In this document: piece by piece, positions 1-64,000 of the stretch | Numbering within the stretch: position 1 is the stretch's first letter | How the letters are laid out: each line of letters starts with the position of its first letter | Assembly (NCBI GenBank): GCA_947425245.1 | Contig: CANDYU010000001.1 | Coordinates: 63,028-127,027 of the forward strand | DNA from: an uncultured Candidatus Saccharibacteria bacterium | Lineage (GTDB): Bacteria; Patescibacteriota; Saccharimonadia; Saccharimonadales; Saccharimonadaceae | Direction of reading: 5' to 3' | DNA length: 64,000 nt | Translations under genes and position numbers: made by a program | Notes under the pieces: generated by a model | What the model saw: only the letters and a program-made list of their open reading frames with translations | The model's database searches: none | What the model was told of the DNA's origin: nothing

Positions 1-641
1 TGGCGGAGAAACTCATCCACAGCGTGCGACGAGCCGGGGAGTTCGGGGTTGTTATAGTCGTGGACGAGCATGACTCCTTGGGGCGAGAGGCGTGGCGAGA
101 CTAAATGAAGACTGGTTTTAATGGAGCCATAGAGGTCACCATCAAGAAAAGCGAAGGCAATTTTAGAAGGGAGATCTTTATCAGTAAGTTCGTTGAACCA
201 GGCTTTTTTTACGATGATGTTATGAAGACCAGCTTTCTTGATCTTGGTGATTACTTCACGCTTAGTAACGAGGAGCTCGCCGGCCTGGAAGTTTTGGCCA
301 GCACCAGAGGAATCTTCGGAAGTCTTAGTGGGGAGACCGGCGAATGAGTCATAAATCCACAGTTTTTTAGCAGTTTTCCACTGATTTTCCACAGGTTTTC
401 CACAGGATGAAGAGGAGAGCTGATAATTCCCCAGTTCGGGGTCGGACGGATTAGAGGAGTCAGAGGGGCTGGACCTGGTGGTAGCTGGAAAATGTTGGGC
501 AAGCAGTTTACCGAGGAGGATTGAGGTGTCGCCTCGGTAACAGCCTAATTCGACATAGTCTCCTTCTATAGTAAGGGTTTTGGTGGCGAGTTCGAGGATA
601 ATTTGGGTCTCCTCGGTGGTGACTTGATCGTTTGTTGACAT
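1..641 (-). CDS. Class I SAM-dependent methyltransferase, TylF/MycF (macrocin-O-methyltransferase)-like; C-terminus lies beyond the window edge
   Basis: My own reverse-strand translation from the ATG at 639-641 is open to the window edge, so it is absent from the ORF track. Motifs: EGDYVELGCYRGDTS, LWIYDSFAGLP, AFAFLDGDLYGS, GVMLVHDYN. A low-complexity insert of about 45 aa carries three TTTTCCAC(A/T) repeats. Confidence 0.6.
   Translation of the reverse strand, partial: MSTNDQVTTEETQIILELATKTLTIEGDYVELGCYRGDTSILLGKLLAQHFPATTRSSPSDSSNPSDPELGNYQLSSSSCGKPVENQWKTAKKLWIYDSFAGLPTKTSEDSSGAGQNFQAGELLVTKREVITKIKKAGLHNIIVKKAWFNELTDKDLPSKIAFAFLDGDLYGSIKTSLHLVSPRLSPQGVMLVHDYNNPELPGSSHAVDEFLR
375..405. 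repeat. Three DnaA-box-like 9-mers (TTTTCCACT, TTTTCCACA, TTTTCCACA) at 11-bp spacing inside the methyltransferase ORF
   Basis: Direct reading: starts at 375, 386 and 397. The same 9-mer occurs in the dnaA flanks. Confidence 0.6.
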
Positions 642-676
642 TTTTAGTAATCTGTGATATAATGAAGTTAATAGAA

Positions 677-1876
677 CTAGGTATTGGGGTTTTCTTGGCG
701 GGAGAGGAGGATTTTGGCACGGCGAATCATGGCGTCAGTTTCGTTAGTCTGGATGACGTAAATCGGAAGGGAAGATTTGGCCGAGATATCAATGTGTTGG
801 TGGTCGCCAAGACCAGCGTTGTTTTTTGTGTCGTTGAGGTGGAAGTTAAGATAGCCGAGGCCAGAGACGACATCGCGGCGGACTTCAGCATTGCGTTCGC
901 CGATTGTGGCGGTGAAGACGAGAGCATCAACGCCCTGCATGGAAGCTACCATCTCGCCGATGGCTCGCTGGATGCGGTAAATATACATGTCGTAAGCCAG
1001 CTGGGCACGGGGGTGATCAGCACGGGCTTCGATAATCTCCCGCAGGTCGCTGCTGATACCGCTGACGCCTAGGAGGCCACACTGACGGTTGAGGTACTCT
1101 TCGACTGCTTCTTCGTTGAAACCTAGCTCGTGCTGAACGGCGATGGCGGCGGCAGGATCGATGTCACCGGACCGGGTTGCCATCATGATGCCTTCGAGCG
1201 GAGTGTAGCCCATGGTAGTGTCGTAGGAATAGCCATTTTTAATCGCGGTAAGAGAGGCTCCGGAGCCGAGGTGACAGGCGACGATACGTGGTACTAGGAG
1301 ATCATTGTCACGCATGTAGTTGCGGACTGCACCCATAGAGAGGCCATGATAACCATAACGTTTAATCTCGGCACGGTCAGCAAGGTCAATATCAAGGGCA
1401 TAATACTTATGAACATCATCACGAGTATGGTGGAAGTGGGAGTCGGAGATGATGACGACCGGAGTGTTAGGAAAGGCCTTGACACAGTTAGAGATTTCGG
1501 TAGCGATAATTGGAACATGGAGCGGGGCACGGCGTTTCTCTTCCTCGAGTCGGCGTAAACAGTCGTCGTCGACAATGTAATCGTCGTTAAAAAACTCGCC
1601 GGTGGCAACGACGCGGGCGAGAATTGCTTCAAGTTCGGCGTTAGGGCTTAACATTCCTTCGGCAAAAAGGATGTCGCGAGTGTAGCGAATGGTGTCGGAA
1701 ATACGCTTAAAACCGTCGGTGAGCTTTTTCTTGTGGCCGTTTGGAAGCTTATAGGTACAAATAAGACGCTTGTCTTCGGTTTCAAAATGCAAAGAACAGA
1801 GTTGTTCCTCGTCACGATAGAGGGCATACTTGCGAGAAGATGACCCTGGGTTGGTAACTAAAAATAGTTTATCCAT
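677..1876 (-). CDS. ackA: Acetate kinase
   Basis: ORF 677..2122, trimmed to the internal Met at 1876 (MDKLFLVTNPGSSSRKYALY). The NPGSSS phosphate-binding motif and the YGYHGLS and HLGSGAS motifs are typical of AckA. The upstream 82 codons overlap the divergent promoter region. Confidence 0.85.
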   Translation of the reverse strand: MDKLFLVTNPGSSSRKYALYRDEEQLCSLHFETEDKRLICTYKLPNGHKKKLTDGFKRISDTIRYTRDILFAEGMLSPNAELEAILARVVATGEFFNDDYIVDDDCLRRLEEEKRRAPLHVPIIATEISNCVKAFPNTPVVIISDSHFHHTRDDVHKYYALDIDLADRAEIKRYGYHGLSMGAVRNYMRDNDLLVPRIVACHLGSGASLTAIKNGYSYDTTMGYTPLEGIMMATRSGDIDPAAAIAVQHELGFNEEAVEEYLNRQCGLLGVSGISSDLREIIEARADHPRAQLAYDMYIYRIQRAIGEMVASMQGVDALVFTATIGERNAEVRRDVVSGLGYLNFHLNDTKNNAGLGDHQHIDISAKSSLPIYVIQTNETDAMIRRAKILLSRQENPNT

Positions 1877-1954
1877 AACACGGCTCCTTTTCCCTATTGT
1901 AGCATAGTTTAAGGTTTGGCTAGTGAGCAGGCAGAATGATGTTATACTGAAAGC

Positions 1955-3364
1955 ATGAAGAAGAGCGTAATGAGGAAGATACTGACCGGGGCGTTGTTTA
2001 TCTTGCCGGTGGTGTTTTTTGGAGTTTGTTATTTTTTGATGACGGTATGGGGTGAGGATATTATTCAAGGGGCAGGGACGACGCCGGATGTTTGGAATGA
2101 CATCAAGGGGGCGTTTATGCATAATTCGCGGCTGAGCGATATGTATGCGTGGACGGTGATTAACTTCTTTGATTTTCAGTATAGCTTTGGGGTGGACACG
2201 ATTTTTCGGCTGATTGATGTCGTGATGGCGGTGGGGATATTCTATCTGATGACAAGCATGATGCTGGGGAGGAGGCCGAAGTGGAAGCTAGAGGATGCGT
2301 TACTGTTTGGGCTGAGCTTTTTAGCGGTGATGTTGACGCCACACGGGTATACTATGTACAGAGGTTTTTCGGTGATACATAATTACTTGATTATTGGGCT
2401 GTCTACTGTAGGGTTCGGGATGCCGTTTGTGAGGAGCTATACGGGCGAGGAGGTGCCGAAACTGTATCAGAAATGGTGGTTCGCGTTGGTGATTGGGCTG
2501 GTTTTTGGGATGTCGTCGAATATTACGCCGGTTGCGTTCTTGATTTGGTTTGTGTTGATGAAAGTCTGGCAGGGTTGGCGAGAAAAGGCTTGGAAGAAGG
2601 TGTGGAGGTTGCCGGCTTGGCAGGTTTGGATGCTAGCCGGGATGGTGATTACGGTCGCGATTGCGTATGTTTTTGGGGCTGGGGTGTCGACATACGCGAA
2701 TAATCCAGTATACACGGAAACTTATGATTATGTCGCGGTGAATGAAATATTCACGAGCTTTGGTAGTTCCCTAGTGCGGATTGCGAAACATATTGCTGTG
2801 AACTTCGGATACTGCTTCGGGATGGTGGGTGCTATGGCGGTAATTTTGGGTGGACTAGCAATAGTGGTAGCCAAGATAACAAAAAAGGAGCTAAAGATTT
2901 GGCCAAAAGAGACGGCGAGTCGGCGAGTAATCGGGGCGAATTTGGGGTTTGCGGCGGTATATTTGTTATGCGGTTCACAGATTACCTTACCGGTGCGGTT
3001 GGCCTTGCCGGCGTATCTGGCGTTGGTGGTGGCCCTAGGAGTGCTGGTGAAGGGGTGGTGGATTGAGAGCGGCGTGCTAGACGAGAAGGTTCTCGAGCCG
3101 ATGCTGAGCGTCTTGGCGGTGGGACTGATGGTGCTGATAGTGGTGTTTAAGGCGGAATTTGCGATAGAATACCGCGGACCGATGAGACAAGCGTTCGAGA
3201 CGATTAGGAAGTCGACGGATGAGACGGTTTGTTTAAGCCCAGAAATTGCGAAACCAAAAAAGCTGCCCTTTGTTAATTTGGGGCAGGATGAAACTTTTGG
3301 GGAGTGGGCGTTGCCACACATGACAGTTTATCGGAAGAAAGTGGAATATTGTTCCCAATATTGA
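1955..3364 (+). CDS. Polytopic integral membrane protein of unknown function (GT-C-like topology possible)
   Basis: 469-aa ORF with at least 10 hydrophobic segments. I recognise no catalytic motif. Confidence 0.5.
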   Translation: MKKSVMRKILTGALFILPVVFFGVCYFLMTVWGEDIIQGAGTTPDVWNDIKGAFMHNSRLSDMYAWTVINFFDFQYSFGVDTIFRLIDVVMAVGIFYLMTSMMLGRRPKWKLEDALLFGLSFLAVMLTPHGYTMYRGFSVIHNYLIIGLSTVGFGMPFVRSYTGEEVPKLYQKWWFALVIGLVFGMSSNITPVAFLIWFVLMKVWQGWREKAWKKVWRLPAWQVWMLAGMVITVAIAYVFGAGVSTYANNPVYTETYDYVAVNEIFTSFGSSLVRIAKHIAVNFGYCFGMVGAMAVILGGLAIVVAKITKKELKIWPKETASRRVIGANLGFAAVYLLCGSQITLPVRLALPAYLALVVALGVLVKGWWIESGVLDEKVLEPMLSVLAVGLMVLIVVFKAEFAIEYRGPMRQAFETIRKSTDETVCLSPEIAKPKKLPFVNLGQDETFGEWALPHMTVYRKKVEYCSQY

Positions 3365-3454
3365 TGGGTATGGAAAAGCCCGAGGATAGGGACGATACGA
3401 ATGAGTATCAATCTCGCACGAATGAGTGCACCTCGAGCTTTTGATTTCAGTGGT

Positions 3455-4033
3455 TTAGTTGATGATCAACTCTGCAAGCTCGGCTTCGGTAAAACCAAAG
3501 CGATCCTGCAAAAGCCGGCACACGAAGTCCTTCGGCCAGTACAGCCAGCGAACCGCATGCCATGCGGTAAGGACCTCCTTGACCATCCCCTTATCGACGG
3601 GACGATCAATGTATGACGCCAGATGATGCACGCCATCACAATCAGAACGATTGCAGAGCGTAAATTCGTATCCTTCACCCGAAATCTTTTGTTCGCTATA
3701 GTTCCACCAGCCGTACTCATCCCGACGATTGTTCAGGAGGATGGTGTATTCCTCGGCGGAGTGGGCCCGAGCCTCTTTCCCGAAGGAAAGCAGCCACATC
3801 AGCAGGTCGTCGTTCCTGTGCGGAACTTTGAGCTTGTCGATGCTAGGCTTTGAGCCATTACAAGACACTATAAAAGCGTCCCCTGGCTTCACATTGGCAC
3901 GGTCGGCGACTTTTTCTCCCTTCCAGAAGATGGTCAGCTGACCCTTCGGGTTATAGCAATAAGTTGTAGACATGCTATTACCTACTCTCTCCTGGTGAGC
4001 GATTTCCTTGACGAATAATCTCTGGTTTGCCAT
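3455..4033 (-). CDS. Hypothetical cytoplasmic protein
   Basis: 192-aa ORF with no recognisable motifs. It is an isolated gene followed by about 390 bp of non-coding DNA. An alternative start at MSTTYCY is possible. Confidence 0.4.
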   Translation of the reverse strand: MANQRLFVKEIAHQERVGNSMSTTYCYNPKGQLTIFWKGEKVADRANVKPGDAFIVSCNGSKPSIDKLKVPHRNDDLLMWLLSFGKEARAHSAEEYTILLNNRRDEYGWWNYSEQKISGEGYEFTLCNRSDCDGVHHLASYIDRPVDKGMVKEVLTAWHAVRWLYWPKDFVCRLLQDRFGFTEAELAELIIN

Positions 4034-4357
4034 AATGTTCTTTCCCTACTACCCGGTTCCCAGCCGGCGTTCGTTCTCGAATGATAAACTGACAAAGATT
4101 TACCATTCTTGCCCCGCCGGGGCTGAGCATTCCTGTATTTTTGTGGGTAGCACAAGAAAGCTATCGAAAAACTAAAACCACTTTCAATGTACTTAAGCCC
4201 TTCTAAGGCATTGTCAGTTCTACGTAGTAGAGCTGGGTTATATAGATATAACCGTAAGCCTTATCAAGCTTATGTTTACATTGTAGCACAGACGATGAAA
4301 ATTGTCAATGGTTTTTATAGTTAATTTGCAAAAATGGAAATAAACTTGGGAAACAAT

Positions 4358-4384
4358 GAAAAGTACCCATTGCTGGGTACTTTT
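4358..4384 (-). terminator. Rho-independent terminator downstream of dnaK
   Basis: Hairpin AAAGTACCCA-ttgc-TGGGTACTTT followed by a T-run on the minus strand. Confidence 0.6.
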
Positions 4385-4420
4385 AGCGGGTCGTTCCCTG
4401 CCGAAATTGGCGATGGGGGA

Positions 4421-6319
<1,899 letters not shown>

Positions 6320-6338
6320 AAAATTTCCTTTCTTTAAT

Positions 6339-6486
6339 AACTAGTTGAGAGTAGCTAGGCTACCATTCTTTTCGGGACACGCTCGTGCCGGCCTGTCGTT
6401 ACAGGCGGCTTACTCGCTTCGCCCGGCTCCCGTTGTCGCCGGAGATTCCCGAGAAAGAACCGTAGCCTAGTTGCTCGCAGCTAGTT
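6339..6486. repeat. Long imperfect hairpin element (about 148 nt) in the dnaK 5' leader
   Basis: Outer arms AACTAG..TAGCTAGGCTAC..TCGGGA pair with TCCCGA..GTAGCCTAG..CTAGTT. The inner hairpin GCCTGT-CGTT-ACAGGC matches the one in the 17138-17265 element. Confidence 0.5.
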
Positions 6487-6523
6487 CTTAAATAAATGCA
6501 ATTCTTATTTCAATGTTATATCA

Positions 6524-6550
6524 TTAGCAGTCGTATGTCAAGACTGCTAA
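6524..6550. promoter_or_regulatory. CIRCE-like HrcA operator (TTAGCAGTC-N9-GACTGCTAA)
   Basis: A 9-N9-9 inverted repeat that closely matches the CIRCE consensus TTAGCACTC-N9-GAGTGCTAA, located upstream of dnaK. Confidence 0.8.
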
Positions 6551-6558
6551 TTAAGATA

Positions 6559-6587
6559 ATTGTAGCAAATTGGCAGTCGAGTGTCAA
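6559..6587 (-). promoter_or_regulatory. Putative sigma-70-type dnaK promoter interleaved with the CIRCE pair
   Basis: On the minus strand a TTGACA (6582-6587) lies inside the spacer of the upstream CIRCE. It is followed by a 17-nt spacer and TACAAT (6559-6564). Confidence 0.5.
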
Positions 6588-6596
6588 GAGTGCTAA
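6570..6596. promoter_or_regulatory. Second CIRCE-like operator (TTGGCAGTC-N9-GAGTGCTAA)
   Basis: Same 9-N9-9 architecture, 19 bp from the first copy. Confidence 0.7.
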
Positions 6597-6790
6597 TTTA
6601 TGATTACAAGAACGGTGGAGAAAAGCGGCAAGAGCGGTAATATGCCGTTACGTAAACGGTAGAGCAAAGTGTCAATAATACTAATGTGCTTGGCATGAAC
6701 GATAGAAAAGCCTCCAGGAGGAATCGCTGGGGGCTGAGTTTAGAGGTTACGCAGATTAGAAAGAATAATAGAATGCAAAGAGAAAGCATA

Positions 6791-7387
6791 TTACAGATTC
6801 TCTAAATTCAAAATGTGGTTAAATTTACCGCTGGTTACTCCTTCATACTGAAGTTGGATAAATTTTTCGCTCACGATGTTGCCGCACCAAGCGTCGATAC
6901 CGACATTAATGAGCGGTTCGCCGTTCGAGAGCTGACGGGTGCGCCAGAAGCCATGAGCATGAGCACAGAGAGCAGGCATAGGAACGGAGAAACCAATGAC
7001 ATCCTTAGGACGGTGGGCGATACGCCAGGTTCGACCGCCGATTTCGACAAATTGAAAACCGGTGAAGACTTCTAGGCGGTTGCGGTGGTTCGGTAAGCGT
7101 TTAAAGGCTTCGTCGGCAAAATTTTCAATATGTTGTTCTTTATTACCGCAGATAATAAAGAGGCGGCAATCGGGCAGTTGGTCATAAAACTGAAGGTACT
7201 TAGCGTCTGTAATCAAATCGCCAAGAAGGTAAAGTTCATCATTTATGCCAATTTGGGCGTGGCACTGAGCGAGAAAATGCCGCTGGAGTTCTTCGGGAGA
7301 GAAACCCCGGTAGTAAGACGGATTGCCTGGGGCAGGGATTTCGCCAACATGAAGGTCGGCGCTGAAAAATTTAGACATTTTGGTCAC
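6791..7387 (-). CDS. Metallophosphoesterase (calcineurin-like)
   Basis: Motifs FSADLHVG, LLGDL, GNKE and HAHGF match the order of metallophosphoesterase metal-binding motifs. Confidence 0.75.
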   Translation of the reverse strand: MTKMSKFFSADLHVGEIPAPGNPSYYRGFSPEELQRHFLAQCHAQIGINDELYLLGDLITDAKYLQFYDQLPDCRLFIICGNKEQHIENFADEAFKRLPNHRNRLEVFTGFQFVEIGGRTWRIAHRPKDVIGFSVPMPALCAHAHGFWRTRQLSNGEPLINVGIDAWCGNIVSEKFIQLQYEGVTSGKFNHILNLENL

Positions 7388-7539
7388 CTCTTTCTGATAA
7401 GATACGACTATTACTAGTGATAAACGTTTTTATTATATACAGAAAGCTGATTTTGTCAAGAGAGTAACAATGAGCTGGGCGGTATTCTAGTAAGGATGGG
7501 TTGTGCTGTAGGGGTAAGAGCTGATAGAATAAGGAGAAG

Positions 7540-8220
7540 ATGACTAAAGATACGAATTCTGGGCAAAAGAGAAATTGGCGGAAAATTTTTAATCAGGTAG
7601 TACTATTGTTTTTGATTGGGTGTATTTTTGGGACATATTACGAAGAAATTATTACGATTTTTAAGAATTTTTGGGGGACGGGACAGATTATTTGGGAGTC
7701 TCGGCGGGGGTTATTATATGGGCCATTTTCGCCGGTGTATGGGATTGGGGCGGTGTTGATTTATTTGGTGTTTTATTTGCCAAAATTGAAATGGTGGCAG
7801 TGTCTGGGGTTCGGAGCGTTGTTTGGGGGTGCGTTAGAATTTGGGCTGAGCGTGGTGCAGGAATGGATGTTTGGGACGATTTCTTGGGATTATTCGGATC
7901 GGCCGCTGAATATTGCGGGGCGAACAACAATTCCCTATATGCTGTTTTGGGGAGTATTGGTCATGCTGCTGGCGAGGTGGGTTTGTCCGTGGTTGGATGA
8001 GATATATAAGAAGTTGCCGGAGAAAAATGTGAATCTGGCATGTGCGATTATTGCAGCGGTACTGATGGCGGATATTGGAATTTCCCTGCTAGCGGCGGCA
8101 AGACAGTCGGCAAGGCGAGCGGGCGACCCGGCAGACAATCCGATTGAGGTAGTGCTGGATAAATATTATGATGATGAGAGAATGAGCAAAACTTACCGGA
8201 ATACGAGGGTGGCGGAATAA
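7540..8220 (+). CDS. Membrane protein, DUF1113/CmpB-like (putative ABC-transporter type IV family)
   Basis: About 5 TM segments and the YGPFSPVYGIGAV motif. The family call is from memory only. Confidence 0.45.
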   Translation: MTKDTNSGQKRNWRKIFNQVVLLFLIGCIFGTYYEEIITIFKNFWGTGQIIWESRRGLLYGPFSPVYGIGAVLIYLVFYLPKLKWWQCLGFGALFGGALEFGLSVVQEWMFGTISWDYSDRPLNIAGRTTIPYMLFWGVLVMLLARWVCPWLDEIYKKLPEKNVNLACAIIAAVLMADIGISLLAAARQSARRAGDPADNPIEVVLDKYYDDERMSKTYRNTRVAE

Positions 8221-8239
8221 TTTGCTGGGGGCGGGCAGA

Positions 8240-9421
8240 ATGGCGTATAATTGGGATATGAGTGAAGTATTAAAGCATACAAACGAAGCAAGCAGGGAGA
8301 AGTCAGAAGATTTGACGGATGTGGCCGGGATTGTGGAACTGGTACGGAATGGATTAGCAAGAGCCAATAACGAGAGAGGCGGCTTAGCGGAGCTTGGGCC
8401 TAAGGAGGGGCGGTTTGAGGTATTTAGACTGCCAGAGGCGATTACGAAAAGGTATGAGTTTCTAACGAAGTTGCCGAAAAATGTAGCTGTCATGGGTGGG
8501 ATGGCACGAAGTATTGCACGCGAGATAATTACTGGAGACCGGGAACCGATTCGGGATATTGACCTGGTGAATATATTAGGGTCGGACGGGGAGAGTTATA
8601 ACGACTGGAAGACGCTGGATAGTTTGGCGGCGGAGTATATGCCGGACGACTATGCGTTCGGACATGGAATCCAGAGTGAGACGCTAGAAAGATATTTTGG
8701 GACGCGGGATTTTACGATTAATGAAGCCTTGGTGATGAATGGAGCTTTGGTTGTTAGTAGTCAGGCGTATGATGATTTGCAAGAGAATATTATTCGACCG
8801 ACAGAATATGAGCAGCCGGACAGCAGAAGGCCGGCGTCGGGTCGGTTGGCGTTACGGGCGTTAACGATGCAGACGGTGTTGCGTGAATGTACGAGTTCAT
8901 ATCCGTTGATTGAGGATATGAATATAGATAGCGACTATATTGGGTCGTTTGATGTGGCAGTGCAGCTGAATAAGGCGATGGGTCGCGGAGCGGAGACGGC
9001 GGAGAGATTTACGGAGCTTTTGGCGGATTATAATATTATTCCGGCGGAGTTGGGCGGAAAGCCAAAGGCGACGGCACGTTATCTGTTAAAATATCGGGTG
9101 TATAATTTTGAGTTTCGGGCGAATGGTGATAAGCGGGTGAGCGAGAAGCAGCATTCAAGCAAAGAAGGCGGATTTTATCAGCCGGGAGTGGCCTCGACGG
9201 TTTACCATGCGACCGATCCGGCGATTCAGGAGGCACTTGAGGAGTACGATGACGATATCCGGACAGAGCGGCGGGATGGGCATTATACCCAAGAGGAGTT
9301 TGACGAAATTAACCGGCAACAGTATGAGGGTTGTGACGATGACAGCTGGGATGACGATGATGAGTGGAGGGATTGGGATGAATACGAAGATGATGCCTAT
9401 GACGAAGACGAGGAGGATTAG
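8240..9421 (+). CDS. Nucleotidyltransferase of the CCA-adding/poly(A) polymerase head-domain family, with an extremely acidic C-terminal tail
   Basis: Motifs MGGMARSIAREI..IRDIDLV and RDFTINEA. The last roughly 40 aa are rich in D, E and W. The start is moved to the ATG at 8240 because the ORF track begins at a TTG. Confidence 0.55.
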   Translation: MAYNWDMSEVLKHTNEASREKSEDLTDVAGIVELVRNGLARANNERGGLAELGPKEGRFEVFRLPEAITKRYEFLTKLPKNVAVMGGMARSIAREIITGDREPIRDIDLVNILGSDGESYNDWKTLDSLAAEYMPDDYAFGHGIQSETLERYFGTRDFTINEALVMNGALVVSSQAYDDLQENIIRPTEYEQPDSRRPASGRLALRALTMQTVLRECTSSYPLIEDMNIDSDYIGSFDVAVQLNKAMGRGAETAERFTELLADYNIIPAELGGKPKATARYLLKYRVYNFEFRANGDKRVSEKQHSSKEGGFYQPGVASTVYHATDPAIQEALEEYDDDIRTERRDGHYTQEEFDEINRQQYEGCDDDSWDDDDEWRDWDEYEDDAYDEDEED

Positions 9422-9434
9422 CTCGGAAAGGTGG

Positions 9435-9463
9435 TTGACAGGAGTAAAGAGGTTCGCTATAAT
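9435..9463 (+). promoter_or_regulatory. Consensus sigma-70 promoter upstream of nusA
   Basis: TTGACA (9435-9440), a 17-nt spacer, then TATAAT (9458-9463). Confidence 0.6.
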
Positions 9464-9556
9464 TAAGGTATACTGATATTGACCGACCCGAAAAGGGGCG
9501 GTTTTTCGTTTGGGAGAGATCCTGAGGCGAAAAGTTTAAATAGATAAGGAGAGTAA

Positions 9557-10705
9557 ATGGAAGGTTTAGACCTGCGGCAGTTAAGTGCGATGACGAAAGT
9601 GATTGCAGAGGAAAAAGGTCTGCCGGAAGACACAATATTAGAGGTCGTACAGATGGCAATTGCGGCGGCGTGGCGTAAAGATCACGGTGATAAGGAGATG
9701 AATGTACGAGCTTTATTAGATACGAATACTGGTAAGGCTACCGTGTTTATTGAGCGTGAGGTAATTGAAGACGGTTTAGCCTATAATCCGGCAACCGAGA
9801 TTCCACTAGCTGAAGCAAAGGCGATTAAGCCGGAAGCCGAGATTGGCGATCTAGTTGAAGAATCAGAGGAGGTGACAGACTTTGGTCGCGTGGCGGCAAT
9901 GACAGCAAAACAAGTAGTTGTGCAGAGGTTGCGCGAGGCAGAGCGAGACGCGGTCTTGTCGGAGTTTGAGGACAAGATTGGCACAGTAATGACAGGTGTG
10001 GTGTCTCGTGTTGAGCCGAGAGTAATTAAGATTGATCTGGGGAAGGCTCAGGGTATTATGCCAAAGAGCGAACAGATTGATGGCGAAGTGTTTGGAGTGG
10101 GTGACCGAGTTAAGGTTTATCTCAAGGGGGTGGAGCATGATGACATGCGAGCTCAGTTGATTTTGTCACGAGGTAGTGCGGAGTTTATTGAGTATCTATT
10201 CCGCCAGGAAGTGCCAGAGCTGGAGACTGGATCAGTAGAGATTAAGGGGATTGCTCGCGAAGCGGGACGCCGGACGAAGATTGCGGTAGTATCAACGGTG
10301 CCAGGAGTGGATCCGGTGGGAACCTTTGTGGGTGGACGCGGTATGCGGGTACAGGCCATCATGAACGAGATTGGTGATCGAGAAAAGATTGATATTATTA
10401 ACTGGAGCGAGAATCCGTCGGAATATATTCGTGAGGCTCTTAGTCCGGCCGAGGTAGTTAAAGTAGAAATTGATGGCAAGAAAGCGAAGGTTTTTGTCAC
10501 CGAAGATCAGCAGTCAATTGCGATTGGTCGTCAGGGGCAAAATGTGCGGCTGGCTTCGAAGTTAACTGGATATGACCTTGATATTCAGCTGGCAAAGGCA
10601 CCGGAAAAGAAGAAACGGAAAAATGCGGAAGATTCCCTCTTGAATGCCTTGAGTCAAAGCGACGAAGAGGCCGAGGAGACATCAGAAGGTGGCGAAACGG
10701 AGTAG
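9557..10705 (+). CDS. nusA: Transcription termination/antitermination factor NusA
   Basis: 382 aa with an N-terminal domain, an S1 domain and two KH domains (GRQGQNVRLASKLTG). Confidence 0.95.
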   Translation: MEGLDLRQLSAMTKVIAEEKGLPEDTILEVVQMAIAAAWRKDHGDKEMNVRALLDTNTGKATVFIEREVIEDGLAYNPATEIPLAEAKAIKPEAEIGDLVEESEEVTDFGRVAAMTAKQVVVQRLREAERDAVLSEFEDKIGTVMTGVVSRVEPRVIKIDLGKAQGIMPKSEQIDGEVFGVGDRVKVYLKGVEHDDMRAQLILSRGSAEFIEYLFRQEVPELETGSVEIKGIAREAGRRTKIAVVSTVPGVDPVGTFVGGRGMRVQAIMNEIGDREKIDIINWSENPSEYIREALSPAEVVKVEIDGKKAKVFVTEDQQSIAIGRQGQNVRLASKLTGYDLDIQLAKAPEKKKRKNAEDSLLNALSQSDEEAEETSEGGETE

Positions 10706-10727
10706 ATTAGGCTCTTAACACGAGAAG

Positions 10728-10750
10728 TCCGCCCTTCGGGGCGGATTTTT
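10728..10750 (+). terminator. Rho-independent terminator after nusA
   Basis: TCCGCCC-ttcg-GGGCGGA followed by TTTTT. Confidence 0.75.
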
Positions 10751-10949
10751 GGTAGGTTTTTGGGAGTGGGGTTTTGGTAGATTTTTTGCAGGTTTTTGTC
10801 TGATTTGTCAATGTTGATAAAAGTTGGGTTTTATTTCGGAATGTTTACACAGATGTGGAAAAGTAGAAGAAGAGTTGTTCGGTTTTTGATGGTTTGGGAA
10901 ATTAAGGGTTGGACGGAAGTGACGTATTTTGGGTATTTTAGTATTGAAG

Positions 10950-11172
10950 CTTATCTAACCTAGTACGCCAGACAACGGATGGGGAAAGCACCCCAACGGT
11001 GATTTGGGCCGTTAGAAGGATGAATACTGTTCGAGAAAAAGAAATTGTATCCGGTTTGTCCTTGAGTGTTATCCTCATAAACAGATGCTGATGTCGCTGA
11101 CCAGTAGCGGCTATAGTTCCCCATCCGGCGTGTTGAGCCGTAATAATGAGAGACATACCCGCTACGGACGAT
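10950..11172 (-). repeat. Lectin-like (FISUMP C-terminal half) cassette E; promoterless with no start codon
   Basis: The hand-translated frame is open for 70 codons: IVRSGYVSHYYGSTRRMGNYSRYWSATSASVYEDNTQGQTGYNFFFSNSIHPSNGPNHRWGAFPIRCLAY*. It has the conserved head GTCCGTAGCGGG and the tail ...CCCCATCCGTTGTCTGGCGTACTAGGTTAGATAAG. Confidence 0.7.
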
Positions 11173-11226
11173 TCTTGGTTAATTAACAAGAAAGTTGACA
11201 GAATTAACAGAGGTAAAATGAAGTTG

Positions 11227-11249
11227 AACCCGTATAGGCTATACGGGTT
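11227..11249. repeat. Perfect 10-N-10 palindrome AACCCGTATAG-g-CTATACGGGTT
   Basis: Direct reading. Related copies lie at 11502-11524 and, degenerate, at 63522-63539. Each sits next to a cassette head. Confidence 0.7.
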
Positions 11250-11277
11250 GGAGTAAAAGGTACGATGGGATTTTTCA

Positions 11278-11503
11278 CTTATCTAACCTAGTACGCCAGA
11301 CAACGGATGGGGAAACCGTACCAACGACTGTCCGGGCCGCTCGACGGGCCGACGCCGCTAGCATTGAAACCGAGGTTGTAACCTGCCAAACCAGCAGACC
11401 CATTGTAGTAAATGGGCGAAGCCGTAGGAGACCAAATGTAGCCAGAGATGCCAAGATGCCGGGCAGAGCCGTAGAGGTGAGAGACGTTCCCGCTACGGAC
11501 GAA
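11278..11503 (-). repeat. Lectin-like cassette D; promoterless
   Basis: FVRSGNVSHLYGSARHLGISGYIWSPTASPIYYNGSAGLAGYNLGFNASGVGPSSGPDSRWYGFPIRCLAY*, closely related at the nucleotide level to cassettes A, C and G. Confidence 0.7.
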
Positions 11504-11524
11504 CCCGTATAGACTATACGGGTT
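11502..11524. repeat. Palindrome AACCCGTATAG-a-CTATACGGGTT abutting the head of cassette D
   Basis: Direct reading. Confidence 0.7.
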
Positions 11525-11586
11525 GGATTTAGAATTACCTCTGTTATTTTGGTTGATTTTTCGGTTAATTGAGCGATATTGATTAC

Positions 11587-11896
11587 TTCGTCCGTAGCGG
11601 ATATGTTTATCGCACTCACAGCTCCGTTCGATATTTCGGCCTCGGCGGTTATGGCTGGTCCAGTACTACTTCCTCAATATACTATGACGGAACAACTGGA
11701 TTAGCAGATTATTACCTCACTTTCTATGTTAGCGATGTCCGCCCATCAGACGGTCCATTCTATCGTTATTATGGTTTCCCCATCCGTTGTCCACGCTCCT
11801 GACGTCGCTGACAGAAGCTCGCTCTCTCGGAAATAAAAATGTAAACATTTTTGCTTCTCTCGAGAGCTCCTCAGTTGGCGTACTAGGTTAGATAAG
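11587..11896 (+). repeat. Lectin-like cassette B (diverged), head-to-head with D; its conserved tail is split by an 84-nt insertion
   Basis: FVRSGYVYRTHSSVRYFGLGGYGWSSTTSSIYYDGTTGLADYYLTFYVSDVRPSDGPFYRYYGFPIRCPRS* with the stop at 11800-11802. The tail remnant TGGCGTACTAGGTTAGATAAG resumes at 11876. Confidence 0.7.
11792..11875 (+). repeat. 84-nt hairpin-forming insertion inside the conserved cassette tail (between ..CCGTTGTC and TGGCGTAC..)
   Basis: An almost identical insertion occupies the same position in cassette G (63746-63828). It contains the nested hairpin AGCTCGCTCTCTCGGAA..AAAATG-taaa-CATTTT.. Confidence 0.65.
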
Positions 11897-12049
11897 ATTG
11901 GATATTAGCATTTCACCTGCGAGGGTGGTTGGTTTTCTAGTCTGGTGACGCTCTCTTCGTCTAAAGACTCAGACTCGCGTCAGCCTAGAATGATCAAGAC
12001 TAGAAAACCCAACCACACCTTCGACGCGGTGAAATGACAATATTTAATC
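11896..12049. repeat. Long imperfect hairpin element (about 154 nt) immediately 3' of the cassette B tail
   Basis: Arms CATTTCAC..GGTGGTTGGTTTTCTAGTC pair with GACTAGAAAACCCAACCACACC..GTGAAATG. Confidence 0.5.
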
Positions 12050-12147
12050 TACTGTGGGGTTGTGTGATGGAAGATTTTAGCGTCTATAGTTAATCTGGAA
12101 AGCCAAAATGGAACCGCAATCGGGGGGGCGATGTACGGTTCCATTTT

Positions 12148-12223
12148 GGTTGCGGGAGTTGGATTTGAACCAACGACCTTTTGGTTATGAGCCAAACGAG
12201 CTACCAGGCTGCTCTATCCCGCG
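12148..12223 (-). tRNA. Initiator tRNA-fMet (anticodon CAT), CCA encoded
   Basis: The reverse complement reads CGCGGGATAGAGCAGCCTGGTAGCTCGTTTGGCTCATAACCAAAAGGTCGTTGGTTCAAATCCAACTCCCGCAACCA. It has the C1xA72 mismatch and is near-identical to E. coli tRNA-fMet as I recall it. Confidence 0.9.
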
Positions 12224-12264
12224 ATATTCTTAAACGGTAGAACAATCTCCGCAGTACATGTTCA

Positions 12265-12292
12265 TTATATATCACATTTTTTACTGAGTCAA
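12265..12292 (-). promoter_or_regulatory. Putative promoter of tRNA-fMet
   Basis: On the minus strand: TTGACT, a 16-nt spacer, then TATAAT, about 35 nt upstream of the tRNA 5' end. Confidence 0.5.
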
Positions 12293-12445
12293 TAGTTTTT
12301 CTTAAAAAAGTCCATGATTCTACAAACAAAAGGTTTGCTTAATTAATCCAAAAAGAGTTAATTGAGATGGCTCCTTGAGGATTGATAATCGATTAGTATA
12401 AATATAATATTGACACCGGTTAAGCCCCCTAAAGTACAGGGCAAC

Positions 12446-12671
12446 CTTATCTAACCTAGTACGCCAGACAACGAATGGGGAAAGCGTTCCAACGATGGTA
12501 CGGGCCGTTCGACGGGTTGACGCCACTAGCATTGAAATTGAGGTTGTAACCTGTCAAAGCAGCAGACCCATTGTTGTAAACGGGCGAAGCCGTAGTGGAC
12601 CAATTGTAGCCATTGATGCCAAGGTTCCGGGCAGAGCCGTTGTCGCGACGGACGACCCCGCTACGGACGAA
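12446..12671 (-). repeat. Lectin-like cassette A, the most Asn/adenine-rich copy (TR-like); its head overlaps the stop codon of the upstream membrane-protein gene
   Basis: FVRSGVVRRDNGSARNLGINGYNWSTTASPVYNNGSAALTGYNLNFNASGVNPSNGPYHRWNAFPIRCLAY*, with 12 AAY codons. It is the only copy with CCCCATTCGTTGTC in place of CCCCATCCGTTGTC in the tail. Confidence 0.7.
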
Positions 12672-14316
12672 GACTGTGCTTAGGGGATGCGAAAATGATG
12701 AGAAGAAGAGGTGGAAGGAGATAGATATGGAGGGCGTTAGGCAGGCCGGCGAAGAAGTTAAGAGTAACAAGATAGGCGAGAATGAGGCTAATGAGGAGAG
12801 GGAGGGCGGGGTTGGACCAGAAGAGGGATTTTGGTGGGCGATTGGAATGGCGAAGCGGGAGGGGCGAGAAAGCCACGATCAGTACAAAGATAATAATGAT
12901 AATTCCGATGAGGCCGAGCTCGAGGAGGAGGCTGAAAAATTGGTTTTGGACGATTTCTTTGGGGCTGGTGACGCGATCGGGAAAGCGGGCGTGCATGGCA
13001 CTGCCAGCACCACCTAGGCCAACGCCGAATAGGATACTGGCGGGGGTGTCAAGCCAAGTGTCAATAGCGGTACCAGTGAGATTGAGGCGAATGTTGGTTG
13101 ATTCGGCGACGTAGCCATCGAAAATCGCAGAATCGGTGGGGGTGGGGCCGGAGGAATCTGACGATTCGGGGGGATTTTCTAAGGAGCTGGATGAGTTCGT
13201 GGGCTCAGCGTCAGATTGAGCGGAGCTGCGAGGACGAAGATCAATAAGGCCAAGTGAGAGCTGGTGAAGGGACTTGGCGGCACCGGAAAGAAAAGAGTCG
13301 TGAGTTGGGCCGATGACGGTGAAAAAGCCTTGGACAGTAAGAGTAAAGAGGAAGGAGAGGACAGGGATAAGAATGAGGGTAAGGATGGGTCGGGCAAAGC
13401 GACGACGGTAGAGGAGAAAACAGGAAAAGGCAAAGAGAGCGATGGCATAGGCATAGATTGCTCCGCGAGAGAAAGTGAGGAAGAGGGTGGAGGAAAAGAA
13501 GAAGGTAATAAGGATAAGGAGGGCGGTAGTACGCTTGGAGGAGTGGTGGCAGGGGGAGACGAGGAGGTAGAGTGCCGTCAGGGTTGGGGCGAGGAGGAGG
13601 TTGCCCATGAATTGGGGCTCGATGGCAAAACCGGAGGGGTGCGGAAAGCCGAAGGACTGAGAAACACAACCGAGACAAAGAAGGCTGGATTCGCGACCGA
13701 TACCGGCGAGGTCGAGAAAGCACTGGATCCAGCAGAAGAGGCAGACGAGTGCACTAAAGAGAAAAAATGATTTTAAGAGGAGACGGGAGAAGTTTTTGGG
13801 GGGAGTGAGGAGGGGTAGAATGTAAATTAATGAGAAAATGGCAAAGAAGAGCAGCCAAATAATGCCGGCGGTGAGAATGGCTCGGAGGGGATTGGGCGAC
13901 CAGAAGGCGGAGATAGTGGCGTAGAACGGGAATAGGGAGAGGAGAAAGAACCGGCGATCAGAAATGCCAGTAAAATTGGTGGTGAAGAGTTTTTTGAGGC
14001 TGAGGAGGGAGGATCTGGCGATACTTTGAGGATTTTTAGTACTTTGAAGACTTTTTTTACTTTGAAGTTTATCGGCACTTTGAAGATTTTTGGTACTTTG
14101 AGACCGGTTGGGGTTTTGTAGGAAAAGTGCGATGAAACTGAGAAAATCGAAGATGACTAGCCAAATGAGCGGAAGAGAGAGCTCGAAGTTCATGGTTTGG
14201 TTGGAACCGAGGCGGATTATGGGATAGTAAGAAAAGAAGAGGACGCCCGGAAGAAGGAGAATCAGGAAGAGGATGGCTTTTCTAAGGATTGATGATGGTT
14301 CTTTGGTTGGTTTCAT
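12661..14316 (-). CDS. O-antigen ligase/polymerase-like (Wzy_C family) polytopic membrane protein
   Basis: 551 aa with at least 10 TM segments and a LTFSRGAIYAYAIALF-type Wzy_C signature. It lies in the glycan locus. Confidence 0.7.
   Translation of the reverse strand: MKPTKEPSSILRKAILFLILLLPGVLFFSYYPIIRLGSNQTMNFELSLPLIWLVIFDFLSFIALFLQNPNRSQSTKNLQSADKLQSKKSLQSTKNPQSIARSSLLSLKKLFTTNFTGISDRRFFLLSLFPFYATISAFWSPNPLRAILTAGIIWLLFFAIFSLIYILPLLTPPKNFSRLLLKSFFLFSALVCLFCWIQCFLDLAGIGRESSLLCLGCVSQSFGFPHPSGFAIEPQFMGNLLLAPTLTALYLLVSPCHHSSKRTTALLILITFFFSSTLFLTFSRGAIYAYAIALFAFSCFLLYRRRFARPILTLILIPVLSFLFTLTVQGFFTVIGPTHDSFLSGAAKSLHQLSLGLIDLRPRSSAQSDAEPTNSSSSLENPPESSDSSGPTPTDSAIFDGYVAESTNIRLNLTGTAIDTWLDTPASILFGVGLGGAGSAMHARFPDRVTSPKEIVQNQFFSLLLELGLIGIIIIIFVLIVAFSPLPLRHSNRPPKSLFWSNPALPLLISLILAYLVTLNFFAGLPNALHIYLLPPLLLIIFASPKHSLRP
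14022..14110. repeat. In-frame tandem repeat of about 18 bp, roughly 5 copies (TACTTTGAAG-core), inside the ligase-like gene
   Basis: Direct reading. It encodes QSTKNLQSADKLQSKKSLQSTKNPQS. Confidence 0.65.
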
Positions 14317-15686
14317 AGTTTCGTTCCCTCCTGGGGTTTAAGGTTTTGTGATTTTGATGATTGTTCGGAAAATGCGGAGACGAGTTGGGAGATGTTGGAG
14401 CGGAAATGTTTGGAGGAGAACTTCGTGGCGGTGCTTGAGACGGCGGAACGGCTGTAGTCGGAGGATTGGAAGGATTTAAGGGCTTTCGCGAGGGATTCGG
14501 GGGTTTGTTTGGCAAAAAAGAGGCCGTTCTTCCCTGGCTGGATGATGTCTTGGCTGCCGCCGGCTTTGTAGGCGATGACTGGGCAGCCGGCAGCAAGGGC
14601 TTCAACTGCAGCGATACCGAATGGTTCGAGGCTGGGGAAAATGTAGGCGGTGGCGGATTGGAGGTATTGCGAGAGCTCTTTAGCGTCGAGCCAAGGAATA
14701 AAATGAATAAGAGGGGTGGCGAGAGTCTCGAGATGATGATGTTCAGGGCCGTCACCAATGACGACTAGGCGTTTCTGGGCCAAAATGCAACCCTTAATAG
14801 CAAGGTCGACGCGTTTCCAGGTTACCTGGCGACAAGAAATGACGAAGTATGGCTCATTTCTAGAGACCGTCGTAGGAGTGGATTCGGTACTCCTGTGGAA
14901 AAGTTGTGGAAAAAATGTGGAAAAAATGTGGATTTTTGTGGAGAAATTCGGGTTTTTGGTGGATTTCTTGTGGATTTCTTGTGGATTTTTGTGGAGAAGT
15001 TCGGATTTTTGGTGGATTTCTTGTGGATTTCTTGTGGATTTTTGTGGAGAAGTTGTGGAAAAGGGTGAGAAACGACTAATATCAACAGGGGGAGCTATGA
15101 TTTTGGCGTCGCGGTGGTAAAACTGTTTAATCTGGGCGGCGGCGTAGCTAGAAATCGTCACGAATTGGTCGGGTCGCTGGGCGGCTCGGAAATCGGCCTG
15201 GCGAAGAGGCTTAATAAGGCATTTCAGGGCGAGGCGGACGAGAGGATTCAGAAAGCCGAAACCGGGATTTTTGATGTATTGGTCGTACATTTGCCAGTAA
15301 TATTGGGTGGGGACATGGCAATAACAGATGTGATAATTGGTCTTCACAGCCTTCGCCTCAGCACCCGTGACCGAGATGACTAGGTCGTAGTGGCTGAGGT
15401 CGAGATGCGAGAAATAGAGAGCCCGAAGAGGGCCAAGGAGCTTGCGAAGGCAGGCAGGAAAGAGGTTGAGCCAACCGGTGCGGACGATGGCTGTATTAAA
15501 CCAGGCGATTTTCTTGGGGCGATATTGAGAAGTGTAAATTGGGGCGTCGGGATACATCTGGTGTAGTTCGAGGAGGACTTTTTCGGCACCGCCAGGGGTA
15601 GTGAGCCAGTCACAGACGAGAGCGATGGAGGGGTCGGGGGTTGATTTTTTGGCAGTTTTGGTCGTTTTAGAGCGAGATTTGGACAT
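14313..15686 (-). CDS. Glycosyltransferase family 4 (GT-B fold) with a repeat-encoded insert in the interdomain linker
   Basis: N-terminal LVCDWLTTPGGAEKV and C-terminal EPFGIAAVEALAAGCPVIA motifs. The start overlaps the downstream gene (ATGA). Confidence 0.8.
   Translation of the reverse strand: MSKSRSKTTKTAKKSTPDPSIALVCDWLTTPGGAEKVLLELHQMYPDAPIYTSQYRPKKIAWFNTAIVRTGWLNLFPACLRKLLGPLRALYFSHLDLSHYDLVISVTGAEAKAVKTNYHICYCHVPTQYYWQMYDQYIKNPGFGFLNPLVRLALKCLIKPLRQADFRAAQRPDQFVTISSYAAAQIKQFYHRDAKIIAPPVDISRFSPFSTTSPQKSTRNPQEIHQKSELLHKNPQEIHKKSTKNPNFSTKIHIFSTFFPQLFHRSTESTPTTVSRNEPYFVISCRQVTWKRVDLAIKGCILAQKRLVVIGDGPEHHHLETLATPLIHFIPWLDAKELSQYLQSATAYIFPSLEPFGIAAVEALAAGCPVIAYKAGGSQDIIQPGKNGLFFAKQTPESLAKALKSFQSSDYSRSAVSSTATKFSSKHFRSNISQLVSAFSEQSSKSQNLKPQEGTKL
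14894..15062. repeat. Array of 14 same-orientation DnaA-box-like 9-mers ((T/G)GTGGA(A/T/G)(A/T)(A/T)) with 10-11 bp phasing, including a 53-bp higher-order duplication, in frame within the GT4 gene
   Basis: Box starts read at 14894, 14905, 14916, 14927, 14937, 14958, 14969, 14980, 14990, 15011, 15022, 15033, 15043 and 15054. Confidence 0.7.
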
Positions 15687-17110
15687 TATTTCGCCCCTTT
15701 GCGGAAGAGGACGGCCCAGAAAGTCTTAAACATAATACGAAAGTCGAGGCTCATGGACCAGTTTTGGATATAGTAAAGATCAAGAGCTCGGCGTTCTTCA
15801 AAGGAAATGTCGCGGCGGCCGGAGACTTGGGCGAGGCCGGTGACGCCGGACTTAACGGAGAGGAGGAGGGAGCGGTCGCCGTAATGATGAAGTTCGCCCG
15901 GAACGAGAGCACGAGGTCCGACTAGCGAAATGTCGCCGCGAAGGACATTGAAAAGTTGGGGTAGCTCGTCGAGCGAAGTGGCACGGAGAAAATGGCCGAG
16001 TTTTGTAATACGAGGATCGTTCGGAATCATGTCGCCGTTCTTGCGGTATTTTTTTATGAGATGGGGCTTGCCCATTTTAGTAAAGGCTTCTTCGGGAGAG
16101 AGGCCGGAATATTCGGGTTTCATGGAGCGGAACTTATAGATTTTAAAACGATGATCGTAGCGGGAGAGGCGGGTTTCGGCATAGATGGGCGAAGCGGTGG
16201 GGTCGGAGAATTTTTCGATAAGCCAAATAATCGCCATGGGGATAGCGGCAATGATAAGAACGAGAGTACTAATAACGAGATCACAGGCACGCTTGGCGAT
16301 CTTTGCACTGCCAGCCAGGGGTGTAACACGGACAAAAATTGAGGGAGTGTCGCCGATTAGCTCGAGGTCGCCCATTTGTGAGGTCAACATGGCATTCGAG
16401 GGGACGAAATAGTAGAGGAGATGGTGGTTAATTGATTGACGATAGACATATTCAGTGCGGCGATCGTCGGTTTGGAAAATAACATCGGGCTTCGTGCGAC
16501 GAAGGGCCTCTTTAAGCGAAGAATATTGTTTCCGGCGAAGGTCTTTAGGGATAAACTTAGCCCCAGCGACAACGCCGGCTAACGAAAAACCAGATTCGGG
16601 GAAGGCGGAGATGTAGTTTGCGAGGTATTCGGTGTTTTTGCTATTGCCGATGATGACGGCACGGAGGGTGACTTTACGGGTCTTAAAGGTGTGGCTACGG
16701 ATTAGGCGGATTAAGCCACGGAAGAGGCAGAGGCTGAGAAAACAGGTCAAAACGGCATAGAGAACCATGATGCGGACTGGGAAAAGGTCGACATGGAAGA
16801 AAAAATCGTAGCTGATAATCGCCATCATACCAACGACTGAGGCAAGAAAGAGTCGGCCGAACTCTGACCAGCGGCTATGCTTCAGGAAGATGGATTTACT
16901 ATAGAGGCCAAAGGCGGCAAGAACCACTAAATATACAGGTAGAAGAACGAGAATGGAAAGAACGAAGTCAAGAGGCTCAGCTTTAAAGTAGAAAGGGCGT
17001 TGGTCGAGATGAATGCGAATCAAGTAGGCTACCAAAAAGGAGAGCAAAATTGCACAGGCGTCTCCGAGCACTAGAAAAAAATGAAAAATCAGCCCAAAAT
17101 CTCTCCTCAT
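15686..17110 (-). CDS. Polyprenyl-phosphate hexose-1-phosphate transferase (WbaP/EpsB-like initiating sugar transferase)
   Basis: 474 aa with N-terminal TM segments and a C-terminal bacterial sugar transferase domain (LDELPQLFNVLRGDISLVGPRA, GVTGLAQVSGRR). Confidence 0.9.
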   Translation of the reverse strand: MRRDFGLIFHFFLVLGDACAILLSFLVAYLIRIHLDQRPFYFKAEPLDFVLSILVLLPVYLVVLAAFGLYSKSIFLKHSRWSEFGRLFLASVVGMMAIISYDFFFHVDLFPVRIMVLYAVLTCFLSLCLFRGLIRLIRSHTFKTRKVTLRAVIIGNSKNTEYLANYISAFPESGFSLAGVVAGAKFIPKDLRRKQYSSLKEALRRTKPDVIFQTDDRRTEYVYRQSINHHLLYYFVPSNAMLTSQMGDLELIGDTPSIFVRVTPLAGSAKIAKRACDLVISTLVLIIAAIPMAIIWLIEKFSDPTASPIYAETRLSRYDHRFKIYKFRSMKPEYSGLSPEEAFTKMGKPHLIKKYRKNGDMIPNDPRITKLGHFLRATSLDELPQLFNVLRGDISLVGPRALVPGELHHYGDRSLLLSVKSGVTGLAQVSGRRDISFEERRALDLYYIQNWSMSLDFRIMFKTFWAVLFRKGAK

Positions 17111-17137
17111 GTAGTTTATTATAACACAAAGCTTCGT

Positions 17138-17265
17138 CTTTATTACTTCGCAAGCTTCTTCTCGGACCGGATGTCACGCCATCCCGTCGTTACGGGTGGC
17201 GTGCGTCCTACGCCCTCCCTCGTAAGGTCCGGGAGTTCCTCTAAGAAGCTCATGAAGTAATAAAG
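17138..17265. repeat. Long imperfect hairpin element (about 128 nt) in the divergent wbaP-like/galE promoter region
   Basis: CTTTATTACTTC/GAAGTAATAAAG and AGCTTCTT/AAGAAGCT form the outer stems. The core TCGGACCGGATGTC...GAGTTCCTCT is shared with the 59497-59859 element. The inner hairpin is CCCGT-CGTT-ACGGG. Confidence 0.55.
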
Positions 17266-17315
17266 ATAGAGGCTTCGTTTGTGCTATAATTAATCTAATA
17301 ATTCTTGGAGGAAAT

Positions 17316-18335
17316 ATGGCAAAGGGACAGATTTTGATTACTGGAGGGACAGGGTATATTGGCTCGCATGCGGCGATAGAATTGATTCAGGCGGGTTATA
17401 AGGTAAAAATATTAGACAACCTATACAATAGTAAAATTACGGTTTTGGATCAGATTGAGAAGATTACTGGGGTGAGGCCGGAGTTTTATGAAGTTGATAT
17501 TCGGGACGCGGTGGAGCTCGCAAAGGTTTTTGAGAAAAATAGCTTCGATACGGTAATGCATTTTGCGGGTTTGAAGGCGGTAGGAGAATCGGTTAAGCAG
17601 CCGCTTCGATATTATGAGAATAATGTGGGCGGGACGATTAACCTGCTGGAGTGTATGGAAGAATATGGGGTGGACAATATAGTATTTTCGTCTTCGGCAA
17701 CGGTGTATGGCGATCAGGGCGAGAAGAAATGCTCAGAGGAGATGGAGACAGGGCGAGGGCTGACGAATCCGTACGGACGAACGAAATATATGATTGAAGA
17801 GATTTTGAAAGATACGGCAGTAGCGAATCCAAAGTTTCGGGCAGTGATCTTAAGGTATTTTAATCCGATTGGGGCTCATCAGTCAGGGCTTTTGGGCGAA
17901 AATCCGAATGATAAGCCGAATAACTTGATGCCATTTATTATGAAGGTGGCGACGGGCGAAATTCCGGAGTTGACGGTGTTTGGAAATGATTATGACACTA
18001 AAGATGGGACTTGTCGACGGGATTACATTCATGTGGTGGATTTGGCAAAAGGACATGTCGCGGCGGTCGAGAAGATTGACGAGGGGGAGCAAGTAAAGGT
18101 TTATAACTTGGGGTCAGGCGAAGGGACTTCGGTGTTGGAGATGGTAAAAGCGTTTTCGGAAGCGAGTGGAAAAGCTTTGCCGCACAAAATCGTGGGGAGG
18201 AGGGCTGGTGATTTGGCGGTAATTTGTGCAGATCCAGGAAAGGCGGAGCGGGAGCTAGGATGGAAAGTGGAGCTTTCGATTGCTGAAGCAATGCAAGATA
18301 CACTGAGGTATTTGGGGATGGAGGTGGAGGGGTAA
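17316..18335 (+). CDS. galE: UDP-glucose 4-epimerase
   Basis: 339 aa with ITGGTGYIGSH and the YGRTK catalytic motif. Confidence 0.95.
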   Translation: MAKGQILITGGTGYIGSHAAIELIQAGYKVKILDNLYNSKITVLDQIEKITGVRPEFYEVDIRDAVELAKVFEKNSFDTVMHFAGLKAVGESVKQPLRYYENNVGGTINLLECMEEYGVDNIVFSSSATVYGDQGEKKCSEEMETGRGLTNPYGRTKYMIEEILKDTAVANPKFRAVILRYFNPIGAHQSGLLGENPNDKPNNLMPFIMKVATGEIPELTVFGNDYDTKDGTCRRDYIHVVDLAKGHVAAVEKIDEGEQVKVYNLGSGEGTSVLEMVKAFSEASGKALPHKIVGRRAGDLAVICADPGKAERELGWKVELSIAEAMQDTLRYLGMEVEG

Positions 18336-18375
18336 GTTGAGGTTCTTTGGGTTTATTGAGGCGTAGCAATAGATC

Positions 18376-19674
18376 TCAGGAACGAAAATGGGCATAAAGT
18401 CGCCAAGCGAGAGTGAAAACAGGGAGGCCAAGGTGGAGGGATTGCATGGCCAGTAGGTCACGCTTGGTGCGAAGGGGGTTTTTTAGGATGTCGGCTTGGT
18501 GGGATTTGAGATAGGTGACGGTTTCTCGGCGGATTTTACGGAAATTGGACTTTTGTTCGGGGGTTTCGGGCTTTGCGAAGATGATCTGTCGCAAGATGCT
18601 GAAACGGGCGTGCATGCGACGAAGTTTTAGGGCATTTTCGAGGGTTTTGAAGCTTTCAGTAGAGTTTTGGGTGGAGAGCTTTAGGTCTTCAGGGTTTTTG
18701 GCGGAGTTTTGGGGTTTTTCAGGGGTGGAATACTCCCAGTCAGTAGTATTTTTCGGGTTTTTCGACTGACTGGTAGGGTTTAGTTCCCAGTCGGTAGTAA
18801 TTTGGGGATTTTGCGACTGACCGGTAATATGGTAAAAAATGGCGATATTATCACACATTTGGTCGGTTAAGTCGATAAGGTCGAGCTTCGCGGGACGGAA
18901 GGTTTGGTGGATGATTGAGCTGGGATTTTGGTAATATTTATAGAGTGGCTCGGGGAGAAAGGCGACCTGGTCACACTGGAGGATGAGGCGGTAAGTCGTT
19001 CCGACATCTTCGTAGAGCTTGCCGACAGGATAGCGGACCGTCTCGAAGAGTTCGGCTGCGTAAAGCTTGCCACAGGCCATGAGAGTGAAATCGCGTTCAC
19101 AAAGCATGTTGATGAGACAATTGGCTTGGTCGAGAAGGTGGGGCTGGGGAGCGGATGATGATTGCGGGTTGGTGGCTGGGTTGCCGGCGAGAGGCCGAAC
19201 GAAGCTTCGCTCGGAGCCGTCAGGAAAGACTTCGGCGAAAGAACAGATGGAAAGCTTTAGGGGAGGAGTTCGAGACTTGGAAGTGGAGTCTTGGCCAAGC
19301 TGGGTAATAAAGAGGGACTGATAAAGCTTTTCGATCATGGTGTGGTCAAGAAAATCATCGGAATCGACAAAAGTGACATGACTGCCACGCATGAGGCTGA
19401 GACCAGTATTACGGGCGGCAGAGAGGCCTTGGTTTTTCTGGTGAATAACCTTGATACGAGAGTCTTTACGGGCGAGTTGGTCGCATAATTCCCCGCTGCG
19501 ATCAGTCGAGCCGTCATTGATGAGGAGAATCTCGAGATTTTGGTAAGTTTGTTTCATGACAGAATTCAGGCAGCGTTCGAGGGTGGATTCGACATTATAG
19601 ACGGGGATGATGACGGAAATGAGGGGACGGTGATTCGGGCTTGGAGAGGCTTGAGATTTGGAGGATTTTGGCAT
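18376..19674 (-). CDS. Glycosyltransferase family 2 with a repeat-containing insertion
   Basis: Motifs ISVIIPVYNVE..LINDGSTD..DSDD. Confidence 0.8.
   Translation of the reverse strand: MPKSSKSQASPSPNHRPLISVIIPVYNVESTLERCLNSVMKQTYQNLEILLINDGSTDRSGELCDQLARKDSRIKVIHQKNQGLSAARNTGLSLMRGSHVTFVDSDDFLDHTMIEKLYQSLFITQLGQDSTSKSRTPPLKLSICSFAEVFPDGSERSFVRPLAGNPATNPQSSSAPQPHLLDQANCLINMLCERDFTLMACGKLYAAELFETVRYPVGKLYEDVGTTYRLILQCDQVAFLPEPLYKYYQNPSSIIHQTFRPAKLDLIDLTDQMCDNIAIFYHITGQSQNPQITTDWELNPTSQSKNPKNTTDWEYSTPEKPQNSAKNPEDLKLSTQNSTESFKTLENALKLRRMHARFSILRQIIFAKPETPEQKSNFRKIRRETVTYLKSHQADILKNPLRTKRDLLAMQSLHLGLPVFTLAWRLYAHFRS
18734..18832. repeat. Tandem duplication of about 50 bp, in frame within the GT2 gene
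   Basis: TCCCAGTC(A/G)GTAGTA..CGACTGAC(T/C)GGTA occurs twice. It encodes QSQNPQITTDWELNPTSQSKNPKNTTDWEYS. Confidence 0.6.
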
Positions 19675-19676
19675 GG

Positions 19677-20918
19677 CTAGAAGCGAGATCTTAGCTCTTC
19701 AAACTTGGCAAGGGCGGCAGCGATGGTCTTGTCCATGTCATAGTAAGCATACTCGCCGAGGCGGCCGCCGAAGACGACATTTTTTTCATTAGCAGCGAGA
19801 GATTGATATTCGGTCAGTTTAAGACGATCTTTGGCGGTGTTGACTGGGTAATAAGGCTCTTCGCCGAGTTGCCAGGTTTTACTATATTCGCGGACGATGA
19901 CGGTTTTGCCGGAAGCAGGAGCATAAGCAGTGTTGGCAAAATCAGGGTTAGAGGCTCGCTCGGGGTGGAAGTGCTTAAACTCGTGGATACGGGTGTACTT
20001 TGGCTCGAGATCGGCATAGTTCATGACTGGACAACCCTGAAAATCATCCACATCGAGGACCTCTTTTTTGAAGTCAAGACTACGCCATTTTAACTCGCCA
20101 AACTGATAGCTATAGTAGCGGTCGATAGGGCCAGTATAGATAGTAAGGATACCGGAAGATTTAAGGTCCTGGATCGCTGGGTCATCAAAATAGTCGGTCT
20201 CGAGACGTACTTCAAGATTATCACCGCAACTCTTTACCATAGCTTCAAACCAAGCATTGTAGCCGTCGACAGGGAGACCTTCGTAAGTGTCGTTAAAATA
20301 GCGATTGTCGTAATTATAGCGAACTGGGAGACGCTTGATGATTTCGGGAGAAAGTTCTTCGGCGGGAGTTTGCCATTGCTTCGCGGTGTAGTTTTTAATA
20401 AAGGCATCGAAAAGGGGCTTGCCGATGAGGGAGATTCCCTGTTCGACGAGGTTTTGGGGTTCGATGGAATCTTTGCCGAATTGCTCTTCAGCGATGTCAT
20501 GTTTGGCAATTTGGTCGGCGATTTTGAGCTTTGCTTCATCAGGAGTGTAGGCGGCACGGAAGAATTGGTTAATAGTGCCGAGGTTGATGGGGAGGGGGTA
20601 GACGACGCCATCATGCGTAGTGTAGACATGATGAATATAGTTCGTAAACTTAGTAAAGCGATTGACGTAGTCCCAGACTTCAGGGATTGAGGTGTGGAAG
20701 AGGTGGGCTCCGTATTTATGGCATTCGATGCCAGTTTCGGAGTCAAATTCGGAGTAGCAGTTGCCGCCGAGGTGATGACGCTTGTCAATGACGAGAACCT
20801 TTTTACCGAGTTCATGGATGAGACGCTCAGCCATAGTAAGACCGAAGAGGCCGGCACCGACGATTAGGACATCGGGATGAGCGTTTAAGACTGGTTGGTT
20901 GTTCTCGGTTTGATTCAT
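19677..20918 (-). CDS. glf: UDP-galactopyranose mutase
   Basis: 413 aa with VLIVGAGLFGL..GGNCYSE..YGAHLFHT. Confidence 0.95.
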   Translation of the reverse strand: MNQTENNQPVLNAHPDVLIVGAGLFGLTMAERLIHELGKKVLVIDKRHHLGGNCYSEFDSETGIECHKYGAHLFHTSIPEVWDYVNRFTKFTNYIHHVYTTHDGVVYPLPINLGTINQFFRAAYTPDEAKLKIADQIAKHDIAEEQFGKDSIEPQNLVEQGISLIGKPLFDAFIKNYTAKQWQTPAEELSPEIIKRLPVRYNYDNRYFNDTYEGLPVDGYNAWFEAMVKSCGDNLEVRLETDYFDDPAIQDLKSSGILTIYTGPIDRYYSYQFGELKWRSLDFKKEVLDVDDFQGCPVMNYADLEPKYTRIHEFKHFHPERASNPDFANTAYAPASGKTVIVREYSKTWQLGEEPYYPVNTAKDRLKLTEYQSLAANEKNVVFGGRLGEYAYYDMDKTIAAALAKFEELRSRF

Positions 20919-20951
20919 CGGTACCTCCTTGGTTTTATTAAGCTGGGTTAA

Positions 20952-21941
20952 CTATTGCCAGAGATTTTCATAGGCCTTAGCAACCTCTTCTGGACTGCCT
21001 TCGGCGGCAACTTTGCCTTGTTCAATTAAGATAGCACGGTCGCAGAAGCGGCGGACATTCTCCATAGAGTGGGTAACGAGGATGACGGTTTGGCCGCCGT
21101 GGAGACTGGCGAAATAGTCGTTACATTTCCCCTGGAACTCGGCATCGCCAACCGCTAGAACTTCGTCAAGGATGAGAATATCACCACGTGCTCGGATGGC
21201 GATAGAAAAGGCGAGGCGGACTTGCATACCAGAAGAGTAGTTCTTTAGTTTGGCATCCATGAAAGGCTCTAGTTCGGCGAAATGAACGATTTCGTCGTAC
21301 ATGGCGTCCATTTCTTTGTTGGAGAACCCGAGTAGAGCACCGTTTAGATAGACATTTTCACGGCCGGTTAATTCGGGGTTAAAGCCAACGCCGAGCTCAA
21401 TGAACGGGACGAGGGTGCCGTTGACCTCAATTTTGCCGCTGTCGGGGATGTAGATTTGGGCGAGGAGCTTTAGTAAAGTAGACTTACCAGAGCCGTTGCG
21501 ACCGACAATGCCGACGAATTCGCCCTTTTTTACCTCAAAATCAATACCGCTCAACACCTTGTGTTCAGTGTAACCTTTAACGCCTTTGAGCCAATTAAAA
21601 ATGGCTTGTTTGAGGCCAGAGGCACGCTCAGTGGGGAGATGGAAGCTTTTATGGAGACCAGTAACTTTAATAGCGTTTTCGGAGTTTTGCACTGGATTTT
21701 TCGCAGGTTTTTGCACAGAATCTTGGGCTTTTTGCACAATATTCTCGGAGTTTTCCTCAGGATTTGCACAGGTAGATGATTGATTATCCACAGGATTTCC
21801 ACTAATTTTATCTTGTTTTGCACAAGTTTTACACAGATTTTCCACAGGTTCAGTAGAATTAATGGCTTGTTTGGCTATGCCTATTGATTTTTTTTGGTTT
21901 TTGTGATATAATGGAGATTTGGGGTGTTTTTTCTTAGACAT
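20952..21941 (-). CDS. Polysaccharide/teichoic-acid export ABC transporter ATP-binding protein (Wzt/TagH-like) with a repeat-encoded N-terminal extension of about 90 aa
   Basis: Walker A GRNGSGKST, signature YSSGMQVRL and Walker B ILILDE. Confidence 0.9.
   Translation of the reverse strand: MSKKKHPKSPLYHKNQKKSIGIAKQAINSTEPVENLCKTCAKQDKISGNPVDNQSSTCANPEENSENIVQKAQDSVQKPAKNPVQNSENAIKVTGLHKSFHLPTERASGLKQAIFNWLKGVKGYTEHKVLSGIDFEVKKGEFVGIVGRNGSGKSTLLKLLAQIYIPDSGKIEVNGTLVPFIELGVGFNPELTGRENVYLNGALLGFSNKEMDAMYDEIVHFAELEPFMDAKLKNYSSGMQVRLAFSIAIRARGDILILDEVLAVGDAEFQGKCNDYFASLHGGQTVILVTHSMENVRRFCDRAILIEQGKVAAEGSPEEVAKAYENLWQ
21685..21846. repeat. Array of about 10 DnaA-box-like 9-mers (TTTT(G/C)CACA variants, including a perfect TTATCCACA at 21784-21792), largely 11-bp phased, inside the N-terminal extension of the ABC ATPase
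   Basis: Boxes read at 21685, 21709, 21730, 21762, 21784, 21795, 21816, 21827 and 21838. Confidence 0.65.
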
Positions 21942-22762
21942 TAGACCTCCTCGGCAAAGTGCTTAGATTTTTTACGGAAGAACAGGGAGGCGGCGATAAG
22001 CAGGACGATAACGATGAGAAACGGAACGAGGCGAAGTAAGGGGTTATTAATGACGCTCCAGGTCGTCATAGTGGCATCAGTGATGAGGGTATAGCGGACG
22101 TCTTGGATGACCTGGGCTATAGGGTTTAGCATGATAATGCGGCCAGCTAGAGCACCGAAGCTGCCGGAGCTGAGAACCATGGAGAGGGGGTAGATGATAG
22201 GGACGGCATAGAAAAGGGCTTGGATTAGGACGTCCCAGATCGAGGTAATGTCGCGATATTTAACATTGATAGCACCGAGAAGGAAGGAGATACCGAGCGA
22301 GAAGAGATAGAGCTCAAGGATTAAGAATGGGACGAGGAGCCAGGTCCAGGTCGGGGCGACGCCGTTGATGAGGGCGAAGATGATAATAACACAGAGGTTG
22401 ATGGCGAGGTTGATCAGGGCGGTAGAAGTGGCGGAGACGACGATGATGTATTTCGGGAAGCTGATTTTACGGATCAGGTCGCCGCGACCGACGATTGAGT
22501 TAATACCGAGGCCGGTACATTCAGTAAAGAAGTTCCAGAGGACGGTGCCGGTTAAGAGATAGACGGGGTAGTGGGGGATGTCGTTGCCGAAGTTGAGCAT
22601 CTTAGCAAAGACGATGTAAAGGATTGCAAACATAAGGAGGGGGCGTAAGACAGCCCAAGTGTAACCGAGGATTGAACCTTGGTAGCGGAGCTTAAAATCG
22701 GTTTTGACGAGTTCGCCCAACAAAATACGATTCTTTTGGCAAAGTATATTCGGAAATCCCAT
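21941..22762 (-). CDS. ABC-2 type polysaccharide export permease (Wzm/TagG-like)
   Basis: 273 aa with 6 TM segments and the LRYQGSILGYTWAVLRPL motif. It is translationally coupled to the ATPase gene. Confidence 0.85.
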   Translation of the reverse strand: MGFPNILCQKNRILLGELVKTDFKLRYQGSILGYTWAVLRPLLMFAILYIVFAKMLNFGNDIPHYPVYLLTGTVLWNFFTECTGLGINSIVGRGDLIRKISFPKYIIVVSATSTALINLAINLCVIIIFALINGVAPTWTWLLVPFLILELYLFSLGISFLLGAINVKYRDITSIWDVLIQALFYAVPIIYPLSMVLSSGSFGALAGRIIMLNPIAQVIQDVRYTLITDATMTTWSVINNPLLRLVPFLIVIVLLIAASLFFRKKSKHFAEEV

Positions 22763-22819
22763 AATTGGACTTATTATAGCATGAAAATGGTATTTTAGGG
22801 AGAATTGTGGCTGGGGAGG

Positions 22820-23851
22820 CTATTTTGGGTGACGGAGGCGACGACGGAAGTTGAGGAGGTTTTTAGTGAAGATTGGGGCATGCAGGACGCCTTGGAGGGC
22901 TAGCCATTCGAATTTGGTGAAGTTGGATTTTTTTAACCAGTGGTTTTGGGCGGCGAGACGTAGTTCGCTTCGCATGGTGCGGTAGAAATCTTTGGCTAAA
23001 GAGTGGTCGAGTCGCTGGAGGTTCCAGTGGTAGTTGCGGAACTTGGCGGCGGACATGAGGGGGGCGAGAGACTTCAAGAGGTTACGCTCCTCCAGAAAGT
23101 CGGCAATGCCGGCGTATTCTTCGACGACACAGAGGGCTTTGCCGGGATTATGGACGGAAGAGTTGGCGTTGTCGGTGCGATAGTGCAGGAAGGCTTCGTC
23201 GGTAAGGACGATTCGCTGGGCGGTGGCGAGGACCTTGAAATTAAAGCCGAGATCTTGATACGACGCCCCAGGGGTGGGGAGAAAACTGATATTATTTTCA
23301 AGGAGGAAGTCACGGCGGTAGATGGCGGACCAGATGGCAGGAGGGAGTCGGAAGAGTTTTTCGTAGAGCTTAGGGTGGCTAGGATTGTCGAACCAGGCGG
23401 GAGCGAGAGGAAGATTCGCGTCATGATTGGAGATAAGAGTGGTTTTTTTATCGAGTGGCCGATCGGTTTCGGAGGAGGTGGTCGATTCATAGTAATTCCC
23501 TCTTGCTACATCTGCTTCATGTTCTTTTGCAAGGGTATAGAGGGTGGCAAGAGCGTTTGATTCGAGCCAGTCGTCTGGTTCGAGGATGCCGATGTATTTA
23601 CCTTGGGCTTTTTTGAGTCCTTGGTTCATGGAGTCGCCATAGCCAGAGTTTGGTTTATCGATGATGATAATACGAGGGTCTTTTTTAGCGTAGGATTTAA
23701 TGATGTTTAGAGAATTGTCTGTCGAACCATCGTTGATACAGATGATTTCTAGGTCTTTCAGAGTTTGAGAAACGGCGGACGAGAGGGCTTGGTCGAGATA
23801 TGGTTCGACATTGTAGATGGGGATGAGGAGGGAGACGAGAGGGGCTTTCAT
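22820..23851 (-). CDS. Glycosyltransferase family 2
   Basis: Motifs VSLLIPIYNVE..INDGSTD..EPDDW. Confidence 0.85.
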   Translation of the reverse strand: MKAPLVSLLIPIYNVEPYLDQALSSAVSQTLKDLEIICINDGSTDNSLNIIKSYAKKDPRIIIIDKPNSGYGDSMNQGLKKAQGKYIGILEPDDWLESNALATLYTLAKEHEADVARGNYYESTTSSETDRPLDKKTTLISNHDANLPLAPAWFDNPSHPKLYEKLFRLPPAIWSAIYRRDFLLENNISFLPTPGASYQDLGFNFKVLATAQRIVLTDEAFLHYRTDNANSSVHNPGKALCVVEEYAGIADFLEERNLLKSLAPLMSAAKFRNYHWNLQRLDHSLAKDFYRTMRSELRLAAQNHWLKKSNFTKFEWLALQGVLHAPIFTKNLLNFRRRLRHPK

Positions 23852-23868
23852 AGATATTGGCTCTTATC

Positions 23869-24912
23869 TTACGACGCTCTGTATAGGACTTTGTGAGCTA
23901 AACGCGTAAGGCCAGTTTTTGCATGGATGAGGCTAATAATGATGCTAACTTTAAAGTAGCTATATTGGGTGAACATTTTATAAAATAGACGATCCTGACC
24001 ACGGAAATAGCGAAAAGTGAATTTTGAGTCTTCCTTAATGGGCTGAAAAATCTCTTTAAGCATTAGGTAGTACTCTTTGCGGTATTTACGTTGGATGTTT
24101 TGAAAAAAACCCATATTTGTCCACAAAACATGGATGTAGAGTTCTTCACGAACATTATCAAGGTAACCAGACTTTTTGATAATCTCGATCCCAGTCTTAC
24201 TGTTCTTTGCCATAAGTAGAAGTTTTTTGCCAGTAGCACTAGTGGAATTTCCTTGAGCATCATCATTGCGCCAGTGCACGAATGGTTCCTTAACAACCGA
24301 GATACGCTTAGCACGCGTCATTACGTCCATCATAAATGGAAAATCTTGATAGGAGGCACCGGCGGTATCGGGGATTTTAATCTTCTTAACGAATTTTGCA
24401 CGATAAATCGACGACCAAATTGAAGCATGAAAGCCGATAATTTTGGGCCACTCGGTAACATGAAAAGCTCCATCGGGTGCAAGGCTAAGGTCGATGCCGA
24501 ATAAGTTGCGATAGACTTCATCGCGAGCACCTACTGGTAGATTGGAGCAATACTTAGTAAACATACCTTTCGTGATATCGGTGTCGTGTTTTTTTGCGTC
24601 GGCATAGAGCTTTTCGTACATGTCAGGCTCAATCCAATCGTCACTCTCAATGATGCCGATATATTCACCTTTAGCAAGGTCGATTCCCTTGTTGACGGCT
24701 ACGCTGTATCCAGAATTAGGTTGATGAATCGCAACTACGCGGCTGTCTTGTTTAGCATATTGATCAACAATGGCTGGACAACCATCAGGAGAGCCATCAT
24801 CAACCAAGATTACTTCAATATCTTTTAGGGTTTGCCTTAAAATACTGTCAACACACTCACGAAGGTATTTTTCAACATTATAGATTGGCACAACAACAGA
24901 AACTTTAATCAT
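23869..24912 (-). CDS. Glycosyltransferase family 2
   Basis: Motifs VSVVVPIYNVE..VDDGSPD..ESDDW. Confidence 0.85.
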   Translation of the reverse strand: MIKVSVVVPIYNVEKYLRECVDSILRQTLKDIEVILVDDGSPDGCPAIVDQYAKQDSRVVAIHQPNSGYSVAVNKGIDLAKGEYIGIIESDDWIEPDMYEKLYADAKKHDTDITKGMFTKYCSNLPVGARDEVYRNLFGIDLSLAPDGAFHVTEWPKIIGFHASIWSSIYRAKFVKKIKIPDTAGASYQDFPFMMDVMTRAKRISVVKEPFVHWRNDDAQGNSTSATGKKLLLMAKNSKTGIEIIKKSGYLDNVREELYIHVLWTNMGFFQNIQRKYRKEYYLMLKEIFQPIKEDSKFTFRYFRGQDRLFYKMFTQYSYFKVSIIISLIHAKTGLTRLAHKVLYRAS

Positions 24913-24978
24913 AAAATGATTATAACATTGTTTTGGAAATATATAGATTCCAGTAAGATATGTTATAATGAGTGAGTT

Positions 24979-25971
24979 ATGAGGTTATTATCTGTCATTA
25001 TTCCGTCTTATAATACGGAGTTATATATTGAGCGGTGCTTAGATAGCTTGCTGTATGATGAAGAAATTATTGATAAGCTTGATATTATCATTGTAAATGA
25101 TGGTAGTAGTGACAAAACACCAAAGATTGCAAAAAAGTACCAAGAAAGTTTCCCAAAAACAATAACAGTAATAAATAAAGAGAATGGCGGTCATGGTTCG
25201 ACGGTTAATGCTGGACTTAAAATTGCTAAGGGTAAGTACTTAAAGATAATTGATTCAGACGATTGGGTAAATGTCTTTGATTTTAGTGATTTCGTAAAAA
25301 GACTAGAAGAAGTCGATGATGATTTGGTGATAACAGATTATGTTCAGAGTGTTTTGTATGATGGTATCGAAGATAGGGTTTCATTCTTCCATGGCGATGA
25401 TAGTTCTAAGCCGATTGATCAAATACGCGATATTTCGTGTCCTAATGGGGTGGATTTTGCGTTATCAATACATGCAATCACAGTAAAAACCGAAAAATTA
25501 AAAGAAGTATGGGGTGAGGGGCTGCTTGAACATACATTTTATGTTGATATGCAGTTTGCGGCAAAGGTATTAGAATGCACGAAGACCTTCCGGACTTTAG
25601 ACTATACAATTTATGTATATTTCATCGGCAGACCAGATCAAAGTGTGGCCGATTTTTTCAGGCGGAGAAGCGATCATGAGAGAGTGTTAAGATGGATTGT
25701 TACAGAACTTGATAGTGGTGAGGTCCAAGAGTCAGAGTTTTTGACTTTCATGCTGAAGTTAATGCTAAAATCAATGATTAATACTCATTATGAAGCATAT
25801 TATCAGACGCTTGAGGCAACTCGCGACCAGTTACAGGAAATATTCGATTTTGATGTTTTCCTTATGGCGAGGTGTCCAGATTTACATAATGGTTTATCAG
25901 CGGCATATGGCTTACGACGCCGTTTGTCGCCGATGCGAAGATTTTTGAAACGAAAATGGTTAACAATGTAA
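24979..25971 (+). CDS. Glycosyltransferase family 2
   Basis: Motifs LSVIIPSYNTE..VNDGSSD..DSDDW. Confidence 0.85.
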   Translation: MRLLSVIIPSYNTELYIERCLDSLLYDEEIIDKLDIIIVNDGSSDKTPKIAKKYQESFPKTITVINKENGGHGSTVNAGLKIAKGKYLKIIDSDDWVNVFDFSDFVKRLEEVDDDLVITDYVQSVLYDGIEDRVSFFHGDDSSKPIDQIRDISCPNGVDFALSIHAITVKTEKLKEVWGEGLLEHTFYVDMQFAAKVLECTKTFRTLDYTIYVYFIGRPDQSVADFFRRRSDHERVLRWIVTELDSGEVQESEFLTFMLKLMLKSMINTHYEAYYQTLEATRDQLQEIFDFDVFLMARCPDLHNGLSAAYGLRRRLSPMRRFLKRKWLTM

Positions 25972-25986
25972 GATTGAGAGGAGAAT

Positions 25987-27315
25987 ATGAAGAAATTGCA
26001 TGGGTTAGTAATTAGCTGGTATTATCCGCCAGTTAATTCTTCTGAAGGCTTAGTGACCTATAAGTTATTAAAAAACTCGAATTTTACTTATGATGTTTTT
26101 ACACGAAAGCCTCAAACTAATTCTGAAAATATATGGGATAGGGATGTTGAGGAATCTGAATTAACAGCTGATAATGTAACTATATACCAGAGTGAAGCAG
26201 ATAATGAAAAAGAATGGGTAGACGAAGCGGTGCGATTTTTTGAGCAACACGCCGACGAGTATGACTTTGTTATGTCACGTATCATGTCAAAAGATGCTCA
26301 TGTTGCGGCGGCAAGAATTAAAAATATGCACCCGGAGATTTTTTGGATAGCTTCGTTTGGTGATCCTCTAGTAGATTCGCCATATCTAGAGATCATAAAA
26401 AAGAGGAGTAATCCGTTTTTTTTGAAGCAGTATTATGTCAAGGAGTTACCTTCATTCCCTAAGCTATTAAGGTTGGCCATATCACCAACCCGAATAGCAA
26501 GAAAAAAGGTATGGGAAAAAGAACGAATTGAAAAAATGATTTTTCCTAACGAATGTAAGGCGGTGAATGATGAGACTTTTGAAAAAGCTGATTTGTTAGT
26601 TTTTAATAATCAGCAACAGTACGATTTGGCTTTTAGCGGAGAAAAGGCTAAATATCAACCAAAAGGAGTTGTTGTTTTTCATAGCTTTGATAAGAGCTTG
26701 TATCCGAAAACCGTTGAACCAAAAAATGACAATAAGATACATTTTGTTTATGTTGGACATTTGGACAGCCTGCGGAATGCAAAGTCTGTTTTTGACGCAT
26801 TAGGTATGATGAAGAAAAATGATTCGTTGCTAAGCGAGAAAGTGCACTTTGATTTTTATGGCCACATCGATGATATGGATAAAGTGGCAATTGTTGATAA
26901 TGAGATAGCCGATTTAGTATCACTGCATAAAAATATAACTTATCTTGAGAGTCTGAAAAAGATGAAAGAGGCTGACTGGCTAATTATGATTGATGCAAAT
27001 CTTAACAAGTTGTTAGATGAGTATATTTATTTACCAGCAAAGCTTATGGATTATTTTGGGGCAGGAAAAAACATTTTTGCAATTACGCAACTGAGAGGAA
27101 CGACCGCTGATGCTATGAAAAAGACTAGGGCTGGAAAGGTTGTAACGCATTGTGCGAGCGATGTTGCCCTATATCTTTCGAAGATAATTTATCAGAACTA
27201 CAATCCAGCGAAACGTAATGAGAAATCTCTGTCTGAGTATGATGCGGTTAATGTTGCTAAGATGTTTGATGAAATGGTTTTAGACGGGATACAGAAAGAA
27301 CAAAAGGGCTGCTAA
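25987..27315 (+). CDS. Putative glycosyltransferase or glycopolymer-modifying enzyme (GT-B-like), function uncertain
   Basis: 442-aa ORF within the glycan operon. It carries a WYYPPVNSSEG N-terminal motif but no firm family match from memory. Confidence 0.4.
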   Translation: MKKLHGLVISWYYPPVNSSEGLVTYKLLKNSNFTYDVFTRKPQTNSENIWDRDVEESELTADNVTIYQSEADNEKEWVDEAVRFFEQHADEYDFVMSRIMSKDAHVAAARIKNMHPEIFWIASFGDPLVDSPYLEIIKKRSNPFFLKQYYVKELPSFPKLLRLAISPTRIARKKVWEKERIEKMIFPNECKAVNDETFEKADLLVFNNQQQYDLAFSGEKAKYQPKGVVVFHSFDKSLYPKTVEPKNDNKIHFVYVGHLDSLRNAKSVFDALGMMKKNDSLLSEKVHFDFYGHIDDMDKVAIVDNEIADLVSLHKNITYLESLKKMKEADWLIMIDANLNKLLDEYIYLPAKLMDYFGAGKNIFAITQLRGTTADAMKKTRAGKVVTHCASDVALYLSKIIYQNYNPAKRNEKSLSEYDAVNVAKMFDEMVLDGIQKEQKGC

Positions 27316-27346
27316 GTCGCGTAAACAACAATTTAAAGGAGTTAGA

Positions 27347-28447
27347 ATGAAAAAAGTTTTTGTGGTGTTTGGAACAAGGCCAGAGGCTATAAAAATGGCA
27401 CCGGTTGTGAAGGAGCTACAAAAGCGTGATGGCATCCGGACCATTGTTTGTGTTACAGCACAACATAGAGCAATGCTGGATCAGGTGTTGGAGGTTTTTC
27501 ATATTAAGCCGGATTATGACCTGGATATTATGGAGCCTGGTCAAACCTTAACTACTATAACTACGAAAGTATTAACAAAACTCGAGAGCATTCTATTAGA
27601 TGAGCAGCCTGACATGATGTTGGTACATGGTGATACGACCACGGCAATGGCTGCTTCCCTGGCAGCATTTTATCAGCATATTCCGGTTGGTCATGTTGAA
27701 GCTGGGTTGCGAACTTACGATCTTTATTCCCCTTTTCCTGAAGAAATGAACCGACAGATTATTGACCGGATTGCATTTAGGCTGTATGCCCCAACAGATG
27801 CAAGCAAGTCACATCTTGAAGGTAATTTGAACAATGAACAGAAGATATTAGTTACTGGTAATACAGCAATTGATGCACTCAAAGCAACTGTGGGTGGTAA
27901 TTATACACATCCAGTACTGGGTTGGGTAGACGATAGACGCATGATTTTATTAACTACACATAGACGCGAAAATTTGGGGAAGCCAATGCGGCAGATTTTT
28001 GATGCTATCAATAGGGTTACAGCGGATTTTGAAGATGTTTGTGTGGTATATCCTATACATTTGAACCCTAAGATTCAAAGCTTAGCTCAAGAGATATTAT
28101 CAGACAATGCAAAAGTAAAGATTATTGACCCTCTTGATGTTTTAGATTTTCATAATTTCGCTAAGCGGGCTTATCTCATCCTTTCTGATAGTGGTGGCGT
28201 ACAAGAGGAGGCCCCTTCACTTAATACGCCTGTTTTGGTTTTGCGTGAAACGACTGAGCGTCCAGAAGGCATTAAGGCTGGAACACTAAAACTAGTAGGT
28301 ACGGAGTCTGAAAAAATCTATCGCGAAACTACACACTTGTTGAACGATAGTGCGAGTTATGAAAGAATGGCTAAGGCACGAAACCCATACGGTGATGGGT
28401 TTGCTAGTCGCTACATCGTGGATGATGTTATAGAATTTCTTAAATAG
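27347..28447 (+). CDS. wecB: UDP-N-acetylglucosamine 2-epimerase (non-hydrolysing)
   Basis: Motifs FGTRPEAIKMAPV, HVEAGLRT and DSGGVQEEAP. Confidence 0.93.
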   Translation: MKKVFVVFGTRPEAIKMAPVVKELQKRDGIRTIVCVTAQHRAMLDQVLEVFHIKPDYDLDIMEPGQTLTTITTKVLTKLESILLDEQPDMMLVHGDTTTAMAASLAAFYQHIPVGHVEAGLRTYDLYSPFPEEMNRQIIDRIAFRLYAPTDASKSHLEGNLNNEQKILVTGNTAIDALKATVGGNYTHPVLGWVDDRRMILLTTHRRENLGKPMRQIFDAINRVTADFEDVCVVYPIHLNPKIQSLAQEILSDNAKVKIIDPLDVLDFHNFAKRAYLILSDSGGVQEEAPSLNTPVLVLRETTERPEGIKAGTLKLVGTESEKIYRETTHLLNDSASYERMAKARNPYGDGFASRYIVDDVIEFLK

Positions 28448-28457
28448 TACAATGAGC

Positions 28458-28493
28458 AAAGTGCGACAGATGTAGTTTACTGTCGCACTTTTT
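28458..28493. terminator. Bidirectional terminator hairpin between the convergent wecB and lectin genes
   Basis: AAAGTGCGACAG-N10-CTGTCGCACTTT, flanked by A- and T-runs. Confidence 0.7.
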
Positions 28494-28504
28494 GAGCTGG
28501 CTAA

Positions 28505-30745
28505 CTATTTTACGAGTTGAAGTCTCCATTCTTGAGCTAACTGAGAATAGTTCTCCCAGAGCCAGATTTGGCTACCCATAGTTGTGGTCGCTCCAGCAAT
28601 GTCGACAACTCGATTATCAAGACAAGAAGAAACAATTTTATAGTGTCCGTTTGCCATCTTATTAAAGTGCCATCGTGTTGTGCAGTTGCTGGCCTGGGTT
28701 TGCGAATTAATTACTACATTGTTACCCATAGAACCGTTTTTATTTGTGATGGATAGGCTCTTGCTGGAGTTGAGATCGGTAAGAGTATAATCTCCTGTCA
28801 GTCTATTGTAGGTAATTTGCCATTTTTGTGCGCCTTGAGGATACTGCTCCCAAAGCCAAACATTGGCACCATTGGTTTTGCTTAAGCCGGAAACATCAAC
28901 AGCCCGACTATTGTCTGCCCCAGAGAGCAAAACATATATTCCTTCGTCAATATAATCATAGTTCGTTGTTGGCTTAAATGACCATTTTTGGCTATTAGAG
29001 TTGTTGGATGCCCATAACTGAATGTTGGTTCCGAAGCTATTGTTTCCGCCCTGCACATCAATTACTTGCCCAACTTTGCATGCAGACATGATAGTATATG
29101 AGGAATCATCCGTCGCGGGGATAATCTTCCAATAGTGACCACATGTCTCGTATTTATGCCAGACTTGAATATTTGCTCCTAGATTAGTAGATGCACCCGT
29201 AACTTCGAGTGTTTTACCAGATTCTATATTAGTTATGATATATGAATCGACACTTGGCTCGTAGACAAAGTGCCAGTTCTGAAAACCTCCGTAATAGTCT
29301 TCCCAGAGCTGAATATTAGCACCATCAGAATCATTTAGTCCTGCAACATCTAATGTGAGGTTAGCATTGAGATTGGTTTGAATCTTGTAATTAGCCTCCT
29401 GAACTGTTTGGCCAATATATGTTTGCCAAAGTTGGCTTTGTGAACCGATATATGAAGATAGAACGAGGTTAACGCCGTTTCGTATATCACTGCTAGTTGC
29501 GGTAATTACCATACCTTTTGCACACGAAGACTCAAAGACGAGACTGTTATCACTAGGTTGATAGATTTGCCACCGTTGAGCACAAGACGATGAGGGCTGA
29601 GAGATTTGGAGGTTTACACCATCAGCAATAGTTTCGGTCGCCGCACTAAGATTCAAATTAGAATTAATATCTACGATAGTAAAGTCTTGGGTTGTACTAT
29701 TATACACAACTCGCCAACGCTGAGCACCTTGGGGATACTGTTCCCACAGTTGAACATTTGTGCCATGATAATTCTGTAATCCGGAAACATCGAAAACGAA
29801 GCGTTTTGTTGATTCTGTTGAAGAAAAGCCATAAATCCCTTCGGGAATACTGGTTAGATACTCTTTACTAATTGCTTCTTGAGTATTCCCAAACCAATCT
29901 GTAAAGTAGAGGTAGAAGTTACGGTTTCCGTAAGCTGAACAGATATCTCCAGTACCATAACCAGCAGCAAGGGCAGAGGAGTTGGGTTGGTATGGAGTAT
30001 AGCGATAGAGGGATGAAGTTGCTCGATTCTCAATGAAGACCATACTACCACCACAGCCAGCTGAAGGGTTGTATTGGATATAGCTCATTTGGCCGGCTGG
30101 ATAGTTAGACCATCCACCATCTAAGACACTGCGGAACATAGCAGCGGCGTTGTGGACTTGGTTTTTGAAGCCATAGTATTTTGAGCTGCAGGCTGCAGTA
30201 TCTGGACAGCCATATCCGGTAGCGGAGCGGAATTGGTTGCTGTTTGGATAGCTATCGGTAATTAGGCTTTGCTCTTTTTCGAGAAGCACGAGGAGAACTT
30301 GGGGGTTAATACGATAATCTTGGGCGGCTTCGTAAATAATATCGGCGGCACTCTGCCCTTCTCCCGGGTTAAGAGCGGCACCATAAACGGTTCCATCACC
30401 AAAACGCTCTTCGGCTAAACAGACGAAGTGTCCATTTTCAAAATGCCAATCGGTGTTTGGGTAGGCAGCCTTCAGTTGTAGATATTGATTGTAGTTAGTA
30501 TTATTACAGTTCCCTTTTGTATTAAGGAAGTTTTGAATATCGGCACGCGACATCGAATTGTAATTTGCCATCACGCTATCACTGATAATGTTCCCAGCAT
30601 TAAAGCCGCTGGTTGTTGCCGCAGAAGAGCGTTGCATCCCGTGCATAGCTAAGAATGAAAGGGTTGTAATCATACAGAAGATAAAGAGTACAATAAACAT
30701 TGTATAATACTTACGCAGGTTGTCGGTTAGGGATTTTAGATTCAT
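28505..30745 (-). CDS. Secreted or anchored protein: a conserved N-terminal wall-associated domain followed by three ricin-type beta-trefoil lectin domains
   Basis: N-terminal TM or signal sequence. Nine QxW-type repeats are present (e.g. NVQLWEQYPQGAQRWRV, NIQLWEDYYGGFQNWHF, NVWLWEQYPQGAQKWQI), which gives 3 domains of 3 subdomains each. Confidence 0.8.
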   Translation of the reverse strand: MNLKSLTDNLRKYYTMFIVLFIFCMITTLSFLAMHGMQRSSAATTSGFNAGNIISDSVMANYNSMSRADIQNFLNTKGNCNNTNYNQYLQLKAAYPNTDWHFENGHFVCLAEERFGDGTVYGAALNPGEGQSAADIIYEAAQDYRINPQVLLVLLEKEQSLITDSYPNSNQFRSATGYGCPDTAACSSKYYGFKNQVHNAAAMFRSVLDGGWSNYPAGQMSYIQYNPSAGCGGSMVFIENRATSSLYRYTPYQPNSSALAAGYGTGDICSAYGNRNFYLYFTDWFGNTQEAISKEYLTSIPEGIYGFSSTESTKRFVFDVSGLQNYHGTNVQLWEQYPQGAQRWRVVYNSTTQDFTIVDINSNLNLSAATETIADGVNLQISQPSSSCAQRWQIYQPSDNSLVFESSCAKGMVITATSSDIRNGVNLVLSSYIGSQSQLWQTYIGQTVQEANYKIQTNLNANLTLDVAGLNDSDGANIQLWEDYYGGFQNWHFVYEPSVDSYIITNIESGKTLEVTGASTNLGANIQVWHKYETCGHYWKIIPATDDSSYTIMSACKVGQVIDVQGGNNSFGTNIQLWASNNSNSQKWSFKPTTNYDYIDEGIYVLLSGADNSRAVDVSGLSKTNGANVWLWEQYPQGAQKWQITYNRLTGDYTLTDLNSSKSLSITNKNGSMGNNVVINSQTQASNCTTRWHFNKMANGHYKIVSSCLDNRVVDIAGATTTMGSQIWLWENYSQLAQEWRLQLVK

Positions 30746-31320
30746 AGTTCTACCTCGTCTGTAATGGTTCCGGTTTTTTGGTCGCTGGAAATCCTGATAT
30801 TAATTTGATATTTGCCTGGGTTAAGGGTTACGGTTGGGATGTTGAAGGTTTGACATACTGAGGATGTTACATCCGCAATGGCTGGAACTGTAGTCTTATA
30901 TTTAGATTGCCCGTTTTCATCAATGAGAGACAGTTCACAAGTCCCTTCCTTGGTTAGATATTGATTAATCATGGTAGAAATTATAAGCATACCCTCATTA
31001 ACGCCACGATATGTCACAGAGCCAGTCAATTCGTCGAGCTGGTTAGGATCTTCCCCTTCAAATTGGACAACTTTATCGTCCGGTTCTGGTGTTTTATCTT
31101 CGGGATCGTCCTTATCGGAATTACTGTTTGGATCTGGTTGGGAGTCGGGACTATTAGTGTTTGATTGGTCAGGGTTATCGGTTTCCGGGTCGGGTGTTTT
31201 TGTCACAAAAATACAAGTTACTACTACGGCGATAACAATAATGATTAGTGTAAGGATGACCCATGGTTGGCGGTAAAATGGCGTACTTCGCCCTGATTTT
31301 TTCGTTTTTGTTTTTGTCAT
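30742..31320 (-). CDS. Membrane-anchored protein with an acidic Pro/Asp/Asn-rich linker, unknown function
   Basis: 192 aa with one N-terminal TM segment. It overlaps the lectin gene start (ATGA), which suggests translational coupling. Confidence 0.5.
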   Translation of the reverse strand: MTKTKTKKSGRSTPFYRQPWVILTLIIIVIAVVVTCIFVTKTPDPETDNPDQSNTNSPDSQPDPNSNSDKDDPEDKTPEPDDKVVQFEGEDPNQLDELTGSVTYRGVNEGMLIISTMINQYLTKEGTCELSLIDENGQSKYKTTVPAIADVTSSVCQTFNIPTVTLNPGKYQINIRISSDQKTGTITDEVEL

Positions 31321-31513
31321 GACATTTTTCTCCTATTTTTAGTGTAACAATGGATTTTTATCATGTCAACCTCCGGTTATTTAATTTTATAATCTGTATA
31401 AGCGGAGTATAACAAAGCTCGAGAAAAAATAGCAACCATAAGTATAATGTTTTATAAAAGTTGCTTGATTTTGAGAAAGTTTTTAGGGTAGTTTTAACTT
31501 TTTTATGAGAGAA

Positions 31514-31840
31514 TCATGAGAGGTCAAGACCTAAAATATCAGCGGCTTGACGAAGAATCTCAGCTTCGGCTGGGGAGACAGTCAAAAGACGCTCCTTAAA
31601 GAAATCGACGGTTTCGGGGTGGCGAAAGTTAAGAATCTCGAGAGAGCGGGCGGCACCAGGAGTTTTTTTCACAACACCCTTGGCGACGAGGTTATCGATA
31701 TGTTCCGCAACTGCAGATACAGACGAGAGGCCGAGTGCGGTCATAATTTCACGATAACTGGGTGATTCCCCCCTGGTGGCAGTGAAATCGTTTATAAAAT
31801 CTACAATAAGCGTTTGTTTTTTCGTCAATTTCATCATCAT
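31514..31840 (-). CDS. LexA-type winged-helix DNA-binding domain protein lacking the S24 peptidase domain
   Basis: LTKKQTLIVDFINDFTATRGESPSYREIMTALGLSSVSAVAEHIDNLVAKGVVKK resembles the LexA N-terminal domain. The protein is only 108 aa. Confidence 0.6.
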   Translation of the reverse strand: MMMKLTKKQTLIVDFINDFTATRGESPSYREIMTALGLSSVSAVAEHIDNLVAKGVVKKTPGAARSLEILNFRHPETVDFFKERLLTVSPAEAEILRQAADILGLDLS

Positions 31841-31892
31841 ATGTTATAATTAAGTATAGATTAGAAGGTCGAATAGGTCAACGGAAGGTTAA

Positions 31893-33662
31893 ATGGTCAA
31901 AACAACAATTGACGGATTAGCGGTGCGATCACAAAGTAGTGCACCAAAGATGGATACTCGGACTACTGTTCAGCGGCGGACGGTGAGTGATTTTGTAGTG
32001 CAAAAACAACCTAATAGCATGGGGGCGGTCAGTAAGGCTACACAGCATAGCGGTAAGAAGCGGATGATGAGTGATTTTGGTAGTGATGGTATAATGAAAC
32101 GGCTAGGAGCCGGTACGAGTCGCAGAAAAGTTGCAACCGTGTCTTTGGCTGATGATTTCTTAAGTCCAGTAAGCGGATTTAGTTTGGGGAGCCCTGAGGA
32201 GATTGAGAGCTTTTCGAAGGCGGACGACTCCGACTGGTCCGAATTATTGGCGGGGTTAACTGAGGATGGGGGGATTGATGCTTTGGAGGATGAACCTGAA
32301 CAGGAGCCAAAGAAGCGTAAAAAGACTAAGAAAAGTAAGAATAAGCGACATATTGGTCGAAAGATTTTTGCGACTTTATTTATAATGTTATGTGTGGCTG
32401 GTGGGGTCTTGTATATATGGGGAGATAGCTTGATTTCTAAGTTAACTAATGGAAACTCTGGTTTGTTTGGCACTTTTATGTCATTAATGTCGGAGGAGGT
32501 ACCGTTTAAAGCTGATGCCAATGGTAGGACAAATGTCTTAGTTTTTGGAACTGAGGGATACAATATGAACGGTGACTCTTACGGCGGTGTACAGCATGAC
32601 GGTGCACAGCTGACCGACTCTATTATGGTGGTTAGTTTTGATCAAAAAACTAAGGATATTGCTTTGCTGAGTTTACCGAGAGACTTAAAGGTTTCTATGG
32701 CCTGTTCAGCCGGAAAAATTAATGAGGTTTATTGGTGCCACAATCAGGCTGGCGATGCTGAGGAGGCGGGAGCACAGGCTTTAATGTCTCAGATTGGTCA
32801 GATATTGGGGATTGAACTGCAGTATTGGGTTCATGTAAACTGGGCTTCGGTGGTAGATATTGTGGATACTTTGGGTGGCATTACGGTAACTTTGGATGAG
32901 GATATTGAGGACTATTATAGTACTGGCGTGGTAATTCAAGCTGGCGTACCAACGACTTTAGACGGAATTGGAGCCGTTGCTTTGGCTCGGGCGAGGTATG
33001 GGACGAACGGTGGAGACTTTACGCGTGGGAATTCGCAACAGAAGATTGTGGAGGCAATCACGAGAAAACTGATTGAAAATGGGATAGGGTTTAACGAGAC
33101 CCTAGGACTACTAAACATCTTAGGAGATAATTTACGAACAAACTTCTCTTCCGATAATATTAAGTCTGGTATGCATTTGTTGGCAGGATTTGATCCAGCT
33201 AATATTCGCAGCGTACCACTAATGGATTATGAGAACCAGGTGTATTATGTCACCACAGCAACTATTAATAATATATCGTATGTAATTCCCTCTGCTGGTC
33301 AAAGCAATTATACGCAGATTCAGCAATATGTTAGAAAGAAATTTAGTAGTAATCCTGCGATGCGTGAGGGGGCACAGATTGCCGTGTTTAATGCCACGAG
33401 TGGAAGCGGAGTAGCAGGCGTGGAGATGAAAAGGTTAGAGAATGACGGGTTTAGTGTATTGATGATTAGCGACGCGGCGTTGGATGATTGTAATGAACAA
33501 TATTGTGTGTTCGCACTGAATGATAATATGCCGGGAACAAAAGCAGCCTTGGAGCAGCGTTATCAGACAACAATTAGGTCAGCCAGCGAAGTACCGGCAG
33601 ATATTTGGCCAGGCGATGCTGATTTTATCGTGATAATTGGGTCAGTATCGGAAGAAATGTAG
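31893..33662 (+). CDS. LytR-CpsA-Psr (LCP) family glycopolymer-peptidoglycan ligase with a C-terminal LytR_C-like domain
   Basis: TM anchor plus TNVLVFGTEG..DSIMVVSFD..LLSLPRDL and the R..YG...GDF.R motif. Confidence 0.85.
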   Translation: MVKTTIDGLAVRSQSSAPKMDTRTTVQRRTVSDFVVQKQPNSMGAVSKATQHSGKKRMMSDFGSDGIMKRLGAGTSRRKVATVSLADDFLSPVSGFSLGSPEEIESFSKADDSDWSELLAGLTEDGGIDALEDEPEQEPKKRKKTKKSKNKRHIGRKIFATLFIMLCVAGGVLYIWGDSLISKLTNGNSGLFGTFMSLMSEEVPFKADANGRTNVLVFGTEGYNMNGDSYGGVQHDGAQLTDSIMVVSFDQKTKDIALLSLPRDLKVSMACSAGKINEVYWCHNQAGDAEEAGAQALMSQIGQILGIELQYWVHVNWASVVDIVDTLGGITVTLDEDIEDYYSTGVVIQAGVPTTLDGIGAVALARARYGTNGGDFTRGNSQQKIVEAITRKLIENGIGFNETLGLLNILGDNLRTNFSSDNIKSGMHLLAGFDPANIRSVPLMDYENQVYYVTTATINNISYVIPSAGQSNYTQIQQYVRKKFSSNPAMREGAQIAVFNATSGSGVAGVEMKRLENDGFSVLMISDAALDDCNEQYCVFALNDNMPGTKAALEQRYQTTIRSASEVPADIWPGDADFIVIIGSVSEEM

Positions 33663-33675
33663 GGCGATAGATGAG

Positions 33676-33704
33676 AAAACCGGCTCCTAACGAGCCGGTT
33701 TTTG
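33676..33704. terminator. Bidirectional terminator between the LCP gene and jag
   Basis: AAAACCGGCTC-ctaac-GAGCCGGTTTTT. Confidence 0.7.
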
Positions 33705-33725
33705 TTGTGTGGTTAGAGAGATTTG

Positions 33726-34193
33726 TTAGTCGCTAAGAGATTTTTTCTCAACGATTAGCACACGGTCGTGGCCTTCACCTTCTGAGTGCGTTGTTATGTC
33801 GGAGTAATCCCTGGCAACCTTGTGAACAATGCGACGATCGGCGGCGTTAAGATTGAGATGTTTAGATTGTCCGGTTTGACGAACTTCGCGAATCCATTCC
33901 TCGGCTTGTTCAGCAATACGTTCAGCACGCTGGCGTTTGTAATCAGCAACATCAACACTAACACGAACGAGGGCTGCGTCACGACCAATGAGGGCTTGCG
34001 AAACTATGTGTTGCAAAGCACGCAGATTGTTTGCTTCCCTACCGATTAGGAGGGAGTTCATGGAGGTTGATGGAATCGACAGCTGAATGACTTCATCTTC
34101 AACGGTTGAATCAACGGCGACATTGATACCAAAGAATGATAATAAGTCTTCAAGATATTTTGTTGCAAATCTAATTGACTCGTCTTTATTCAT
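33726..34193 (-). CDS. jag: Jag/KhpB-like RNA-binding protein (KH plus R3H domains)
   Basis: R3H segment LNAADRRIVHKVA..THSEGEGHDRVLIV, and a conserved position downstream of yidC. Confidence 0.85.
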   Translation of the reverse strand: MNKDESIRFATKYLEDLLSFFGINVAVDSTVEDEVIQLSIPSTSMNSLLIGREANNLRALQHIVSQALIGRDAALVRVSVDVADYKRQRAERIAEQAEEWIREVRQTGQSKHLNLNAADRRIVHKVARDYSDITTHSEGEGHDRVLIVEKKSLSD

Positions 34194-34201
34194 ATATTCT
34201 C

Positions 34202-35269
34202 CTATTTACGTTTTCTTGAATGACCGCGCTTACTACTTTTAGCAGTAATACGAGTTACCTTGACACCATTTTTTGGGGTTTTAACAACTTCAGCTTCCTC
34301 AATCTTATTAAGTTCCTTGATAATTCTCTTGTCAGCGGAAATCTCCATCTCGGAAGTTTTACGATTCAAGAGGTACTTTTGTTGTGCTCCAGTAATAAGG
34401 TTGCTGATCATATAGTAGAAAACTAGAGCACCCGGAAGATTAATCATAACAATGAACATCATGATAGGCATGGTTTTTGACATTTGACTACTCATAATAG
34501 TATTAAGTTCGGCTTGGTCAGGCTCTTTGCCGTCGGCAGCTTCTTTCATGAGTTGCCTAAAAGTGCGTGATTTGGCAGATTTTTTAGATGGGAGCTGCTG
34601 AGAAGAAATCCAATACTGCGTTAAGGCAGACAAAATGGCAAAAAGCATCATTATGAGGGCGTCGGTCGAAGTAAAACCTGGTCTCTGATCAAGATTGAGA
34701 AAATTGAAGAGCTTGGGGTGAAAATCGTAGGTTACTTCTGGGATTTTGGAGATTTTGTCATTGATTTCCTCTTCACTACCACCCTCGGAGCGGATTTGCT
34801 TTACCTCTTCAGTATATCGAAGATAGGGTTGTTGGAGGTTGATTACTTCATTAATACGCTCAATTTCGCGAATTGGAGCATAGGCTCGACGCTCAAGGTT
34901 GTCGTCAGGCGTGGGTAAAACCATAACTCGCACCGCGGTATAAAGGGCGATAAAAATCGGAAGCTGAATAAAGAGAGTCAGCATTGAGCGAAATGGCTTA
35001 ATATTATTACGTTTATAAAGATCCATCATTTGAAGTGACTCTAGTTGACGGTTGCCGTTGCAATTCTTTTTAATCTCAGCTAGCTCTGGCTGGATTTTTC
35101 GCATAAGGCGGGTTTGATGCATCTGTTGTTTAACTAGGGGCCAGAGGAGAATCTTTACTAAAATTGTAAAGAGGATGATTGCGAGACCAAAATCACCAAC
35201 TACGCCGTAAATGACAAAAAGGATGTTTGTGATTGGGCGAACAATCACCATATCAATTAACTCGAACAT
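34202..35269 (-). CDS. yidC: Membrane protein insertase YidC
   Basis: 355 aa with the PLVKQQMHQTRLMRKIQPELAEIKK motif and 5 TM segments. It lies in rnpA-yidC-jag synteny. Confidence 0.9.
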   Translation of the reverse strand: MFELIDMVIVRPITNILFVIYGVVGDFGLAIILFTILVKILLWPLVKQQMHQTRLMRKIQPELAEIKKNCNGNRQLESLQMMDLYKRNNIKPFRSMLTLFIQLPIFIALYTAVRVMVLPTPDDNLERRAYAPIREIERINEVINLQQPYLRYTEEVKQIRSEGGSEEEINDKISKIPEVTYDFHPKLFNFLNLDQRPGFTSTDALIMMLFAILSALTQYWISSQQLPSKKSAKSRTFRQLMKEAADGKEPDQAELNTIMSSQMSKTMPIMMFIVMINLPGALVFYYMISNLITGAQQKYLLNRKTSEMEISADKRIIKELNKIEEAEVVKTPKNGVKVTRITAKSSKRGHSRKRK

Positions 35270-35310
35270 GTGATTATTATAACATACTTGACGCCCCTAT
35301 GGGGAGATTC

Positions 35311-36444
35311 CTATCCTAATGAACGCTTCAAAAGAGGGATTTTGCGAATCAAGATTGTTAAAGCGAGGCTAAGGCCAAGCACAAAAGCCGTATAGAGAAT
35401 AACCCCAATAAAGGATACTATGAACGGGACCGAGTTTGAGAGCGGGTTGGCATAGCGTAAAATAAAGTCACCGAAGAAGACAGTTAGGGAATAGATAATG
35501 AGCATATGAATTAGATAGATTCCTAAGGTATGGCATGAGATGGTACGAAGTATAATATTGTCTTTGTGCCAGTTGAGGCAGAGTAGGAAGATTGATAGTG
35601 TAGCAATAAGGGCGAAGATTGTATCGTATCCATACCAAATGTTATCCCAAATTTGCTTGGAGGCTTTAGAATAAAGCATACCTACGCCAAAGAGACCTAC
35701 CCAACCGATGATTAAACCGATAATAGCGATAAGGTTGCGTTTTTTTGCAGGAATGGCCTTAATTTTATCAAAATAATAAGCCACGACACCGCCGAGACAG
35801 AAGTAGGCAAAGGTGTGGCCATAGATACCACGGAAGGGGTTAAAGATATTAAGAAAGTTTGTGTCAGTGTAGATTATACCTTGGTGGGCGATGAAATTGG
35901 AATAGAAAGTCATAAGGAGATTCAGTAGGGCATTGCCAAAAGTAAAGAGGATACAAATACAGGTAAAGAATAAGAAGGCTTGGCGATAATGGTCGTAGGT
36001 AATTTTAAGGAGTGGGTAGAAAATATAGAGGCAAATTAGTGCACCCATGTACCAAAGATGGGTAACGCCATATTTGAGTGAGGTGACGGTATTTATTAGG
36101 CCGTCCGTTGCTAATTGGTCGCGATGGAGCAAGACCAAGAAAGCTAGGGTGGCAATGTACCAAAAAATAGTAATAAGGAAAAACTTAATGATTTTCTTAA
36201 AATGCTTCTTAAGATTAAAAGGACGACTGAGTAAAAGATAGCCGTTGGCAAAAAAGAAAAGCGGGACGCAGACGGCAATGATTGAGCGAAGGGCGTAGTG
36301 AATATAAAAACTAGTGCCGGCTTCAGATAAGGCAACATTGGCGATGTGGGCCGTGCAATGACAAAGAACAACAAAAGAAATAGCTATTGTTTCGAGCAGA
36401 TCAATCCAGGCGATACGGGAAGAGGGTTTGGTTTTTGCCGACAT
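35311..36444 (-). CDS. Acyltransferase family 3 (OafA/YrhL-like O-acyltransferase) membrane protein
   Basis: 377 aa with about 10 TM segments and IAWIDLLETIAISFVVLCHC at the N-terminus. It is AT-richer by eye than its neighbours. Confidence 0.75.
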   Translation of the reverse strand: MSAKTKPSSRIAWIDLLETIAISFVVLCHCTAHIANVALSEAGTSFYIHYALRSIIAVCVPLFFFANGYLLLSRPFNLKKHFKKIIKFFLITIFWYIATLAFLVLLHRDQLATDGLINTVTSLKYGVTHLWYMGALICLYIFYPLLKITYDHYRQAFLFFTCICILFTFGNALLNLLMTFYSNFIAHQGIIYTDTNFLNIFNPFRGIYGHTFAYFCLGGVVAYYFDKIKAIPAKKRNLIAIIGLIIGWVGLFGVGMLYSKASKQIWDNIWYGYDTIFALIATLSIFLLCLNWHKDNIILRTISCHTLGIYLIHMLIIYSLTVFFGDFILRYANPLSNSVPFIVSFIGVILYTAFVLGLSLALTILIRKIPLLKRSLG

Positions 36445-36450
36445 ATATAA

Positions 36451-36807
36451 TTACTCCTGATTATGGGTTTCGATTAGGCTTCTCTGCAAAAGATCATGAA
36501 TGAAACGGCGGAGTTCACGAAATGGCATAGTGCTGACGGATTTATTATAAATCACAAAAACACAGTCTTGTTCAGCGGAAAACTCGGGTAATTCGAGGCG
36601 GATAGCCTCATAAACTCGGCGACGAATGCGATTTCGCCCAACGGCCGATCGGAGGACTTTTTTAGAAATCACAACACTGAAGCGTTGAAAGTGACGAGTG
36701 TTTGGCACATATACTAGCGACATGAGCGGCGTGCGTATAGTCTTCCCTTTTTGATAAGCATGTCGTACTCCTCCGCGAGAATGGAAACGATATTTTTGTG
36801 AAAGCAT
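36451..36807 (-). CDS. rnpA: Ribonuclease P protein component
   Basis: 118 aa with the VVISKKVLRSAVGRNRIRRRVYEAIR motif, downstream of rpmH. Confidence 0.9.
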   Translation of the reverse strand: MLSQKYRFHSRGGVRHAYQKGKTIRTPLMSLVYVPNTRHFQRFSVVISKKVLRSAVGRNRIRRRVYEAIRLELPEFSAEQDCVFVIYNKSVSTMPFRELRRFIHDLLQRSLIETHNQE

Positions 36808-36851
36808 AAGTTAATTTTAACATAAAACTAGCCTCCTAAAGAGGCTAGTTT

Positions 36852-36989
36852 TTAGGCGGTTAAACGAGCACGGCCTTTAATACGGCGGCGTTTTAGGACC
36901 TTTTGGCCATTTTTAGTGCTATTTCGCTTCATGAAACCATGCTCAACCTTACGTTGACGCTTGTGTGGTTGGTAAGTACGCTTTGGCAT
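36852..36989 (-). CDS. rpmH: 50S ribosomal protein L34
   Basis: Not in the ORF track because it is under 60 aa. My translation is [45 protein letters not shown]. Confidence 0.95.
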
Positions 36990-37037
36990 ATTAATTATCT
37001 TTCTCTATTAACAAATTCTTGTCCTAGTATACATTAG

Positions 37038-37190
37038 ATTTCCACTTTTTTCAAGGAGTTTTCCACATATTTAATAGGTATATCGTGCTTATGGTGGAAA
37101 AGTAGTTCCCTGTTTTGGATAGCTAAATTATAACATGTTTGAGGAAAACGGGGGAAACTGTGGAAAAGTCGGGAAAAGTTTGATATAATC
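37038..37190. promoter_or_regulatory. rpmH-dnaA intergenic DnaA-box cluster and dnaA promoter (possible oriC part 1)
   Basis: Boxes ATTTCCACT (37038), TTTTCCACA (37059), GGTGGAAAA (37093) and TGTGGAAAA (37159). A TGaTATAAT extended -10 lies at 37181-37189. Confidence 0.6.
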
Positions 37191-37219
37191 AGGGTAAGTT
37201 AAGGAGGAGTTAAGGGGTC

Positions 37220-38614
37220 ATGTTTGACGTGTGGAAGAATGTGCTGGCCGAAGTCGAGCAGACTATTCCACGCGAGCAATTTTTGACCTGGTTTACCGGT
37301 ACAGAACTGGCTGAGATTAACGATGGGGTAATTGTCGTAGGTGTACCGAATGTTTTTAAGATTAAACAGTTACAAGTAAAATATTCGGGAGTTCTAAAGG
37401 ATGCTTTTGAACATAATAATATTCCGGTAAAAGAGTTAAAATACGTCGTTCAGAGTAACACGAAGCAGAAGGTTAGGGCACGCGAGGTTCCAGTAAGGGA
37501 GGTTCCCTCTTCGCGACCAATCATATCAACTCCGACACATGTATCAAACTCGGTGTCGGATACTGTGTCAAGTTCGTCGGGATTGAATATCTTTAAGACT
37601 GGTTTAAATCCGAAATATAGCTTGGATAATTTTGTGATTGGGTCGAATAACGACCTAGCGGTTAGCGTAGCACGGAATATTATTGAAGCACCGGGAGAAA
37701 AGTATAATCCGTTTTTCCTGTACGGTGGTCCGGGGTTAGGTAAAACGCATCTAGTACAGGCAATTGGGAATGAATTATTAAGGAAGAATCCAAAAATGCG
37801 GATTTTTTATACGCCAGTCTCGGGGTTTTATTCGGATTTTATTAAGTCGGTTACCAATAAGAAAGGTGACGAGTTTCGACAAAAGTTCAAGAAACTTGAC
37901 GTATTGATTATTGATGACTTCCAGATGATTATGGGGAAAGATCAGTCACAGGTAGAGTTTTTTGATATTTTTAATGACTTATATGGGATCAATAAACAGA
38001 TTATCGTCACTTCGGATCGGTTACCAAATCAGATTAAATCGGTTGATGAGCGGTTAGCCTCGAGGTTGACTTGGGCAGGGGCGTATGATTTGCAGTTGCC
38101 GGGGTTTGAAGATAAATGTGCAATTCTAAAATCGAAGGCAGAGTTTATTGGGGCGGAGATTGAGGATGCGGCGATTGAGTATCTAGCAGAAAATGTGAGG
38201 ACTAATATCCGAGACCTTGAGGGTGAGTTTAATCATTTGCTGGCGATGGCGGACCTAAAGAATATGACTCCACTGGAAGTTATCAATGAGGGATATGTTA
38301 ATACGGCTAAAAATCCGCAAAACAAAACGGTTTCCCCAAAACAGGTGATTGATAAGGTAGCAAAGTTCTATCAAATGACACCTAAGGAAATGTGCAGTAA
38401 GAGTCGGGTGGCCCATATTAAGAATGCAAGGCAGGTGGCGATGTATATATTGTCAAAGGAGTTGGGGATGAGTACACCTAAGATTGCCCTAGAGGTTGGA
38501 GTGAAAGACCACACGACTGTGATGCATGGAGTGAGGAAAATTGAGGGGGATTTAAAATTAAACTTTGCACTGCGTGATCAGATCGCGGCGTTACGCGAGA
38601 AGCTGTATGCTTAG
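37220..38614 (+). CDS. dnaA: Chromosomal replication initiator DnaA
   Basis: 464 aa with Walker A GGPGLGKTHL and a C-terminal DnaA-box-binding domain (HTTVMHGVRKI). Confidence 0.97.
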   Translation: MFDVWKNVLAEVEQTIPREQFLTWFTGTELAEINDGVIVVGVPNVFKIKQLQVKYSGVLKDAFEHNNIPVKELKYVVQSNTKQKVRAREVPVREVPSSRPIISTPTHVSNSVSDTVSSSSGLNIFKTGLNPKYSLDNFVIGSNNDLAVSVARNIIEAPGEKYNPFFLYGGPGLGKTHLVQAIGNELLRKNPKMRIFYTPVSGFYSDFIKSVTNKKGDEFRQKFKKLDVLIIDDFQMIMGKDQSQVEFFDIFNDLYGINKQIIVTSDRLPNQIKSVDERLASRLTWAGAYDLQLPGFEDKCAILKSKAEFIGAEIEDAAIEYLAENVRTNIRDLEGEFNHLLAMADLKNMTPLEVINEGYVNTAKNPQNKTVSPKQVIDKVAKFYQMTPKEMCSKSRVAHIKNARQVAMYILSKELGMSTPKIALEVGVKDHTTVMHGVRKIEGDLKLNFALRDQIAALREKLYA

Positions 38615-38957
38615 TTGGATGGTGGATTTTTGTAAGAATGGTTGGGTTGATAGGGGTGATTTGACTTTTTTAAGTTCTAGTTTTTTAAAAACCGAACGCT
38701 TGTTCGGGTGGGTTGTGGATAACATGTGTGAAAGTGTGTGGGGAAATTCGTGGGAAACATGTGTGAAAGTTTCCACATGTGGCGGTTTTTATGAACTTTT
38801 GCACAAATTTTGGGGAAAAGTTTGGGTTATTCGCAGGATTGGTGGAAAGTTTTACGGGTGGATTTGCACAGTAAATTACCCCTGTTTTTATGGTAGTTTT
38901 GCACATTTTCCACAAAGCCTACTACTACAACTACTAAATATTTAGGAAGGAAGAAAA
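38615..38957. promoter_or_regulatory. dnaA-dnaN intergenic region with DnaA boxes (candidate oriC)
   Basis: A perfect TGTGGATAA at 38714-38722, GTTTCCACA at 38769, GGTGGAAAG at 38841 and TTTTCCACA at 38906, ending in an AT-rich stretch. ORF 38565..38945 merely reads through these boxes. Confidence 0.6.
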
Positions 38958-40064
38958 ATGGAGATTAAAATTATTCAAGAAAAGTTAGCAAAGGCACTAA
39001 ATAATGTGAGTCGGGTGGCAGCAGGGTCTAGAGCATCATTGCCTATTCTCAATAATGTCCTTATTAGAGTAGACGATAATAAGGTAAGTTTAACGACAAC
39101 TAATTTAGATATGGCAGTGGTTAGTTTTTTACCGGCACGTCAATGTAAAAATGGGGTAGTAACTGTACCGGCACGGTTGATTGCAGAGTTTGTGGGAAAC
39201 CTACCTAAGGGTGAGGTGGTAGAGATTAATGGCACTGAGGATAAAGTAGTAGTTAAGGCGAGTGGATATAGTTCAACGATTAACGGGGCGTCGGCGGAGG
39301 ATTTTCCAGAATTACCGGAAATTGATGTGGAAAAGGTGGTGAAGTTTCAGATGGGGGTGGATGATTTTAAAGATGGTTTGTCGCAGGTGATGATTGCGGC
39401 AAGTAATGATACGACACGACCGGCATTAACGGGTGTATATTTTAACACTTTTGAAGGGGAACTTTATTTAGCAGCGACGGATGGGTATAGGTTGGCGGAG
39501 CGGAAATTTATCAGTAAAGTGAATAGCGAAGTAAGAGCGATTGTACCAGCAGCAAGCTTACAGGAGGTTCTTAGGAGCTTGAACGATGACGTGGATGAGA
39601 TTGAGATATGGTTTGATGAGACGCAGGTAAGGTTTCGTTTGGGTGATATCGAGATTACTTCTAAGTTGATTGATGGCTCGTTCCCTGATTATAGGCAGTT
39701 AATTCCAAAACAAACGGAGATTGAGGTCGGTCTTAAGAAGGATGAGTTAGTGCGAATTACAAAGTTGGCGGCATTGTTTGCGAAAGAGGTGGGCGGGTCG
39801 ATTACCTGTGAGGCTAATGTTGAAAACGGAAACTTCATAGTTGCGTCGGTAGCGAATGAATTAGGAGAAAATAAATCGGAAATTAAGGCGACGGTGGAGA
39901 CTGATGGAAAGGTGACGTTAAATTCGCGGTTCTTGTTGGATGCACTAAATGCCTTAAATGGAAGCGAGGTAGAGTTTGGGTTTTCAAATCGGTTAGATCC
40001 AGTAGTTTTGAGGGTGAAAAAAGCGGATAATTATGTGCATATCGTGATGCCGCTGAAGAGTTAG
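38958..40064 (+). CDS. dnaN: DNA polymerase III beta sliding clamp
   Basis: 368 aa with three-domain clamp architecture (LTTTNLDMA, LAATDGYRLA), in dnaA-dnaN-recF synteny. Confidence 0.95.
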   Translation: MEIKIIQEKLAKALNNVSRVAAGSRASLPILNNVLIRVDDNKVSLTTTNLDMAVVSFLPARQCKNGVVTVPARLIAEFVGNLPKGEVVEINGTEDKVVVKASGYSSTINGASAEDFPELPEIDVEKVVKFQMGVDDFKDGLSQVMIAASNDTTRPALTGVYFNTFEGELYLAATDGYRLAERKFISKVNSEVRAIVPAASLQEVLRSLNDDVDEIEIWFDETQVRFRLGDIEITSKLIDGSFPDYRQLIPKQTEIEVGLKKDELVRITKLAALFAKEVGGSITCEANVENGNFIVASVANELGENKSEIKATVETDGKVTLNSRFLLDALNALNGSEVEFGFSNRLDPVVLRVKKADNYVHIVMPLKS

Positions 40065-40066
40065 AT

Positions 40067-41077
40067 ATGGTAGTCGAGAGTGTAAAGCTGGCGAACTTTC
40101 GTAGTCACGAAATAATGCAGGTGAAGTTTTTTCCACAGACGACAACGATAGTTGGGGAAAACGGGAGCGGTAAGACTTCGATTTTAGAAGCTGTGTACGA
40201 GGCTTTACAAGGGAAAAGTTTTCGGGCGGTGGATAGGGAGATTTTGCGAAGGGGGGCGGAGTTTTATCGGGTGGAGTTGAATTATCGAGATGGACGTAGG
40301 ATAGTGGTGGTTTATGATGGAGCGAAGAAGGAGTTTTTAGTTGAGGATAGGAAGGCGAGGAGGTTGCCGAAGAAGGTGAAATATCCAATTGTATTGTTTG
40401 AGCCGGATGATTTGAATCTTGTGGGGAGCAGTCCGACGAGCCGGCGGGGGTATTTTGATAGGGTCTTTAATCAGCTGTCAGATCAGTATGGAGTAGCACT
40501 TAATAGGTACAATAAGGCGTTGCGACAGCGAAATGAACTCTTGAAGCAGGAAGTAGTTAATATTGGGGATTTGTTTTCTTGGGATGTGCTTCTAACGAAA
40601 TATGGGGCGGAGTTACGAGACCTGAGGAAAAGCTTTGTGGAAAAGATAAGTGAGAAATACACAGAAGTGTACCGGTCGATTGCGGAGAATGCGGATGAAG
40701 TGAGGCTGGAGTATGTTACGGAGGTGGAGTCGGAGAGTGAGTTTTTAAAACGGTTGGAGGCAGACTTTGAGAGAGATAAAATCTTGGGGCATACGGGGTT
40801 TGGAGTGCACCATGATAATTATGAGTTCGTTTTTAATGGGGTGAAAGCGGACGGTTCGGCGAGTCGGGGTGAGGTGAGGTCGATGGTGATTGCACTGAAG
40901 TTTATCGAGGCGGAGATGATTGTGGGGAGGCTTGGGCAGGTGCCGGTGGTGTTACTGGACGATGTGTTTTCGGAATTGGATGAGACGAGGCAGAAATGTT
41001 TGGTGAAGAACTTTAGAAATAATCAGGTTATTTTGACGAGCGTTGGAGAAGGAGATATTGAGATTAGTGGGGAGTAG
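40067..41077 (+). CDS. recF: DNA replication/repair protein RecF
   Basis: Walker A GENGSGKTSILEA, an SMC-like signature and the C-terminal LLDDVFSELD. Confidence 0.9.
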   Translation: MVVESVKLANFRSHEIMQVKFFPQTTTIVGENGSGKTSILEAVYEALQGKSFRAVDREILRRGAEFYRVELNYRDGRRIVVVYDGAKKEFLVEDRKARRLPKKVKYPIVLFEPDDLNLVGSSPTSRRGYFDRVFNQLSDQYGVALNRYNKALRQRNELLKQEVVNIGDLFSWDVLLTKYGAELRDLRKSFVEKISEKYTEVYRSIAENADEVRLEYVTEVESESEFLKRLEADFERDKILGHTGFGVHHDNYEFVFNGVKADGSASRGEVRSMVIALKFIEAEMIVGRLGQVPVVLLDDVFSELDETRQKCLVKNFRNNQVILTSVGEGDIEISGE

Positions 41078-41096
41078 TTCCCTGGCGGAGTGGCTT

Positions 41097-41792
41097 TTAG
41101 AGGTTTACCTGTCGATAAGTGTAGCGATAGTTTGAGAGATCATAGCCGAGACTGGAGAGCTTGTCTTGGACATTTTTCTTAACTTTATTGGAAAAGGTTG
41201 GTTCTCGACTAGTAATAATGAGGCAGAGATTATTTCCACAATCTGGGGAGTAGTTATAATCAATAGAAAAAGAATTACAGTTTAAGCGGTTGGCAGGTTT
41301 TCCACAGACGGAGAATTGAATAGGTACGAGGGTTTTAATGGATAGTTTTTTGATAAAATCTTCGGCGGTGTTGTCTTGGTCGATGGTGAGGTTGGAGGTC
41401 GTTTTTGCGACATCCCAATACTGATAGCCGCTGTTAGTAAGAAGAAGGTTAAGTGATTCTTGATAGGATTGGTCAATATAGATATTCCAGTTGTCGTTTT
41501 TGGGTGTGAGGTAGGTAAATAGATTGGTGACTTTGCCGTATTCGAGATTGATGGTAAGAGTCTTGGTTTCAAATTCGTTGGCGGAAATGGTGACTTCGAT
41601 GTCCTCTTGGGGTCTGAGGTTATAGAGGCCGTTTTGGTAAGGTGTGCCGTTGATGAGAATAGTAGCATCGGTGGGGGCGATTTGGATTATTAGGGTAGCG
41701 GAGTGGAAATAGTGCCAGAGGGCAATAAAAATAAGGATGAGACATGCAGCGGCAAATATGAGACACTTTGTTTTAGTTGATAGCTTATTCAT
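41097..41792 (-). CDS. Bitopic membrane protein with a PEGA-like beta-sandwich segment; last gene of the T4SS operon
   Basis: 231 aa with an N-terminal TM segment and IQIAPTDATILINGTPYQNGLYNL, which resembles a PEGA domain. Confidence 0.45.
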   Translation of the reverse strand: MNKLSTKTKCLIFAAACLILIFIALWHYFHSATLIIQIAPTDATILINGTPYQNGLYNLRPQEDIEVTISANEFETKTLTINLEYGKVTNLFTYLTPKNDNWNIYIDQSYQESLNLLLTNSGYQYWDVAKTTSNLTIDQDNTAEDFIKKLSIKTLVPIQFSVCGKPANRLNCNSFSIDYNYSPDCGNNLCLIITSREPTFSNKVKKNVQDKLSSLGYDLSNYRYTYRQVNL

Positions 41793-41794
41793 GC

Positions 41795-42748
41795 TTAATC
41801 TCCGTTAAAGTAATTATTGGCGAGGTCAAGAATCTCTATAGGCGTGTCTGGGGTATTGTAGACAGTGAGAAGTAGTTCGGGATCACTGATGAGTTCCCAG
41901 GAGTTGTTGGACTTCTTGAGGATAGCATGATATGATACATAATCACTATAATCACCGTCAATTGGAATTAGCTGTTTTATTGTGGTGTAATAGTAGTCGC
42001 CAGAAGTTTGACCCTTCTGTATTTCTATGTTACTCATATTTGAATAGCCAGTTTGTAGAAACTTATACGGATCATTGTGTGTGTTTTCTTGGAAACGGCC
42101 GATGAAGGCATTGGTGTAATCATTAAAGATGATGTCGTATAATGGAAGAGTAACATTAGCTTTGTTTGCGAGATCTTTAAGAATAGTGCGGGCAGAATTG
42201 ACGGCTATGTAGTCGTCTTTCTTAATTGGGTCAATAGTGATTTCTAAAGACGAGAAGTTTTCATTAAAATTATAAGAGATTGTATAGGAGGCAACTTTTG
42301 TACTGTATGGGAGATAGGTTATAAGTGGGTATTTTTGGGCAAGTTGCTGATTAGAATCGGTATCTACTTCATTACTAATAGTATTTATGTCTCCGAAAAT
42401 GAGATTTATTTCTTCGTTGGTTGCTACGGTGGGGATGAGGATGTTGACATAATTGAGATTATACTCATTAATATTAAAAATAGATTCGGTGTAAAGATAG
42501 CCATTAAGAAAAGTTTGAATGGTGTGATTCCCTGGTGTGAGGAAGAGTTTTGAATTATTGACGTTTTTATTATTTCCGTCTAGGAAAACTTGAGCGTTGA
42601 GAGGTTCGACATAAAAAGATACTTCGAATTTTCCGGAACGACTAATAAGTAGTATAGATGAGAGTGTAATGATGGCAAGAACGAAGATGATAAAAGATAT
42701 GATTGCAGTTCTTGCTCGTTTGGTTTGGAGAATTTCTTGCCAGTTCAT
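41795..42748 (-). CDS. Bitopic membrane protein with a PEGA-like segment; T4SS operon
   Basis: 317 aa with an N-terminal TM segment and FYVEPLNAQVFLDGNNK..LTPGNHTIQ. Confidence 0.45.
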   Translation of the reverse strand: MNWQEILQTKRARTAIISFIIFVLAIITLSSILLISRSGKFEVSFYVEPLNAQVFLDGNNKNVNNSKLFLTPGNHTIQTFLNGYLYTESIFNINEYNLNYVNILIPTVATNEEINLIFGDINTISNEVDTDSNQQLAQKYPLITYLPYSTKVASYTISYNFNENFSSLEITIDPIKKDDYIAVNSARTILKDLANKANVTLPLYDIIFNDYTNAFIGRFQENTHNDPYKFLQTGYSNMSNIEIQKGQTSGDYYYTTIKQLIPIDGDYSDYVSYHAILKKSNNSWELISDPELLLTVYNTPDTPIEILDLANNYFNGD

Positions 42749-42769
42749 AAATACTGTTCCTTTTTGGAG

Positions 42770-44668
42770 TTATTTTTCGTTAACTTGTTGTTCGCAGACT
42801 TTGTAGCGTGTTGATCTGGGCTTTTCAGTGTAGCTGAAGTGCATAATGTCAATATTGCTTCCGAAGCAGCCTCCCCAATAAAAACCATGGTCATACCAAA
42901 TCTGGACGATTTGATCGTTAATATGGAATGATCTAGTGTCACTAGGATTGTAAACGGATATGTTGCTAGTGTTTGAATAGTATGGGTTGTCGGCTGAGTT
43001 AATATCGATAGCGACACCGAATGAGTGTTGCGATAATGAGCTGCCACCGGTGACGATACGCCAGTTATAGGCGTAAGTGTCGCTACTTTTAACTCTAAAA
43101 CCAGCAGCGACCATGTCTTCAAAAACAGAAGTAATTTCACTAGCAAGCTTTTTGTGAACTGTTAAACGCATAGTGGTTTTTACGCCGGATTCGTTGAGGA
43201 TGGGGACCTCAATAGATGTGATGTATTGTTGCATGACGGATTCTCTGGTCGGGAAGCCATTTCCGTCAAAGAGCCAGGCGACACGCTCGTTGTTGGAGAT
43301 GTTGGCGGCTTCACCAATATTAGAGGCACCGGAAAGTGGAATACAGTTACTAGACATACCAAGGGACGGCGAATAATTTGTGAAGTTTTTAACGATAGCT
43401 TGGCCTTCGGGGGAGTTAACGAAAGTTTGGAGGGATTTAACGGAGTTTCGCATTCCTTCAATATTGCCATATCCAGCACCATTAACATTTCCTTGAACCC
43501 AAGTGGGGCCGATTTTTTCGAGGTAAGTAATGGGATCGGTAACGCCTAGGGCTTGGTCATGGTAGCCATTGGTGAGAGTCTTTCCATATTGTTGGAAGCC
43601 TTCACCGAGATTTTTACCTTGGATGTTAGCACCGCCAGCTGGTGTTCCGGGTGGGCAACCGTTCCCCCAAAAGTTGTTGCGTCCACAGACGCTGTTTGGA
43701 TCCTCGTAACGCATTTGGACTAGAATAGCGATCCATGGAGCACCAACGACACGACCGAGCTGGTAGGCGAGGTCACCGTAGTTTTCGAGAAGGGTTTTCA
43801 TTGATTCGCTGTCGCCGTCGGAAAAGGTAGCGGGCGGGAAGTCGGTGTATTGCTTGTCGGCGTTTTTGGCTTTCATAATAGCATTATAATCTCCGGTACC
43901 GACGAATTTACCGGATGCGGGAGCGGAGTAGGATTGGTATTTTTTGTAGATTTCTTTGGCGTAGTCGCGGCGTTTGTTAGCTTCTTGCCAGTTGCTTCGG
44001 GATGTAAGGCTTTGGACATAAGAATCTATTAAGGTGCTGGATCCACCATAGGCTCCTTCGACTATAACAAGAAAAAGATCCGAATAACTTTCAGCACCGG
44101 CTTCGCCAGTTTTGTTGTCAACATTATCGAGTTTACTGGCGAAGTTTTGAAATTGTTGTTCTTGGATAAGGTAGGTAAGTTCAATTTCGATTGCCTTACT
44201 GATGGCGTCGTCCGGAGCGTTGGTGTTACTCCAATAACCGTCGAGACCAGCTTGAGACATTAAACTCTGAAGGGTACTTTTTCGGCTACCACCCCATTGA
44301 ACGAGACCAATATAGCCACTGCTATTAACTACGAAAGGATTAAAAGTGCTCTCTTGTTGAAGATTTCCCATGATACCAGCGATAACGGCAATATTATCGG
44401 AAACTCCAGGTATATCAGCTTCTACGAAAAAATTCCAGATTTTGTCTGCGTTGGTAGTACCAGGGGCCGTAGAAGTGCTACTGCTAGGGGAACAGTCCTT
44501 TTGTCCGGAGGGGTCATAGTAATAAATGCCACTTTGGTTATAGAAATCAAGAGTACCAGAATCTATGGTTGCCGCGTAGCAACTTATTGAGTTAAGTAGG
44601 CTAAGGAAGAGGTAGAGTATCCCTAGAAAAAGAGGCCCCCTCACTTTAGACGATTGGATAATGGCCAT
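42770..44668 (-). CDS. Secreted bifunctional cell-wall hydrolase: N-terminal lysozyme/'phage tail lysozyme'-like domain plus C-terminal M15 (VanY-like) peptidase domain
   Basis: Start trimmed to MAIIQSSKV (44668), directly after the upstream stop. It has a signal peptide. Motifs: IMGNLQQESTFNP..GLVQWGGSRK near the N-terminus and SQHSFGVAIDIN..DIMHFSY near the C-terminus. Confidence 0.7.
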   Translation of the reverse strand: MAIIQSSKVRGPLFLGILYLFLSLLNSISCYAATIDSGTLDFYNQSGIYYYDPSGQKDCSPSSSTSTAPGTTNADKIWNFFVEADIPGVSDNIAVIAGIMGNLQQESTFNPFVVNSSGYIGLVQWGGSRKSTLQSLMSQAGLDGYWSNTNAPDDAISKAIEIELTYLIQEQQFQNFASKLDNVDNKTGEAGAESYSDLFLVIVEGAYGGSSTLIDSYVQSLTSRSNWQEANKRRDYAKEIYKKYQSYSAPASGKFVGTGDYNAIMKAKNADKQYTDFPPATFSDGDSESMKTLLENYGDLAYQLGRVVGAPWIAILVQMRYEDPNSVCGRNNFWGNGCPPGTPAGGANIQGKNLGEGFQQYGKTLTNGYHDQALGVTDPITYLEKIGPTWVQGNVNGAGYGNIEGMRNSVKSLQTFVNSPEGQAIVKNFTNYSPSLGMSSNCIPLSGASNIGEAANISNNERVAWLFDGNGFPTRESVMQQYITSIEVPILNESGVKTTMRLTVHKKLASEITSVFEDMVAAGFRVKSSDTYAYNWRIVTGGSSLSQHSFGVAIDINSADNPYYSNTSNISVYNPSDTRSFHINDQIVQIWYDHGFYWGGCFGSNIDIMHFSYTEKPRSTRYKVCEQQVNEK

Positions 44669-44669
44669 A

Positions 44670-45377
44670 TCAATCAATATCCTCGGCGGTGTTTGGAGAG
44701 ACGGTGACGATTGGTGAGTTGAGGTTAAATGAATCAATCCAGGCGTTAAGTTCGCTAGAATATTGGTTGAAGTTGTCGGTGTTAATAAAAACATAATCGG
44801 CGGCAGTGTCGGAGTCGGTGCGGTCAGCAATGGTGACCATATAACTGTAACCATAATCATCGGGGGAAAGCCGGATGGTTAAAGTGTAGGTTCGACCGTC
44901 AGAGACGTCAAGATTCATGTGATAGGTATAAGCAGGGTTGGGGAGTTTTTTGTAGGATGATTCGACGAGAACGCAAGCGAAAGTATTTTTATCGTAAAAG
45001 GTGTTTTCATGGGGTGCGGAAGCTATTGAATCTTGATCTAGAATGACCGAATTGAGGTTGGTATAGGTTTGGTTGGAGTTTGAATTACCAATAGAATAGT
45101 TGAGAAGATAGCGGTTTTCAAAATAGGTTGCTGGAGCAGTTTCTGGCTCTTCGGATTTTGGTGTATTGGCCTCAACAAGGAGAATGACGAGGGTAAAAAT
45201 AGATACGATGAAGGCAATTATTACGATAAAAGAGACAACTGGATGAGTATGGAGAAAATCACGAAGTTTGTCTTGAAATGTACGCCCATTAGTAGGGTTT
45301 TTTTGTGGTGGGGAAAAAAATGAGGAGGTTTGGGTTGAGAAAGGGTTTAGATTGGTTTGGCTTGTTGTACTTGTCAT
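44670..45377 (-). CDS. Bitopic membrane protein, positional analogue of VirB8/PrgL (function not established)
   Basis: 235 aa with a single TM segment after a roughly 50-aa cytoplasmic head. It lies between the two hydrolase genes. Confidence 0.4.
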   Translation of the reverse strand: MTSTTSQTNLNPFSTQTSSFFSPPQKNPTNGRTFQDKLRDFLHTHPVVSFIVIIAFIVSIFTLVILLVEANTPKSEEPETAPATYFENRYLLNYSIGNSNSNQTYTNLNSVILDQDSIASAPHENTFYDKNTFACVLVESSYKKLPNPAYTYHMNLDVSDGRTYTLTIRLSPDDYGYSYMVTIADRTDSDTAADYVFINTDNFNQYSSELNAWIDSFNLNSPIVTVSPNTAEDID

Positions 45378-47290
45378 TATTTTTTAATCCCGTGTAAATT
45401 GTCGCACTTTAGTCCAGCATCTAGGAAATGTTGTGGGGGATAAGCACTGTTGCCCCATCCTGCCGAGTCGGCAGTCATCCAGTTACCGTCGGCGTCAACT
45501 CCTACGATACCGATATAGTGTCCACCGCTTGAGAATGGAGGATTATTGTTTCCGGTACCAGTAGCACCAGAAGTGTGAATCATCCAGCCATCGGCAAGGG
45601 CGGCTTCGATGACACCAATACAGCTCGATCGACTAGTGCTGAAGTCGTAGTATTGAACGCCGTAATGCTGAGCGAGAACGGCGGTGATGCTATGGGAACT
45701 ACCCTGACCAGGAACATGCATGCGGGCCTTACCGGCGACATCGGCGGTGTCGGCGGGGGTAATTTCTTGACCAAGAATAGCAGTAATCATCATAGCAAAA
45801 GAGGCTGGTCCGCAACCGGAACCTGCGATGGTGTCAAAGTAGTCATTAACTGGGCCATAGATACCGAGATCTCCATAGGCTAGAGGTCCCCACGGTTCAT
45901 CAGTTTGGAAATATTGAGGGACGCCCTCGCCATTATAGGTGCGGATACAGTCGATTAGGGTACTACGCCGTGAGTTCATACCGACGACGGCTTCATGAAT
46001 GGTTTGGGCGAAGAGTTCGTTCCCTTTGCCAGAAGTCGGGTGGACGTCGAGTTGGCCACTTTCATTTTTAACGTAGGTTTCGGGGCCTTCTGGTTGGGAG
46101 GTAACAGCATTTTCCCAATCAGCAACGAAGACATTTTTATTTTCGGCGGCAAGGGAGTCAAAAAGAAGGTTGTTTTGGGCATAATCATGGGCACCGAGGG
46201 AGAAATTGTTAACGAAGATGACTATACGGTCGAGGCCAGCGATATTAATGACTTTTTGGGCTGACTCTTGGGAGACATGGTCGGTATTGGTGCCAAGAGC
46301 AAAAACAATGATGTCGCGAGGGTTCGTCATTTGTTCAAGGATTTCGACACCTGCATCAAATTGACGGCTAACTGCGGCATTGATTTGGACTTCGGGTAAG
46401 AGTTTTCTAATTTCGGCTTCGGCACCAACGGTGATTGAATCACCAATGATGACGACATTTGAACCATCTTCTTCTGTGGTGCTGGAAGAACCGGGGTTGG
46501 TGAAAATCTTACCTTTGAATTGGTCGTAGTATGTATGGGCGGTGGCTGTTCTGGTGGATAATGTGTTGTCTCTAGGACCTTCGTAATTGGTGAAAATCCA
46601 TTGAGCTGCTTCATCAACGGTGGTTGTGCTGTAAAAACCAAGATATTCGTTTTCGAGCTCGTATTTTACGTATTCTAACTCGAGTGCAATAAGTTCACGG
46701 GCGACATCTTCCCCGGCGAGTTCGATAAACTTATCTCCATCGATAGTATAACCGACACTATATGTTTCTCGATTGAAGAAATATTCTAAGAGATTAGAGT
46801 TTTTGCTTTGGATATATTTCATAAAACCTTGTCGTCGCGTATGATATGACCATTGCACGAGCCCAATACCATAGCCGTTAACCGTGCTATCATTAACTAG
46901 GTCCATGTTTGGATGGCCTAAATAGCCATTACCACCAACACTTCCTACTTCGTGTTGTACTGGGTTGAAATAGTTGGATTCGTGTGCCATGTTTCCCATG
47001 ATCCCGGCGGCTTGCTCTTCGGTCATGAAGCTTGTGAGACCACTCCAGACCATTTCGGCAGCTTTTCCACCTGCAACATTAATATCGCCAGTGTAGCAGT
47101 TGCGAGCTTTGCTACCGACTGGGTTGTAGTAGTGGATGTCGCTTGCGTTGAAAAAGTTGAGGGTTGCACTGTCGAGGGAGGCACCAAAACACTGATCGCA
47201 AAGAAGAAAGCTAAGGAGGAGACAGAGTGCACTTTGGAGGAGACGGGGGAGGTGTTTTGGGATTCTTTTACATTTTTGGAGGAATATCAT
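45377..47290 (-). CDS. Secreted trifunctional cell-wall hydrolase: lysozyme-like, SGNH/GDSL hydrolase and C39/CHAP-like cysteine peptidase domains
   Basis: Signal peptide, then IMGNMAHESNYFNP..GLVQWSYHTRR, VVIIGDSITVG, GSGCGPASFAMMI and GGHYIGIVG. Confidence 0.7.
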   Translation of the reverse strand: MIFLQKCKRIPKHLPRLLQSALCLLLSFLLCDQCFGASLDSATLNFFNASDIHYYNPVGSKARNCYTGDINVAGGKAAEMVWSGLTSFMTEEQAAGIMGNMAHESNYFNPVQHEVGSVGGNGYLGHPNMDLVNDSTVNGYGIGLVQWSYHTRRQGFMKYIQSKNSNLLEYFFNRETYSVGYTIDGDKFIELAGEDVARELIALELEYVKYELENEYLGFYSTTTVDEAAQWIFTNYEGPRDNTLSTRTATAHTYYDQFKGKIFTNPGSSSTTEEDGSNVVIIGDSITVGAEAEIRKLLPEVQINAAVSRQFDAGVEILEQMTNPRDIIVFALGTNTDHVSQESAQKVINIAGLDRIVIFVNNFSLGAHDYAQNNLLFDSLAAENKNVFVADWENAVTSQPEGPETYVKNESGQLDVHPTSGKGNELFAQTIHEAVVGMNSRRSTLIDCIRTYNGEGVPQYFQTDEPWGPLAYGDLGIYGPVNDYFDTIAGSGCGPASFAMMITAILGQEITPADTADVAGKARMHVPGQGSSHSITAVLAQHYGVQYYDFSTSRSSCIGVIEAALADGWMIHTSGATGTGNNNPPFSSGGHYIGIVGVDADGNWMTADSAGWGNSAYPPQHFLDAGLKCDNLHGIKK

Positions 47291-50022
47291 GCGATGAGGC
47301 TCCGGTCGCGTAGGGTTGCTCGCGTGTCGGTATAGAGGTAGTTGTCGGTAATAATAGCAATAGTAGTATTGTTGTCAAGGTCGGTGGAGGATGGGTTTGC
47401 GAATAGAGGGGTGTTTTCGGCGTCGAGACGAGCGATAATTTCGGCACTGGTCTCGGGTTCGCTAGCTTTGTCGGTGAGGGCGATGCGGGTGCTGGCATCA
47501 TAACCGTCGAGGAGTTGGTAGTATTCTACAACGGCGAGAACTAATTCGGCATCATCTTTGCTGACCCCGGAGATGCGGGCGAGGATGCCGGAAGGCGAAT
47601 TGTCAGTAGGGTTTTTAGCTTCGTATTCTTCGAGGAACTGGGCAACTAGGCTCTTTTGGTCGCCACCAAAAGCACCTATTTGTGCGAGGGAGCGTTGCTC
47701 TTGGACGAAGTGCTGATAATATTTCATCTCACGATTCCAGAAGTTAGAGTTTTTCTCGGTGTAGCCACAGTATTCACCGGTGGCCCATTTGTAATTGTTG
47801 AAAGAATTAACGCTGTTTAAGATGTTGATAATATCACCGATGACGGGTGTAGAATTGAGGAAGTCGTTACCTTTTTCTAATGCACTCATAATTCCAGCAT
47901 CGGCCATACCCCAAGGTGAAGTACGCTTGTCGCAAAAAGTGATTTTTTTAGCTAAGTTGCTGTCTTCTTTGATTGAGCAGCTACCGTTACGGCAATCGAG
48001 TTGGGATGTAATAACTCTTTCGTATTCAGGGTCGTCTGGAGTGACATTGAGCATGGAGGTATCAGTAACGGTGACGCCATCACAATACATGGAGCCGTCG
48101 AGACCGATTTCTTCCATTTGGGGGCAGTCGCCATGGGAAGTTAGGTAGGCACTTTCGTCGCCAACGGCGGATACGGTGCCGGTGATGGTGCTGAGGGACT
48201 TGGCTGTGGTACGCATGATGGTGCCGATGGTTGAGGTGGTGTTAGAGGTGAAAATGGGGAGCAATGAGTAGGCAATGCTGCCAAGGAAGGTGTTTTTTGA
48301 GGTGATGTCGAAGGGGCTACGCTTTAGGCGGTCAACTTCGGCATCGAGGGCGGCGATTTGGTTGCTGTATTGGCTATATTGAGCAATCTTGGTACTAGAA
48401 GCGGGGGCTTGACCGTTGGCGGATTGGGCGAGCATGAGGTTCATACCGGCTCCGCGAGCAAATGCGTTGCCAGCTGGGATACCGGTGAGCTCGGTTATGC
48501 TGTTAACGAAGAAGGTACGGGCGATGGTGGGGATCATAAAGCTGAGGAAGGCACCTACGGCGACGCTACCGATAGCGGCTGCACCGAGTTTAAGGGCGTA
48601 ACCACCAATAACGGAGAGACCGCCGGTAGCGAAGGATAGGCCGATGGAAACGATGGAGGCGACAGATTCGGTGGCTTGGCTGGTGCTACAAACAGCAATT
48701 GAGGCGCCGGTCATCGCTAAGGCACTAAGGGCGGTTTTGCCGAGGCGTTCAAGAGAGTAGTTTGCGGCGGAGGCTTGGTTGACGGGTGCTCCGCTCATGA
48801 CAACTTGGACACCGTTGGCTTCGGCGGGTGAACCGGTTTCGGTGATGGTGGGGAGGGAGGTTTCGGCGTTGAGATAAGATGAGCCATTATAGTTGATAGG
48901 TTTTGAGTAATCCTCAATAGTTGTGGTGGCGGGGGTGATAAAGAAGTTGAGGAAGGAATTGATTGCGGAAGAGTCTCCATGGCCGGCTTTCATTTTGCTG
49001 ACATTTTCGATGAGACCCATGAAATAGGAGTAGGATTGGAATCGTTCCATGGCGGAAGCGACGGAAGAGACTAGGCTGGCAACCTTTAGAGCGGTACATC
49101 CCCAGTTTATGGCATGGGAGGCATTGGATACGGCTTGAGAGACATTGGATATTTGATTAATATAATTACTAGCTTTAGCGTTGGCAGTTTCTAAATTGTC
49201 ATCAACACTAACTTTAGAGTCACTGTCTTCGCGTCTATAAACGGTTTCGGTAGTACTATTGTCGGGGTCATCGGGGTCGGTTGTAGTTTCTTCATCTTGG
49301 TAGGTGGTAGTGATATTAGTACTACCACCGTCTAGTTCATCTGTCATGATGTTGCGGAACTCGAGTTCGTCAGCTTCGGTGTCCCCGGTTTGAGTGTAGT
49401 TGCTGTATAGATTGCGGCTGATGTTGACGCTTTGGTATGTGGTGTCGGCTGGCATGTCATAGAAATCAATGACATTGCCATAGCGTGAGTCGATAACATC
49501 GGCACGGAACTCATAGTTACTGTTATAACTATTCATAAAATCATCAACACCGATAACTTCATCACCCCAGTTTAAGGCGTTGCCATTGACTTCAATACCG
49601 TTGCTGTTGAGCTGTTTGCTGAATTGTTCGGAGATTGACTTGTAGGGTTTTGTCCAAGCTGGCCCGCTGTTATTATTGGTGCCGTTATAGCGGAGGGCAT
49701 ATCTAATGAGGTTGGCGGAAATGGTCTTTGAAGTGGCGTTTTGGGTGTTGGTTGCACTAGTGAAAAGGGATTCGATAGCGGGAGCGAGTAAGGTATTTGA
49801 GGAGCCGAGGAAGGCACCACCCCCTACAAAGAGCATGGCAATAGAGATGATGGCGGCAAGACCTTTTTTCTTCCCTTTCATGGTGAAGCGGTTTTGGGTG
49901 GGGGCTAAGGAGGAGCGACCGCTGCCAGTGTAGAGCGAGTTAGGAGTATCAGAAACGGAGCCAGATTCGAGTGATCGGCTGGCGGCGTTTTCTGAATTTC
50001 TTAGTAGATTTATACCGGACAT
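47287..50022 (-). CDS. Large (911 aa) membrane protein of the T4SS operon, unknown role
   Basis: An N-terminal TM segment, a central block of Gly/Ala-rich TM helices and Cys-rich distal domains. It is translationally coupled on both sides. Confidence 0.5.
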   Translation of the reverse strand: MSGINLLRNSENAASRSLESGSVSDTPNSLYTGSGRSSLAPTQNRFTMKGKKKGLAAIISIAMLFVGGGAFLGSSNTLLAPAIESLFTSATNTQNATSKTISANLIRYALRYNGTNNNSGPAWTKPYKSISEQFSKQLNSNGIEVNGNALNWGDEVIGVDDFMNSYNSNYEFRADVIDSRYGNVIDFYDMPADTTYQSVNISRNLYSNYTQTGDTEADELEFRNIMTDELDGGSTNITTTYQDEETTTDPDDPDNSTTETVYRREDSDSKVSVDDNLETANAKASNYINQISNVSQAVSNASHAINWGCTALKVASLVSSVASAMERFQSYSYFMGLIENVSKMKAGHGDSSAINSFLNFFITPATTTIEDYSKPINYNGSSYLNAETSLPTITETGSPAEANGVQVVMSGAPVNQASAANYSLERLGKTALSALAMTGASIAVCSTSQATESVASIVSIGLSFATGGLSVIGGYALKLGAAAIGSVAVGAFLSFMIPTIARTFFVNSITELTGIPAGNAFARGAGMNLMLAQSANGQAPASSTKIAQYSQYSNQIAALDAEVDRLKRSPFDITSKNTFLGSIAYSLLPIFTSNTTSTIGTIMRTTAKSLSTITGTVSAVGDESAYLTSHGDCPQMEEIGLDGSMYCDGVTVTDTSMLNVTPDDPEYERVITSQLDCRNGSCSIKEDSNLAKKITFCDKRTSPWGMADAGIMSALEKGNDFLNSTPVIGDIINILNSVNSFNNYKWATGEYCGYTEKNSNFWNREMKYYQHFVQEQRSLAQIGAFGGDQKSLVAQFLEEYEAKNPTDNSPSGILARISGVSKDDAELVLAVVEYYQLLDGYDASTRIALTDKASEPETSAEIIARLDAENTPLFANPSSTDLDNNTTIAIITDNYLYTDTRATLRDRSLIA

Positions 50023-50028
50023 AGAGGG

Positions 50029-51888
50029 TTACTTTCTGTCCTCCGGACGAGTAGTGATGAGTGATTCTTCGGTCTCGGAAGCGATGATTTGGATATGGAC
50101 ATGGTTGCTGCCGGCGAAGAAGAGGCCGTGACCAACTGGGAAGTTGGAGAGGCGTTTCTTTTCTTCGGCGGTAAGTTTAAAGACATCGCTAAGAACATCG
50201 ACAGCAGAGGCTGATTGTTTAAGGAGGAGTTGCATAGAGGAGTTGGCAACAATAGCACGTCCCATCTTGCTGCTCATGAAGTCTTCAACATCTTGGGTAA
50301 TAGTAGTGAGACCGAGGTAATATTTACGGGCACGCTTAGCGAGACTGAAGAGGAAGTTGGCAGAGTCGTCATATTTCATAAGTTGCCAAGCCTCATCAAC
50401 AATGAGGAGGCGACGCTTTTGGTCGGCACGGACGATGTTCCAGATATGGGAAAGGATAATATACATGGCGACTGGACGAAGTTCGTCTTCAAGGTCGCGA
50501 ATATTAAAGACGACCATTTGGTTGTTGATGTCGACATTGGATTGTTGGGAGAAAATCCCAGCGAAGGTACCAGAAGTGTATTTACGGAGGCGCTGGGCGA
50601 GGTTTGGTCCGCTACCACCCATGTGAAGAAGGGTGTCGTAGAGGTTGTTGATGGTCGGGGGTGGGGATTGGTGGGTGAGTGGATCACTAGTAATACCGGC
50701 ACGGGCGTAAGTATCAATCAGGGCTTGATCAAGGTCGGCTTCTTCGTTAGCACTGAGGGCGGGGACGACTTGGCCGTTGGCGGCGATTTGGTTACCGCCG
50801 AGCATAAGACGGAAGAGACCGTGAAGGGTGACGAGGTTTGAACGGAGGGCGTCGTTGGCATCTTCGCTGTCGACGACTTTTGGTAAATCGAAAGGATTAA
50901 TACGGACATCGGAGTTAAGAGAGAGGCGGATATAGCTGCCACCAACAGCGTCGCAAAGACGCTGGTATTCGTTTTCGGGGTCGATAATAAGGATTTCGGC
51001 TCCAATCATCATGGAACGAAGAGCCTCAAGCTTCACGGCGAAGGATTTACCAGCACCGGATTTTGCGAAAACGACGAGGTTGGCGTTTTCAAGACTGAAG
51101 CGGTCGAAGATAACGAGGCCATTGTTATGCATATTGACACCATAGAGGATGCCTTTTTCTTGGGTAAGATCGGCCGATGTAAAAGGAAAACAGGTTGAGA
51201 TAGCACCAGTGTTCATGTTGCGGCGAATCTGGAGTTGATCGGTACATTGAGGCATACAGCTGTTCATTCCCTGCTCTTGTTGGGAACTGGCTACCTTGCT
51301 GAAGACCATTTGTTGACCAAGTAGGGTTTCAATTTTGTGCTGAACGAAGTTTAGCTCGTCGAGTGAGTCAGCCCAGAGTGTAATATAGAGCCCAAAACGG
51401 AAGAACTTTTCGGCACCGACTTGGAGTTGGTCACGAAGTTCTTCGGCGTCGCGAATGGCGGCCTCAAGCTCAGGATCGCGAATCTTCCCCTTTTCAGCGT
51501 TAACACTGTAGCTGGCCTCGAGTTGGGTGACCTTTTTACGGAGGTTTTTCATGACTACGGTCGTTTCGACTGGATAGACGTACATGGAAACATCGAGGAC
51601 CTCGTCAATATTGATAAGACCGGAAATCCAACCAGTATAGAGGCTGCGAGGGTAGCCGTAGACATAGATTGTGCGACCGTATTTTGTACCAAGACGGAAA
51701 TAGCTGGAGTGGATTTCGATTGAGCTAGGGGAGATGAGGTCGCGCAAAGTCGTTACGCCTTGTTCGAAGGCTTGTTGAATCTCGGCGGCTTCAGCGGCCT
51801 GGGAGCGGGCGGCGATTTCAGCAGCACTGGCTTCGGCTTGGCGAATACGCTCGGCTTCTTTTCTGGCTTGTCGTTCTTTCCTACCCAT
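50029..51888 (-). CDS. virB4: VirB4/TraE/PrgJ-family T4SS ATPase
   Basis: Walker A FAKSGAGKSF and Walker B RLLIVDEAW. The N-terminal segment FRLGTKYGRTIYVYGYPRSLYTGW is typical of Gram-positive VirB4 proteins. Confidence 0.88.
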   Translation of the reverse strand: MGRKERQARKEAERIRQAEASAAEIAARSQAAEAAEIQQAFEQGVTTLRDLISPSSIEIHSSYFRLGTKYGRTIYVYGYPRSLYTGWISGLINIDEVLDVSMYVYPVETTVVMKNLRKKVTQLEASYSVNAEKGKIRDPELEAAIRDAEELRDQLQVGAEKFFRFGLYITLWADSLDELNFVQHKIETLLGQQMVFSKVASSQQEQGMNSCMPQCTDQLQIRRNMNTGAISTCFPFTSADLTQEKGILYGVNMHNNGLVIFDRFSLENANLVVFAKSGAGKSFAVKLEALRSMMIGAEILIIDPENEYQRLCDAVGGSYIRLSLNSDVRINPFDLPKVVDSEDANDALRSNLVTLHGLFRLMLGGNQIAANGQVVPALSANEEADLDQALIDTYARAGITSDPLTHQSPPPTINNLYDTLLHMGGSGPNLAQRLRKYTSGTFAGIFSQQSNVDINNQMVVFNIRDLEDELRPVAMYIILSHIWNIVRADQKRRLLIVDEAWQLMKYDDSANFLFSLAKRARKYYLGLTTITQDVEDFMSSKMGRAIVANSSMQLLLKQSASAVDVLSDVFKLTAEEKKRLSNFPVGHGLFFAGSNHVHIQIIASETEESLITTRPEDRK

Positions 51889-52930
51889 TATTTTCTCCTT
51901 TGGTGCCTTTCTTAACGTAAAGATTGGCGAGTTTACTAAAATCTACTAGTGGTTCACGGACGGCGGTGTCGGGGTTGTTGAAGTTATAGAAGAGTTGGCT
52001 GAGTTCGCGGGTGTTGAGGCGGACGGATTTGATACCAATATTATATAAACCGGAAATAACTGATTCGACACGGTTGTTTAGTTCGTCGATAGCTTTGTTG
52101 TATATGTCACGGTTGATACGGGTGACGCCGGGATTCTTATTCTTGCTCATGACTTTGAGGAAGTTTTTGGTTTCTTCGACGGCACGCTCGAGGTCGGCAG
52201 AGGCGTAGTATGGAATAACCACAAAGAAGGATTTATCCATGATATTAGCGGCTTGGGAGAGTTGGCTAATGAAGTTAATATAGTCATCCATGAGTACACC
52301 GAGGAGCATGTTGTCGTTGTTGCGACGGAGCTGACTGAGGCGATCGATGTATGGGCCAATGTCGACACGCTGGGAGCGGACGAGGATTTGGACGGTGAAG
52401 TTTAGGGAGTTGAGGAAGTTTTGGTAGCTATATTCGACACCTTCGCGTTCTTGCTCAGACATAAGATCGAAGTTGATTGATTGGCAAGCAACGACGGCAC
52501 GGAAGGATCCGTCTTTCATGATAATTATGCTATCACGAAGTTCGGAGAAGAGGAGGGTGGCTTGGGTAGAGATAGGGTTCTCAACAACCTTGGGAGGTTC
52601 GGGGAGGTTTTGTTCTGGGGTAGCGGCGACTGCCTGGGTGGGTTGGACAGCTCCAGGGAGAGGTTGAATTGATTGGGGCGAAAACGGGGCGGCAGGAGTA
52701 GAAGTTTGGGATATGGTAGCTGGCATTGGTGTAGTAGGGGTTGGTTGGGCGGTGGGGTATGTGGAGGGCGAGAGAGCGGTCTGAGTAGCAGGATAGGGTT
52801 GGGCGGCTGGCATGGATAGGGGTTGAGCAACGGGGTTTGCGACAGCCATAGCCCGAGCTTCAGCACCAGCACCGTAATTTTGGGGTGTTGGTTGACCTTG
52901 AGGAATGTTGTTATAATTTCGTGGGTCCAT
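51881..52930 (-). CDS. T4SS-associated protein: Pro/Gln/Ala-rich N-terminus plus a C-terminal region resembling a non-ATPase VirB4 N-domain
   Basis: The segment IIMKDGSFRAVVACQSINFDLMSEQEREGV..VQILVRSQRVD parallels the N-terminal layout of VirB4 proteins. There is no Walker motif. It overlaps the virB4 start by 8 nt. Confidence 0.4.
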   Translation of the reverse strand: MDPRNYNNIPQGQPTPQNYGAGAEARAMAVANPVAQPLSMPAAQPYPATQTALSPSTYPTAQPTPTTPMPATISQTSTPAAPFSPQSIQPLPGAVQPTQAVAATPEQNLPEPPKVVENPISTQATLLFSELRDSIIIMKDGSFRAVVACQSINFDLMSEQEREGVEYSYQNFLNSLNFTVQILVRSQRVDIGPYIDRLSQLRRNNDNMLLGVLMDDYINFISQLSQAANIMDKSFFVVIPYYASADLERAVEETKNFLKVMSKNKNPGVTRINRDIYNKAIDELNNRVESVISGLYNIGIKSVRLNTRELSQLFYNFNNPDTAVREPLVDFSKLANLYVKKGTKGENNG

Positions 52931-52938
52931 ATAGCTCC

Positions 52939-53700
52939 TTAATGTAGTGGTATGATTGTTTCGGTGTTAGAGTTTTGTGAAAGCGAAAGGCGGTTTAGTT
53001 CATCGGAATTCGGTTGGATAACGGTAGGGGAGATAGTATCTTCGGGGGTTAGAGGTTGGAGGACTCGTTCGTGACTGATGGTCGGGGCGGGGGCGACATT
53101 CTCAAAGCTGTGAGCGGAGTTTTGGATTGCGGTACGCATTTGGTTAATGGCAGCTTGGTGTCTTTCTTCTTGTTCTTGATTAATGAGATGGCCGAGACGA
53201 GAGGTATTTGAGCTGTCGAACATGTCGGTAGTATTGTAGGCTTCGGCATAGAACTCATCACGCATAGGCGAGTTGGTGTTCTTAATAGCGAAGCCTTCCG
53301 AGTCGACGATTTCGGCAAGAAATGAGAGACGATGGTTAGCTTCCTCTTCGGTAATATTGCGGACGCGTGAAGCTTCGACTTTTTTCGGAGTGGTAATTTT
53401 TATTGTAGATTCGCTTTGGCCAGGAACCCAGAAGCGTTTGTTGGGTTTTGTGTAGAAAGAGATAAGGGCGGCTAAGTAAGTTTCCATGGGTTGGTCCTTT
53501 TTAAGTGGGAGAGCGAGGATGATAAAGAAGAGAGCGATAGGGATAGGGATAATTGCGAGAAGGGAGAAGATTTGGAACAAGGCAAAAGCTAACGCAATCA
53601 TGCCGAAAGCGATCATAAGATAGATGAACTGTCGGAAGCTAAAAGGGCCGAGAAGTTTATCGTCCGCTTCGACATCTTGTGGTACTTTATAAGTCGCCAT
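52939..53700 (-). CDS. PrgI-family (VirB3-like) T4SS membrane protein
   Basis: MATYKVPQDVEADDKLLGPFSFRQFIYL followed by two TM helices. This is the PrgI-family hallmark as I recall it. Confidence 0.65.
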   Translation of the reverse strand: MATYKVPQDVEADDKLLGPFSFRQFIYLMIAFGMIALAFALFQIFSLLAIIPIPIALFFIILALPLKKDQPMETYLAALISFYTKPNKRFWVPGQSESTIKITTPKKVEASRVRNITEEEANHRLSFLAEIVDSEGFAIKNTNSPMRDEFYAEAYNTTDMFDSSNTSRLGHLINQEQEERHQAAINQMRTAIQNSAHSFENVAPAPTISHERVLQPLTPEDTISPTVIQPNSDELNRLSLSQNSNTETIIPLH

Positions 53701-53816
53701 ATGATTCTATTTTATCATGGATGGGAGAGAAAATATAGTAATATGCCCACCAAAATATAACACCTCCTATGATATATAGAATATATGATGATCTGATAGT
53801 TTGTCAAGCAAAGTTT

Positions 53817-56800
53817 TTAAAGGTAAGCGTTGAGATAGCTAGTAATCTCTTCTCGGAGTTGATCGAGGCGTTGATCTTCCCCATCGTCGATGATGCCGAA
53901 CGATTGGTTAAAGGCTTGTTGGGAGTATTGGTAAGCGATTGAGTCGATAATGTCGTCGATGTCTGGAGCGATAGAGGTAAGTCCAGGGTTGTTGTGGGCA
54001 TAGCTTCTTAAGAGTTCGGAGACGGCATGGAAATCATTGGAGCTATGGAGGATATCCTCGACCTGTTGCATGATGTGGGCGGCACTACTGATGTTGGCGA
54101 CATAATCGTTACGATCGTTACTACGCTGTAATTGGTTGTTGAAATTATTGAGGGTGGGGTTGCTGTTTGGTGATGAGTTGTTGGAATCGGAGGACGGGGC
54201 GACAATGTTGGGGAGGGGCAGATCGCTATTTTCGGCATTGGAGTTGTTGGTGTCGTTAGTACCACCGAAGGGGATGCCGCCATTGTTTTGAGAGGCGTGA
54301 GGACGGACTGGGGGAGGGGTGGGGTGGCTAGTGGTGTAGTTGGCCTTGGCTTGTTGGATGTTTTTCTGGGCGTTGGCGATAACAGCTCTGTGGGTGTTGT
54401 AATCTTTAACATCGAAGATATCGTTGTCGGGGTTGAGGCGGTCTTCGAAAGCGAGAGCTTCGTTGAAGTTTTCTTCACCTATGTTACCGAGGGCTATGGC
54501 GAGGTTATTGATAGCGTCGTAGCCGTCTGGTTTGATGTTTTCACTCATGTTTGGAGTGATATTACGGTTAAGCATACCGGTGAGTTTGCGAGCGGCACGA
54601 GGTAGGATGCTGTGTTTTACGAAATTGCGACGCTGTTCGGTGGTGGCTTGGTTGGCGGCGATTTCTTGCCAGGTTTTTTTACCGTTTTGGTCAGTGACAA
54701 GCTGGAGACCTTTGAGATGACCACCGTTCACATCGCGGTAACCTTCAATGTCGGCATCGCTGATTAGGTCGTCGAAACGTTTGCCAGGTTCGGTAGCGGT
54801 GAGGCTGGAGATGAGGGCGGCCCAGGTATTAATAGCATAGGCGTCGTTTTGGAAGAAGGAGCCTGGTTTGGTAGCGACGGAGAGGCTTTGGAGGTTAGCG
54901 ATATGGTATTGGCCAATAGTGTTGATGTAGCCGAGGTTAGCTTGGCTAGTAAGCATAGGAGTTACTTCGGCAGCATGGTCTTTATAACGAGAGTCGAGCA
55001 TGGCGGCGGAGATAGTGCTATGGAATTGGCGGAGAATACCAGGGGCGGTGCCGGTTGAAGCATCTCCGGTACCATAGCTAATGTTGTAACGGCGGTTGAT
55101 GGGGTCACCAACATTAATGGTTTTGATAAGCATTTCTTTCATGTAAGCAGCATCGTCAGCGTAGACGCGTTGGATAGTGTCGCCCTTATCGTCTTTAATC
55201 TCCATATAGCGAATACGTGTGTAGTTTTTCTGTTCTTCATCAGAGAGGTTGTCGTAAGCTTCTTTTTCGATTTCTTGGCCGGTCGTAACATGGCGGGCGA
55301 TGTATTTATCCCATTTTCGGCTACGGGCTGCATGTTCGTCGCTGAGGAAGTTGTAGTTCATGTCTTCGAGTTTTTCCCCGTTTTCGTCGAGTTCGACACC
55401 ATCATCGTTGACGGCACCCTTATCAAGAGACATGGCACGGAAGCCGCGTTTGTCGATGTTGAACTTGTTCATGACGATACCAACTTCACGACGACGACGG
55501 CCTTCGATCTCGGAGCTGCGGAGGAGGACTTGTCCCATGATGGTGGATTCGCCAATATGTCCGAGGCTACCGGTGGCGTTTTTGATTAGGCGGTTAAACT
55601 CAGTACTATTACCTCGGCTGTGATTCTTGACGGCGTCGAGATAGCCCTTGAGCAAGAATGACTGATCGCCTTGGGCAATGTTTTCAGCACGGAACTGTTG
55701 CATCATGGCTTCATAATAAGCTTGGCCGTGTTGGTAACCGAGACTTTGTTCTTCTCGCTTAGTGCCGGCTAGGTTGCTTTCGAAAATATCACCGTATTCA
55801 GACAGTGTATTATCAAGATTCTTTTGGGCGGTACTGGCTAAGGTATCTTGGAGGCTAGCTTCCTTAAGGAGTTGGGTGGTTTTTGAGGCTTTCTTCTTCC
55901 ATTGGTCGAGACCATCCTTACTGCGACCATCATAAGAGCTGGCTTCAAGAAGAGCACGGGTTTTGGCGCGACTGGCAAAGGTGCGAGTTCCGGCGTCAAT
56001 TTTGAGATTACGCATTTCCTGTTTGTAGGCGAGGTAATTGCGGAGGCGAGAACCGTTCAAGGTATTGTTAGAGGCAAGATAGCGACGGCGGGCAACTTCG
56101 GCGTGGGAGTTGGCCCAGTTTCCGACGCCACCGTAGATTGGTTTGGCGGCGGTACCAAGGGCGGCACTGACCTTGCCGAGTATGGTGCCAGACATTTTGA
56201 GGAGGGAGGTGGCCATGAAGAGTGGTAGGACACGAAGGCCGAGACCGATAAGGATGCGGAACATGCTTCCGTCGGCTGAAGTAATGATAGCCCAGCTGGC
56301 GAGTTTTGAGGCACCAAAAAGGAAGCTAAACATGGGGAAGAAAATGAGCATTTGGAATAATAAGTCTTTCCACTTTTTAAACCAACGTTCAGTATTCGGT
56401 AGGAGATAGCAGACGAAGGCGAGTGGGGCGATCATGATGAGGATGAGGATGACGCCTTGGCGGAGAGCGATAGTTAGGAGACCAATGAGGGCGGATAGTA
56501 GAGCTCCAAAGATGAGGATGGCAAACATCCAGAGGAGGTGGCCAACGCCACCGGAAGCGACAGTGGCTGCCCAGGCAAGTGTGGCACCGCCGGCAAAGTA
56601 GGCGGCCATTTCGGACCAGCTAACTTGGGCGATTGGGTCTTCGGTGAGATGAATAGCGTCTTGAACCTCACTAAAGGCATCCATGAGGCTGCTACCAACT
56701 ATATTGCTAACATCAACGGCTAAGACGGTAATGATGTAGCTGAGATTAACAAGGATGGCGGCGATGATGACTCGGGGGAGGACGCGTTTAATGCCGTAAT

Positions 56801-57326
56801 TACTAATCCCGAAGCCGGTGATTTGGGAATAAATAACAATGAGCATAAAGATGACAAAGATGATGTTGGTGATGTTTCTAACATATTGCCAGAGGAGAAA
56901 GACGGGGGATTCGCGGTCGGTCGAGATGGGGTGGACGATGAGGAGTTCGTCGATGATTTGGTAAATCCCGTCGACGGCCTTCCCTGCTACGGATAGTGCA
57001 CTACAAAGGATCCAGGAGAGTGCACCGGATTGATCCTGGCAGATGGTTTTTCCTTCGATAAGGTTTTCTTCGTCGTCGATACTATCCTCGTCGTTGATGC
57101 TGTCTTCGTTGGGGTTTTCGTTTTCGGTGTTTTCACCGTCTTCGATTTCAGTTTCGAGAAGCTCATCCGGGTTGATGGTCGTGGTGGTTAAGGCTGGGGT
57201 GGTCGGTTGGACGATGGGTTGAGCGTCAAGAGCAGTAGCCTTGATTGAGATGAGGAAAAGGTCGGCAAAAAGAATGACAAATACAGAGAGGATAGAAAAG
57301 ATGGATTTTCGTGCTAAAAACTTCAT
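53817..57326 (-). CDS. Giant (1169 aa) VirB6/TrbL/PrgH-like polytopic T4SS channel protein with a C-terminal soluble extension of about 700 aa
   Basis: Signal or TM segment, an acidic stretch, at least 6 TM helices (residues about 130-400) and a long hydrophilic C-terminus. It is the first gene of the operon and is divergent from the pilin genes. Confidence 0.6.
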   Translation of the reverse strand: MKFLARKSIFSILSVFVILFADLFLISIKATALDAQPIVQPTTPALTTTTINPDELLETEIEDGENTENENPNEDSINDEDSIDDEENLIEGKTICQDQSGALSWILCSALSVAGKAVDGIYQIIDELLIVHPISTDRESPVFLLWQYVRNITNIIFVIFMLIVIYSQITGFGISNYGIKRVLPRVIIAAILVNLSYIITVLAVDVSNIVGSSLMDAFSEVQDAIHLTEDPIAQVSWSEMAAYFAGGATLAWAATVASGGVGHLLWMFAILIFGALLSALIGLLTIALRQGVILILIMIAPLAFVCYLLPNTERWFKKWKDLLFQMLIFFPMFSFLFGASKLASWAIITSADGSMFRILIGLGLRVLPLFMATSLLKMSGTILGKVSAALGTAAKPIYGGVGNWANSHAEVARRRYLASNNTLNGSRLRNYLAYKQEMRNLKIDAGTRTFASRAKTRALLEASSYDGRSKDGLDQWKKKASKTTQLLKEASLQDTLASTAQKNLDNTLSEYGDIFESNLAGTKREEQSLGYQHGQAYYEAMMQQFRAENIAQGDQSFLLKGYLDAVKNHSRGNSTEFNRLIKNATGSLGHIGESTIMGQVLLRSSEIEGRRRREVGIVMNKFNIDKRGFRAMSLDKGAVNDDGVELDENGEKLEDMNYNFLSDEHAARSRKWDKYIARHVTTGQEIEKEAYDNLSDEEQKNYTRIRYMEIKDDKGDTIQRVYADDAAYMKEMLIKTINVGDPINRRYNISYGTGDASTGTAPGILRQFHSTISAAMLDSRYKDHAAEVTPMLTSQANLGYINTIGQYHIANLQSLSVATKPGSFFQNDAYAINTWAALISSLTATEPGKRFDDLISDADIEGYRDVNGGHLKGLQLVTDQNGKKTWQEIAANQATTEQRRNFVKHSILPRAARKLTGMLNRNITPNMSENIKPDGYDAINNLAIALGNIGEENFNEALAFEDRLNPDNDIFDVKDYNTHRAVIANAQKNIQQAKANYTTSHPTPPPVRPHASQNNGGIPFGGTNDTNNSNAENSDLPLPNIVAPSSDSNNSSPNSNPTLNNFNNQLQRSNDRNDYVANISSAAHIMQQVEDILHSSNDFHAVSELLRSYAHNNPGLTSIAPDIDDIIDSIAYQYSQQAFNQSFGIIDDGEDQRLDQLREEITSYLNAYL

Positions 57327-57492
57327 TTGTCAAACATCCCAATAAATCCCAATGCAGGGTTATGACCTAATTATAGCACACATAAGCATGATAGTCAATA
57401 TAAAATATGTAATTTTGTCTAGTTTGTCAATGGTTATGCTTAAAAACGGATGAGTGGTGGATTTTCGGGTGAAATAATGCTAGAATGGTGGC

Positions 57493-58176
57493 ATGATGAA
57501 GAAGTTTTTGGCGTTTTTTGGGGTAATAGCTACAGTATGGATGGGCCTTTTAGTATTAAATCCGACAAATGTTTTTGCGGCGAGGGGTCAATGTAGTGAG
57601 GGGTTCTTGGGTTTTCGTCCTTGGTACGATGGACTTTGTAGTGGGGGTGAGATTGAACAGCCACAGGGTGAAGATGAGCTAATTACCTATGCTTGGACGG
57701 TTGCTTTGAATATCTTGGTGGATTTGTTAGTAGCTGTGGGGTATTTGGCCTTAGGGTTTGTGGTGTATGGTGGGTATTTATATATTATGTCGCAAGGAGA
57801 TCCGGGCAAGTTGGCAAAGGGTAAAAAGACATTAACTTCGGCAATTATCGGAACGATTATTGCTATGGTGGCGTCGATTGCGGTGAATACTTTGAAGGTG
57901 GTATTAGGAATTAATACTAATGGGTGGAATCAGGGCGAGATTACGCAGGATCAGATTTCTAATCTTTTCTCGTGGGTTTATACGGTAGGGGGGATTGTGG
58001 CGGTGATTTTTATCGTGAAGGGGGCGTTAGAGTATATGATATCGCATGGGGATCCAGGTAAGGCACGATCGGCAACGCAAACGATTCTTTATGCGGTGGT
58101 GGGTCTGATTATTGTGTTGTTAGCGGCGGCGATTACGACGTTTGTGATTACATCGGTTAGTGGAAACTTGCAATAG
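57493..58176 (+). CDS. T4SS pilin (TrbC/VirB2-like), duplicated-domain form
   Basis: Signal peptide, a Cys pair, and two copies of the TM-SxGDPGK-basic-TM module (MSQGDPGKLAKGKK and ISHGDPGKARSA). Confidence 0.75.
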   Translation: MMKKFLAFFGVIATVWMGLLVLNPTNVFAARGQCSEGFLGFRPWYDGLCSGGEIEQPQGEDELITYAWTVALNILVDLLVAVGYLALGFVVYGGYLYIMSQGDPGKLAKGKKTLTSAIIGTIIAMVASIAVNTLKVVLGINTNGWNQGEITQDQISNLFSWVYTVGGIVAVIFIVKGALEYMISHGDPGKARSATQTILYAVVGLIIVLLAAAITTFVITSVSGNLQ

Positions 58177-58187
58177 GAAGGAGGAGT

Positions 58188-58577
58188 ATGAGGAAGATTT
58201 TAGTAGTGATGGGGTTGTTGGTATTATCAGTGTTGGGATTGGGGGTCTTGGTTAATTCCCCAGTGATGGCCTTATCGAATGTTTGTGATGATCCGGACAT
58301 TGCGGAGGATTTAAAGGAGGCGGCGGGGTGTGAGCTGGATAGTAATGATAACGTCTTGAATGTAGTAGTGGGGCTGATTGAGGTGGCGTTAGGGTTGTTT
58401 GGGCTAATCGGGGTGGGGGTAATTGTGTATGGGGCTTTGATTTATACGACTAGTGTTGGCGATACTGGTAAAACAGCAAAAGCGAAGAATATTATATTGT
58501 ATGGAATAGTAGGGTTAGTAGTGTCGATGTTGGCTTTTGCGGTCGTGCGGTTCGTTTCCGCAGTAATTGGCGGGTAA
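58188..58577 (+). CDS. T4SS pilin (TrbC/VirB2-like)
   Basis: Signal peptide, a Cys pair, then TM-TSVGDTGKTAKAKN-TM. Confidence 0.75.
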   Translation: MRKILVVMGLLVLSVLGLGVLVNSPVMALSNVCDDPDIAEDLKEAAGCELDSNDNVLNVVVGLIEVALGLFGLIGVGVIVYGALIYTTSVGDTGKTAKAKNIILYGIVGLVVSMLAFAVVRFVSAVIGG

Positions 58578-58647
58578 AAATATAGACATTTTATATTTTA
58601 TGATGTATTATGGTAGTAATTATAGATAATTGGAAAGGAATAATTTA

Positions 58648-59049
58648 ATGAAGAAAGTAGTTTTAAGTGTAATTGCTACAGTATTGATGGTCCTTGGTTT
58701 GACTAGTGTTGCAACGCTTTCTCCAGCTTATGCAACTGTAATTTGTCCGGATGGACAGACAGCAGATAATATTGGTCAGTGTGATGGATGGGATAATGAC
58801 CATGGTATTTCTGAAAATAGTGATTTGATGGGCACCTTGACGACGATTATTAACGTCGTGGTTGGTGTAATTGGCTTTGTCGCTGTGGCGATGATTGTGA
58901 TGGGTGGTATTGGTTTTGCTACTTCTCAGGGTGATGCTGGTAAGACTACAAAAGCTCGTAACACTATTCTTTATGGCGTAGTTGGTTTAGTGGTTGCTAT
59001 GTTGGCGTTTGCTGTGGTCAACTTCGTACTTGGTGCAATCTTCAAATAA
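58648..59049 (+). CDS. T4SS pilin (TrbC/VirB2-like)
   Basis: The ATG at 58648 follows a GGAAAGGA RBS. Signal peptide, a Cys pair, then TM-TSQGDAGKTTKARN-TM. Confidence 0.75.
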   Translation: MKKVVLSVIATVLMVLGLTSVATLSPAYATVICPDGQTADNIGQCDGWDNDHGISENSDLMGTLTTIINVVVGVIGFVAVAMIVMGGIGFATSQGDAGKTTKARNTILYGVVGLVVAMLAFAVVNFVLGAIFK

Positions 59050-59074
59050 TAACTTAATTTTGCTGGTATAGTAA

Positions 59075-59491
59075 ATGAAGATTAAAGCTTTAGTTATGGC
59101 TGGCGTGATGACACTGATGGGGGCGGTTGGTGTCATTGCTGTTTCAGGGGGGGCTTGGGCAACGATTACATGTCCGACGGGGAGCTTGCACGCAAATAAA
59201 GAGAAGCCAAGCCTGGCGGAATGTAACTTGCCAAACAAAGAGGAGGGGGATCCAGAGTTAATTGATACTGTGATTACGATTATTAATGTCATTGTAGGTT
59301 TTGTTGCAGTGATTGCGGTGATTGCTATTGTGATTGGTGGTATCTATTATGTTATTTCGGTTGGGGATTCGAGTAAGACGACTAAGGGTAAGAATGCAAT
59401 CCTGTACGGGATTGTTGGGTTGGTTATTTCCCTTCTGGCTTTTGCGATTGTGAACTTTGTGTTGACGGCGGTGTTTGGACCAAAGGGTTAG
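59075..59491 (+). CDS. T4SS pilin (TrbC/VirB2-like)
   Basis: Signal peptide, a Cys pair, then TM-ISVGDSSKTTKGKN-TM. Confidence 0.75.
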   Translation: MKIKALVMAGVMTLMGAVGVIAVSGGAWATITCPTGSLHANKEKPSLAECNLPNKEEGDPELIDTVITIINVIVGFVAVIAVIAIVIGGIYYVISVGDSSKTTKGKNAILYGIVGLVISLLAFAIVNFVLTAVFGPKG

Positions 59492-59496
59492 TATAA

Positions 59497-59859
59497 GGAT
59501 ATCCCACTAGAATTAATATAAGTATACTCCCAGAGTTTTGGTTACTTGTTTTCGGACCGGATGTCGTGTCGTCCCGTCTGACCGAAGGTCAGAACTCCGG
59601 GCGTCGATTCGGAAGCAGGAATGTTACACATTCCTGCTTCACTCATCTCCTGGGAGAAGCGTCACGGGCGACACGCAACCTACGACCAACGCGACTAAAG
59701 TCGCTACCAGCTGGGCGTCACCTCAAGATAAAGAATGCGAAGCATTCTTTATCTATTCGGTTCCTACGGCTGGACGGTCGTAAGCTCCGAGAGTTCCTCT
59801 AACAAGCAACCAAAACTCTGGGAAGATACTTATACCAATCCTAGTTCTGGTGGGATACC
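59497..59859. repeat. Giant imperfect hairpin element (about 363 nt) between the pilin operon and cassette C
   Basis: The outer arms of about 55 bp (GGATATCCCAC..CCCAGAGTTTTGGTTACTTGTT and its complement) enclose several perfect internal hairpins, e.g. GAAGCAGGAATG-ttaca-CATTCCTGCTTC. The core ends TCGGACCGGATGTC and GAGTTCCTCT are shared with 17138-17265. Confidence 0.55.
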
Positions 59860-59863
59860 TAAA

Positions 59864-60089
59864 CTTATCTAACCTAGTACGCCAGACAACGGATGGGGAA
59901 AGCGTACCAACGACGGTACGGGCCGTTCGACGGGCTGACGCCACTAGCATCGAAACCGAGGCTGTAACCTGCCAAACTAGCAGACCCATCGTTGTAAACG
60001 GGCGAAGCCGTAGTCGACCAATAGTAGCCATTGACGCCAAGATACCGGGCAGAGCCGTTGTCGCGACGGACGACCCCGCTACGGACGAA
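59864..60089 (-). repeat. Lectin-like cassette C; promoterless, located after the hsp20 terminator
   Basis: FVRSGVVRRDNGSARYLGVNGYYWSTTASPVYNDGSASLAGYSLGFDASGVSPSNGPYRRWYAFPIRCLAY*. It differs from cassette A at 17 of 216 nt. Confidence 0.7.
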
Positions 60090-60148
60090 GGGGTGGGCGG
60101 CTGGCCTAGGTTTATGGTGGATTACGGTGATGCGATATTGGGTAATGT

Positions 60149-60186
60149 CAAAAAACGCCGCGGCGTAAGGGCGTTGGCGTTTTTTG
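60149..60186. terminator. Terminator hairpin downstream of hsp20
   Basis: AAAAAACGCC...GGCGTTTTTT with an internal ACGCCG/CGGCGT stem. Confidence 0.6.
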
Positions 60187-60221
60187 ATGTGTGAGTTTGG
60201 TTGTTAACCGTAGTTGGTGAT

Positions 60222-60719
60222 TTAGTTGATTTGGATGATACGGTTAGTGTTTTGTTGCTCCTTGTCGAACATGATGGTAAGAACGCCATCCTTAAGTTCG
60301 GCACGGACGGTTCCCTCGTCTTCCTTGACGGGAACTGGCAGGGCGATAGTACGGGAGAACTCGCCCCAGTAACATTCTTGAATATGCCAGGCGGTGGTGT
60401 TTTCGTCTTCGCCGCCGCTGAGAATGCCAGAGATCGTGAGGATATTCTCGGAGATCGAGACATTGAGGTCGGATTTGGAAATGCCGGCCGTGCGGGCTTT
60501 AATTACTAGTTTGTCGGCGGTTTCATAGACATCTACGGCGAGTTGTCCTGGAAAGTCGTCGGTATTTTCCCACCCATCATCTCCCCCGTCTGATGGTTCA
60601 ACGTCGAGGGCAGCTTTTTCGGTTCGGTCGACGATTGGCGAAGTTTCGAAATCATCGGCGAAAGCGGCTGCTAGTTCATCTTCCATCAGCATGTCGTCAC
60701 TACTATTGGTACGAGCCAT
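60222..60719 (-). CDS. Hsp20/alpha-crystallin family small heat-shock protein
   Basis: LAVDVYETADKLVIKARTAGISKSDLNVSI...AELKDGVLTI alpha-crystallin domain. Confidence 0.88.
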   Translation of the reverse strand: MARTNSSDDMLMEDELAAAFADDFETSPIVDRTEKAALDVEPSDGGDDGWENTDDFPGQLAVDVYETADKLVIKARTAGISKSDLNVSISENILTISGILSGGEDENTTAWHIQECYWGEFSRTIALPVPVKEDEGTVRAELKDGVLTIMFDKEQQNTNRIIQIN

Positions 60720-60792
60720 TGCTTGAATTACCTCCGTTATATATTGTTATGCTTTATTATAGGGGAGAATTGCAGTAAAATCAATAGATATT

Positions 60793-61491
60793 ATGAATAA
60801 TGTTGTAAAAAACACAATGATAAAATGGCTACTAGACTTGGTGTGCCCACATATCTGTATGAATTGCGGTGAGGTGGGAGAAATATTGTGTGAATGTTGT
60901 AAAAATGACATGTTATTTTCACAAAAAATGGTTTGTCCATTGTGTAAGCAGGAGGTAGATGCTGGAAGGTGTAGTGAATGTGATCTTCCTTTTTCGGCTT
61001 TGTTTGTGGTGGGGTGGCGAGAAGGCGTTTTGGCGAAATTGACCAAGGATTATAAATATAGGTCACTGAGGGCGGCTGGAGAGGTTCTGGCAGATTGTTT
61101 GGCTTGGCGGATTGGTGAAAGGTTGGAGGAAGAGGAGGTGTTGGTAGTTCCCTTGCCAACGATTGGGAAGCATATTCGGCAGAGAGGGTTTGATCATACA
61201 GCGGATTTATCGAGGAAATTAGCGGCTAGGAAGGGGTGGGAATATTTGGAAGTGTTGGGCAGAGCGACAGATGCGGTGCAGGTTGGGGCGAATATGCAGA
61301 AAAGGCAAGAGCAAGCGGCAAAAACATATTGTACCTTGCGGCAGTTTGATTTGTATAAAACGCTGTTGTTGGTGGATGACGTTTGGACGAGTGGGGCGAG
61401 TATGCTGGCGGCGGCAAAAGTATTGCGTGAAGCAGGGGCGAAAAAGCTTGTGGCAGGAGTAATAATGACTGGTAAACCAGAAGATGAGTAA
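60793..61491 (+). CDS. comFC: ComF family protein (ComFC-like phosphoribosyltransferase with N-terminal zinc ribbons)
   Basis: CPHICMNCGE..CECC..CPLCKQ..CSEC Cys clusters plus a C-terminal PRT motif LLVDDVWTSGAS. Confidence 0.85.
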   Translation: MNNVVKNTMIKWLLDLVCPHICMNCGEVGEILCECCKNDMLFSQKMVCPLCKQEVDAGRCSECDLPFSALFVVGWREGVLAKLTKDYKYRSLRAAGEVLADCLAWRIGERLEEEEVLVVPLPTIGKHIRQRGFDHTADLSRKLAARKGWEYLEVLGRATDAVQVGANMQKRQEQAAKTYCTLRQFDLYKTLLLVDDVWTSGASMLAAAKVLREAGAKKLVAGVIMTGKPEDE

Positions 61492-61507
61492 CCAGAAGAC
61501 AGTGGAT

Positions 61508-61936
61508 TTAGCTAAGGAAATGAGAGAAGGTCTCTAGGAGACATGCGGTGGATTCTGGTTCGGAAGCTGGGGCGATAGAGTTGAGGACGAAGTTGACGAT
61601 AGCGTAAGCTAGGAAAGAGATGATAAGACCGAGTATGGCGTAGAGGATGGTATTTTTAGCATCGGTAACTTTTTTGCTATCGCCACCGGACATGATATAG
61701 CGTAAGCCTCCCCATACCAACATAACAACAGAGAGAATACCAACGATATAGAGGGCGGTGTTGGTGATTCGGGTGAAGATGCCGTCTGGTCCGATAAGTT
61801 CGGCGGGCATGCCGTCGGCACGGGCGGCTTCGGCTCCTTCTTGGACAGTGAGGGCCATAGCTTTTCCGGTACAGAGAGAAATCATGGTACAAACGCCGGT
61901 AACAATTTGTAGAACATTTTTTGTGAACTTCTTCAT
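61508..61936 (-). CDS. Fifth T4SS pilin paralogue (TrbC/VirB2-like)
   Basis: Signal peptide followed by TM-MSGGDSKKVTDAKN-TM. Confidence 0.7.
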   Translation of the reverse strand: MKKFTKNVLQIVTGVCTMISLCTGKAMALTVQEGAEAARADGMPAELIGPDGIFTRITNTALYIVGILSVVMLVWGGLRYIMSGGDSKKVTDAKNTILYAILGLIISFLAYAIVNFVLNSIAPASEPESTACLLETFSHFLS

Positions 61937-62057
61937 ATAAAATCTCGCAATTAACTTTATGCCAATAATGGCTTCCCTATTAATTACATTATAGCATAAT
62001 ATATAGGATATGGGCAGTAAATGAGTTATAATAAGAGGAAGAAACGAGTGAGGTAAG

Positions 62058-62768
62058 ATGAAAAAAGAGATTGTTGGGGTGATTGTGGTTTTGGTTTTGG
62101 GGGTGGCAGCAGTGATTGGATTGGGAGTGACAGGGATGGTGATTGATCAGGAGCAGGTGGTGGATGACCGGGTGGAACTTGAAGAATTGCCGAGACCGGA
62201 GTTGTCGGGTGGGATGAGGGGTGAGATGGGGATTGATAAGAATATTAATGAGGTAAGCCTAGATAGATATTTGGGGAGGGAGGATGTAGTCTATCGGGAT
62301 GTGAGGATGTTGGTAGATGAGGCGGTGTATGAAAATATCGGGGGTGATTCGTATTTGTCGGGGTATGTTGAAGGGTTTGAGGTGGTGCCGGCACCGCTGC
62401 TGGTAAATATTTCTGGGCTGCCGGAGGTGGTAGGAGAGACTTATCAGGGTAGCACATTGTTCACCGAGATGGATGGTTACTATAGTCCTAATTATGAAGA
62501 GTCGATGGAGATTTTGGAGTATTATTTTCCGAAGGATAAGAAGATATTTTTGATGTGTGGTGGGGGTGGGTATGCGGGAATGGTGAAGAACTTGTTGGTA
62601 GGATTGGGTTGGAAGGCGGATAATATATATAATGTCGGAGGATTTTGGTATTATGACGGTGAACATGGGGTGCAGGTTAAACATGTGGAGGGTGGGTTGA
62701 GTAAGTATGATTTTTGGAAGGTTCCCTATCATGATATTGAGTTCAGCTATTTAACCGAGAAGGAATAG
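62058..62768 (+). CDS. Membrane-anchored extracytoplasmic protein, possibly a rhodanese-like fold (low confidence)
   Basis: N-terminal TM segment. The FLMCGGGGYAGMV loop resembles a rhodanese active-site loop position but lacks the Arg. Confidence 0.35.
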   Translation: MKKEIVGVIVVLVLGVAAVIGLGVTGMVIDQEQVVDDRVELEELPRPELSGGMRGEMGIDKNINEVSLDRYLGREDVVYRDVRMLVDEAVYENIGGDSYLSGYVEGFEVVPAPLLVNISGLPEVVGETYQGSTLFTEMDGYYSPNYEESMEILEYYFPKDKKIFLMCGGGGYAGMVKNLLVGLGWKADNIYNVGGFWYYDGEHGVQVKHVEGGLSKYDFWKVPYHDIEFSYLTEKE

Positions 62769-62769
62769 G

Positions 62770-63264
62770 ATGAAAGGTACGAAGGGGTGTATAGTGCTGT
62801 TTGGGGGGATTTTGGTAGGGCTGTGTTTGGCGATTCTAGTTGGGTTGTTGGTCGTGGTGGGCGGTGGTGCGGATGAGCGAGGTAAAGAATTTCGTTTGGA
62901 GAGTAGGTTGTATGGTACGGGAGAGCTGATTGAGATTTCGGGGGAGGAATATATGGAGATGGTCGGTCGGGGCGAAAGCTTTTTGGTAGTGGCTAGGATG
63001 GAAGTTTGCCCGGCGGAGTTTCCGGTAACGGAGACAGTTAAGAGTTTTGCGGTGAAAGAGGGAGTGAAGGTTTATTCTTTGAAAGAGACGGAGTTTAAGA
63101 AAACGGATCTGGGGGAGAAGGTAAAATATTTACCATCGGTTATTGTGGTGAGGGATGGGGGGATAGCGGATTTTTTGGATGCGGAAGCGGATGAGGATTT
63201 GGGGGCGTATAAGAGTGAGGCGGAGCTTTTAGAGTGGTTGAGGAAGGTTGGAGTTGAGATTTAG
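62770..63264 (+). CDS. Membrane-anchored protein, possibly a thioredoxin-like fold (low confidence)
   Basis: N-terminal TM segment, 164 aa, adjacent to the previous gene (1 nt between its stop and this start). Confidence 0.35.
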   Translation: MKGTKGCIVLFGGILVGLCLAILVGLLVVVGGGADERGKEFRLESRLYGTGELIEISGEEYMEMVGRGESFLVVARMEVCPAEFPVTETVKSFAVKEGVKVYSLKETEFKKTDLGEKVKYLPSVIVVRDGGIADFLDAEADEDLGAYKSEAELLEWLRKVGVEI

Positions 63265-63300
63265 CATATAGAATATCCTAATGCTATGTTTGTTCTTACT

Positions 63301-63521
63301 CTAACCTAGTACGCCAGACAACGGATGGGGTTACCACGCATGCGGTATGCTGGACCATCGGATGTAAAAGATGAGGTCGAGATGAAGAAGTAATATGCGG
63401 AATTTGTAATTTTGACACCATCATCATAAAGCGGAGAGGCTGTAGTTGACCAGTTATAACCGCCATTTCCACTTCTCCAAGCTGCTCCTAAACCTAAATC
63501 TAGGACCCCGCTACGGACGAA
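63301..63521 (-). repeat. Lectin-like cassette F (diverged)
   Basis: FVRSGVLDLGLGAAWRSGNGGYNWSTTASPLYDDGVKITNSAYYFFISTSSFTSDGPAYRMRGNPIRCLAY*. Confidence 0.7.
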
Positions 63522-63540
63522 CTAGTATAGCCTATACAGA

Positions 63541-63846
63541 CTTGTCCGTAGCGGGCACATCTATCGCTACCTCGGCTCTGCCCGGTATCTTGGCTTTCGT
63601 GGCTACTATTGGTCGTCTACAGCTTCGCCCGTTTTCCACGATGGGTCTGCTGGTTTGGCAGTTTACGGCCTCGATTTTAATGCTAGTGGCGTCAACCCGT
63701 CGTATGACCCAGACGCTCGTTGGTACGGTTTCCCCATCCGTTGTCCACGTTCCTGACGTCGCTGACAGAAGCTCGCTCTCTCGGAAATAAAAATGTAAAC
63801 ATTTTTACTTCCGAGAGAGCTCCTCAGTTGGCGTACTAGGTTAGAT
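63541..63846 (+). repeat. Lectin-like cassette G, head-to-head with F across a 19-nt gap; its tail is split by an 83-nt insertion (63746-63828)
   Basis: LVRSGHIYRYLGSARYLGFRGYYWSSTASPVFHDGSAGLAVYGLDFNASGVNPSYDPDARWYGFPIRCPRS*. Confidence 0.7.
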
Positions 63847-64000
63847 GGCTAAACACACAAGCTGAATACACACTCCCACTATTCAACGCATAATATGAAA
63901 ATGTAGGTGGTCTCAAAAGTACCAGGATAATTAAATTGACTCGATGCACTGCCTATATATTTAGTGTTCAATAAATCCCGTTCTCAAATCTGTCAGATTG

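Follow-up and report, generated by a model that had tools for sequence, protein, structure and literature searches.

Hypervariable cassettes with invariant ends in a Saccharibacteria genome as candidate modules of a diversity-generating retroelement

The window, a 64-kb stretch of DNA from a Saccharibacteria epibiont of the mouse gut with a tiny genome, carries promoterless cassettes of 71 codons. The original prediction described seven copies in this window, each open for 70 to 71 codons, starting with (F/I/L)VRSG and ending with PIRCLAY or PIRCPRS before the stop codon, and all seven are real. A 21-nt tail sequence, TGGCGTACTAGGTTAGATAAG, occurs seven times in the window versus a chance expectation of 0.02, and the head sequence TTCGTCCGTAGCGGG is present at the same seven places. 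However, a family size of seven applies only to the window, as other contigs of the same genome add a copy (H), a truncated head, and four further copies, for a genome total of at least 12 full copies.

Four of the copies are near neighbors. Cassette E (10950 to 11172, minus strand) is a member of a divergent subfamily whose 70 codons start with IVRSG and end with PIRCLAY and a stop codon, with its tail at 10950 to 10970. The region upstream of E on the same strand (11173 to 11252) comprises the palindrome AACCCGTATAGCCTATACGGGTT and a leader of approximately 55 nt, in which TTACCTCTGTTA and GTTAATTAA are conserved. Cassette D (11278 to 11503, minus strand) is a variable-type representative of the A-family. 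Its head faces that of cassette B across an 83-bp gap (11504 to 11586, plus strand), in which the palindrome CCCGTATAGACTATACGGG adjoins the D head and is followed by a 60-nt leader to the B head. Cassette B (11587 to 11896, plus strand), also divergent, has a core at 11587 to 11791, an 84-nt hairpin insertion at 11792 to 11875, and a tail that resumes at 11876 to 11896. Cassette A (12446 to 12671, minus strand) is Asn-rich and template-like, with 12 AAY (Asn) codons among its 71. As had been noted before, its head overlaps the stop codon of another gene, which is a Wzy_C gene (12661 to 14316); a tRNA-Met gene lies 222 nt downstream of A.

The remaining three copies lie near the other end of the window. 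Cassette C (59864 to 60089, minus strand), which sits behind the terminator of hsp20, is the closest derivative of A and is identical to it over the first 45 nt. Cassette F (63296 to 63521, minus strand) is the most divergent copy, with mismatches to A at 104 of 205 positions, yet it retains an open frame and conserved ends. A 19-nt palindromic spacer, CTAGTATAGCCTATACAGA (63522 to 63540, not assigned to a strand), separates the inverted heads of F and cassette G and forms a 50-nt perfect hairpin or cruciform together with both heads. Cassette G (63541 to 63849, plus strand) is an A-family copy with its core at 63541 to 63745, an 83-nt hairpin insertion at 63746 to 63828, and its tail at 63829 to 63849. 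The two head-to-head pairs and the position of C behind a terminator are as originally described. The tail had also been called common to all copies, which is correct, but in B and G it is split, rather than replaced, by the hairpin insertion of 83 to 84 nt located between ..CCGTTGTC and TGGCGTAC.. in the sequence. The insertions of G and B are 95% identical, and their presence in these tails explains the PRS ending.

Conservation of the cassette ends extends to the nucleotide level. The 15-nt head and a tail of about 45 nt, including 13 nt past the stop codon, are invariant, and all 18 cassettes compared agree at head codons 2 to 4, at tail codons 65, 67, and 68, and in the post-stop tail. 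Inverted heads, with the palindrome AACCCGTATAGNCTATACGGGTT adjoining one head and the leader adjoining the other, recur at D/B, F/G, H and the truncated head, and L9b/L9c. This anatomy, which is the part of an earlier shufflon proposal that holds up, could accommodate an invertible switch in which the palindrome and head serve as sites for a site-specific recombinase, and the leader of about 60 nt, or a larger segment, is inverted between opposed cassettes. R64-type shufflons likewise have alternative C-terminal segments in opposite orientations and short conserved boundary sequences, but those segments are clustered behind one gene, whereas the cassettes are scattered across more than 100 kb. 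Furthermore, neither an adjoining Rci-like or other recombinase nor a constant N-terminal coding region is present here: recombinases are absent from the window and from the vicinity of most pairs. The leader lacks anything resembling a promoter, a Shine-Dalgarno sequence and a conserved start codon are likewise missing from it, and both leader orientations were never observed at one locus. At the related locus L009, cassettes at 12287 (plus strand) and 16871 (minus strand) flank a segment encoding a large serine recombinase, although this enzyme belongs to an apparent integrated element that also has Rep and DUF2726 genes. On balance, a switch of this kind seems very improbable.

The original prediction assigned the cassettes to a lectin-like domain called FISUMP, and specifically to its C-terminal half. 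The seven peptides match no Pfam or NCBIfam model directly, even at E values up to 10, but the assignment can be recovered through intermediates. Relatives linked to the cassettes by E values of 1e-20 to 1e-6 do match PF09603, with the FVRSG..RC part falling on model positions 130 to 186. For example, one relative (P0124) scores 41.8 bits versus a cut-off of 33.9, and another (P0112) aligns to positions 47 to 186 of the Fib_succ_major model with an E value of 5.5e-6. Also, a profile of the cassettes used in an exhaustive search matches the C-terminal ends of full-length Fib_succ_major surface proteins with E values of 1e-21 or lower. Because direct model matches are lacking whereas relatives and the profile align to the C-terminal end, each cassette appears to be a fragment, comprising the last 60 to 70 residues of a Fib_succ_major (FISUMP/DUF1566, CLec2) domain, and not a whole domain. 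The fragment is C-terminal as predicted, but it corresponds to the last third only (approximately positions 130 to 187 of the 187 in the model) rather than to one half. A profile search against PDB sequences returned only noise. Fib_succ_major/DUF1566 CLec2 domains are an established class of variable regions in diversity-generating retroelements, or DGRs (Wu et al. 2018, PMC5758913).

Most of the copies lack the features needed for ordinary expression. As originally proposed, no Shine-Dalgarno sequence precedes any of the 12 full cassettes, and sigma-70 scans found no promoter upstream of the cassettes or in the leader. The claim that start codons are missing is true for eight of these 12, but an in-frame TTG occurs six codons upstream of the B head, another TTG lies 33 codons upstream of A, and E has an internal ATG. 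Homologues were sought by a word search of 5.8 billion proteins and by an exhaustive search of 1.84 billion proteins. FVRSG..PIRCLAY is never joined to an N-terminal domain among the 103 and 26 word-indexed matches or the best 150 of 5947 exhaustive matches, and the longest homologue found for the FVRSG subfamily has at most 211 amino acids. A full-length expression locus with the same flanks, the existence of which had been anticipated, was found neither in the window nor in the other loci and protein searches, and assemblies may break at such a locus. With most start codons and the N-terminal domain missing, the variable region does not form the 3′ end of a target gene as it does in known DGRs.

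Alternatively, the cassettes might be viewed as independent small genes for proteins of approximately 75 amino acids that act alone or are paired with a scaffold from another gene. At some loci, a short leader with a start codon is conserved and is followed by cores that differ by strain, as with MDIIFVRSG (P0002/P0006), MRK(A/D)SSFVRSG, and MRAYDNIASPPLSFVRSG, and one relative (L008) has AAGGG just before its ATG. Framework codons are under purifying selection, and DGR targets as short as 44 amino acids have been reported (Wu et al. 2018, PMC5758913). However, the general absence of initiation signals described above is difficult to reconcile with such genes, and the TTG upstream of B is TTA in a paralogous leader. 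A unit that is only the last third of a domain, that has no signal peptide, and that AlphaFold models with a mean pLDDT of only 47 from a 60-sequence alignment likewise makes it highly doubtful that these are independent genes. The variable glycan-binding tip that had been suggested is an inference; most copies are untranslatable by ordinary initiation.

Variation in the cores follows a DGR-like pattern. Adenine constitutes 18.5% of the bases of A, but when A is treated as a template, its adenines account for 12 of the 17 mismatches in C (binomial p 4e-6), 16 of 31 in D (p 3e-5), 18 of 40 in G (p 1e-4), and 17 of 32 in the C-locus allele of another strain, L025 (p 1e-5). Differences concentrated at template adenines are what is expected for a template/variable pair, and the bias vanishes when any other copy serves as the template. 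Across nine A-family copies, variation affects 31 of 36 adenine columns, 26 of them with three or more bases, versus 55 of 139 other columns (Fisher p 4.5e-7). All variable adenine columns are at codon positions 1 and 2.

Codon usage carries the same mark. In 17 other cassettes, 95% of the codons in the 12 AAY columns end with C or T, compared to 66% in framework columns, and 201 of the 204 residues in AAY columns can be reached from AAY by changes at positions 1 and 2. Fourfold-degenerate codons in hypervariable columns, defined as the 12 AAY columns plus three inferred ones, have pyrimidine ends in 30 of 30 A-family cases and 28 of 33 divergent cases, versus 70% and 60%, respectively, in framework columns (p 9e-5 and 0.0065). 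Lys, Glu, Gln, Met, and Trp are nearly absent from hypervariable columns, and the family contains both Asn-rich and Asn-poor members, which share the same frameworks. The original prediction offered two mechanisms, and these adenine-specific differences and NNY codons strongly support the one involving a DGR.

This pattern is imperfect, with 45% to 71% of the mismatches between A and the copies examined located at adenines and the other 29% to 55% located elsewhere. The usual bioinformatic criteria for template/variable pairs admit few differences other than those at adenines (Wu et al. 2018, PMC5758913), and we expect the pairs formed by A and its copies to fall short of such criteria or to be marginal. 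Compared with an inferred ancestral template, A itself seems to have undergone mutagenesis in its first 45 nt. An FGADL extension after some Asn-rich members was considered as a template-spacer signal, but it is simply the post-stop tail read in another frame.

Homing in DGRs is directed by a short sequence called IMH at the 3′ end of the variable region, and the template carries a slightly different counterpart called IMH*. The tail of A reads CCCCATTCG and those of the other window copies read CCCCATCCG, such that T198 of A could be taken as an IMH* feature. The presence of CCCCGTCCG in both cassette H and the L037 allele of the A locus weakens this argument. Also, C agrees with A at position 188 but not at 198. 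Since the A locus itself is replaced between strains, its tail variant is probably not a stable IMH* mark. A downstream target hairpin was likewise considered and dropped because no hairpin within 100 nt of the tails is consistent across copies, and Rfam returned nothing for the structured elements adjoining C and B.

In known DGRs, the template repeat is normally found beside the reverse transcriptase gene, but A resides between the Wzy_C and tRNA-Met genes with neither a reverse transcriptase nor Avd adjoining it. The original prediction raised the prospect of a DGR reverse transcriptase, Avd, or a recombinase, none of which was detected in the 64-kb window by motif scans, HMMs, or Pfam. Searches for a reverse transcriptase using YxDD motif scans, a DGR reverse transcriptase HMM with filters off, and Pfam were negative for approximately 240 kb of loci around more than 20 cassettes from at least eight genomes. 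Seen by genome, the negative scans took in approximately 45 kb more of the genome that contains the window and the surroundings, within 6 to 10 kb, of cassettes from seven others. No reverse transcriptase adjoins the Asn-rich copies of four genomes (A in the window, L027, L028, and L039). The YxDD match in the window lies by chance inside a type IV secretion protein. When the enzyme of a Bordetella phage (bRT) was used as the query, the matches listed (at least 120) included only close bRT relatives and no Saccharibacteria enzyme, and an HMM built from these matches found nothing in the window or the cassette loci. Targets located at a distance from the gene for the enzyme are known among DGRs (Wu et al. 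2018, PMC5758913), and one DGR clade is confined to Patescibacteria (Roux et al. 2021, PMC8144416).

We consider it somewhat probable that the cassettes are free-standing template/variable-repeat modules of a CLec2-class DGR that is served by a distant reverse transcriptase, with the heads and tails acting as homing anchors. An Asn-rich (AAY-rich) template, exemplified in the window by copy A, would be transcribed and then copied by an error-prone reverse transcriptase encoded elsewhere in the genome, which would misincorporate nucleotides opposite adenines. The resulting cDNA would replace the core of any cassette with the invariant GC-rich tail and the invariant head, wherein the tail sequence ..TTCCCCATCCGTTGTCTGGCGTACTAGGTTAGA would serve as the 3′ homing anchor and the head as the 5′ homology anchor. 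AAY codons would thereby be rewritten as NNY, leaving framework codons and the reading frame intact; changes at positions 1 and 2 never convert AAY to a stop codon. Given that only the head and tail would be needed, whole cores could also be exchanged between loci.

Comparisons between strains reveal replacement of cores, with breakpoints at the head or tail for the A and L9a loci. At the C locus, another strain differs at 29 of 205 core positions, with one difference in the neighboring sequence compared. The L037 allele of the A locus differs at 21 of 143 positions, many of them synonymous and five at adenines, next to a flank that is unchanged (0 of 315 nt). For the L9a locus, the L041 sequence is identical at 112 of 113 upstream positions but differs at 67 of 226 cassette positions. 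Within one region of 3965 nt, two assemblies have a single difference, at position 63707 inside G. Donor copies for the replaced cores were not identified in the sequences compared. Thus, the part of the original gene conversion proposal that calls for cassette-level replacement is observed, but not the expression locus among the homologues found.

These findings give some plausibility to a purely recombinational form of antigenic variation, in which the cassettes would be silent donors with no reverse transcriptase today, the heads and tails would be homology blocks for gene conversion, and selection at an expression site would keep promoterless partial copies open. Multiple promoterless partial copies with conserved flanks, most of them without start codons, are present, and all 12 full copies of the genome have intact frames. 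Synonymous sites of the cores are saturated (pS 0.64 to 0.88), whereas framework codons have dN/dS values of approximately 0.1 to 0.3. Whole-core replacement at the A and L9a loci, the nucleotide identity of the ends, and the failure to find a reverse transcriptase in the sequences scanned are all compatible with silent donors, as are arrays of head-to-tail copies that form a single open frame in other lineages, an organization also seen in the vls silent array. Like vls of Borrelia (with vlsE), pilS of Neisseria (with pilE), and MgPar of Mycoplasma genitalium, the cassettes are promoterless partial open copies with conserved flanks and hypervariable cores, dispersed or in tandem in a small, host-attached genome, with whole-core replacement between strains. 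In contrast to those systems, the databases searched here disclose no expression locus, and the cassettes have a codon mark of adenine mutagenesis that recombination alone does not give. Recombination plus selection also would leave unexplained the third-position pyrimidines, even at fourfold-degenerate hypervariable codons, the near-absence of five amino acids, and the existence of Asn-rich copies. We therefore regard silent donors as an unlikely, albeit credible, explanation.

A slightly less likely proposal is that the cassettes are inert relics, derived from former DGR targets or templates as residual 3′ fragments or retro-copies, with no function or active diversifier. Such decay might account for the lack of a reverse transcriptase in the scanned loci, the missing promoters and start codons, and the hairpin insertions in the tails of B and G. 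Similarly, the point of 5′ truncation varies by lineage (FVRSG, NYNIA..PL, GWxLP, ICP, or YDAHYL) while the 3′ end is common, and one related locus shows no variation among more than 140 contigs. However, relics should not retain intact frames in every full copy, and in every related-strain and L006 copy that reaches its stop codon, despite saturated synonymous divergence. Nor should they maintain an invariant head and tail, including nucleotides past the stop codon, or differ in their cores between strains that have identical flanks. In addition, fourfold-degenerate codons at hypervariable sites show no drift at their third positions, a point in favor of recent rewriting.

The DGR modules that we favor share numerous characteristics with CLec2-type DGRs (DUF1566/DUF823/Fib_succ_major), such as the one that diversifies LdtA of Legionella pneumophila. 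These include the same domain class, a variable region at the extreme C-terminus with a ..G(F)x(V/I)RC end, an Asn/AAY-rich template versus NNY-diversified copies, and a GC-rich conserved 3′ end. Several dispersed targets per genome are likewise found in multi-target DGRs such as that of Treponema denticola, which has seven (Wu et al. 2018, PMC5758913). Unlike in typical DGRs, neither the template-like copy nor any target has a reverse transcriptase or Avd in its vicinity, many template-to-copy mismatches are off adenines, and the template-like locus varies between strains. Moreover, the cassettes are not parts of genes, as the N-terminal two-thirds of the domain and, in most instances, a start codon are missing. 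DGRs of the candidate phyla radiation are reported to tend toward a single target (Wu et al. 2018, PMC5758913), versus at least 12 full copies here.

A more speculative arrangement, to which we assign a low likelihood, is a genome-wide archive of free-standing modules that are both rewritten and multiplied by a distant DGR, and that would be a hybrid of DGR mutagenesis and silent-cassette variation. Template cDNA would home to any site bounded by a head and tail, thereby swapping whole cores between loci, and occasionally would generate new copies that are 5′ truncated and 3′ anchored, often beside tRNA genes. The modules would feed an expression site, and tandem arrays in other phyla would be the same phenomenon.

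For Saccharibacteria, which are attached to host bacteria and possess very small genomes, a dozen or more hypervariable ligand-binding tips would represent a large investment. If the modules are DGR substrates, then three assumptions would require revision: that a DGR variable region is the 3′ end of a gene, that the template lies beside the reverse transcriptase, and that DGRs of the candidate phyla radiation serve a single target. Surveys that start from the reverse transcriptase and look only nearby would miss such families, a limit that has been stated for this approach (Roux et al. 2021, PMC8144416). Should the modules supply an expression site instead, they would be, to our knowledge, the first example of silent-cassette variation from the candidate phyla radiation; a literature search on Saccharibacteria with DGRs or hypervariable cassettes found nothing specific. 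Either way, the sequences offer a handle for read-level tests of variation in the attachment surface of these epibionts. Scans of phage records by DNA and by protein gave no matches, and a scan with a 17-nt tail sequence gave none in viral contigs. The same tail scan yielded one real match in genome contigs (L006) and three real matches in metagenome contigs, all of which are short.

The architecture described in the original prediction holds at every copy in the window. The window holds seven instances of a 21-nt tail sequence where chance would give 0.02, and a 15-nt head is found at the same seven sites. Every copy has an uninterrupted frame of 70-71 codons, which begins with (F/I/L)VRSG and ends with PIRCLAY or PIRCPRS and a stop codon. 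The head-to-head pairs D/B (83 bp apart) and F/G (19 bp apart), the overlap of copy A with the stop codon of a Wzy_C gene, and the location of copy C behind the hsp20 terminator were likewise borne out. The invariant tail is present in all seven copies, although in B and G it is interrupted by an 83-84-nt hairpin insertion. Also, a family of seven is correct for the window but too small for the genome, which carries more copies elsewhere. Two ENA contigs match the window (one identical across 9.1 kb, the other with 1 mismatch in 3965 nt) and contribute copy H, a truncated head, and four further copies; thus, the same genome holds at least 12 full cassettes. The sole match in genome collections is a Saccharibacteria MAG, and the hsp20 locus beside a cassette is also present in a mouse-gut sample; the organism is a mouse-gut Saccharibacteria. 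Other window content includes a surface-polysaccharide locus, dnaA-dnaN-recF, and a type IV secretion system.

The proposed lectin-like (FISUMP) identity was recovered through longer relatives and profile searches, but not by direct model scans, in which the seven cassette peptides had no matches to Pfam or NCBIfam models. A nine-cassette profile retrieved 103 relatives, every one 63-123 aa in length, some of which run further upstream with the motifs NYNIA..PL, MLxKYGL, GW(K/M)LP, ICP..W.LP, and YDAHYLxGNYYSW. These longer relatives match PF09603 (Fib_succ_major), with the FVRSG..RC part occupying model positions 130-186 of 187, and weakly match Lcl_C/DUF1566. When 1.84 billion representative proteins were searched exhaustively with a cassette profile, 5947 matched, and these included full-length surface proteins in which the match covers the last 60-70 residues of a genuine Fib_succ_major domain. 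Based on this alignment and these C-terminal matches, the cassette appears to be the last third of a C-type-lectin-like Fib_succ_major domain, a 5'-truncated, 3'-anchored fragment whose truncation point varies by lineage. The peptide is not predicted to fold alone (AlphaFold, 60-sequence alignment, mean pLDDT 47). Among the matches listed (for the exhaustive search, the best 150 of 5947), none has an N-terminal domain fused to FVRSG..PIRCLAY, and the longest such member is 168 aa. Several apparent long proteins among the matches proved to be read-through open frames over tandem arrays of 3-10 units, some including an Asn-rich unit. In another lineage, the proteins P0250, P0253, P0255, and P0258 carry 7-10 tandem units of the form FFPASGYR..GFPVRCVQASA in a single open frame, with the arrays interrupted by a ~90-codon repeated element; P0255 starts with an Asn-rich unit.

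The strongest clue to mechanism comes from copy A, which has 12 AAY codons. With A as the template (adenine expectation 18.5%, binomial test), mismatches coincide with its adenines at 12 of 17 positions for C (p = 4e-6), 16 of 31 for D (p = 3e-5), 18 of 40 for G (p = 1e-4), and 17 of 32 for L025, the C-locus allele of another strain (p = 1e-5); reverse comparisons, using a template other than A, lack this bias. Across nine copies of the A family, 31 of 36 adenine columns are variable versus 55 of 139 other columns (p = 4.5e-7), and 26 of those 31 carry at least three bases. The variable adenine columns fall exclusively at codon positions 1-2; most of the remaining variable columns are third positions. 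Where A has AAY (12 columns), 17 other cassettes carry NNY in 95% of codons, and 201 of 204 residues there can be reached from AAY. Fourfold-degenerate codons in hypervariable columns end in a pyrimidine in 30 of 30 cases in the A family and 28 of 33 in divergent cassettes, compared with 70% and 60%, respectively, in framework columns. Asn-rich and Asn-poor members on shared frameworks recur family-wide. This codon pattern bears the signature of adenine-directed mutagenesis acting on an AAY template, and recombination or selection alone would hardly produce it.

Selection and allelic differences add further constraints. The framework is under selection as protein: its codons, compared among divergent paralogues within a single genome, have pS of 0.64-0.88, pN of 0.2-0.35, and dN/dS of ~0.1-0.3, and every synonymous codon is used at residues such as T27, S13, and P57. 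All 18 cassettes compared are identical at head codons 2-4, at tail codons 65, 67, and 68, and in the post-stop tail, so the ends are constrained as DNA or RNA and not as protein. Between strains, the C locus (L025) differs at 29 of 205 core positions, mostly of Asn type, with 1 difference in the flank compared, and the A locus (L037) differs at 21 of 143, many synonymous and just 5 at adenines, beside 315 identical flanking bases. The L9a locus (L041) is identical at 112 of 113 positions up to the head, followed by a core differing at 67 of 226 and unrelated sequence downstream of the cassette. Alleles thus arise by point rewriting as well as by replacement of whole cores, and the breakpoints lie at the head or tail. 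A related locus in another species is invariant across >140 contigs, and a second has one allele differing at Asn-type positions, with several junctions directly after ..RC.

The best-supported reading, which we regard as moderately probable, is that the cassettes are template/variable modules of a diversity-generating retroelement (DGR) of the CLec2 target class. The invariant tail would serve as the 3' homing anchor and the head as the 5' homology anchor, which would explain the intact frames, NNY rewriting, nucleotide-conserved ends, and whole-core swaps. DUF1566/DUF823/Fib_succ_major targets form category 'd', ~14% of DGRs, and targets >100 kb from the enzyme gene exist (Wu et al., PMC5758913); one DGR clade is confined to Patescibacteria (Roux et al., PMC8144416). 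The DGR idea was supported by adenine bias and NNY codons, but not by its enzyme: motif scans, a DGR reverse-transcriptase HMM with filters off, and Pfam found no reverse transcriptase in the window, in a further ~45 kb of this genome, or within 6-10 kb of the cassettes of seven other genomes, a search that took in four Asn-rich copies. This reading also leaves unexplained why the variable regions are not embedded in a gene, why the template-like copy lies apart from any reverse transcriptase, and why there is selection at the protein level. The main rival, a recombinational library of silent cassettes, accounts for the selection and anatomy, but leaves the NNY pattern unexplained, and no expression site for it was found among the homologues retrieved; we consider it possible but unlikely. 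The two readings are compatible, and a DGR-diversified cassette archive is an equally tentative combination of them. That the cassettes are relics seems rather unlikely. An inversion switch is very improbable, and no recombinase was found in the window. Any in-frame start codon is absent from 8 of 12 cassettes, and B, A, and E have weak candidates; none of the 12 has a Shine-Dalgarno sequence or promoter-like site, and no consistent hairpin follows the tails among the cassettes. Small independent genes are likewise a highly doubtful explanation. The finding is genuine and not ordinary, and its domain class and mutational mechanism are already known kinds; the literature searched held no description of such modules standing free of any gene, in many copies, and with no reverse transcriptase close by.

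Very often a cassette sits immediately upstream of a tRNA gene or between two of them. Copy A precedes tRNA-Met (window 12147-12223), G precedes a tRNA at L001 ~3985-4075, the L027 cassette precedes one at 6363-6434, and the L038 cassette is flanked by two (~7835-7910 and ~8290-8365). On contig L009, with tRNA sites at ~9880-9955, ~10660-10735, and downstream of 16650, cassette L9a is flanked by two and L9d precedes one. An inverted cassette pair there (12287-16871) encloses a 4.4-kb segment encoding a DUF2726 protein, a rolling-circle Rep (PF23343), and a large serine recombinase; the segment may be an integrated element that uses cassettes or is delimited by them. The head of A supplies, in another frame, the last three codons and stop of the Wzy_C (O-antigen ligase-like) gene (CTT CGT CCG TAG, window 12661-12671), and in a distant relative (L042) a cassette adjoins a Wzy_C-GT4-Bac_transf locus. 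Copy C is surrounded by five paralogous pilin genes of type IV secretion (PF18895; window 57493-59491 and 61508-61936). Beside them lies a full complement of type IV secretion genes (41-57 kb of the window), in which two proteins of 630-700 aa carry lysozyme and peptidase domains. The window's second, conventional lectin is a 746-aa protein with five ricin-type beta-trefoil repeats (28505-30745), within the polysaccharide locus.

Several structured elements adjoin cassettes. Right after the C tail lies a 381-nt element (window 59485-59865) that can fold on either strand, with a closing stem of ~60 bp, a branched interior, and z-scores of -14.6 (minus strand) and -12.5 (plus strand). It has no Rfam matches even at E<=1, partial copies of 37 and 51 nt adjoin a cassette in L034, and it could be a structured RNA or a MITE-like palindromic element. 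A near-perfect 146-nt hairpin (window 11900-12045, z -8.8) directly follows the B tail, and in L009 the tails of two cassettes are likewise followed by its first ~30 nt (..CATTTCACCTGCGAGGG). The hairpin insertions in B (11792-11875) and G (63746-63828) are 95% identical and occupy the same point of the tail; L041 carries a related hairpin insertion and L006 an insertion of ~60 nt that is unrelated, each with a second tail copy after it. These insertions suggest that the tail may be an insertion target. An ~80-nt conserved element (GGCTCCAGCT..TCTCG..AAAGATCGTGAAGTTA), absent from the window and with no Rfam match at the gathering threshold, lies 70-250 nt upstream of Asn-rich cassettes on two other Saccharibacteria contigs (L027 ~5880-5960 and L039 ~290-370). 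Immediately before an ordinary 156-aa gene, which has an extended -10 promoter element of its own, L001 carries a palindrome, a leader, and an 18-nt head that no cassette follows (4517-4700).

Follow-up and report, generated by a model that had tools for sequence, protein, structure and literature searches.

The DNA analysed here, a 64-kb stretch referred to below as the window, is the chromosome region around oriC of a mouse-gut Saccharibacteria genome and carries dnaA, dnaN, recF, a T4SS-like cluster with T4SS_pilin genes, and glycosyltransferases. It also contains seven copies of a 216-nt module, of which the genome as a whole has at least 13; at least six further copies were found on contigs of the same strain, namely H and a head-only copy just beyond the right end of the window, and I, J, K and M about 50 kb upstream of it. 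The module is bracketed by a 14-nt head and a tail of about 38 nt, both of which are invariant. The head of all seven window copies is TTCGTCCGTAGCGG, with zero to two mismatches, and their 3′ end reads TTTCCCCATCCGTTGTC TGGCGTACTAGGTTAGATAAG; head and tail motifs each occur seven times in the window, against about 1 and 0.02 occurrences, respectively, expected by chance.

Cassette A occupies positions 12446–12671 on the minus strand, with the head TTCGTCCGTAGCGG at 12658–12671 and the conserved tail at 12446–12466. Its body consists of 68 codons running from FVRSG to FPIRC, followed by LAY and a stop codon at 12456–12458, and the minus-strand translation of 12456–12671 is FVRSGVVRRDNGSARNLGINGYNWSTTASPVYNNGSAALTGYNLNFNASGVNPSNGPYHRWNAFPIRCLAY with the terminal stop. 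Two other minus-strand copies are close to it, C (59864–60089), which lies directly downstream of the Hsp20 terminator, and D (11278–11503). G (63541–63849, plus strand) has its body at 63541–63745 and its ORF end, FPIRCPRS*, at 63756, and about 83 nt inserted at 63746–63828 divide its tail, so that the displaced tail part is found at 63829–63849. The same arrangement is seen in E (11587–11896, plus strand), an old paralogue with a TTG-initiated 77-aa ORF at 11569–11802, in which about 84 nt (11792–11875) separate the displaced tail (11876–11896) from the body. B (10950–11172, minus strand) is another old paralogue, shorter by one codon and with the head ATCGTCCGTAGCGGG. F (63296–63521, minus strand) is the most divergent copy, with about 50% nucleotide difference; frame, head and tail are retained, and it stands head-to-head with G with 19 nt between them. 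Close copies in the following are A, C, D, G and K, the allelic versions Ax and Cx of A and C, and copies from related genomes.

Variation at adenines

The earlier note on this DNA, made by eye, had reported 17 differences between A and C, most of them at adenines of A, and had read this pattern as the signature of DGR mutagenic homing. Gapless alignment of the reverse complements of 12456–12671 and 59874–60089 confirmed the 17 differences in 216 nt, 12 of which fall at coding-strand adenines of A (nine A>G and three A>T), the remaining five being at columns 48, 75, 112, 113 and 198. With 40 adenines in the 216 nt of A, the enrichment gives a one-sided p of 1.1e-6 in the Fisher test that the note had proposed. 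When A is used as the reference for other copies, 16 of 31 differences in D, 18 of 40 in G and 17 of 32 in Cx are located at its adenines (p = 1e-5 to 1e-6); the reverse direction, N>A, is not enriched in the comparisons of A with C, D, G and Cx. The descriptive claims of the note were also reproduced: A has 12 AAY codons (four in C), the codons quoted for A/C/D/G are correct (codon 20, AAT/AAT/TCT/CGT; codon 45, AAT/GGT/GGT/GAT; codon 59, CAT/CGT/AGT/GCT), and A alone among the seven window copies has CCCCATTCG in place of CCCCATCCG in its tail. A per-codon table likewise showed that the variable codons change at positions 1 and 2 and that the third position stays C or T.

The variation is concentrated in about 20 hypervariable codons (6, 8, 10, 11, 16, 19, 20, 23, 26, 33, 34, 43, 45, 47, 52, 55, 58, 59 and 62), with up to four bases at positions 1 and 2 and a third position fixed as C or T; the other codons show ordinary third-position drift. 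Among the variable first- and second-position columns, 38 of 43 keep A in at least one of six copies, A being the rarest base. The pN/pS ratio (Nei-Gojobori) is 2–6 in the hypervariable codons, and infinite for C versus D. In the framework codons it is 0.2–0.4, with pS values of 0.7–0.85 (saturated) when the old paralogues E, I, J, M and H are compared. The framework codons are thus under purifying selection, and the cassettes are constrained as coding sequence.

The 5′ 45 nt (codons 1–15), including the otherwise hypervariable codons 6–11, are shared by A and C without a difference, and 3′ of this block the two differ almost only at adenines, which is what 3′-anchored partial homing would produce. 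Editing of the deaminase type, A>G, was considered and rejected, since A>T and A>C are also common. The homing signature was accordingly borne out as far as the variation itself is concerned, the adenine-specific, stop-avoiding AAY>NNY pattern being far beyond chance; judged by these alignments, the adenine-mutagenesis signature typical of DGRs is real.

Reconstructed template

A putative template was built from ten close copies by assigning A to every variable first- or second-position column in which A occurs. The result, which reads FVRSGNINHNNGSARNLGINGYNWSTTTSPVYNNGSTDLTGYNLNFNASDVNPSNGPNNRWNGFPIRC, is AAY-rich, with DNA stretches TTCGTCCGTAGCGGGAACATCAATCACAACAAC...AACCTCAATTTCAATGC...CCGAACAATCGTTGGAACGG, and its protein contains NLNFNASGVNPSNGPNNRWNGFP, which is also present in Asn-rich homologues of other species, e.g. 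P0056. The close copies differ mainly at about 41 first and second codon positions, each of which keeps adenine in at least one copy. Cassette A, with its 12 AAY codons, is the least-mutated of them and has kept 28 of the 41 putative template adenines, the other copies 13–22. Differences from the reconstruction, which is partly circular, lie at template adenines in 75–93% of cases per close copy and in 60% for K; the non-adenine differences amount to 2–9 per close copy (2–3 in C and D) and to 17 in K. A physical TR was found neither in the window nor in the fetched DNA.

Allelic cassettes

An allele of cassette A, Ax, was found by looking up the small ORF beside A; it is present on seven contigs (L037–L044) from several mouse-gut samples and assembly GCA_948776555.1. 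Ax differs from A at 30 of 216 nt, against 5 of 546 nt in the flanks (0 of 390 on the right and 5 of 156 on the left; p = 6e-13), and 12 of the 30 differences are at A's adenines. It reads FVRSGLVARDDGSARHLGLNGYNWSTTTSPVYNNGSAGLTGYVLYFNANDVYPSGGPSNRWVGFPIRC, has NNY-type changes at the same codons as the other close copies, and ends in the canonical C tail CCCCATCCG, lacking the tail base of A that the earlier note had likened to IMH*. The C locus of another strain (Cx) likewise differs at 29 of 214 nt versus 2 of 776 in its flank (p = 3e-18).

The template-like asymmetry is not unique to A: with Ax, K or L28, a copy from another Saccharibacteria genome, taken as 'template', p values of 3e-6 to 0.012, mostly at or below 1e-4, were obtained, and any copy retaining many adenines will have a template-like appearance. 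Moreover, codons 6–10 of A (GTC GTC CGT CGC GAC) themselves look mutated in comparison with the AAY-rich family consensus; the differences that D, G, Cx, K and Ax show from A in these codons involve non-adenine bases, so that none of these copies can derive from it. The suggestion of the earlier note that A is the template (TR) is not supported, since the A locus has itself been rewritten between strains, and the caveat in the note, which denied A the role of sole present-day template, was right. As sister strains carry a differently mutated cassette at the same locus, A is a target-type copy and simply the one that kept most template adenines.

The allelic replacements also include changes of another kind. 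A and Ax have eight third-position differences, and C and Cx five, plus several private synonymous changes; these 5–8 third-position or non-adenine changes are unexplained by adenine-only mutagenesis from one template. Some of the third-position variants of Ax and Cx are common to K and D, others are private, and A has fewer differences (26) from a cassette of another species, L028, than from its own allele Ax, where there are 30. Within a strain, the cassettes are stable: contig L012 is 100% identical to the window over 9149 nt and Ax is the same in its seven contigs except for 1 nt, so that independent samples of one strain give no indication that rapid variation is under way. At window position 63707, in cassette G, an A/G change (GAC versus GGC) is the sole difference in 3965 nt between the window and NODE_1551 of sample ERZ14425225; the other copies have G at this position.

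Two further differences between the lineages were noted near A. Synteny with the sister lineage stops at about 12300, where unrelated sequence replaces the tRNA-Met gene and cassettes E, D and B (compared with L037 1–346). In the adjoining O-antigen-ligase-like Wzy_C gene (ORF 12661–14316), the segment at about 13063–13215 shows dense inter-strain substitutions and indels, the sequence on either side being 0–0.7% divergent.

Encoded domain and reading frame

The window peptides gave no direct Pfam or NCBIfam match. A profile of the family retrieved 4457 proteins, several of which (P0168, P0110, P0078, P0081 and P0238) match PF09603 Fib_succ_major at about positions 127–187 and PF07603 Lcl_C (DUF1566), the match of P0238 exceeding the curated threshold. 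By this profile match, the cassette encodes the C-terminal third of a Fib_succ_major/Lcl_C (C-type-lectin-like) domain. Variable regions of the DUF1566/Fib_succ_major type form the CLec2 class of DGR targets (Wu et al., PMC5758913), so that the view of the cassettes as DGR-type targets agrees with the lectin-fold class to which they belong. An AlphaFold model of the cassette alone had a mean pLDDT of 49.7 and no confident fold, which fits one third of a domain; a stand-alone mini-protein was rejected on this value and on a profile search of the PDB that gave no match.

No in-frame ATG, GTG or TTG precedes the head in C, D and G. The only upstream in-frame start of A is a TTG 33 codons upstream, which lies within the Wzy_C ORF and is not usable; the stop codon of this ORF sits in the head of A. 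The N-terminal part of the Fib_succ_major domain was not found by tblastn in the window or the fetched loci, and apparent upstream extensions of H and K turned out to be alignment run-through across stop codons. The close homologues are almost all orphans of 65–209 aa, and searches for full-length relatives via P0133 and P0149 returned only proteins of at most 209 aa. No long protein ending in FVRSG...FPIRC is found among the close homologues; the long profile matches either are distantly related multi-domain Fib_succ_major proteins or arise by reading through cassette arrays. An expression locus with a full-length gene was found neither in the window, which has no extra head, nor among the close homologues. 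No promoter-like sites were detected beside the window copies; for K, an 11/12 match to a promoter lies 41 nt upstream of the head, and a tRNA-Pro gene follows the cassette 84 nt downstream on the same strand.

Tandem cassette arrays are present in some relatives (L030, L031, P0095 and P0097). In P0110, P0117, P0121 and P0124, which are Bacteroidetes-like by sequence reading only, long ORFs read through 6–10 tandem FFPASGYR...GFPVRCVQAS units covering the same part of the domain; the first unit of P0117 is Asn-rich and its later units are diversified. Arrays of this kind may be widespread. An alternative genetic code was dismissed, the long ORFs being intact under table 11.

Genomic surroundings

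Heads often face each other across the perfect palindrome CCCGTATAGnCTATACGGG, with or without a 64-nt spacer, as in the pairs D/E, F/G, M/J, and H with the head-only copy. The D/E inverted-head junction (11504–11586) consists of the perfect palindrome CCCGTATAGACTATACGGG (11504–11522) and the 64-nt spacer, and this same junction is duplicated beyond the window (L001 4503–4618, H and the head-only copy). A second palindrome copy, CCCGTATAGGCTATACGGG, is located at 11229–11247, downstream of the tail of D and upstream of the spacer and head of B. The perfect 19-nt palindrome is thus found 5′ of heads, and 3′ of D only. Rfam found only tRNA, and a structured RNA or intron in the head and palindrome was therefore rejected.

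A tRNA-Met gene (12147–12223, minus strand) lies between E and A, and most cassette loci are within about 250 nt of a tRNA gene (rough p of about 2e-5, assuming 45 tRNA genes and a 0.9-Mb genome). Cassettes were seen about 60–250 nt from tRNA genes in several genomes, in all relative orientations; the loci concerned are window 12147–12223, L001 3984–4076, L006 9878–9953 and 16503–16578, L027, L032 and L035. The proximity could reflect an integration hotspot, a tolerated intergenic site or co-transcription. The tail insertions of E and G are a common element of about 85 nt with a hairpin, placed after CGTTGTC, through which the ORF end becomes FPIRCPRS*. Different sequences occur at the same point of the tail in the cassettes of other species, so that this point may be an insertion hotspot.

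Search for a retroelement

A motif scan of the window and the fetched loci gave no YxDD-type ORF, Pfam found no RVT family among 30 window ORFs, and the precomputed Pfam annotation of the flanking loci contained no RT. In tblastn searches over 297 kb of partly overlapping DNA, BPP-1 Brt gave only matches with E > 3 and BPP-1 Avd only matches with E ≥ 0.7. RT and Avd are thus absent from the 12 kb to the left and the 51 kb to the right of A, and neither was found in the 9 kb past the right end of the window, in a 20-kb part of this contig lying 50 kb upstream, or beside the cassettes of six other genomes. The DNA examined represents less than about 15% of the genome, and the absence of an RT applies to this DNA only.

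Three Asn-rich homologues with the look of a TR (P0065, P0056 and P0050) were followed to their contigs, where no RT was present beside them. Their odd tails proved to be another conserved tail, GGTGCCGATCTTT, which is species-specific and is read in three frames. This tail replaces TGTyTGG...TAG in some cassettes of other Saccharibacteria-like genomes (L027 6236–6262 and 7315–7341; L034 814–840; L035 6216–6242), and gene callers translate it as RFGADL, GCRSF or VPIFE. A scan for head...tail units in a genome contig collection yielded one cassette, in another Saccharibacteria metagenome-assembled genome, and a chance match; three short loci were obtained from a metagenome contig collection and none, by DNA or protein pattern, from a viral one.

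Discussion

In a DGR as it is understood, the 3′ end of a complete gene adjoining the RT, or of a few such genes, is rewritten from one template. The cassettes resemble DGRs of the CLec2 class in their adenine-specific AAY>NNY variation with avoidance of stop codons, in a VR formed by the last 60–70 residues of a lectin-like domain and directly followed by a stop and a conserved 3′ block, and in the presence of several dispersed copies per genome. The nearest known counterparts are DGRs that have CLec2-class VRs and several remote targets, exemplified by the Legionella LdtA class and by the DGR of Treponema denticola with its seven non-adjacent targets (PMC5758913). Unlike such targets, however, the cassettes are devoid of a start codon and of the N-terminal two thirds of the domain and so are not the 3′ ends of complete genes, by which a defining DGR feature is broken. 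Furthermore, the tens of kb around the cassettes yielded no RT, Avd or TR, the differences between cassettes are not exclusively at adenines, and the copies have tRNA genes as neighbours and form head-to-head pairs that include a palindrome.

In other respects the family is similar to Neisseria pilE/pilS, Borrelia vlsE/vls and the Anaplasma msp2 pseudogenes: there are many promoter-less, 5′-truncated cassettes with conserved flanks and a variable centre, an open frame and a framework under purifying selection, clustered in both orientations, forming tandem arrays in the relatives mentioned above (L030, L031, P0095 and P0097), and replaced as a whole between strains. In contrast to those systems, a full-length expression locus was not found in the window or in protein databases, and the variation within the cassettes carries an adenine mutational signature and is not only recombinational. 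Shufflons (R64 pilV, the phage Mu G segment, Bacteroides intragenic shufflons) also have C-terminal segments in both orientations bounded by a short conserved inverted repeat, which here would be the head (D/E and F/G); the window, however, has no recombinase (Pfam on 30 ORFs) and no constant 5′ gene part reading into a head, and no inversion is seen between samples, L012 and L001 being colinear with the window. No published description of orphan cassettes of this kind in Saccharibacteria was found.

The reading favoured here, with a probability of roughly 0.6, is that the cassettes are orphan targets of a trans-acting DGR located elsewhere in the genome, A being one of these targets. A single AAY-rich template would have been the source of each copy, through reverse transcription that is error-prone at template adenines, the RT and the true template repeat presumably residing elsewhere in the genome and acting in trans, and the conserved tail would serve as a putative homing (IMH-like) site. 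Rewriting is likely to be infrequent, the cassettes being stable within the samples of one strain and replaced between strains, and recombination between paralogous cassettes would add non-adenine differences; rare rewriting and paralogue recombination together would explain the non-adenine and synonymous differences between alleles, the closeness of A to a copy of another species, and the stability within a strain. Since the start codon and the N-terminal two thirds are missing from most of the cassettes, although their framework is under selection, they would probably be expressed only once they are moved to an expression site or fused with one.

Cassettes written by a DGR elsewhere are possibly also archived. 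That Saccharibacteria maintain an archive of start-less lectin cassettes, written in trans by a DGR and used as a stored repertoire that is recombined into an expression site or translated by some other route, can be proposed tentatively at best; by analogy, the idea may extend to some Bacteroidetes with tandem arrays. A related possibility is that the dispersed copies arose by retro-copying of the template RNA and insertion close to tRNA genes.

A different history would be that the signature is a fossil, the RT having been lost from the lineage and the strains differing only through gene conversion or replacement among resident paralogues, which would then be an archive like pilS, vls or msp2, or simply decaying fragments. 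The RT not found in about 297 kb, the eight and five third-position differences of A/Ax and C/Cx with their private synonymous changes, the greater closeness of A to L028 (26 differences) than to Ax (30), and the stability across the samples of one strain speak for this history. Against it, the shared 5′ block of A and C is followed by differences almost only at adenines, with one synonymous change in the framework, indicating that mutagenesis is more recent than the divergence of the paralogues; C and D have merely 2–3 non-adenine differences from the reconstructed template, and the search for the RT covered less than about 15% of the genome. A fossil signature is accordingly regarded as rather unlikely. 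It is far less probable that no retroelement was ever involved and that the NNY pattern arose by diversifying selection on ligand-contact residues together with gene conversion among paralogues. Cassette systems free of an RT do exist in Neisseria, Borrelia and Anaplasma (reviewed in PMC4534519), and Tyr, Asp, Gly and Ser are favoured at the variable sites, as in other binding surfaces; selection of this kind is nevertheless difficult to reconcile with positions 1 and 2 being saturated while the same codons show zero third-position change, with the retention of A, the rarest base, in 38 of 43 variable columns, and with Asn-rich versions that are conserved across species. The occurrence of all three replacement bases also excludes a deaminase as the source of the pattern.

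Least credible of all is the proposal that cassette A is the TR, C and the others being VRs and CCCCATTCG the IMH*. A has the most adenines and 12 AAY codons, 12 of its 17 differences from C lie at its own adenines, codons 1–15 are identical as if C had been copied from A, the T in its tail is unique to it, and it is start-less and located in the 3′ UTR of the Wzy_C gene, where it is probably transcribed. This proposal is largely refuted by the sister strains, which carry a differently mutated cassette with the canonical tail at the A locus. It also fails to accommodate the non-adenine differences of D, G, Cx, K and Ax in codons 6–10 and the absence of RT and Avd within 12 kb to the left and 51 kb to the right, and Ax, K and L28 are equally template-like in their asymmetry.

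The DGR-type signature is thus placed here on at least 13 dispersed gene fragments that are untranslatable as they stand; purifying selection nonetheless acts on their frameworks, and the exchange between strains involves whole cassettes. Should the fragments be functional, the surface-variation system of Saccharibacteria would be larger than, and differently organised from, any described for them; as these bacteria are tiny episymbionts needing attachment to host bacteria, such a system could bear on host range. An archive, if it exists, would combine retroelement hypermutation with cassette-based antigenic variation. Programs that find DGRs by starting from an RT would miss these cassette loci.

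Other features of the region

Directly downstream of C, a 366-nt element (59495–59860, minus strand) has a folding energy of -191 kcal/mol (z = -16 versus shuffles), a closing stem of about 55 bp and no Rfam match. Shorter relatives are located at 17140–17260 and, after a cassette, at about L031 870–1020; between the window and L031, the closing stem shows one compensatory change from G-C to A-T. The element could be either a structured RNA or a mobile palindromic element. Beside the tRNA-Pro gene and cassette K, L006 15438–16514 encodes a large serine recombinase (Recombinase and Zn_ribbon_recom), and REP_ORF2-G2P, DNA methylase and PDDEXK genes are also present there, which suggests an integrated element. 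Finally, the Glycos_transf_1 ORF (14313–15686) contains tandem imperfect repeats of 21, 32 and 53 nt (TGTGGAnnnnTT...) at 14916–15074, which encode a repetitive KNPQEIHKKST-like stretch.

Follow-up and report, generated by a model that had tools for sequence, protein, structure and literature searches.

A helically phased array of DnaA-box-like units in frame within a glycosyltransferase gene of Saccharibacteria: a candidate DnaA sink or scaffold in coding DNA

RESULTS

DnaA-box arrays in an envelope gene cluster

The window, by which we mean the whole stretch of 64,000 nucleotides of an uncultured Candidatus Saccharibacteria bacterium that was analysed, contains dnaA together with a cluster of envelope genes. 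The features that matter here are the following.

1..641, minus strand: TylF-type O-methyltransferase gene, truncated by the window end, host of the second array
353..404, plus strand: second array, four phased boxes (AAATCCACA, TTTTCCACT and twice TTTTCCACA), from repeat and box scans
12661..14316, minus strand: Wzy/O-antigen-ligase-like gene
14313..15686, minus strand: GT4 (GT-B fold) glycosyltransferase gene, 457 aa, host of the GT4 array, from ORF, Pfam and AlphaFold analysis
14894..15062, minus strand: GT4 array, 16 phased head-to-tail units, 14 with a TCCAC core, from repeat and box scans
14927..15054, no strand: 53-bp higher-order repeat (five helical turns), 2.4 copies, 97%, from Tandem Repeats Finder
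20952..21941, minus strand: ABC-transporter ATPase gene, ABC_tran domain from residue 130
21685..21846, plus strand: third array, ten boxes with at most one mismatch, from repeat and box scans
36993..37219, no strand: rpmH-dnaA spacer, four boxes (two perfect)
37220..38614, plus strand: dnaA, from domain match and alignment
38615..38957, no strand: oriC-like dnaA-dnaN spacer, ten boxes with at most one mismatch

Sixteen units of the GT4 array can be counted over 14894-15064, following one another at 10-11 bp (starts at 14894, 14905, 14916, 14927, 14937, 14947, 14958, 14969, 14980, 14990, 15000, 15011, 15022, 15033, 15043 and 15054). Fourteen of them have a GTGGA core (TGTGGAAAA four times, TGTGGATTT five times, GGTGGATTT twice and TGTGGAGAA three times) and two are degenerate (TTCGGG at 14947 and TTCGGA at 15000); orientation is identical whether 14 or all 16 units are considered. 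On the coding (minus) strand the units read as TTTTCCACA-type DnaA boxes. When the 14 units are matched to TTWTNCACA, four are perfect, three have one mismatch and seven have two or three, the AAATCCACA and AAATCCACC units being of the last kind; of the perfect boxes, three (14894-14924) are 3'-terminal in the array and one (15054) is 5'-terminal. Tandem Repeats Finder reports period 11 and, with 97% matches, period 53, and exact repeats at offset 53 reach 49 bp. Both the fourteen same-orientation 9-mers at 10-11 bp and the 53-bp higher-order duplication of the original prediction are thus recovered.

TGTGGAWWW occurs 24 times in the window versus 6.05 +/- 2.26 times in shuffled sequence (none of 100 shuffles reaches 24), and nine of the 24 sites fall within the 170-bp GT4 array. 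Per 100 bp, the GT4 array has 4.0 boxes with at most one mismatch to TTWTNCACA, the dnaA-dnaN spacer 2.9 and the region upstream of dnaA 1.8, so the array is indeed denser than the presumed oriC, as had been proposed.

The GT4 array is one of at least three in its gene cluster, a fact that the original prediction missed along with the spread of such arrays through the clade. Boxes of the second array lie on the strand opposite to the coding one and give the in-frame loop insert 'CGKPVENQWKTAKK' of the methyltransferase (the complete gene, found in L326, encodes 232 aa). Six of the ten boxes of the third array are perfect, including TTATCCACA, TTTTGCACA and TTTTACACA; they are spaced by 11, 21 or 22 bp and correspond to residues ∼30-87 of the ABC ATPase, an N-terminal extension. 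Relatives carry one more array, in reverse orientation, in the Wzy loop after 'GLIDLRP' (e.g. 'SVENSSKNVENPSKDCAKPVDK' in L020); this loop is short in the window and its boxes are decayed. The GT4, methyltransferase and ABC ATPase arrays hold 7, 3 and 10 boxes with at most one mismatch in 177, 66 and 186 bp, respectively, and the three arrays and two dnaA-flanking spacers together hold 18 of the 27 perfect boxes of the window. GT4, Wzy, the ABC exporter and the methyltransferase are all surface-polysaccharide genes of one envelope cluster. Low-complexity repeats free of boxes also occur in loops of the array-bearing proteins (14022-14101, for example). No further array and no skew flip were met in the 5.6 kb walked to the left of the window, and exact look-up of the ORF at 677-2122 returned no record.

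The array encodes a predicted disordered linker

The GT4 array is in frame and encodes residues ∼208-265 of the interdomain linker, a peptide rich in S, T, P and Q. Pfam matches on the GT4 protein (GT4 N-domain, 32-205; Glycos_transf_1, 276-422) lie on either side of the array-encoded part, and AlphaFold pLDDT is below 50 at residues 212-270 and ∼90 in the two flanking domains. The segment is accordingly modelled as a disordered interdomain linker, in agreement with the proposal that the array keeps the reading frame where the GT-B linker should be. Orthologous GT4 genes without the insert, suggested earlier as a comparison, do exist: their proteins are 356-380 aa long with an 18-residue linker. 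Across species the GT4 protein ranges from 356 to 736 aa, array length being highly variable. Translation of an array as a disordered linker, with a box that is stop-free in every frame of the strand used, would make it tolerable to the host protein.

Copy-number alleles of the 53-bp unit

Exactly one 53-bp unit is missing in three assemblies (L002, from metaSPAdes, and L003 and L004, Logan), and this loss splits GT4 by frameshift into ORFs of 257 and 156 aa. Five other assemblies (L328-L332) carry the two-copy in-frame allele. Since Logan k=31 contigs normally end at the two-copy array and do not collapse it, the one-copy contigs are probably real alleles and an assembly error is unlikely. 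The variation in copy number that was to be looked for is therefore found for the 53-bp unit. The unit lengths of 11 and 53 bp, neither a multiple of three, stand here inside a surface-polysaccharide gene. The methyltransferase and ABC ATPase arrays are invariant over at least 89 and at least 65 contigs, respectively.

The dnaA region and the oriC-like spacer

The 9-mers of the arrays also mark the flanks of dnaA, as the original prediction had it: TTTTCCACA is found at 37059, 37159 and 38906 and TTATCCACA at 38714. Domain IV of the cognate DnaA keeps R399, P423, D433, H434, T435 and H439 (E. coli numbering, alignment with 1J1V), which are all the base-contact residues of the E. coli domain. 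In the dnaA-dnaN spacer a tandem TTTTGCACA-TTTTCCACA (38897-38914) is followed by AAGCC, by CTACTACTACAACTACTA (38919-36), which is DnaA-trio-like, (CTA)n, and then by 70% A+T. The GT4 array lies 24 kb from this spacer and the three arrays 17-38 kb from it; the distance between dnaA and the GT4 gene is 21.5 kb in the window and 6-9 kb in L058 and L061. GC skew is positive across the whole window, with no sign change at the dnaA-dnaN spacer, and hence we use 'oriC-proximal' in the sense of sequence motifs alone. Skew is also positive, with no sign change, in the relatives' loci centred on GT4, and the literature on GC skew and replication origins of Saccharibacteria left the absent switch unexplained. 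In L058 the dnaA-dnaN spacer may coincide with a skew extremum.

Arrays in related species and constraint on DNA

Arrays of up to 20 boxes are present in the GT4 linker and the Wzy loop of ∼17 related Saccharibacteria species, and the unit TT(T/A)TCCACA(G/A) is common to them and the window. A clade logo anchored only on the phased CCAC (273 units from 33 arrays in 80 sequences) reads T76% T82% W91% T97% CCAC A66% R89%, with spacer information near zero; at the level of sequence it equals the DnaA box TTWTNCACA. The most frequent spacings are 11, 21, 22 and 32-33 bp, and many arrays have 12-13 bp spacers that are mutually unrelated, with the 9-mers canonical and the helical phase kept. Boxes use all three reading frames (82:46:18) and both orientations, encoding FST/LST, FPQ/NPQ and FHK/IHK or, when inverted, PVEN/VDK. 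Codon choice inside versus outside the inserts is shifted accordingly: Ser TCC 50% versus 15%, Pro CCA 64% versus 18%, Thr ACA 38% versus 12%, His CAC 78% versus 40% and Leu TTA 56% versus 13%. The use of three frames and both orientations, the box-biased codons, the uninformative spacers and the set spacing all argue that constraint acts on the DNA and not on the peptide. Searching proteins with a synthetic peptide such as the arrays encode gave no matches.

All 33 species-representative arrays are in frame within long ORFs, at the same protein positions between species, and the coding DNA that flanks them is only 65-70% identical between array-bearing species. Across species the arrays checked, in GT4, Wzy and the window methyltransferase, are constant in orientation relative to the gene. 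The arrays are polar as well: the box at the 3' terminus is perfect in 73% of cases, versus 23% at the first position and 34% at internal ones. Among tandem repeats of these genomes the box core is present in 24 of 36 of period 11, 17 of 30 of period 21, 4 of 8 of period 22 and all three of period 32 as well as of period 53, and never in those of period 9, 10, 13, 14, 16 or 18-20. The 12-bp-period repeats (PVEK/VEKT) of L178 and L199 are tetrapeptide repeats of the ordinary, in-frame sort. Independent higher-order repeats of 53/54 and 32 bp are seen in L023, L035, L006 and L010, and the GT4 array of L005, as assembled, contains a patch of the methyltransferase array. Arrays are mostly absent from more distant relatives (ruminant Nanosyncoccus, L039-L085), and array-free relatives carry the same envelope gene cluster.

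Metagenome and viral collections each gave at least 120 loci when scanned for DnaA boxes in threes at 11-12 bp. Among the matches listed, these arrays have 3-8 boxes and ∼82% lie outside ORFs of at least 200 aa, those inspected ending alike in TTTTCCACAG(G); phage-like ORFs with embedded DnaA boxes ('FSTAFPQVFHSFSTTFPQ') are found too. The head-to-tail arrays of the clade, with 14-20 boxes, are the longest among the matches listed (3-8 elsewhere).

DISCUSSION

We propose that the GT4 array acts as an oriC-proximal sink or scaffold for DnaA, placed in coding DNA and similar in kind to datA and the DnaA-box clusters (DBCs) of B. subtilis, a prediction drawn from sequence to which we give about an even chance of being right. 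The array would be a DnaA-box cluster outside the origin, written into the DNA that codes for the GT4 linker. DnaA domain IV would bind the perfect TTTTCCACA boxes at the array ends and, given head-to-tail boxes one or two helical turns apart, might cooperatively fill the weaker AAATCCACA and TTCTCCACA units. Same-orientation boxes are known to support head-to-tail oligomers of ATP-DnaA (PMC10380432), and oriC-proximal DnaA-box clusters restrain initiation in B. subtilis (PMC3245932). Arrays would turn over fast between species, and within a species loss of one 53-bp unit would make frameshift null alleles. Counting against a sink, only 7 of the 14 GT4-array units are within one mismatch of the consensus, GC skew keeps its sign at the dnaA-dnaN spacer and most of the more distant relatives do without arrays. 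The coding location lacks a direct precedent, descriptions of datA and of the B. subtilis clusters placing them in intergenic or non-coding DNA, and in the literature searched we found no prior description of DnaA boxes in Saccharibacteria or Patescibacteria or of coding-embedded arrays.

The datA/DARS-like locus of the original prediction survives in part. A DARS needs head-to-head DnaA boxes I and II (PMC10380432); no such pair exists in the GT4 array, head-to-tail throughout, and this half is dropped. The datA- or DBC-like titration or scaffold half is the favoured prediction given the DNA-level conservation across species, the phasing, the kept DnaA contact residues and the 24 kb to the oriC-like spacer. 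Arrays are not replication origins either: unwinding element, DnaA-trio and skew switch are all absent at them, the flanks of the GT4 array being 48-50% A+T with no adjoining A/T run of eight or more.

Of the idea of an expanding iteron-like satellite, passive decay is excluded by boxes that are canonical despite flanks only 65-70% identical between species, and expansion is still viable as a generating process. Boxes could be maintained by self-amplification without benefit to the cell, and a self-expanding DnaA-box minisatellite with no cellular function is a possible, if rather unlikely, account of the whole. Units of 11, 21 and 53 bp would amplify by slippage or template switching, maybe aided by forks stalling at DnaA-bound boxes; gene conversion would spread units between arrays, which would persist only in tolerant disordered loops. 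Very recent duplications such as the 53-bp unit at 97% identity, the independent higher-order repeats of four relatives, the great differences in array length (GT4 of 356-736 aa) and the mixed array of L005 are all what such a process would leave behind, as are relatives without arrays and the box-free loop repeats of the host proteins; growth from one end would fit the polarity seen, in which one end has the best boxes. Simple whole-unit amplification, however, does not predict unrelated 12-13 bp spacers between canonical phased 9-mers, nor are constant host positions and checked orientations expected at 65-70% coding identity. It also leaves unexplained why the motif is the exact site of the initiator, unless DnaA takes part.

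The frameshift alleles bring to mind a contingency locus, in which slippage of 11- or 53-bp units would switch envelope-glycan genes off and on and so vary the surface under phage or host pressure. Three independent assemblies with a split GT4 beside five with the in-frame allele speak for it, the one-copy contigs being probably real, and so do the surface-polysaccharide functions of all the host genes. We nevertheless consider it improbable: the units are heterogeneous and do not form one long perfect tract, the ABC ATPase and methyltransferase arrays do not vary, 33 of 33 species-representative arrays are in frame, switching back on would require re-duplication, and a canonical DnaA box in helical phase across species is left without explanation. 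DnaA might instead act on transcription, as an intragenic roadblock or regulator through which the synthesis of envelope polysaccharide would be coupled to the replication cycle. In E. coli the DnaA-dnaA box complex can block RNA polymerase, and a single envelope cluster has arrays within three or four of its genes; B. subtilis uses DnaA as a transcription factor where boxes are clustered (PMC3245932). Against this, box orientation relative to transcription in GT4 is opposite to that in Wzy, ABC ATPase and methyltransferase, the array contains no promoter- or terminator-like sites, internal ones being thereby rejected, and array-free relatives have the same gene cluster, so that we rate it just as doubtful. 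That the motif serves no DnaA role at all, and is a protein linker motif, an RNA element, a DNA-uptake sequence or a site of another DNA-binding protein, seems very improbable to us. The encoded peptide is S/T/P/Q-rich like many flexible linkers, yet three frames and both orientations yield unrelated peptides and, with the codon bias, oppose a peptide-level repeat. A structured RNA is rejected as the mRNA is unstructured (fold z-score +0.59; a tRNA is the only Rfam match in the window), a dispersed uptake-type motif is at odds with 18 of 27 perfect boxes in five short spots, and the array 9-mers also mark the dnaA flanks.

To return to the sink or scaffold, a bolder version of it can be put forward only tentatively. 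Among these gut Saccharibacteria, initiator-binding platforms might have moved into coding DNA, and the long, polar, phased arrays in disordered envelope-enzyme linkers might form the principal origin-proximal buffer for DnaA; through its occupancy, the passage of forks and the instability of repeats, replication control could then be tied physically to the integrity and expression of surface genes. Such a dual-use element would have DNA-level selection overriding the peptide.

Should DnaA bind them, the arrays would give the first known case of DnaA-box clusters kept inside translated sequence. They would offer a handle on the control of replication initiation in the ultra-small episymbiotic Saccharibacteria and the CPR, on which we found nothing in the literature searched, and a natural example of DNA-level selection dictating a protein linker in all three frames. 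Initiator sites would also be linked to repeat instability and to loss-of-function alleles of surface-glycan genes. In practical terms, short-read assemblies break at the arrays (Logan contigs end there), and annotators should recognise low-complexity 'FST/FPQ/FHK' or 'PVEN' inserts as array-derived.

Known systems share some properties with these arrays. In the origin of phage lambda, initiator-binding repeats lie in frame in the linker-coding part of the O gene, bind the product of that same gene and, with an A+T-rich region, make a working origin. The GT4 array likewise consists of initiator-type repeats in frame in linker-coding DNA, whereas the host genes in the window are envelope enzymes unrelated to replication. 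Contingency tracts of surface-glycan genes in Haemophilus, Neisseria and Campylobacter are long, perfect, arbitrary in sequence and not conserved between species. The likeness lies in repeats within surface-polysaccharide genes, a unit length not divisible by three and the occurrence of frameshift alleles among close strains; in contrast to those tracts, the window units are heterogeneous and keep what is predicted to be a specific protein-binding motif.

In E. coli oriC the left and right DnaA-oligomerisation regions have 5-6 same-orientation boxes each, are paired oppositely and adjoin the unwinding element, and their boxes carry head-to-tail DnaA oligomers nucleated from a strong end box (PMC10380432). 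Clade arrays resemble these low-affinity arrays in polarity and one-turn spacing, and the GT4 array differs from them in lacking an adjoining A+T-rich element, a DnaA-trio and a GC-skew switch. E. coli datA, a non-origin locus near oriC, binds DnaA, promotes hydrolysis of DnaA-bound ATP and lowers initiation potential, an action that depends on three essential boxes and one IHF site at fixed spacing (PMC10380432). The window arrays differ from it in box count and arrangement and have neither sequence homology to it nor a nearby IHF consensus (WATCAANNNNTTR is absent within 14600-15400 and near the other arrays; the host may not use IHF at all). The DBCs of B. subtilis outside oriC are intergenic, of mixed orientation, mostly oriC-proximal and several per genome, and have been proposed to restrain initiation in bacteria without SeqA and Hda (Okumura et al. 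2012, PMC3245932). Like them, the window arrays cluster consensus boxes away from the unwinding site. Unlike them, the arrays of the window and the clade are strictly head-to-tail, helically phased, up to 20 boxes long and variable in length between species, and they are translated, each of the 33 clade arrays lying in frame inside an ORF.

Structure of the GT4 array and its host gene

Read directly in the sequence of 14880-15075, the GT4 array consists of 16 consecutive units, all in a single orientation and spaced by 10-11 bp steps. Fourteen have a GTGGA core (TGTGGAAAA four times, TGTGGATTT five times, GGTGGATTT twice and TGTGGAGAA three times) and two are degenerate (TTCGGG, TTCGGA). Perfect boxes stand at both ends, three at 14894-14924, which is the 3' end, and one capping the other end at 15054. 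Tandem Repeats Finder gives periods of 11 and 21 together with a 53-bp unit (2.4 copies, 97% identity), and at offset 53 exact repetition extends over at most 49 bp. The 9-mer TGTGGAWWW occurs 24 times in the window versus 6 expected, with nine occurrences inside the array. The features discussed here are as follows.

14313..15686, minus strand: GT4 glycosyltransferase gene with the GT4 array (Pfam GT4 N-domain at residues 32-205, Glycos_transf_1 at 276-422)
353-404, plus strand: second array, hosted by a TylF-type methyltransferase in a loop insert
21685-21846, plus strand: third array, 10 boxes, translated as the N-terminal extension of an ABC-transporter ATPase
36993..37219: rpmH-dnaA spacer, 4 boxes, same 9-mers as the arrays
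37220-38614: dnaA
38615..38957: dnaA-dnaN spacer, 10 boxes, same 9-mers as the arrays

Given the positions of the two Pfam domains, the array-encoded residues ∼208-265 form the interdomain linker. In an AlphaFold model built with 25 orthologues, two confident Rossmann-like domains (pLDDT ∼90) are connected through residues 212-270, which have pLDDT <50 and no secondary structure. The original prediction had described fourteen same-orientation 9-mers at 10-11 bp spacing, a 53-bp higher-order duplication, an in-frame position in the GT4 linker and the same 9-mers around dnaA; all these factual statements are borne out, with the caveat that only seven of the 14 GTGGA-core units lie within one mismatch of TTWTNCACA.

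The 11-bp unit recurs, oppositely oriented, in the two other arrays, whose hosts belong to the same envelope-polysaccharide gene cluster (0-24 kb), which also contains Bac_transf, GT2, UDP-galactopyranose mutase, Wzy and ABC-2 genes. The window has 27 perfect TTWTNCACA boxes, of which 18 fall in the three arrays and the two dnaA-flanking spacers.

Several other features of this region were noticed. G+C content steps at ∼24000 from 0.47-0.50 (0-24 kb, the polysaccharide cluster with all arrays) to 0.36-0.45 (24-47 kb). At 14022-14101 an 18-bp in-frame repeat (4.4 copies) without the DnaA-box core encodes 'QSTKNLQSADKLQSKKSLQSTKNPQS' in an N-terminal loop of the Wzy-like protein, whose strain variants (551 or 545 aa) differ by six residues in the other loop, array-bearing in relatives. 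A possible decayed intergenic array lies downstream of the nusA terminator (10740-10862), where ∼4.5 degenerate copies of an 11-bp repeat (TTTTTGGTAGG) precede TGTTTACACAG and ATGTGGAAAAG. Beside tRNA-Met (12147-12223), short ORFs at 10960-11124(-), 11569-11802(+) and 12456-12770(-) share near-identical ends (GAFPIRCLAY, GFPIRCPRS and NAFPIRCLAY); the peptide 'SPSVVWRTRLDK' also recurs, and the region is otherwise free of long ORFs. These ORFs resemble duplicated pieces of a gene or members of a small paralogous family.

Conservation of the arrays at the DNA level

Homologues of the GT4 protein number in the thousands; among the best 120 (47-71% identity, 356-736 aa) length varies almost wholly in the linker. 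A scan of one genome per species gave 80 loci, all from Candidatus Saccharibacteria (Nanosyncoccus/Nanosyncoccaceae-like) MAGs of mouse, ruminant and other gut samples. In the closer clade (loci L006-L038) ∼17 species carry GT4-linker arrays with as many as 20 boxes; in most of these species a further array lies 1.5-2.5 kb downstream, within a loop of the Wzy-like product, and some have the ABC ATPase array. GT4 orthologues lacking the insert, a comparison proposed with the original prediction, were found in more distant ruminant genomes, where the linker is mostly 18 residues long and free of arrays.

All 33 surveyed arrays are in frame within long ORFs, at identical protein positions. Within this survey orientation is constant for each gene: boxes lie on the coding strand in GT4 and on the non-coding strand in the Wzy, ABC-ATPase and window methyltransferase arrays. 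Exceptions are inverted (PVEN-type) inserts in a few GT4 orthologues, and P0135. In P0135, a close ABC-ATPase relative that clusters at 90% identity with the product of 20952-21941, the N-terminal extension is shorter and its boxes apparently reversed (QVFHK, IHC, VHT), so array orientation can change over short evolutionary distances.

Our data show that it is the DNA that is conserved and not the peptide it encodes. The linker peptides are patchworks of FST/LST, FPQ/YPQ/NPQ and FHK/IHK, the three reading frames of TT(T/A)TCCACA(R), with box starts in frames 0, 2 and 1 at 82:46:18; an inverted box translates as PVEN, VDK or LWK. Codon usage within the inserts is bent towards the box (Ser TCC 50% inside versus 15% outside, Pro CCA 64% versus 18%, Thr ACA 38% versus 12%, His CAC 78% versus 40%, Leu TTA 56% versus 13%). 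A logo built from the phased CCAC anchor alone (273 units) reads T T W T CCAC A R, with almost no information in the spacers. Same-strand TCCACA spacing peaks at 11-12, 21-22, 32-33, 42-43 and 53-54 bp (period ∼10.7 bp), peaks that none of five control hexamers has. In 1.4 Mb of these genomes, tandem repeats of periods 11, 21, 22, 32 and 53 mostly contain the box core, and those of periods 9, 10, 13, 14, 16 and 18-20 never do.

Flanking coding DNA is only 65-70% identical between these species. Neutral repeats should have decayed at such divergence, yet the boxes are canonical, and thus they are kept either by selection or by an ongoing generating process. The arrays are also polar. In box orientation, the 3'-terminal box is a perfect TTWTCCACAR in 73% of cases (first unit, 23%; internal units, 34%), and mean mismatches fall from 1.25 to 0.64 towards the 3' end. 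This fits either a strong nucleating site with DnaA spreading over weaker ones or one-ended array growth.

Instability of the GT4 array

Among near-identical strains, five independent assemblies (L328-L332) have exactly the GT4 array of the window. Copy-number variation of the 53-bp unit, a check proposed with the original prediction, is seen in three others (L002 from metaSPAdes, L003 and L004 from Logan), which lack one unit; the loss causes a frameshift and leaves GT4 as two ORFs (257 and 156 aa). In other samples, Logan (k=31) contigs (L333 and L334, both with the locus end at 4586, and seven similar ones) end systematically within the array, where the 49-bp exact repeat begins. The assembler therefore breaks rather than collapses the two-copy form, which argues that the one-copy contigs are real alleles. 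Because of these breaks an intact GT4 protein is found in only 6 contigs versus 44-67 for its neighbours, a practical hazard for assembly and annotation. In one scaffold (L005:5780-5870, cf. window 385-436) the array end is swapped for a ∼88-nt patch that cuts GT4 to 284 aa. The right half of the patch exactly matches the region of the methyltransferase array, inverted, with only 1-2 nt of junction homology, and the swap reflects either template switching from one array to the other or a scaffolding/gap-filling artefact. The methyltransferase array is invariant over at least 89 contigs and the ABC-ATPase array over at least 65.

DnaA and the oriC-like spacer

The array consensus of the clade is the canonical DnaA box, and the DnaA of the window is identical to the E. 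coli domain IV crystal construct at all six base-contacting residues (R399, P423, D433, H434, T435, H439). The dnaA-dnaN spacer ends with tandem TTTTGCACA-TTTTCCACA, a short G+C step, CTACTACTACAACTACTA and then 70% A+T, an order that we take to be the B. subtilis origin layout (box, GC-cluster, DnaA-trio, unwinding element). Throughout the window, and to either side of this spacer, GC skew stays strongly positive (0.06-0.5) whatever the gene strand; there is no sign change at the spacer despite its textbook arrangement of boxes, GC step, (CTA)n trio-like element and A+T-rich stretch. The relative L058 does show a sign change at dnaA-dnaN, and compared with it the GT4 cluster of the window is inverted relative to dnaA. 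A recent rearrangement beside the origin would explain the missing flip. Only motif evidence places the arrays in their presumed oriC-proximal position.

Phased boxes elsewhere

Three boxes at 11-12 bp were found at no fewer than 120 loci in metagenome contigs and at least 120 in viral contigs, so phased head-to-tail boxes are a common architecture. Among the matches listed, arrays have 3-8 boxes and ∼82% lie outside ORFs of at least 200 aa; those inspected all share the extended ending TTTTCCACAG(G). What is unusual in the Saccharibacteria arrays is their length and coding location. In-frame 5-box runs, translated 'TFSTAFPQVFHSFSTTFPQ', occur at L204:811-863, L274:8288-8340 and L086:123-175 (GC 0.66), in phage or prophage-like ORFs of 366-508 aa without a Pfam match, and recall origins embedded in phage replication genes. 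A metagenome locus (L184:1040-1092, GC 0.52) has an in-frame 5-box array with 11-bp spacing ('VEKLWKSCGKVVEKLWKK') in an APH-family phosphotransferase ORF (356 aa); coding-embedded arrays are thus not confined to envelope genes.

Possible roles of the arrays

The GT4 array is a DNA-level, helically phased, polar row of canonical DnaA-box sequences. Its place is conserved across the clade, it encodes a disordered linker, and it is liable to changes in copy number that shift the reading frame. No A+T-rich element or trio adjoins it, and no GC-skew switch occurs there or in the loci of relatives, which rules it out as an origin of replication. The suggested DARS-like locus is likewise abandoned: DARS is defined by a head-to-head box pair (PMC10380432), absent from this strictly head-to-tail array. 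The related datA-like suggestion survives in part. No IHF consensus lies near the array, so the datA design is not reproduced; the reading that we favour, at about even chances, is nevertheless that DnaA would bind the array cooperatively and that the arrays would act as an oriC-proximal DnaA sink or scaffold.

Array polarity and canonical boxes between diverged flanks, which agree with this reading, also leave room for one-ended growth and ongoing generation, and a functionless, self-expanding DnaA-box satellite is an unlikely alternative that still deserves weight. Frameshifting unit loss could make the array a contingency switch for surface glycans; we regard this as distinctly improbable, and the instability may be a side effect of an array that serves binding. 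DnaA-dependent transcriptional control of the envelope cluster, also part of the original prediction, would suit the location of all three host genes; promoter-like or terminator-like signals are absent within the GT4 array, and we doubt this role just as strongly. That the motif serves something other than DnaA is very improbable indeed, the consensus being the canonical box and the mRNA of the array unstructured. The sink or scaffold reading and its rivals are not mutually exclusive.

Our literature search found no paper on DnaA boxes in Saccharibacteria/Patescibacteria and none on coding-embedded DnaA-box arrays. Non-origin DnaA-box clusters are already known; new here are arrays that are coding-embedded, strictly phased, very long and evolutionarily fluid. 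As a sink or scaffold, they would be analogous to the DnaA-box clusters of B. subtilis and to datA of E. coli, both of which restrain initiation (PMC3245932, PMC10380432).
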